In this document: positions 1 through 16,482 of the stretch, piece by piece
Layout: each line of letters opens with the position of its first letter
How positions within the stretch are numbered: position 1 is the first letter of the stretch
NCBI GenBank assembly: GCA_048268245.1
Contig: JBLWVX010000045.1
Coordinates: 1-16,482 of the forward strand
Source: Arcobacteraceae bacterium
Lineage (GTDB): Bacteria > Campylobacterota > Campylobacteria > Campylobacterales > Arcobacteraceae
Length of the DNA: 16,482 nucleotides
Direction: 5' to 3'
Program-made: the position numbers and the translations under genes
The notes under the pieces: generated by a model
The model's database searches: none
Told to the model about the DNA's origin: nothing
Seen by the model: the letters and a program-made list of their open reading frames with translations, nothing else

Positions 1-116
1 TGGCTCAAAAAACTATAGATATTGATATGTTTTATTATATTGCAGTAATTTTGGTTATTGCATATTATAAACTATTGCAAATAATAGTAAAAAACAATAA
101 AGTTTATTCAAGTTAA
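1..116 (+). CDS. 3' end of a probable membrane-protein gene (partial, runs off the window start)
   Basis: Frame 3 is open from position 3 to TAA at 114-116 and reads AQKTIDIDMFYYIAVILVIAYYKLLQIIVKNNKVYSS*, a hydrophobic helix followed by a short basic tail. Confidence 0.55.
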   Translation, partial: AQKTIDIDMFYYIAVILVIAYYKLLQIIVKNNKVYSS

Positions 117-158
117 CTATTTGTTAATTTTTTATTATAAATTAGTTAATTTTGAGTA

Positions 159-166
159 GATATAAT
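159..166 (+). promoter_or_regulatory. Sigma70-type -10 box (gn-TATAAT) for the candidate sRNA
   Basis: GATATAAT at 159-166 with T/A-tract-rich upstream DNA; the predicted start near 173 coincides with the base of a hairpin. Confidence 0.65.
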
Positions 167-172
167 TTTCCT

Positions 173-299
173 ATAGATAAGTTGACGCAGCGACTTATTT
201 ATGTAAGTATTTTTAAGATAGAATTTCTTAAATATAAATAATTTTTTTTATGTTTCCTTGTGTTAAAAAGAGGTGTCAGTAATGGCACCTCTTTTTTTT
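173..299 (+). ncRNA. Candidate small regulatory RNA (~127 nt)
   Basis: It has its own -10 box, a 12-bp 5' stem (173-184/191-202, two G-U pairs), a 7-bp stem (212-218/226-232), an unpaired UUUCCUUGUG segment (253-262) and an intrinsic terminator. No credible ORF with an RBS is present. Confidence 0.65.
265..299 (+). terminator. Rho-independent terminator
   Basis: AAAAAGAGGTGTCA-GTAA-TGGCACCTC-T8: GC-rich stem with one G-U pair, a GNRA tetraloop and a T-tract. Confidence 0.9.
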
Positions 300-338
300 G
301 TCTAATTTTCTGTTATTCAATAAGTCTTAATGAATTTA

Positions 339-347
339 TGCTAATAT
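339..347 (+). promoter_or_regulatory. Possible extended -10 promoter (TGnTAATAT) for the helicase gene
   Basis: TGCTAATAT at 339-347 lies downstream of the terminator, so the helicase probably needs its own promoter here. Confidence 0.45.
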
Positions 348-387
348 TCCCAAATGACAAATCCTACTGAAAAAAATATATAAACTT

Positions 388-2457
388 ATGCCATTATCAA
401 ATTTAAATGAAGAACAACTAGAAGCGGCTACCTGTGATAGGGGATTTAACCTTATTATTGCTAGTGCAGGAACTGGAAAAACATCTACTATTGTTGGAAG
501 AATTGCAAACCTTATAAATAATGGTGTACAACCTAAAGAGATACTTTTATTAACTTTTACAAATAAAGCAGCAGCTGAAATGGTACAGCGTGTGGGTAAA
601 TTTTTTGGAAAAGATGTAGCCAAGCAAATTATGGCTGGAACCTTTCATTCCGTTTCCTATAAACTATTAAAAGAATTAGAAAAAAACATAACTTTAAAGC
701 AACCAAATGAATTAAAAACACTGTTTAAATCTCTTTATGAAAAAAGAGTTTTTTATGAAAGAGAAGAGGGTGTAAATCCATATGATGGTGGCTATCTTTA
801 TGATATGTATTCTTTATATCTCAATTCAAATGAGGGTGAGGACTTTGGTGAATGGGTAAAAAATAAAAACCCAGACCATGAACTTTATGTGATGATTTAT
901 GAAGATGTAGTCTTAGAGTTTAATGAGCTTAAGAAGAAATATGGTTATGCAAACTTTGATGATTTACTTACAATTATGTTAGAAACTTTAGAAGAAGAAG
1001 AGTTTGATTTTAAAGAGATTCTAGTAGATGAATATCAAGATACTAACCCTTTACAAGGTAGGCTTCTGGATGGTTTTAAACCTAAGTCACTTTTTTGTGT
1101 AGGAGATTATGATCAAAGTATTTATGCTTTTAATGGTTCTGATATTGGTATTATCTCAACTTTTTCAACTAGATATAAAGATGCAAAAGTTTATACGCTT
1201 AGGAAAAACTATAGGTCTTCAAAACCAATACTTGACTTAGCTACAAAAGTTATTGAGCATAATGAAAGGATTTATGAAAAAAATCTTGAGGTTATGAGAA
1301 CACAATCAAATCATAAGCCAAGACTTTTAGCTTTTAATGAACTATTTTCTCAATATCATTATATTTCAGAGTTGATTTCACAAAGTGAAACTCCACATAA
1401 TGAGATAGCTATAATCTTTAGAAATAACTCAAGTGCAGATGGTATTGAAGCTAATTTAAGAGAGTTTTCTATTCCTGCAAAAAGAAAAGGTGGAATGTCT
1501 TTTTTTGATTCTGTTGAGATAAAATTTATTCTTGATATGCTTGTAATGCAACTTTCACACAATGATATGATGGCATTTATTCATGTACTTGAACATGGAA
1601 AAGGAATAGGAAAAGCAATTGCAAAAGATATTTTTGATGCATTAATTAAACTTGGTAATGGGGATATGTTCAAAGGTTTATTTTCACCAGACCAAGATAT
1701 AAGAAATCCATATGAATCAAATAAAGTAAAAAATATTCAGTTAGGTTTATTTGATGATTTTATCGAGTTAGGTTCTGTTTCAAAGTTTAAAGATTGTGGT
1801 TTTGAAGAAGCATTTTTAGGAAATCCAATACTAAAACATCCAAAACTTTCAGTTGATGGGGCAAAATATATTTATGACTTCTATCTTTTATTAAAACATT
1901 TAAGAAGAAGTAGAAACCCTGAAACTTTAGTAACAAACATATCTTCGTCTATGATGTACTCAAAAATCAAAGAGTTATTAGCAACCAAAAGAGCAACTCA
2001 AAAAGATGGAACTATAAACATAATGCAAAAGACAAAAGGTCTAGCAAAAATAAACAGAAAAATCATGCTTCTAAAAAATCTATCTAGAAACTTCAATGAT
2101 TTATCTAAGTTTGTAAATTCTATGATTTTAGGTGGAAGTGAAATGAGTGAGGGAGATGGAGTAAATCTTTTATCTGTTCATGCATCAAAAGGCTTAGAGT
2201 TCAAAGAAGTTTATGTAATTGACCTTATGGATGGGAGATTCCCAAATAGGAAGCTTATGAGTAAGGGGGGAAGTATAGAAGAAGAGCGAAGACTTTTCTA
2301 TGTTGCTGTTACTAGAGCAAAAGACATACTTTATTTATCATTTGCAAAATATGACAAAATAAAAAAACTAACTTTTGTAGCTAGTTTATTTTTAAAAGAA
2401 GCAGGCTTAGTAAAAGGTGATGAGGATGAAAAAATAGCAGGAGATCCTCAAATATAA
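388..2457 (+). CDS. ATP-dependent DNA helicase, superfamily 1A (UvrD/Rep/PcrA family)
   Basis: Motifs: Walker A ASAGTGKT, Ia LTFTNKAAAEM, Ib GTFHS, Walker B VDEYQD, III GDYDQSIYAF, IV NYRS, V SVHASKGLEF, VI EERRLFYVAVTRAK. Confidence 0.96.
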   Translation: MPLSNLNEEQLEAATCDRGFNLIIASAGTGKTSTIVGRIANLINNGVQPKEILLLTFTNKAAAEMVQRVGKFFGKDVAKQIMAGTFHSVSYKLLKELEKNITLKQPNELKTLFKSLYEKRVFYEREEGVNPYDGGYLYDMYSLYLNSNEGEDFGEWVKNKNPDHELYVMIYEDVVLEFNELKKKYGYANFDDLLTIMLETLEEEEFDFKEILVDEYQDTNPLQGRLLDGFKPKSLFCVGDYDQSIYAFNGSDIGIISTFSTRYKDAKVYTLRKNYRSSKPILDLATKVIEHNERIYEKNLEVMRTQSNHKPRLLAFNELFSQYHYISELISQSETPHNEIAIIFRNNSSADGIEANLREFSIPAKRKGGMSFFDSVEIKFILDMLVMQLSHNDMMAFIHVLEHGKGIGKAIAKDIFDALIKLGNGDMFKGLFSPDQDIRNPYESNKVKNIQLGLFDDFIELGSVSKFKDCGFEEAFLGNPILKHPKLSVDGAKYIYDFYLLLKHLRRSRNPETLVTNISSSMMYSKIKELLATKRATQKDGTINIMQKTKGLAKINRKIMLLKNLSRNFNDLSKFVNSMILGGSEMSEGDGVNLLSVHASKGLEFKEVYVIDLMDGRFPNRKLMSKGGSIEEERRLFYVAVTRAKDILYLSFAKYDKIKKLTFVASLFLKEAGLVKGDEDEKIAGDPQI

Positions 2458-2472
2458 TATAAGGATTATTTA

Positions 2473-2520
2473 GCTATAATCGCGTATATTTTAAAGAAAA
2501 CATAACATTATAAATAGGAA
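2473..2520 (+). promoter_or_regulatory. valS promoter -10 box and RBS
   Basis: GC-TATAAT at 2473-2480 and AGGAA at 2516-2520 ahead of the ATG at 2526. Confidence 0.65.
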
Positions 2521-2525
2521 GTTTT

Positions 2526-5159
2526 ATGAGTAACAAATACGAACCATCAAAAGTTGAAGATAGCTATTATAAGATTTGTGAAGATAGAGGTTACTTCGAA
2601 ATCGATGGAAATAAAAATATACAAGAACTAGATGAAAATGGGAAACAAAAAACTTTCTCAATTATGATGCCACCACCAAATGTAACAGGTTCACTACATA
2701 TTGGTCATGCCCTTACATTTACACTACAAGATATTATTACTAGATATAAAAGAATGGATGGTTTCAAAACTTTATGGCAACCAGGAACAGACCATGCTGG
2801 TATTGCTACTCAAAATGTTGTTGAAAAACAACTTTTAGCAGAAGGAACTACAAAAGAAGAAATTGGTAGAGAGAAGTTCTTAGAGAGAGCTTGGCTTCAA
2901 AAAGAGACTTCAGGTGGAAATATAGTTCACCAAATGAGAAAACTAGGTGTTACTCCTGCTTGGAAAAGAGAAAGATTTACAATGGATGAAGGTCTTAAAG
3001 AGGCTGTTAAAGAAGCATTTGTATCTCTTTATAATGATGGACACATAACTCAAAATAACTACATGGTAAACTGGTGTACTCATGATGGAGCACTTTCAGA
3101 TATCGAAGTTGAACACGAAGAAGTAAATGGTAAATTTTACCATATGATTTATAAGTTTGCTGATGGAAGTGGAGAACTTCAAGTAGCAACAACTAGACCT
3201 GAAACATACTTTGGGGATACTGCTATCATGGTTCACCCTGATGATGAAAGATACACAGACATCGTTGGAAAAGAAGTACTTTTACCTTTAACTGATAGAA
3301 AAATCAAAGTTATTACAGATTCTCATGTTGATATGGAGTTTGGAACAGGTGTTGTAAAAGTAACTCCTGCCCATGATCAAAATGACTACGAAGTTGGGAA
3401 AAGACATGATTTAGAGTTTATCAAAGTATTTGATGAAGCAGGTATTTTAAATGAATACTGTGGAGAGTTTGCAGGACTTGAAAGACTTGAAGCAAGAGAA
3501 CCTATTGTTAAAAAACTTCAAGAAGAAGGTTATATCGTAAAAATTGATGAGCATAAACATCAAGTTGGTCACTGTTATAGATGTAAAAATATTGTTGAAC
3601 CATTTATCTCTCAACAATGGTTCTTAAGTGAAGAAGTTGCAAAATCTTCAATTGAGAAAACAAAAGCACACAATAACTTCCACCCACAACACTGGATTAA
3701 CTCTTATACAGCATGGATGGATGAGTTAAGACCATGGTGTATCTCAAGACAGTTATGGTGGGGACATAGAATTCCTGTATTTACTTGTAATTCGTGTAAT
3801 CACCAATGGGCTGATAAAGCAGATGAACCAGAAGCTTGTCCTAAATGTGGTGAAAAACACTATACTCAAGACCCAGATGTACTAGATACTTGGTTCTCTT
3901 CTGCACTTTGGGCTATGTCACCTCTTGGTTGGGGGAATAATGGTAAATTACCAGAGTTATATGATTTAAAGCAAGATATGAAAGACTTCTATCCAAACTC
4001 TTTATTAATTACTGGTTTCGATATTATGTTCTTCTGGGTTGCTAGAATGATGATGATGGGTGATCATTTCCAAGGTGAGTTACCATTTAAAGATATTTAT
4101 ATGCATGCTCTTGTAAGAGATGAACATGGTGCTAAAATGTCTAAATCAAAAGGAAACGTAATTGATCCACTTGATATGGTTGAAGAGCATTCTGCTGATA
4201 TTATTAGATTTACACTTGCATATTTAGCAGTTCAAGGTAGAGATATCAAACTTGGAGCTAAAAATTTAGAGCAATTTAGAAACTTTACGAATAAGCTTTA
4301 TAATGCATCAAACTTCTTAACTTTAAATGTTGACACATTTGAAGATTTAAAAGATATTGAGATTAAAACTGCACTTGGTAAGTATATGCAATCAAGACTT
4401 TCTCATGCCGTAGAAGATGTAAGAGCAGCATTAGAAGCATTTAAATTTAACGAAGCAGCTTCAATTTTATATAAATTTGTATGGACTGAGTTCTGTGATT
4501 GGGGTATTGAATATTCAAAAGCTTCAAAAGAATCGATTTCTGAATTAGGTGCTATTTTCAAAGAGACTTTAAAATTAGTTTCTCCATTTATGCCATTTAT
4601 TGCAGATTATTTATACCACAAATTATCAGGAAGCTCATTAGAAGAGGGTGCTGAGTCTTTAATGGTTACTAACTATCCAAAAGATATAGCAAAAGATGAA
4701 CAAACAGAAGCTATGTTTGAAATCATTGAAGAAGCCATCACAGCTTTAAGAAGAGCAAAAGTAGTTATTGATATGGGTAACTCAAAAATTGCAAAAGCAT
4801 ATATTAAATTAGATAAACAAATTGATTGTGAGCTTGCTAAACCATTTATTGAAAAACTTGCAAAAGTTGAAGATATTGAGTTTGTTGATGCAAAAGTTGA
4901 AAATTCAATTACAGATGTATCTCAAACTCTAGAGGTTTACCTTCCAACTTCTGAGATTGATATGTCACCAATTATTGACAAATTAACTAAGCAAAAAGAG
5001 AAAACTCAAAAAGAATTTGATAAACTAAACGGAATGTTATCAAATGAAAGATTTGTAGCAAACGCTCCTGAAGCAGTTGTTGCAGAAAATAAAAAAGCAT
5101 TAGAAGATGCAAAAGCAAAACTAGAAAAAATTGAAAATGAATTAAAAGCTATTTCTTAA
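2526..5159 (+). CDS. valS: Valine--tRNA ligase
   Basis: PPPNVTGSLHIGH (HIGH motif), GTDHAGIATQ, ATTRPET, GTGVVKVTPAHD editing motif, WCISRQLWWGH, DVLDTWFSS, KMSKS, and a C-terminal coiled coil ending FVANAPEAVV. Confidence 0.99.
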   Translation: MSNKYEPSKVEDSYYKICEDRGYFEIDGNKNIQELDENGKQKTFSIMMPPPNVTGSLHIGHALTFTLQDIITRYKRMDGFKTLWQPGTDHAGIATQNVVEKQLLAEGTTKEEIGREKFLERAWLQKETSGGNIVHQMRKLGVTPAWKRERFTMDEGLKEAVKEAFVSLYNDGHITQNNYMVNWCTHDGALSDIEVEHEEVNGKFYHMIYKFADGSGELQVATTRPETYFGDTAIMVHPDDERYTDIVGKEVLLPLTDRKIKVITDSHVDMEFGTGVVKVTPAHDQNDYEVGKRHDLEFIKVFDEAGILNEYCGEFAGLERLEAREPIVKKLQEEGYIVKIDEHKHQVGHCYRCKNIVEPFISQQWFLSEEVAKSSIEKTKAHNNFHPQHWINSYTAWMDELRPWCISRQLWWGHRIPVFTCNSCNHQWADKADEPEACPKCGEKHYTQDPDVLDTWFSSALWAMSPLGWGNNGKLPELYDLKQDMKDFYPNSLLITGFDIMFFWVARMMMMGDHFQGELPFKDIYMHALVRDEHGAKMSKSKGNVIDPLDMVEEHSADIIRFTLAYLAVQGRDIKLGAKNLEQFRNFTNKLYNASNFLTLNVDTFEDLKDIEIKTALGKYMQSRLSHAVEDVRAALEAFKFNEAASILYKFVWTEFCDWGIEYSKASKESISELGAIFKETLKLVSPFMPFIADYLYHKLSGSSLEEGAESLMVTNYPKDIAKDEQTEAMFEIIEEAITALRRAKVVIDMGNSKIAKAYIKLDKQIDCELAKPFIEKLAKVEDIEFVDAKVENSITDVSQTLEVYLPTSEIDMSPIIDKLTKQKEKTQKEFDKLNGMLSNERFVANAPEAVVAENKKALEDAKAKLEKIENELKAIS

Positions 5160-5170
5160 TAGCTTTTAAT
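5141..5170 (+). terminator. Perfect 13-bp hairpin overlapping the valS stop codon (weak terminator or processing stem)
   Basis: ATTAAAAGCTATT (5141-5153), loop TCTT, AATAGCTTTTAAT (5158-5170). Confidence 0.55.
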
Positions 5171-5185
5171 AAAAAAGGCTTGAAA

Positions 5186-5950
5186 ATGAGATTTAAAACA
5201 GGTATAAAAGTTTGTCTATTAACACTATTTATTTTTCTTTTTCAAGGCTGTACTATAAATCAATCTACATTATCAAGTGCTGTTCAAACTAACTCAGCTT
5301 CTTTAGTTGCAAGTTATAGAAATGAAATTCTAAAAGATTTAAAAGAGTATAAAAAGAAGCTTGACCTACGAAACCCTTATGCCTATAATCAAAAGCTTTC
5401 AAAGAGTATTTACTCTCAAATAGAATCAAGACAAGACTATATAAATATTATTCAAGACGGTTATAAATTAGAAACAGCAAACGAATATTTATATTATGCT
5501 TTTACTCAAAATGATATAGAAAATAGAAATGATTTTCTAATTATTGGTATGTATAAACTAATCTATAAAGCTTTTGGATTAGAGAATAAACATCAATTTA
5601 TAGCAAGTCAATATAATAAAAAGTATATGCAAGAACTTTATACTTATCTACAAGTTATAAGATGGAAAATAAGAGAGAATAAAGACTTTAATGGTCAATA
5701 TCTTTTCAAAACATGGCAAAACAACTGGCAATTAGAACTTATGAAAAAAAATCATAACGACTTAAATATTATTAAAAATCTTGATTATATAAAGAACAAA
5801 AAAGAATCAATTTATAGTCATTCAAATTTTTCTTTTGAGATTTTAATGGAAAGAATACTTTTAAATGTAAAATATTCATTAAGACAAGTTGATGTTGAAC
5901 CATATGAATTAAGTATTTCAGCTATAAGAAGTTTTGCATTTATAATATAA
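5186..5950 (+). CDS. Uncharacterised lipoprotein
   Basis: Basic N-terminus, hydrophobic core and lipobox FQG-C. AAGG at 5175-5178 favours the ATG at 5186 over the TTG at 5180. Confidence 0.75.
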   Translation: MRFKTGIKVCLLTLFIFLFQGCTINQSTLSSAVQTNSASLVASYRNEILKDLKEYKKKLDLRNPYAYNQKLSKSIYSQIESRQDYINIIQDGYKLETANEYLYYAFTQNDIENRNDFLIIGMYKLIYKAFGLENKHQFIASQYNKKYMQELYTYLQVIRWKIRENKDFNGQYLFKTWQNNWQLELMKKNHNDLNIIKNLDYIKNKKESIYSHSNFSFEILMERILLNVKYSLRQVDVEPYELSISAIRSFAFII

Positions 5951-6014
5951 AATTATAAAACTAGAAGTTCATTTATTATAAAATATAATAATGCAATATT
6001 GTAGAAGTAATAAC

Positions 6015-7092
6015 ATGAACTATAAAAAAGACACTTACAGATTTATATCCATTTTTTTACTAGCTTTTTAGTTATTACTGTATTTCTAGCAAGTTTATAT
6101 ATAGTAAAAAAAGAAAAAACTTTAACAAATGAAATTTATGATTCCCTTTGAACATAATGAATCATATATTTTAGAAAAAGATTATGATGGCTTAAATTAG
6201 GTAGAGTATGTACTAGCAAATCCAAAGAGGTCTTTTAAAGTAACTATGTATAATAGTAAAGATGAGTTAAGGCATTTTAAATTGAATGTTTCTCAAAAGA
6301 ATCTGGATAGTTTTATAACTTTAACTGATATTACATATGAGATAAAATTAAAAGAAGAATCTAAATAAAAAGATAAGCTTATTTTCCAACAAAGTAAAAT
6401 GGCTTCAATTGCACAAATACTTTATAATATTACACATGAATGCAGACAGCCATTAAATGTTATAACAACAGCAGTAAGTTCTATTCAAATATATAGCAAA
6501 TGGAAAAATTAGAGGATAAAGAGCTTGATAATTCATGTAATATTATTGTAGATAAAGCAAAGTTTTTTTCAAATACAATTGAAAACTTTAGAAACTTTTT
6601 TGAGATTGATGAGTCTTTACAAAGAAAAAGTATAAGTGAAATAGGATCTCAAACTTTTGCTTTTAATTATATTGATAGTATTTTAAATGATAATAAAATT
6701 AAGTTAGAGTTTGAAATAAAAAATGACTTATATATAGAAATTTATGAAAGTGAATTTAAACAAGCTTTATTAAAAGTTTTAGAAAATAGTATAGACTCTT
6801 TAAAGAAAATCCAATAGAGAATAGAGTTATTTATATTTCAATAAGAGATACAACTTTATCTATAAAAGATTCTAGAAATAGTGTAGATGAAGAGATTTTA
6901 GATAAATTATTTGAACCATATTTTGCAACTAAACATAAAGTACTAGGTGTTGGACTTGGCTTATATATGGTTCAAGAAATACTTACAAAACAAATGAACT
7001 TTAAAATAAGCGTTAAAAATAGCGAATTTAATTATAATAAAGAAACTCTAAAAGGTCTAGAGTTTTCAATAGATTTAAAGCAAGAGAATTAA
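6015..7092 (+). pseudogene. Degraded membrane sensor histidine kinase (TM, PAS-like remnant, HisKA, HATPase)
   Basis: Fragments across frames: N-terminal TM helix, H-box QQSKMASIAQILYNITHECRQPLNVI (His codon 6435), N-box LLKVLENSIDSL, F/G2 boxes LFEPYFATK..GVGLGLY. In-frame stops at 6198 (TAG) and 6366 (TAA); frameshifts near 6065, 6497 and 6812; G1 box decayed to KDSRNS. Confidence 0.9.
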
Positions 7093-10000
7093 CTCTTGCT
7101 TTTTCTTACTTTATGAGTGATAGTATATAAAACTGGTAGATATATAAGATTTAAAATTGTTCCCCATAAAAGACCAAAACCTAGTGAAATAGCAGTAGGT
7201 TGGAATATAACTGCTTGACCTGTTGGGAAGAATATTAGTGAACTCATACCAATTAGTGTCGTAACAGTAGTAATAATAATTGGTCTAAATCTTTTTGTAG
7301 CTCTTTGGAATATTTCATTTAAAGTTTTTGCTTTTTTAAGATATGTCATCATAATAATACCATCATTAATTACAACTCCAGCAAGTCCTAAAGCTCCAAT
7401 CATAGATGGCATTGATAGATTTAGTCCCATTATCTTATGTCCTATTAAAACTCCTAAAATTGAGAAAGGAATAATACTCATTACGATAAATGTTTCTCTA
7501 AACGAGTTAAATAAGTAAAGCATTGAAAGCATAATTAAAACAAGTGCAAGTGCAGTTGCTAAAAGCATATCGTTTTTAAGATTCTTTTTCTTTTCTGCTT
7601 CACCTTTTAGAATTATTTTTATTCCATCTTCTTCTATTTTGTCAAGAGTTGGCTGTATCTTTTCAAGTACTTCTGTTGCTGTTACAATATCAGGATCTAC
7701 ATTTGCATAAATATAGAAGTTTTTTTCACCTTGATCTTTAATAAGCTGTTCAAAGGCTCTTAAAGTGTTTATTTCAACAACTTCATGTAAAAGTACATAA
7801 GTTCCATCATTTAAAGGAATTTGTGAGTTTCTAAAGCTTTCAAAGTCATCTTTATTTTGTGATTTAATTTTTATATCAAGCATCTCTTTTTCATCGAAGC
7901 TTACACCTTTTTTCTTAAGTAAATAAAGGTTTGAAAGATATGAACCTATAAAAGACTCATTAAGCCCTAAGGATTCACCATAATTATTAACTTTCAATTT
8001 TATTTCATCAATACCAAATTTTAAAGAGTTAGATACAGATTTTACTCCTTCAAAGCTTTTTATTTTTGTGTGTAAATTTTCAATTGCTTTTATGATTTTT
8101 TGATTGTTATTTGAAACTAAACCTATTTTTATATCTGATTTTACAGGACCTACTTTTTTTTCAAGTACTGAAATTTCTTCTAAGTTGTATTTCTCTTTAA
8201 AGTTTTTCTTTTCAATAAACTTTTTGATTTTAGCAGCTATTTTTTTAGATTTCTCTGTTCTTTCTCTACCTTCTTCATCATAATAAAAACTCAAATTTGG
8301 AGTTACATATTTATCTAAGATATTAGATGGTTTTAATTTTTTTAGTTCAACTGTCATATACATAACATATGGAAAGTTTTCAGTATTACCTCCAACATCT
8401 CTTCTGAATCCTGCAACAGAATCAATACTTTTTATAAAAAAGTCTTGCTCTTTTTTCATAAATTCTCGTTCAATTTCTTGAACAATTCTAAATGACTCTT
8501 CTAATGTAGTATTTGCATTAGCTTTTAGTGTAAGTTTTACATCTGATGCATCAAATTTAGGGAATAACTGAAATTTTGAATTAGTAAATTCATAATATGT
8601 TAATAGTGGAACCATTACTATAAATATAGTTAAAAATGTTTTTTTCCAGTTCATAAAGAAATGTATAATAGAGTTATAAACTTTATTTGCTTTTTCCCAT
8701 GATGCAACTTTTGCTCCATTTTTTAAAGTATGTGCTGCATGAATAGGTAAAAATAAAAATGATTCAATTAGTGATGCTACAACTAAAGCACTTAATGCAA
8801 TAGGAATTAATTTCATCACTTCTCCCATTGTTCCACTAATCATAAGAATCGGTAAAAATGAGAATAATGTAGTAAGTGAAGCAATAGTTACAGGTTTTAC
8901 CATTTCACTTGCACCCATAATTGCAGCTTCTTTAGGAGGGTGACCTTCTTCAATATGTTGTTGAATATTTTCACTTACAACAATAGCATCATCTACAACA
9001 ATACCTATTGCTATTAAAACCCCAACAAGAGAAATCATATTTATTGTATATCCACTAAAATACATGTAAATAGCAGCAATTACAAAAGATGTTGGAATAC
9101 CAATAGCAATAATAAATGACATTCTAAAGTTAATTAATATCATTACTAAAATAGTAATAAGCATAATTCCTAAAAGAATATTTGATACAACAATATTTAA
9201 TCTATCAGCGATTTTTTCACTATTATCATCTGCTATTGTGATATTTATATCTGGGTTTTGTTTCTCTAGATTTGGAAGTAACTTTTTAATTTGAGTTACT
9301 ATTCTTAATGCATCAGCTGTATCCGTTTGCTCAACTGCTAAAGATAGAGCATTTTTACCATTAAAAGAGTAAAGAGTAGAAGAGTCCTGATATTTTTTAG
9401 CAATAGTAGCGATATCTTTTATATATATGTTTTTATTGCTTATTTTAATTAAAGTATTTGCAAAATCTATTGCATTTTTTGCACCATTGTATGTGGAAAT
9501 ATAATAGTGTTTTTTAGGGTCTTCTATTTTTCCTACGGGGAAGATATATGAAATATTTGATATTGCATTAAAAATTTCATTTTTATTTAAACCTAAAGCT
9601 TCAATTTTTTTGTCATTTAATAAAACTTCAAAATATTTATCTGAATCACCATAGATTGTAATATCATTTATCCCTTCTATGTTTAGAATTTTACTTTTTA
9701 GATTATCTGCAAAAGGTTTTAATTCATCAGTATTGTATTTTGTGGAGGTTAAGGATATATCAACAACAGATCTACTTCTTTCAAGTACATTTACTGTTGG
9801 TTCATCCATATCTGATGGTAGATTTGATTTTACTAAAGCAATGGTATCTTTTATTTTATTTGCTTCGTTATATTTATCTTTTCCTTTTTTAAGCTCTAGT
9901 ACTATTGAGAATCGTCCAGGAGATATAACCGTAGTCATATTATCAACACTATCAATATTTTTTAGATTGTCTTCTATCTCAGCAACTGCCATTCTATCTA

Positions 10001-10181
10001 AAATATCAACAGAAGCCCCAGTATAGGAACCTCTAATAGAAATCATGTCAAGTTCAAAACTAGGGAAAATCTCTTTGGCTGTTTTATTATAAGACCAAAC
10101 TCCAATAGCAAAAACTAAAATAAAAAGTGTATAGTTTACTCTTGAATTATTTACAAAAAATCTAAGTAATTTATCAAACAT
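7089..10181 (-). CDS. RND efflux transporter permease subunit (AcrB/AcrD/AcrF family)
   Basis: 1030 aa with two large periplasmic loops and a 1+5+1+5 TM pattern; TM4 GIVVDDAIVVSENI, TM10 GVVINDGII, and RFRPIIITTVTT. RBS AGAAGG lies upstream. Confidence 0.95.
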   Translation of the reverse strand: MFDKLLRFFVNNSRVNYTLFILVFAIGVWSYNKTAKEIFPSFELDMISIRGSYTGASVDILDRMAVAEIEDNLKNIDSVDNMTTVISPGRFSIVLELKKGKDKYNEANKIKDTIALVKSNLPSDMDEPTVNVLERSRSVVDISLTSTKYNTDELKPFADNLKSKILNIEGINDITIYGDSDKYFEVLLNDKKIEALGLNKNEIFNAISNISYIFPVGKIEDPKKHYYISTYNGAKNAIDFANTLIKISNKNIYIKDIATIAKKYQDSSTLYSFNGKNALSLAVEQTDTADALRIVTQIKKLLPNLEKQNPDINITIADDNSEKIADRLNIVVSNILLGIMLITILVMILINFRMSFIIAIGIPTSFVIAAIYMYFSGYTINMISLVGVLIAIGIVVDDAIVVSENIQQHIEEGHPPKEAAIMGASEMVKPVTIASLTTLFSFLPILMISGTMGEVMKLIPIALSALVVASLIESFLFLPIHAAHTLKNGAKVASWEKANKVYNSIIHFFMNWKKTFLTIFIVMVPLLTYYEFTNSKFQLFPKFDASDVKLTLKANANTTLEESFRIVQEIEREFMKKEQDFFIKSIDSVAGFRRDVGGNTENFPYVMYMTVELKKLKPSNILDKYVTPNLSFYYDEEGRERTEKSKKIAAKIKKFIEKKNFKEKYNLEEISVLEKKVGPVKSDIKIGLVSNNNQKIIKAIENLHTKIKSFEGVKSVSNSLKFGIDEIKLKVNNYGESLGLNESFIGSYLSNLYLLKKKGVSFDEKEMLDIKIKSQNKDDFESFRNSQIPLNDGTYVLLHEVVEINTLRAFEQLIKDQGEKNFYIYANVDPDIVTATEVLEKIQPTLDKIEEDGIKIILKGEAEKKKNLKNDMLLATALALVLIMLSMLYLFNSFRETFIVMSIIPFSILGVLIGHKIMGLNLSMPSMIGALGLAGVVINDGIIMMTYLKKAKTLNEIFQRATKRFRPIIITTVTTLIGMSSLIFFPTGQAVIFQPTAISLGFGLLWGTILNLIYLPVLYTITHKVRKSKS

Positions 10182-10355
10182 ATATAACCTTCTTTTATAA
10201 TAAAAAAGAAATTATATTACAGGTTTATTAATCTATTATTAATACTATACATAGATTATTTTATAAAATTTTATAAAAAACACTAAAATTCGCACTTTCT
10301 ATATTTATTAACTCTCTTTTTTTACAATTTTTTATAAAAATAAATTTAAATATGT

Positions 10356-10372
10356 GACACAAAATCGACACA
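10356..10372. repeat. Direct repeat GACACA-N5-GACACA (11-bp period)
   Basis: GACACA at 10356-10361 and 10367-10372, within otherwise very AT-rich intergenic DNA. Confidence 0.6.
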
Positions 10373-10374
10373 GT

Positions 10375-10656
10375 TTAAAATGCTGTACATTTAATATATT
10401 GATTAAATTTTCTCTCTCTACATACTACATATATAATATTTCCTTCTTTTTTTGTTGTCATATATTTATTGTCTATTCTTATTGTAACTGTTCCATATTT
10501 TTTAACTCTAATATCAATTCTTGAATCTTTTGAGTATCTCATTATATTTTTGATTTTTCCACTAAATGGTTTGTTTAATAAATCTTTTTTCTTTTTAATA
10601 TTTACATCTGAAATTAAAAAACTTATTGAAATACATAGAATAATTATATTTTTCAT
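10375..10656 (-). CDS. Small, highly basic, probably exported hypothetical protein (93 aa)
   Basis: Strong RBS (AAAGGA) upstream, N-terminus MKNIIILCISISFLIS resembling a signal peptide, alternating beta-strand-like pattern, and two C-terminal Cys. Confidence 0.6.
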   Translation of the reverse strand: MKNIIILCISISFLISDVNIKKKKDLLNKPFSGKIKNIMRYSKDSRIDIRVKKYGTVTIRIDNKYMTTKKEGNIIYVVCRERKFNQYIKCTAF

Positions 10657-10674
10657 TTATATCCTTTATAAAAT

Positions 10675-11036
10675 TTAATTAACAATTACATATTTAAAAT
10701 TATAATAATTGTCCATCATTGTTTTAATAGCTGAAATATGAAGTACTTCTTTTTTTATATACTTCATTTCATTACTATGAAACACTTTTATATGTTCATG
10801 ATTTATTGATTTTTCTTTACTATAGTTCTTACATTGTATATCTATTTTCTTTAGTGCATATTAAATCAATACAATTATCACGCTTACTTTTTCAAGTCCA
10901 TTATAATTTACTTTATAACTAAGTTCTTCAAATTTTCTTCCTGTAAGCATTTCAAAATGAATACCTTTTTTTTCATTTTCTATATAAAATTCTTTTGTCT
11001 TTTTATATTTTCTTCTTTATATTCATTACTTTTATG
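10675..11036 (-). pseudogene. Pseudogene of an Mrr-like PD-(D/E)xK nuclease, paralogous to 15592-16155
   Basis: Aligns by eye to about 15592-16016, including identical blocks 10925-10968 = 15905-15948 (44 nt) and 10887-10917 = 15867-15897 (31 nt). Lesions: 1-nt deletion near 10886 leading to a stop, an 11-nt deletion near 10840, a 51-nt net deletion near 10755, and loss of the 5' TM-coding region. Confidence 0.92.
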
Positions 11037-11133
11037 ACGTTCTTTTATTATTTTATTTTTACTTTTTTACAGTTTTTATTAGTTCAGAAATTATATTTAA
11101 AGCTTCTTCAATTTCTTTTTTTGTATTTTAGTT

Positions 11134-11160
11134 AAAACAAGTAGATTTTTTATCTACTTG
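11134..11160 (-). terminator. Hairpin terminator overlapping the lapD stop codon
   Basis: On the minus strand: CAAGTAGAT-AAAAA-ATCTACTTG-TTTT, a perfect 9-bp stem (11138-11146/11152-11160). Confidence 0.65.
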
Positions 11161-13375
11161 CTCCATATAAATTAAACTTTTTAACAGTTTGTAAGTCATC
11201 ATCTTCTTTTACATTTTCTGCAAATACTTTTATGTTTAAAAGTGATGATAATTCAGTTATTGCTTCAACAAAACTTTGTTTTGAATGATCGTTACAAATA
11301 TTATTTGTATAGTCTCTAGCTAATCTAATATAGTCTAAATTAAAGTCTTTGATATTATCAAGAGCAATAAATTTAGTTTCAAATCTTTTGATAATTATTT
11401 TTGCTTTACATTTATGTATTTCATCAGCAAAGAATTTGAATTTTTCCACATCTTTAGCTGCTGCATATGCTGTAATTGAGAATACTAACTGACTTGCAAT
11501 AGTTTTATGTGTTGATAAAGTTTTATCAAGCCAAGCAATAAAGGCAGTATTATTTATAGACTCTAAAGATAGATTGATAGATATTTCATGCTTAATATTA
11601 TTCATTATGATATGGTTGATTACTTTTTCTATAACTTTCATATCAAACTGCATAATTTTTTCATATCTTTCTGCAATTGATACAAATGTACCTATTGGAA
11701 TATCATTATCATCTTTATCTTTAGCACTAGTAAAGGCCTCTTGCATTAATATAACATCTTTATTTTTTTCATCAAGTGTTTTAGCATCAGATATGTATTT
11801 TACATTGAATTTAGAATTTTCAATGATATCAAATACTAAGTCTCTCCAAGATTCCATGTCTCTTGATAAATCATTTTTATCTCTAATATGAGCTTCGTTT
11901 GACCCAATAATAGTAGCTTTTTCATAAGCCTCCATTGCTGCTTGAAGCATTTCAGGTGTTGTTCCTATTTGATTAAAAGGAGTAGCTCCAATATGAACAA
12001 TATCTTTTTTATTGTATTCATTTGAAAGTTTTTCAAAGTTTTCTTTTAGTTTTTTTGTAAATGAAACAGCATCTTCATATGTCAAGTTTTTACCAATCAT
12101 TGCAAATTCTGAACCAAAGAATCTATAAGCTTTTGTTGTACACTTTTCATTTTCTAGTTTAGTTGACTTTAAAATATTTGCAAATTTTTTAATGAAGTCA
12201 TTTACTTCTTTGTTTGTATGGGATTTTGCAAAACTTGCTAAGTTGAATATTTTTATAATAAATACATACCCATCGTCTTTATGAATAAACATATTTTTCA
12301 TATCTGTTTCAAAATTTTGTTTTAATTCTAAAGATGTGATTTCATCTTTAGATAGTTTATGCGTGATTGACTCTAGGTTTTTGTTAAGTTTATTAATAAT
12401 TGCTTCTATTTTTGTAGACATATCATTCATTGCAATTGCTACATTTTTTATCTCAGTTGTCCAAGGAAGTTCTTTTATAGTATCAAATTTACCAACAGCA
12501 ATATTATTTGCTAATTTCTCAATTCTTTTAAGAGGTTTTAGTAGGTATTGAACAAAAATAAATAGAATTATCATAGATATTACAAATGCAACAACAGCAT
12601 AAATAATAGCCCCTTTAAACTGCTCATATAGTTTGGCATAAGCTTCTCCTGCATTTGCACTTACATAAATTACTGCTGTAGTTTTCCACCCATCAGAAAT
12701 TTCACTATATTTTTCTTCAAGATTTATAGGAACTAAATCTATAAACCATTTTGGTACATAATCAAACTTCTCTTTTCTTATAACTTGTGCAATTATCTTG
12801 TTTATAGAGAGATTTGCAAAAGTGTCAATAGTTTGGCCTTTATCATTTTGAACTGTAAAATTAAAAGTGATAGTTCCACCATTTCTATATTCGTTAGATG
12901 GGATAAAAGAGTATTTCTTTTCTTCAAGTACAAAACCTAAGTCTTCATCTTTTTGTCCATTTTCAAGTTGTGATAATTCTTGAGATATCTCTAAGTCAGA
13001 TGAATTCTCTTCAAGTTTCCCAAAACTTTTGTCAATAGAGATTTTTTTTATTTTCCAATCAAGACTATCTAAGTCTGAAGAAGCTTCAATCAAACTAGAT
13101 TCACTTATTGTAAAATGTGCATCTTCAAGTCTTATTTCTTTATAAAATCCTCTATTTGCAATAGCACTTATGATTGTTCTAATTTCTGCACTATTTTTAT
13201 CATGAATTAAAGGTTTTAAAGTCATACCTAATGATGTAGCTGTATCTTGTGCTTTTGTGATAGATTCACTTTGTAAATAAGCCTTAGTATTGTTTACGCT
13301 TATTATAAAGTTACCAAAAAATATTATAAAAAAGATAAAGGCGATTATAATATACAACTGTTTTGATAGAGACAT
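11150..13375 (-). CDS. lapD: LapD-family transmembrane c-di-GMP receptor (LapD/MoxY periplasmic domain, HAMP, degenerate GGDEF, degenerate EAL)
   Basis: N-terminus MSLSKQL, AQDTATSLG, VPKWF and SDGW (LapG-binding Trp loop) are LapD hallmarks. HAMP LKPLKRIE; GGDEF replaced by FGSEF; EAL domain lacks catalytic residues; gene lies directly downstream of lapG. Confidence 0.93.
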   Translation of the reverse strand: MSLSKQLYIIIAFIFFIIFFGNFIISVNNTKAYLQSESITKAQDTATSLGMTLKPLIHDKNSAEIRTIISAIANRGFYKEIRLEDAHFTISESSLIEASSDLDSLDWKIKKISIDKSFGKLEENSSDLEISQELSQLENGQKDEDLGFVLEEKKYSFIPSNEYRNGGTITFNFTVQNDKGQTIDTFANLSINKIIAQVIRKEKFDYVPKWFIDLVPINLEEKYSEISDGWKTTAVIYVSANAGEAYAKLYEQFKGAIIYAVVAFVISMIILFIFVQYLLKPLKRIEKLANNIAVGKFDTIKELPWTTEIKNVAIAMNDMSTKIEAIINKLNKNLESITHKLSKDEITSLELKQNFETDMKNMFIHKDDGYVFIIKIFNLASFAKSHTNKEVNDFIKKFANILKSTKLENEKCTTKAYRFFGSEFAMIGKNLTYEDAVSFTKKLKENFEKLSNEYNKKDIVHIGATPFNQIGTTPEMLQAAMEAYEKATIIGSNEAHIRDKNDLSRDMESWRDLVFDIIENSKFNVKYISDAKTLDEKNKDVILMQEAFTSAKDKDDNDIPIGTFVSIAERYEKIMQFDMKVIEKVINHIIMNNIKHEISINLSLESINNTAFIAWLDKTLSTHKTIASQLVFSITAYAAAKDVEKFKFFADEIHKCKAKIIIKRFETKFIALDNIKDFNLDYIRLARDYTNNICNDHSKQSFVEAITELSSLLNIKVFAENVKEDDDLQTVKKFNLYGASR

Positions 13376-13388
13376 GTTTTTTCCTTTT

Positions 13389-14030
13389 TTAAATTCTACT
13401 CATTAAGCTTTTCCAAGCTTTAAGATTGTTTTTTATTTTAACTGACCCTTTGTTTTTTGCTTGCCATAAGCCACTTGCGTTAAAACTATAAATAGGCTTT
13501 AAATCTTTTCTTTTTGAAGCTAATTTTAGTTTTTTATTAATATTATCTAATACAATAGGCGTTGCCTCTGGCTTATGGTAATATGTTAGAACCATATGAG
13601 CTTGGTCGTATTTACTGTTTCTTTTTTGATAGATAACATAAGTAATTCTAAGTTTTTCTTCTGGAACACCAAGTTTTTTTAAACTAAAGTATTTAGCAAT
13701 AGCGAAATCTTCACAATCTCCAGCTCCTGTACCCATAAATTCAAATGGTGTTGCCCAATAGTCTTTTTTTTTCCAATGTACAGGATCAGTTTTATATGTT
13801 ATCTTATTAAAAAAGTCATTAACATTTTTAAGTTTATATAATATTTTTTCATTTTGATTTTTTTGAAGCATTTTATCCCAAAGTTCAACTCTTTTAAAGG
13901 CTTTGTTACCATATTTTGTTTTTACTTGATTAAGTTTAGAGTTACTTATAAACTGTGTTGAACTAGCAATAGAGTTAATTATAAAAACAAAGAAGAAAGT
14001 TATGAAACTGTAAAGTAAAACTTTTTTCAA
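13389..14030 (-). CDS. lapG: LapG-family periplasmic transglutaminase-like cysteine protease (BTLCP)
   Basis: Signal peptide; DYWATPFEF, GDCEDFAIAKY (catalytic Cys), AHMVLTYY (His), VLDNI (Asp). TTG start with GGAG RBS at 14037-14040. Confidence 0.95.
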   Translation of the reverse strand: MKKVLLYSFITFFFVFIINSIASSTQFISNSKLNQVKTKYGNKAFKRVELWDKMLQKNQNEKILYKLKNVNDFFNKITYKTDPVHWKKKDYWATPFEFMGTGAGDCEDFAIAKYFSLKKLGVPEEKLRITYVIYQKRNSKYDQAHMVLTYYHKPEATPIVLDNINKKLKLASKRKDLKPIYSFNASGLWQAKNKGSVKIKNNLKAWKSLMSRI

Positions 14031-14081
14031 AACTGACTCCTTTTTAGTTTATTTAATTTTATAGTATATATCTTTAAAAAG

Positions 14082-15392
14082 TTATTTTAAAAGGGCTTTT
14101 ATTGACTCTTTGTCAATTTTCTCATCATTATATTTAATAGCAATGATTTTTTCAGTATTGTTTAAGTACCACTCATCAATACCTTCATGTTCTAAATTCT
14201 CTTTTTTGTCTAAATTGTATTCATCTATTGGAAGATAAACAAATTTTTTCTTTGTAGGGTTTGGCATAGTAATAATTAAAATTGCCCAAGCAACACAAAC
14301 AATTGCAATAGCAATTACAATAGCACTTAAAGAAGTATTTTCAAAGAACATACCACCTAGTAATCCACCTAAGAATGTACCTAAGTATCCAAAAGAGTTA
14401 AAAATACCTAAAACTAAACCTCTTTGATGAACTTTTGCAAACTTTGTTGCAAGTGATTGCATAATAGGTTCATGCATATTAAATCCAATAAAGAATAAAA
14501 CAACACCAATAATAAATACAACAGATGAACCACTTAAACCAATAACTAAATAAGAAATACCAAATAAAGCAATACCAATTACAAGGATTTCTTTAAATTT
14601 TCCTTTTTTCTCTGCGATAATTGCAGCAGGAGCCATTGCTAAGAATCCAAAAATCATAGCAGGTAAATATACTTGCCATAAATCAGACATTTGCCATTCA
14701 TATGATCTTAATAAAACCATTGGAATAATCATAAATGCAAAAGTCATTAAACCTTTTTGTAAAAAGTTTGTAATATTCATTTTTACTAAGTTCGCATTTA
14801 AAAGTACAGAACTTAACTTTGTTTTTCCATTGTATGTATGTGTAATATGTGGAGGGTTTGGAACCATTTTAAGTAAAACAAAAATAGAACCTAAAGCTAA
14901 AACCATAGTGATATAAAATAAAGACTCAACTCCTAAAGCTGAACCTAAAGTAGGACCTGCAAGCATTGAAACTGCAAAAGAAATACCAATAAACATACCC
15001 ATAGTAGCCATTGCTTTTGGTCTTTGTTCTTCTTTTACTAAATCACTAATCATTGCTGTAACTACTGCTCCAATAGCACCTGCACCTTGTAAAAATCTTC
15101 CTAACATTAAACTATAGATATCTGTTGAAACTGCACAAATTAGTGAACCTATTGCAAAAAGAATAAGTCCCATAACAATAGTACCTTTTCTTCCAAGTTT
15201 ATCACTTATAATTCCAAATGGAACTTGAAATAGCATTTGTGTTAGTGCATAACCACCAATAACAATACCTACAAGTGTAGTTGTTGCTCCTTCTAAATTT
15301 ATAGCGTATACAGATATTACTGGTAAAACTAAAAATAGACCTAAAAATCTTAGGGCTATAATTAAACTAAGTGGTAAAACCGATTTAATCAT
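14082..15392 (-). CDS. MFS transporter, YajR-like
   Basis: About 12 TM helices, LRFLGLFLVLPV, motif A GIISDKLGRKG, GRFLQGAGA, and a short soluble C-terminal domain as in YajR. Confidence 0.92.
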   Translation of the reverse strand: MIKSVLPLSLIIALRFLGLFLVLPVISVYAINLEGATTTLVGIVIGGYALTQMLFQVPFGIISDKLGRKGTIVMGLILFAIGSLICAVSTDIYSLMLGRFLQGAGAIGAVVTAMISDLVKEEQRPKAMATMGMFIGISFAVSMLAGPTLGSALGVESLFYITMVLALGSIFVLLKMVPNPPHITHTYNGKTKLSSVLLNANLVKMNITNFLQKGLMTFAFMIIPMVLLRSYEWQMSDLWQVYLPAMIFGFLAMAPAAIIAEKKGKFKEILVIGIALFGISYLVIGLSGSSVVFIIGVVLFFIGFNMHEPIMQSLATKFAKVHQRGLVLGIFNSFGYLGTFLGGLLGGMFFENTSLSAIVIAIAIVCVAWAILIITMPNPTKKKFVYLPIDEYNLDKKENLEHEGIDEWYLNNTEKIIAIKYNDEKIDKESIKALLK

Positions 15393-15537
15393 TTGTAATC
15401 CTAAACATAATATAATTTCTTGTGATTATATATAATTAATACTTAGAATTGCATATTTCCCATTATTTCGTAAAATAGGTGCTTTATTACTTTTAATTTT
15501 CTTGTTTTCTATTTCAGATAAGAAAACTTATTAAATG

Positions 15538-15561
15538 TTGGTCATTTTTTTGGTCATTTTT
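15538..15561. repeat. Tandem direct repeat TTGGTCATTTTT x2 (12-bp period)
   Basis: Exact copies at 15538-15549 and 15550-15561. Confidence 0.7.
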
Positions 15562-15591
15562 TTTACTTATTTTTATGGTAATTTATATATT

Positions 15592-16155
15592 TTAATTTAC
15601 AATTATATACTTACAATTATAATAATTATCCATCATTGTTTTTACAGCTGATATATGAAGTACTTCTTTTTTAGGAACTGCATATTTTAGTTCTATTTGG
15701 TTTTCATTTAGATTATTCTTTTTTATGTATTTCATCGCGTTACTATGGAATACTTTTATGTGTTCATGAGTTATTGATTTTTCTTTGCTGTAGTTTTTGC
15801 ATTGTATAAGTAATGTTTTTCTATTCTCTTTAGTGCATATTAAATCAATACCATTATCACGTTTACCTTTTTCAAGTCCATTATAATTTACTTTATATCC
15901 ATGCTCTTCAAATTTTCTTCCTGTAAGCATTTCAAAATGAATACCTTTCTCTTCATTTTCTATATGAAATTCTTTTTGTTTTTTTATAATTTCTTCTTTA
16001 TATTCATTACTTTCATGAAGTTTTGTTATTACTTCAGATCTTTTTTTATACAATTCTTTTTCTTTTTGTATTTTCTTTATTTTGTATATTATGAAGTACA
16101 GAACAACTAGAAACACTAACAACATTATAAGTATTGGAAAAATTATATTTAGCAT
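15592..16155 (-). CDS. Membrane-anchored Mrr-like (PD-(D/E)xK) restriction-endonuclease-fold protein
   Basis: N-terminal TM helix (aa ~3-24), charged coiled-coil linker, then GIHFE...GYKV...DNGIDLI...IQCK, the Mrr_cat-type motif. RBS AAAGGGG. Confidence 0.85.
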   Translation of the reverse strand: MLNIIFPILIMLLVFLVVLYFIIYKIKKIQKEKELYKKRSEVITKLHESNEYKEEIIKKQKEFHIENEEKGIHFEMLTGRKFEEHGYKVNYNGLEKGKRDNGIDLICTKENRKTLLIQCKNYSKEKSITHEHIKVFHSNAMKYIKKNNLNENQIELKYAVPKKEVLHISAVKTMMDNYYNCKYIIVN

Positions 16156-16215
16156 ATTACCCCTTTAAAGGCAGTATTTTACAAGATATTTAATTATATT
16201 TGCATAATATAAAGG

Positions 16216-16482
16216 TTATTTATCATTTTCTTTTATTTTTCTCATCTCTTCTTCTAGGAATTCCATTCTTTTTAATATTAAATCTACTTTCTCATCATAT
16301 TCATCTTTTTTATTTTTTGTAATAATTTCATCTTTCTTTTGTAAATTTTCATATTTTAAACCTAATTCAATAATTTTAATTAATTCTGGTTTGTCTTTTT
16401 CCCAATTATATATAGTTCCAACAGATGTATTAAATCTTTTTGCAAGTAATTCTTTTTCTTTTCTACCTAAATTTTTAATATT
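16216..16482 (-). CDS. Partial small HTH (XRE/Cro-like) regulator with C-terminal coiled coil; start lies beyond the window
   Basis: Not in the ORF track. My translation is NIKNLGRKEKELLAKRFNTSVGTIYNWEKDKPELIKIIELGLKYENLQKKDEIITKNKKDEYDEKVDLILKRMEFLEEEMRKIKENDK*; LAKRFNTSVGTIYNWE fits an HTH. Confidence 0.8.
   Translation of the reverse strand, partial: NIKNLGRKEKELLAKRFNTSVGTIYNWEKDKPELIKIIELGLKYENLQKKDEIITKNKKDEYDEKVDLILKRMEFLEEEMRKIKENDK

Follow-up and report, generated by a model that had tools for sequence, protein, structure and literature searches.

The LapD-type c-di-GMP receptor encoded in this Arcobacteraceae genome carries a single module, predicted to be a cadherin-like beta-sandwich, nested in the hairpin turn that is short in the periplasmic output domain of canonical LapD. 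The receptor gene occupies 11150..13375 on the minus strand of the window (the whole stretch of DNA analysed, 16,482 nucleotides) and encodes 741 aa, its coordinates including the stop; all features described below lie on the same strand. An earlier sequence-only reading had delimited the insert as 109 residues running from EDAHFTISE to FANLSIN (residues 84-192), and 12800..13126 encodes exactly these residues. Its proposal that extra residues, some 105 by the present count, form a cadherin-like module where canonical LapD has a short turn was supported by the translation, the Pfam Cadherin_5 match, a profile search, and AF2 modelling. LapD and LapG constitute textbook inside-out c-di-GMP signalling, and the LapD output domain has so far been treated as a minimal PAS-like clamp for LapG. 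No published description of a LapD with a nested cadherin-like module was found in the literature searched, in line with the sequence-only reading, which was aware of none.

We are highly confident of the anatomy of the receptor together with the assignment of the two adjacent genes to LapD and LapG. The protein starts with a predicted transmembrane helix (about residues 6-27; 13295..13360), read from the translation as the hydrophobic run QLYIIIAFIFFIIFFGNFII; a second predicted helix (about residues 255-279; 12539..12613) follows the periplasmic part as the hydrophobic run GAIIYAVVAFVISMIILFIFVQYLL in the translation. Pfam detected LapD_MoxY_N (PF16448) in two stretches at 95-98.6 bits (cut-off, 25). 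The first half of this LapD/MoxY domain, placed by Pfam and AF2 at residues 23-83 (13127..13309), comprises helix 1, helix 2, and strand 1. The second half, residues 193-250 (12626..12799; Pfam profile positions 69-124, 4u64 chain positions 80-126), comprises strand 2, the PxWF helix, strand 3, the GW loop, strand 4, and a helix. The solved sequences nearest to the periplasmic part were those of 4u64 and 3pjv, both LapD output domains. The cytoplasmic part (11171..12553) consists of HAMP, a degenerate GGDEF domain, and a degenerate EAL domain (Pfam residues 275-324, 351-488, and 539-735): EAL scored 101.6 bits, GGDEF 24.4 bits, barely over its cut-off of 23.8, and HAMP a weak 19.6 bits, under its cut-off of 25. 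The best solved match to this part was Pseudomonas fluorescens LapD (3pjw, E 5.8e-19), in which RGGEF aligned with FGSEF and QRFGGRF with KRFETKF; motifs of the FGSEF and KRFETKF type we take to be signs of inactive GGDEF and EAL domains. The NCBIfam LapD model NF045673 likewise matched in two stretches (E 6.8e-85, 285.7 bits) below its cut-off of 1020. Because the NCBIfam cut-offs miss the insert-type subfamily, its annotation is only generic, and the names that public sources give to relatives were only "EAL/GGDEF domain-containing" or "bifunctional diguanylate cyclase/phosphodiesterase."

The LapG-docking tryptophan loop, SDGW (residues 227-230; 12686..12697, from the translation), is intact, with W230 at 12686-12688 just as the sequence-only reading had given it. 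The role of the Trp of this loop in LapG docking is described in two earlier reports on LapD (PMC3032553, PMC4359373). Its context here is SDGWKT (residues 227-232); the Trp was invariant in 21 of 21 orthologues and the Gly conserved in at least 90%. The Q of GWxQ is replaced by T in this protein and was also absent from most of 17 insert-free Campylobacterota homologues.

The site of insertion was consistent across comparisons. Residues 23-87 matched LapD_MoxY_N profile positions 1-65, after which the Pfam match was split by about 105 residues and picked up again past the insert. In the alignment with 4u64, the output domain of Legionella LapD, query positions 2-65 matched chain positions 2-65 and query positions 184-230 with chain positions 80-126, leaving 118 query residues between the aligned blocks versus 14 in 4u64. 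When the protein was aligned with the 17 LapD homologues of the phylum that lack the insert (624-653 aa), the whole block formed one gap between RLED and KIIAQ. Once excised, the insert matched Cadherin_5 (PF17892) at 30.4-30.5 bits (E 3.5e-7), above the cut-off of 26.5, as the sequence-only reading had expected of residues 84-192; within full-length LapD the same model reached only 20.3 bits, under that cut-off. Nine of the 21 orthologous inserts matched Cadherin_5 on their own at E <= 0.01, and the NCBIfam tandem-95 model (NF012211) matched over profile positions 15-87 with 31.5 bits (E 1.3e-7), short of its cut-off of 90. A profile built from the 21 inserts and searched against 1.84 billion proteins retrieved giant cadherin-like/tandem-95 RTX-type proteins (best E 1.3e-170). 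This search yielded 223 proteins at E <= 0.001; 23 of the best 150 of these were colinear LapD-like proteins, and each of five non-LapD matches that were scanned contained 16-32 Cadherin_5 repeats. The insert sequence searched against the PDB returned spurious designed coiled coils and nothing else. At the sequence level, the predicted cadherin-like identity exceeds chance.

The module is built of two halves separated by a nested element. The N-terminal half (residues 85-123; 13007..13123), three strands and a short helix, corresponds to Cadherin_5 positions 18-59; over insert-profile positions 4-43, the individual adhesin repeats reached 12-21 bits in four of five leading matches that were checked and about 4-7 bits in P0130. 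The C-terminal half (residues 154-192; 12800..12916; insert-profile positions 72-111), three strands with a YxFxP motif, matched the second half of adhesin repeats. Between them, AF2 and the alignment place a nested element (residues 124-153; 12917..13006), an amphipathic helix (ELxxLEN) followed by an acidic loop. This element of about 28 aa has no counterpart in adhesin repeats, in which about three residues separate insert-profile positions 43 and 72. The acidic stretch of about 30 aa noted from the sequence is real. The identification of the insert as cadherin-like was supported by sequence; it did not stand as to a full repeat, in that the first strand (profile positions 1-17) is missing and a nested helix and loop are added. 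AF2 gave six strands rather than a complete seven-strand repeat.

Conservation across the 21 orthologues was uneven. Mean pairwise identity was 0.73 and 0.65 for LapD halves 1 and 2, and 0.33 and 0.28 for the N- and C-terminal halves of the module. Segment lengths within the module were tight (38-40, 15-16, 11-17, and 37-39 residues). The nested helix ELxxLEN was conserved, with L112 invariant and L115 conserved in at least 90%; the acidic loop was variable (identity, 0.12; length, 11-17) and predicted to be disordered. The conserved insert positions W85, G97, L112, L115, and Y133 resemble fold-core residues rather than a surface patch; at the C-terminal junction the sequence is (N/S/D)K(I/V)L. 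Mean net charge was about -4.0 for the N-terminal half, -4.7 for the helix, -3.0 for the loop, and +0.8 for the C-terminal half, about -11 in sum. Motifs of the DxDxD and (x)NDAP types are the calcium motifs of adhesin repeats; in the alignment of 21 orthologous inserts, neither the DxDxD-like stretch that precedes the conserved Trp nor an NDAP-type linker was conserved.

AF2 predicted the insert as a beta-sandwich, the outcome anticipated from sequence, both alone (pLDDT 72.4) and in a periplasmic model (pLDDT 85.2, pTM 0.74) whose numbering is the residue number minus 22. In the latter model, the elements of LapD half 1 were helices at 5-34 and 41-51 and a strand at 56-63, and the six-strand sandwich was fused strand-to-strand with the beta1-beta2 hairpin of LapD: strand 1 continued into the module and the module into strand 2. 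The nested helix was placed at 105-116, and pLDDT fell below 50 at 120-127. The top Foldseek match to the periplasmic model was 4u64 (E 3.3e-5; target-normalised TM 0.77), and the insert-only model gave no Foldseek match at E <= 0.001. With VIA-align the best match was a PorM Ig-like domain at Z 6.1, followed by many cadherin EC domains at weak Z scores of 5.4-5.8; a Z below 8 may mean no more than that the arrangement is a common one. A complex prediction of two periplasmic domains with LapG, each supplied as an alignment and run without controls, scored 0.10 against a mark of 0.32 and counts neither way.

The insert is not confined to this gene or genome: in a survey of Campylobacterota orthologues, insert-type LapD was the common form across Arcobacteraceae (about 101 of 151 sampled genomes, membership of the family resting on the names that sources give to relatives). 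It was limited to this family among the phylum genomes sampled, with none in 83 LapD-bearing genomes from other families. In a LapD tree computed with the insert columns dropped, all 14 insert-type sequences fell in one clade (SH-aLRT, 100; stem, 2.11), and no insert-free member was found within the sampled clade. Among the 21 aligned orthologues, the insert was kept across at least 14 genus-level groups. As placed by this tree, insert-type LapD is of single origin, on a very long stem. The Arcobacteraceae, which include food- and water-borne relatives of Arcobacter and many marine species, use a LapG clamp with an extra adhesin-type domain.

The receptor is encoded 13 bases downstream of its cognate LapG protease gene (13389..14030; 213 aa; Peptidase_C93, PF06035, 58 bits), which, with the Pfam and solved-structure matches, upholds the original reading of a LapD-type receptor beside LapG. 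The protease matched NCBIfam LapG at E 5.5e-62, but with 208.8 bits against an equivalog cut-off of 320, and matched the solved LapG proteins 4fgo (E 3.6e-48) and 4u65 (E 2.3e-43). C73 (in GDCED), H112 (AHM), and D129 (LDN) were invariant in 20 of 20 insert-associated LapG sequences; by position, we take them to be the catalytic triad. An LapG-sized ORF lay upstream of LapD in 19 of 19 orthologous loci fetched. The loop directly before AHM was four residues longer in 20 of 20 insert-associated LapG sequences and in 0 of 18 others, those of canonical Campylobacterota LapG lacking the extension, and the same four-residue gap recurred against both 4fgo and 4u65. According to a cross-linking study, residues A169, Y176, V205, and Y206 of P. 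fluorescens LapG cross-link to LapD (PMC4359373). These align with A, Y, I, and Y here (offset taken from the 4u65 alignment), the Ala of AHM being the residue that aligns with A169. In the LapG tree all 20 insert-associated sequences formed one clade (support, 100/100; stem, 1.01), and the cognate LapG was highly conserved, with a mean column identity of 76%. We propose that insert-type LapD may have coadapted with its own diverged LapG.

The pair can be set beside known systems. With P. fluorescens LapD and Legionella CdgS9 (3pjv, 3pjw, 4u64, 4u65) it shares the order of transmembrane helix, LapD/MoxY PAS-like domain, transmembrane helix, HAMP, GGDEF, and EAL, as well as the conserved tryptophan loop and an adjacent LapG gene. 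Unlike them, it has about 105 extra residues that are predicted to form a beta-sandwich of their own in the hairpin between strands 1 and 2, reads GWKT where they read GWxQ, sits on a very long branch, and has no lapA or lapBCE-type neighbours, being flanked instead by MFS and RND genes. A Desulfovibrio system is reported to have been reconstituted in P. fluorescens (PMC10990149). Canonical Campylobacterota systems have the same gene pair and order (LapG directly upstream in 18 of 18 canonical loci fetched); they differ in that their LapD has 624-653 aa with a short hairpin and that both proteins fall outside the insert clade. Compared with the Cadherin_5/tandem-95 repeats of giant T1SS/RTX adhesins, both halves of the module are colinear, with the patterns EDxxFTFxxxxL...G.I and YxFxPxxxxxG...F. 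In contrast to those repeats, the module is single and not tandem, carries a nested stretch of about 28 aa where they have a turn of about three residues, does not conserve the acidic linker and loop motifs, and belongs to a periplasmic receptor rather than a secreted stalk.

This relationship was at most weak for the adhesins of the genome itself, whose repeats carry VNDxP and SDxDG. Searched with hmmsearch --max, the insert profile found nothing better than E 0.45 among the 45 ORFs of at least 900 aa and, besides LapD, nothing better than E 0.14 among 6723 six-frame ORFs of at least 60 aa; it detected one cadherin-like copy, with no second in LapD or among the other ORFs. Profile-profile alignment (hhalign) with 11 of the genome's own adhesin repeats gave 40.6% probability, over the C-terminal half only. 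The comparison that had been suggested with the genome's T1SS adhesin repeats therefore produced a weak profile-profile match and no significant sequence match, and recent capture from its own adhesins was rejected on this ground. The suggestion that the receptor "captured a substrate-like module" is accordingly unsupported as a recent or in-genome event, LapD alone having matched in the 6723 ORFs. As to the substrate of LapG, the retention module NF033682 had no match in this genome, in which two T1SS-like giant ORFs (C48 and C55) are cut off on the N-terminal side by the ends of their contigs, so that their N-termini are absent from the assembly. Five related complete genomes gave only sub-cut-off NF033682 matches in frames of 195-902 aa; the single such frame inspected did not have the appearance of an LapA-type adhesin. 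Upstream of the pair on the same strand lies an MFS transporter gene (14082..15392; MFS_1, E 3.2e-60), found at this position in seven of eight related loci, and downstream an RND efflux permease gene (7089..10181; ACR_tran, E 1.7e-139), found there in five of eight. No adhesin or T1SS gene was a conserved neighbour in the related loci compared.

By homology, c-di-GMP bound at the degenerate EAL domain would most likely lead to capture of LapG on the tryptophan loop, and a surface adhesin would be spared release. The module is modelled as a single cadherin-like sandwich fused strand-to-strand into the beta1-beta2 hairpin. Since it lacks the first strand, its two ends lie together, and its far end bears the conserved helix and the flexible acidic loop. 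In published work on LapD, the PxWF segment between strands 2 and 3 faces the membrane and the Trp is the point farthest from it (PMC3032553); the turn between strands 1 and 2 must accordingly be distal. Placed by strand topology, the hairpin tip would be membrane distal and beside the GW loop; for this reason we propose the module as an accessory of the LapG docking site. We favour, tentatively and at somewhat less than even confidence, a rigid accessory that would tune LapG capture in affinity, geometry, or partner specificity. The low identity of the module surface (0.28-0.37, versus 0.65-0.73 for the LapD core) beside the 76% of LapG counts against such a docking role, because one would expect stronger conservation of a large fixed interface between the two, as does the core-like character of the conserved insert positions, which form no surface patch.

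The same pattern of tight segment lengths, weakly conserved sequence, and core-like conserved positions would suit a tolerated decoration or passive spacer, a module with no specific partner that would merely extend the receptor by the length of an Ig domain in the wide periplasm of these bacteria, or stabilise it, and would be kept because its removal would disturb hairpin folding. Without the module, canonical LapD works in the phylum's other families and, as a paralogue, within the same family. Retention across at least 14 genus-level groups with no insert-free clade member sampled, conservation of the helix ELxxLEN, and the matched loop change in the partner LapG argue otherwise, and we regard a passive role as possible but rather doubtful. 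An outside-in sensor, the role suggested by the sequence-only reading, is another alternative: the acidic distal tip would bind Ca2+, part of an adhesin or of the T1SS, or another envelope ligand, and this state would be transmitted via the hairpin to the GW loop or across the membrane, making LapG capture dependent on an envelope cue in addition to c-di-GMP. A fast-evolving surface fits a variable partner. A cadherin-like fold, as in Ca2+-binding adhesin repeats, and the strongly acidic character of the insert (net charge, about -11) are consistent with such a sensor, and the modelled strand-to-strand fusion would couple the module mechanically to the output domain. Besides c-di-GMP, LapD is known to respond to a protein in the periplasm (PMC5231407). 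We nevertheless consider this sensor unlikely: the DxDxD-like and NDAP-type motifs are not conserved in the 21 orthologues, similarity to the genome's own adhesin repeats amounts to the weak profile-profile match, no conserved surface patch is evident, and the conserved neighbours include no adhesin or T1SS gene. A two-way receptor, in which the acidic tip, made up of the conserved helix and the flexible loop, would bind Ca2+ or the periplasmic part of a cadherin-repeat adhesin or its secretion channel and, through its strand-to-strand fusion with the hairpin beside the GW loop, relay this to LapG capture, seems to us distinctly improbable; if it were true, adhesin release would be gated by an envelope cue together with cytoplasmic c-di-GMP.

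Ig-like domains commonly mediate lateral contacts, and the modules of neighbouring receptors might touch and so favour a high-affinity dimer-of-dimers. A receptor dimer-of-dimers is reportedly required for high LapG affinity, but in the published model this assembly forms via the cytoplasmic EAL domains (PMC5231407), and a strongly acidic surface would disfavour self-association without cations. Clustering of this kind is therefore, in our view, very unlikely.

Beyond the role proposed for its module at the docking site, insert-type LapD, with its codiverged LapG and in some genomes a canonical pair alongside, offers a natural system for studying LapD-LapG pair specificity, whether the output domain can take periplasmic inputs, and how a signalling fold tolerates domain insertion in a hairpin. 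Both insert-type and canonical LapD were apparently present in 13 of the 151 family genomes, and LapG adjoined both types in three of five such genomes checked (G119, G083, and G114); in the other two (G045 and G006), canonical LapD alone has a listed position, and LapG adjoins it. The insert type was apparently the sole LapD in about 88 of the 151 genomes, and insulation from a second system is for that reason not the general purpose of the insert.

The 741-aa product of the gene at 11150..13375 (−) matched the Pfam families LapD_MoxY_N, HAMP (weakly), GGDEF, and EAL, and its best NCBIfam match was the LapD model (E = 6.8e-85), at a score far under the equivalog cutoff (285.7 versus 1020 bits). 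For the periplasmic part, the nearest solved sequences were output domains, those of Legionella CdgS9 (4u64) and P. fluorescens LapD (3pjv); for the cytoplasmic part, the nearest was P. fluorescens LapD 3pjw (E = 5.8e-19), where FGSEF lines up with RGGEF and KRFETKF with QRFGGRF. Thirteen bases upstream lies a LapG-type cysteine protease gene (13389..14030, −), which matched two solved LapG proteins (E = 3.6e-48 and 2.3e-43). Translation placed SDGW, the GW loop onto which LapG docks, at residues 227 to 230, intact as first read. By homology, this LapD would capture LapG in a c-di-GMP-dependent manner.

A large insert interrupts the LapD/MoxY domain of this protein. Window positions 12800 to 13126 translate to exactly the 109 extra residues (84 to 192) quoted in the sequence-only reading. 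The LapD/MoxY profile matched in two pieces (positions 1 to 65 and 69 to 124), 118 residues stand where solved domain 4u64 has 14, and in an alignment with 17 insert-free homologs from the phylum (624 to 653 aa), the insert formed one gap from RLED to KIIAQ. The cadherin-like assignment made by eye was borne out by profile: the excised insert passed Pfam Cadherin_5 (30.4 bits; cutoff, 26.5) and matched NCBIfam tandem-95 at E = 1.3e-7, under that model's multirepeat cutoff.

We aligned the periplasmic domains of the window LapD and of LapDs from 20 further Arcobacteraceae genomes (at least 14 genus-level groups, counting that of the window) and, separately, their 21 inserts, of which 9 matched Cadherin_5 individually. 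Searched against 1.84 billion protein representatives, the insert profile returned 223 matches at E ≤ 0.001. Among the 150 matches listed, 23 were LapD-like, carried the insert in the corresponding position (approximately residues 81 to 195), and were colinear with the window protein at 32 to 60% identity. At the top of the ranking stood giant proteins that the profile matched in as many as 51 stretches each; all five that we scanned carried 16 to 32 Cadherin_5/Big_9 repeats, three also carried RTX repeats, and three were named at source as cadherin-like or tandem-95 repeat proteins. Because these adhesin repeats match insert-profile positions 4 to 43 and 72 to 111 back to back, with approximately 3 residues between, the LapD module appears from its sequence to be one adhesin repeat lacking the first ~17 profile positions. 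Nested within it, a conserved helix (ELxxLEN, L112 invariant) and a variable acidic loop after it make up an extra element of ~28 residues. One metagenomic protein (P0224, 1,439 aa) resembles an insert-type LapD over residues 1 to 704 and continues with DUF6272 and a second GGDEF-EAL module (869 to 1274); this arrangement may reflect a genuine fusion or an artifact of gene calling or assembly.

The genome's own adhesin candidates lie on short contigs as giant Cadherin_5/Big_9-rich open reading frames (ORFs) with T1SS-like acidic C termini (C48, at least 3,451 aa; C55, at least 1,168 aa, carrying VWA). Their repeats and the LapD module belong to the same broad repeat class. The sequence-only reading had proposed that LapD captured a substrate-like module; a recent origin from this genome's adhesin genes was not supported, as the insert profile matched none of the giant Cadherin_5/Big_9 ORFs among its ORFs and profile-profile comparison with their repeats gave a probability of 40.6%, over the C-terminal half only. 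Separately, a 2,010-aa open frame fills nearly all of the 6.4-kb contig C57 of genome G000 (331 to 6360, +; locus L033); it is lysine/asparagine rich and nonrepetitive looking, with no Pfam match at E ≤ 1e-6. Within the same-genus complete genome G002, the best subcutoff match to the LapA retention-module model was an ORF (1..1764, −) in locus L077 (G002:C1:2069687-2072893), encoding an exported, serine/asparagine-rich protein of at least 588 aa with an N-terminal domain that looks FecR-like by eye.

LapD/MoxY matches were found in 118 of 151 sampled Arcobacteraceae genomes, for which per-genome match counts and E values gave a tally, approximate because 87 match rows fell outside the listing, of about 88 with the split type only, 13 with both types, 16 with contiguous domains only, and 1 partial. 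The family was identified as Arcobacteraceae from the names that relatives carry at source (Arcobacter, Poseidonibacter, Halarcobacter, and Aliarcobacter) and from the taxonomy of Poseidonibacter. Among 301 sampled genomes of the phylum, the split between profile positions 1 to 65 and 66 to 124 was confined to Arcobacteraceae. In the other families, 83 genomes had a match, and their LapD/MoxY domains were contiguous, in frames of ~633 to 710 aa. Three of the 83 show a different, smaller interruption near profile position 37 to 45, in frames of 676 to 687 aa (G233:C8:65377-65859, G220:C15:146114-146569, and G427:C33:185021-185515); there seems to be more than one site at which the LapD output domain accepts an insertion.

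Consistent with the initial impression that the architecture was undescribed, we found no account of a LapD with an inserted domain in the accessible portion of the open full-text literature. The same literature yielded nothing on LapD together with Arcobacter or, among the matches listed, on LapD or LapG together with Campylobacterota names. As far as could be seen, the architecture is latent in databases, since one database cluster (P0007) is already automatically labeled Cadherin_5, yet apparently undescribed. The system is not new in kind, and it should interest specialists in c-di-GMP and biofilms.

AlphaFold2 on the 21 periplasmic domains gave a confident model (pLDDT 85.2, pTM 0.74; model numbering is residue minus 22) that Foldseek placed on 4u64. 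In it, LapD strand 1 (E56-63) leads directly into the module's opening strand (E66-69), the closing strand of the module (E160-169) continues into LapD strand 2 (E172-177), and loop 120 to 127 is disordered. Modeled by itself (pLDDT 72.4), the insert had only weak structural neighbors (a PorM Ig-like domain, Z = 6.1; many cadherin EC domains, Z = 5.4 to 5.8) and no Foldseek match at E ≤ 0.001; the fold assignment therefore depends mainly on sequence profiles. A seven-strand sandwich lacking its first strand would bring both chain ends to the same pole, as insertion into a hairpin requires. Published descriptions of LapD put the PxWF segment, which lies between strands 2 and 3, on the side facing the membrane and make the Trp in the loop between strands 3 and 4 the most distal point (PMC3032553); the relevant form is a parallel PAS-like dimer, and LapG docks laterally on one protomer's GW loop and on helix 2 of its partner (PMC4359373). 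With strand 2 descending toward the PxWF segment, strand topology would put the strand 1-2 turn distally, next to the GW loop.

The LapG partner has diverged along with LapD. A Peptidase_C93 gene adjoins LapD of either kind wherever checked, including both kinds within single genomes (G119, G083, and G114). In a tree of 38 LapGs, the 20 associated with inserts formed one clade (100/100; stem, 1.01 changes per site), and with insert columns dropped, the 14 insert-type LapDs likewise formed one clade (SH-aLRT 100; stem, 2.11). The loop directly before the AHM motif is longer by 4 residues in 20/20 insert-associated LapGs, 0/18 others, and neither of two solved LapGs. The A of AHM aligns to A169 of P. 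fluorescens LapG; A169 and three further residues cross-link to LapD (PMC4359373), and the alignment-derived offset fits the letters of all four. Altogether the analysis shows the anatomy of this LapD, conservation of the GW-loop Trp, presence and conservation of LapG and of its LapD-contact residues, and codivergence of the pair.

Our preferred reading, which we rate as somewhat short of even, is that the module serves as a rigid accessory of the LapG docking site, coadapted with a private LapG. Against it, the module surface is poorly conserved although LapG is well conserved (76% mean column identity): pairwise identity among the 21 orthologs was 0.73 and 0.65 in the two parts of the LapD core, 0.33 and 0.28 in the sandwich halves, 0.37 in the helix, and 0.12 in the loop. 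Most genomes, moreover, have only one system, the insert type. The insert segments are nearly fixed in length, and the insert is strongly acidic (net charge about −11). Of the rival readings, a passive spacer is somewhat unlikely, an envelope or Ca2+ sensor unlikely, and a clustering device improbable.

Upstream of LapG lies an MFS transporter gene (14082..15392, −), and the order MFS-LapG-LapD is kept in 7/8 related loci, followed in 5 of the 8 by an RND permease (window 7089 to 10181); both neighbors are conserved across several genera. Pseudomonas lapGD is flanked by adhesin/T1SS genes, whereas no such gene was a conserved neighbor among the 8 related loci, the MFS transporter and RND permease taking that place. 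G119, G083, and G114 fall in a single genus-level group, and in them a tandem pair of LapG-like (Peptidase_C93) genes lies upstream of the insert-type LapD (e.g., G119:C1:765094-766128), versus one such gene in the window. In the window, ~970 bases (10182 to 11149) separate LapD from the RND permease, versus ~100 in G002; this interval contains a 93-aa ORF (10375..10656, −) with no Pfam/NCBIfam match and no counterpart in the 8 related loci. Within window positions 5950 to 7089, a 105-aa ORF (6500..6817, +) is 78% identical to part of a ~700-aa G002 ORF in the syntenic place (locus L086, 1025..3127); in the window, that gene seems to survive merely as a remnant or to have undergone a deletion.
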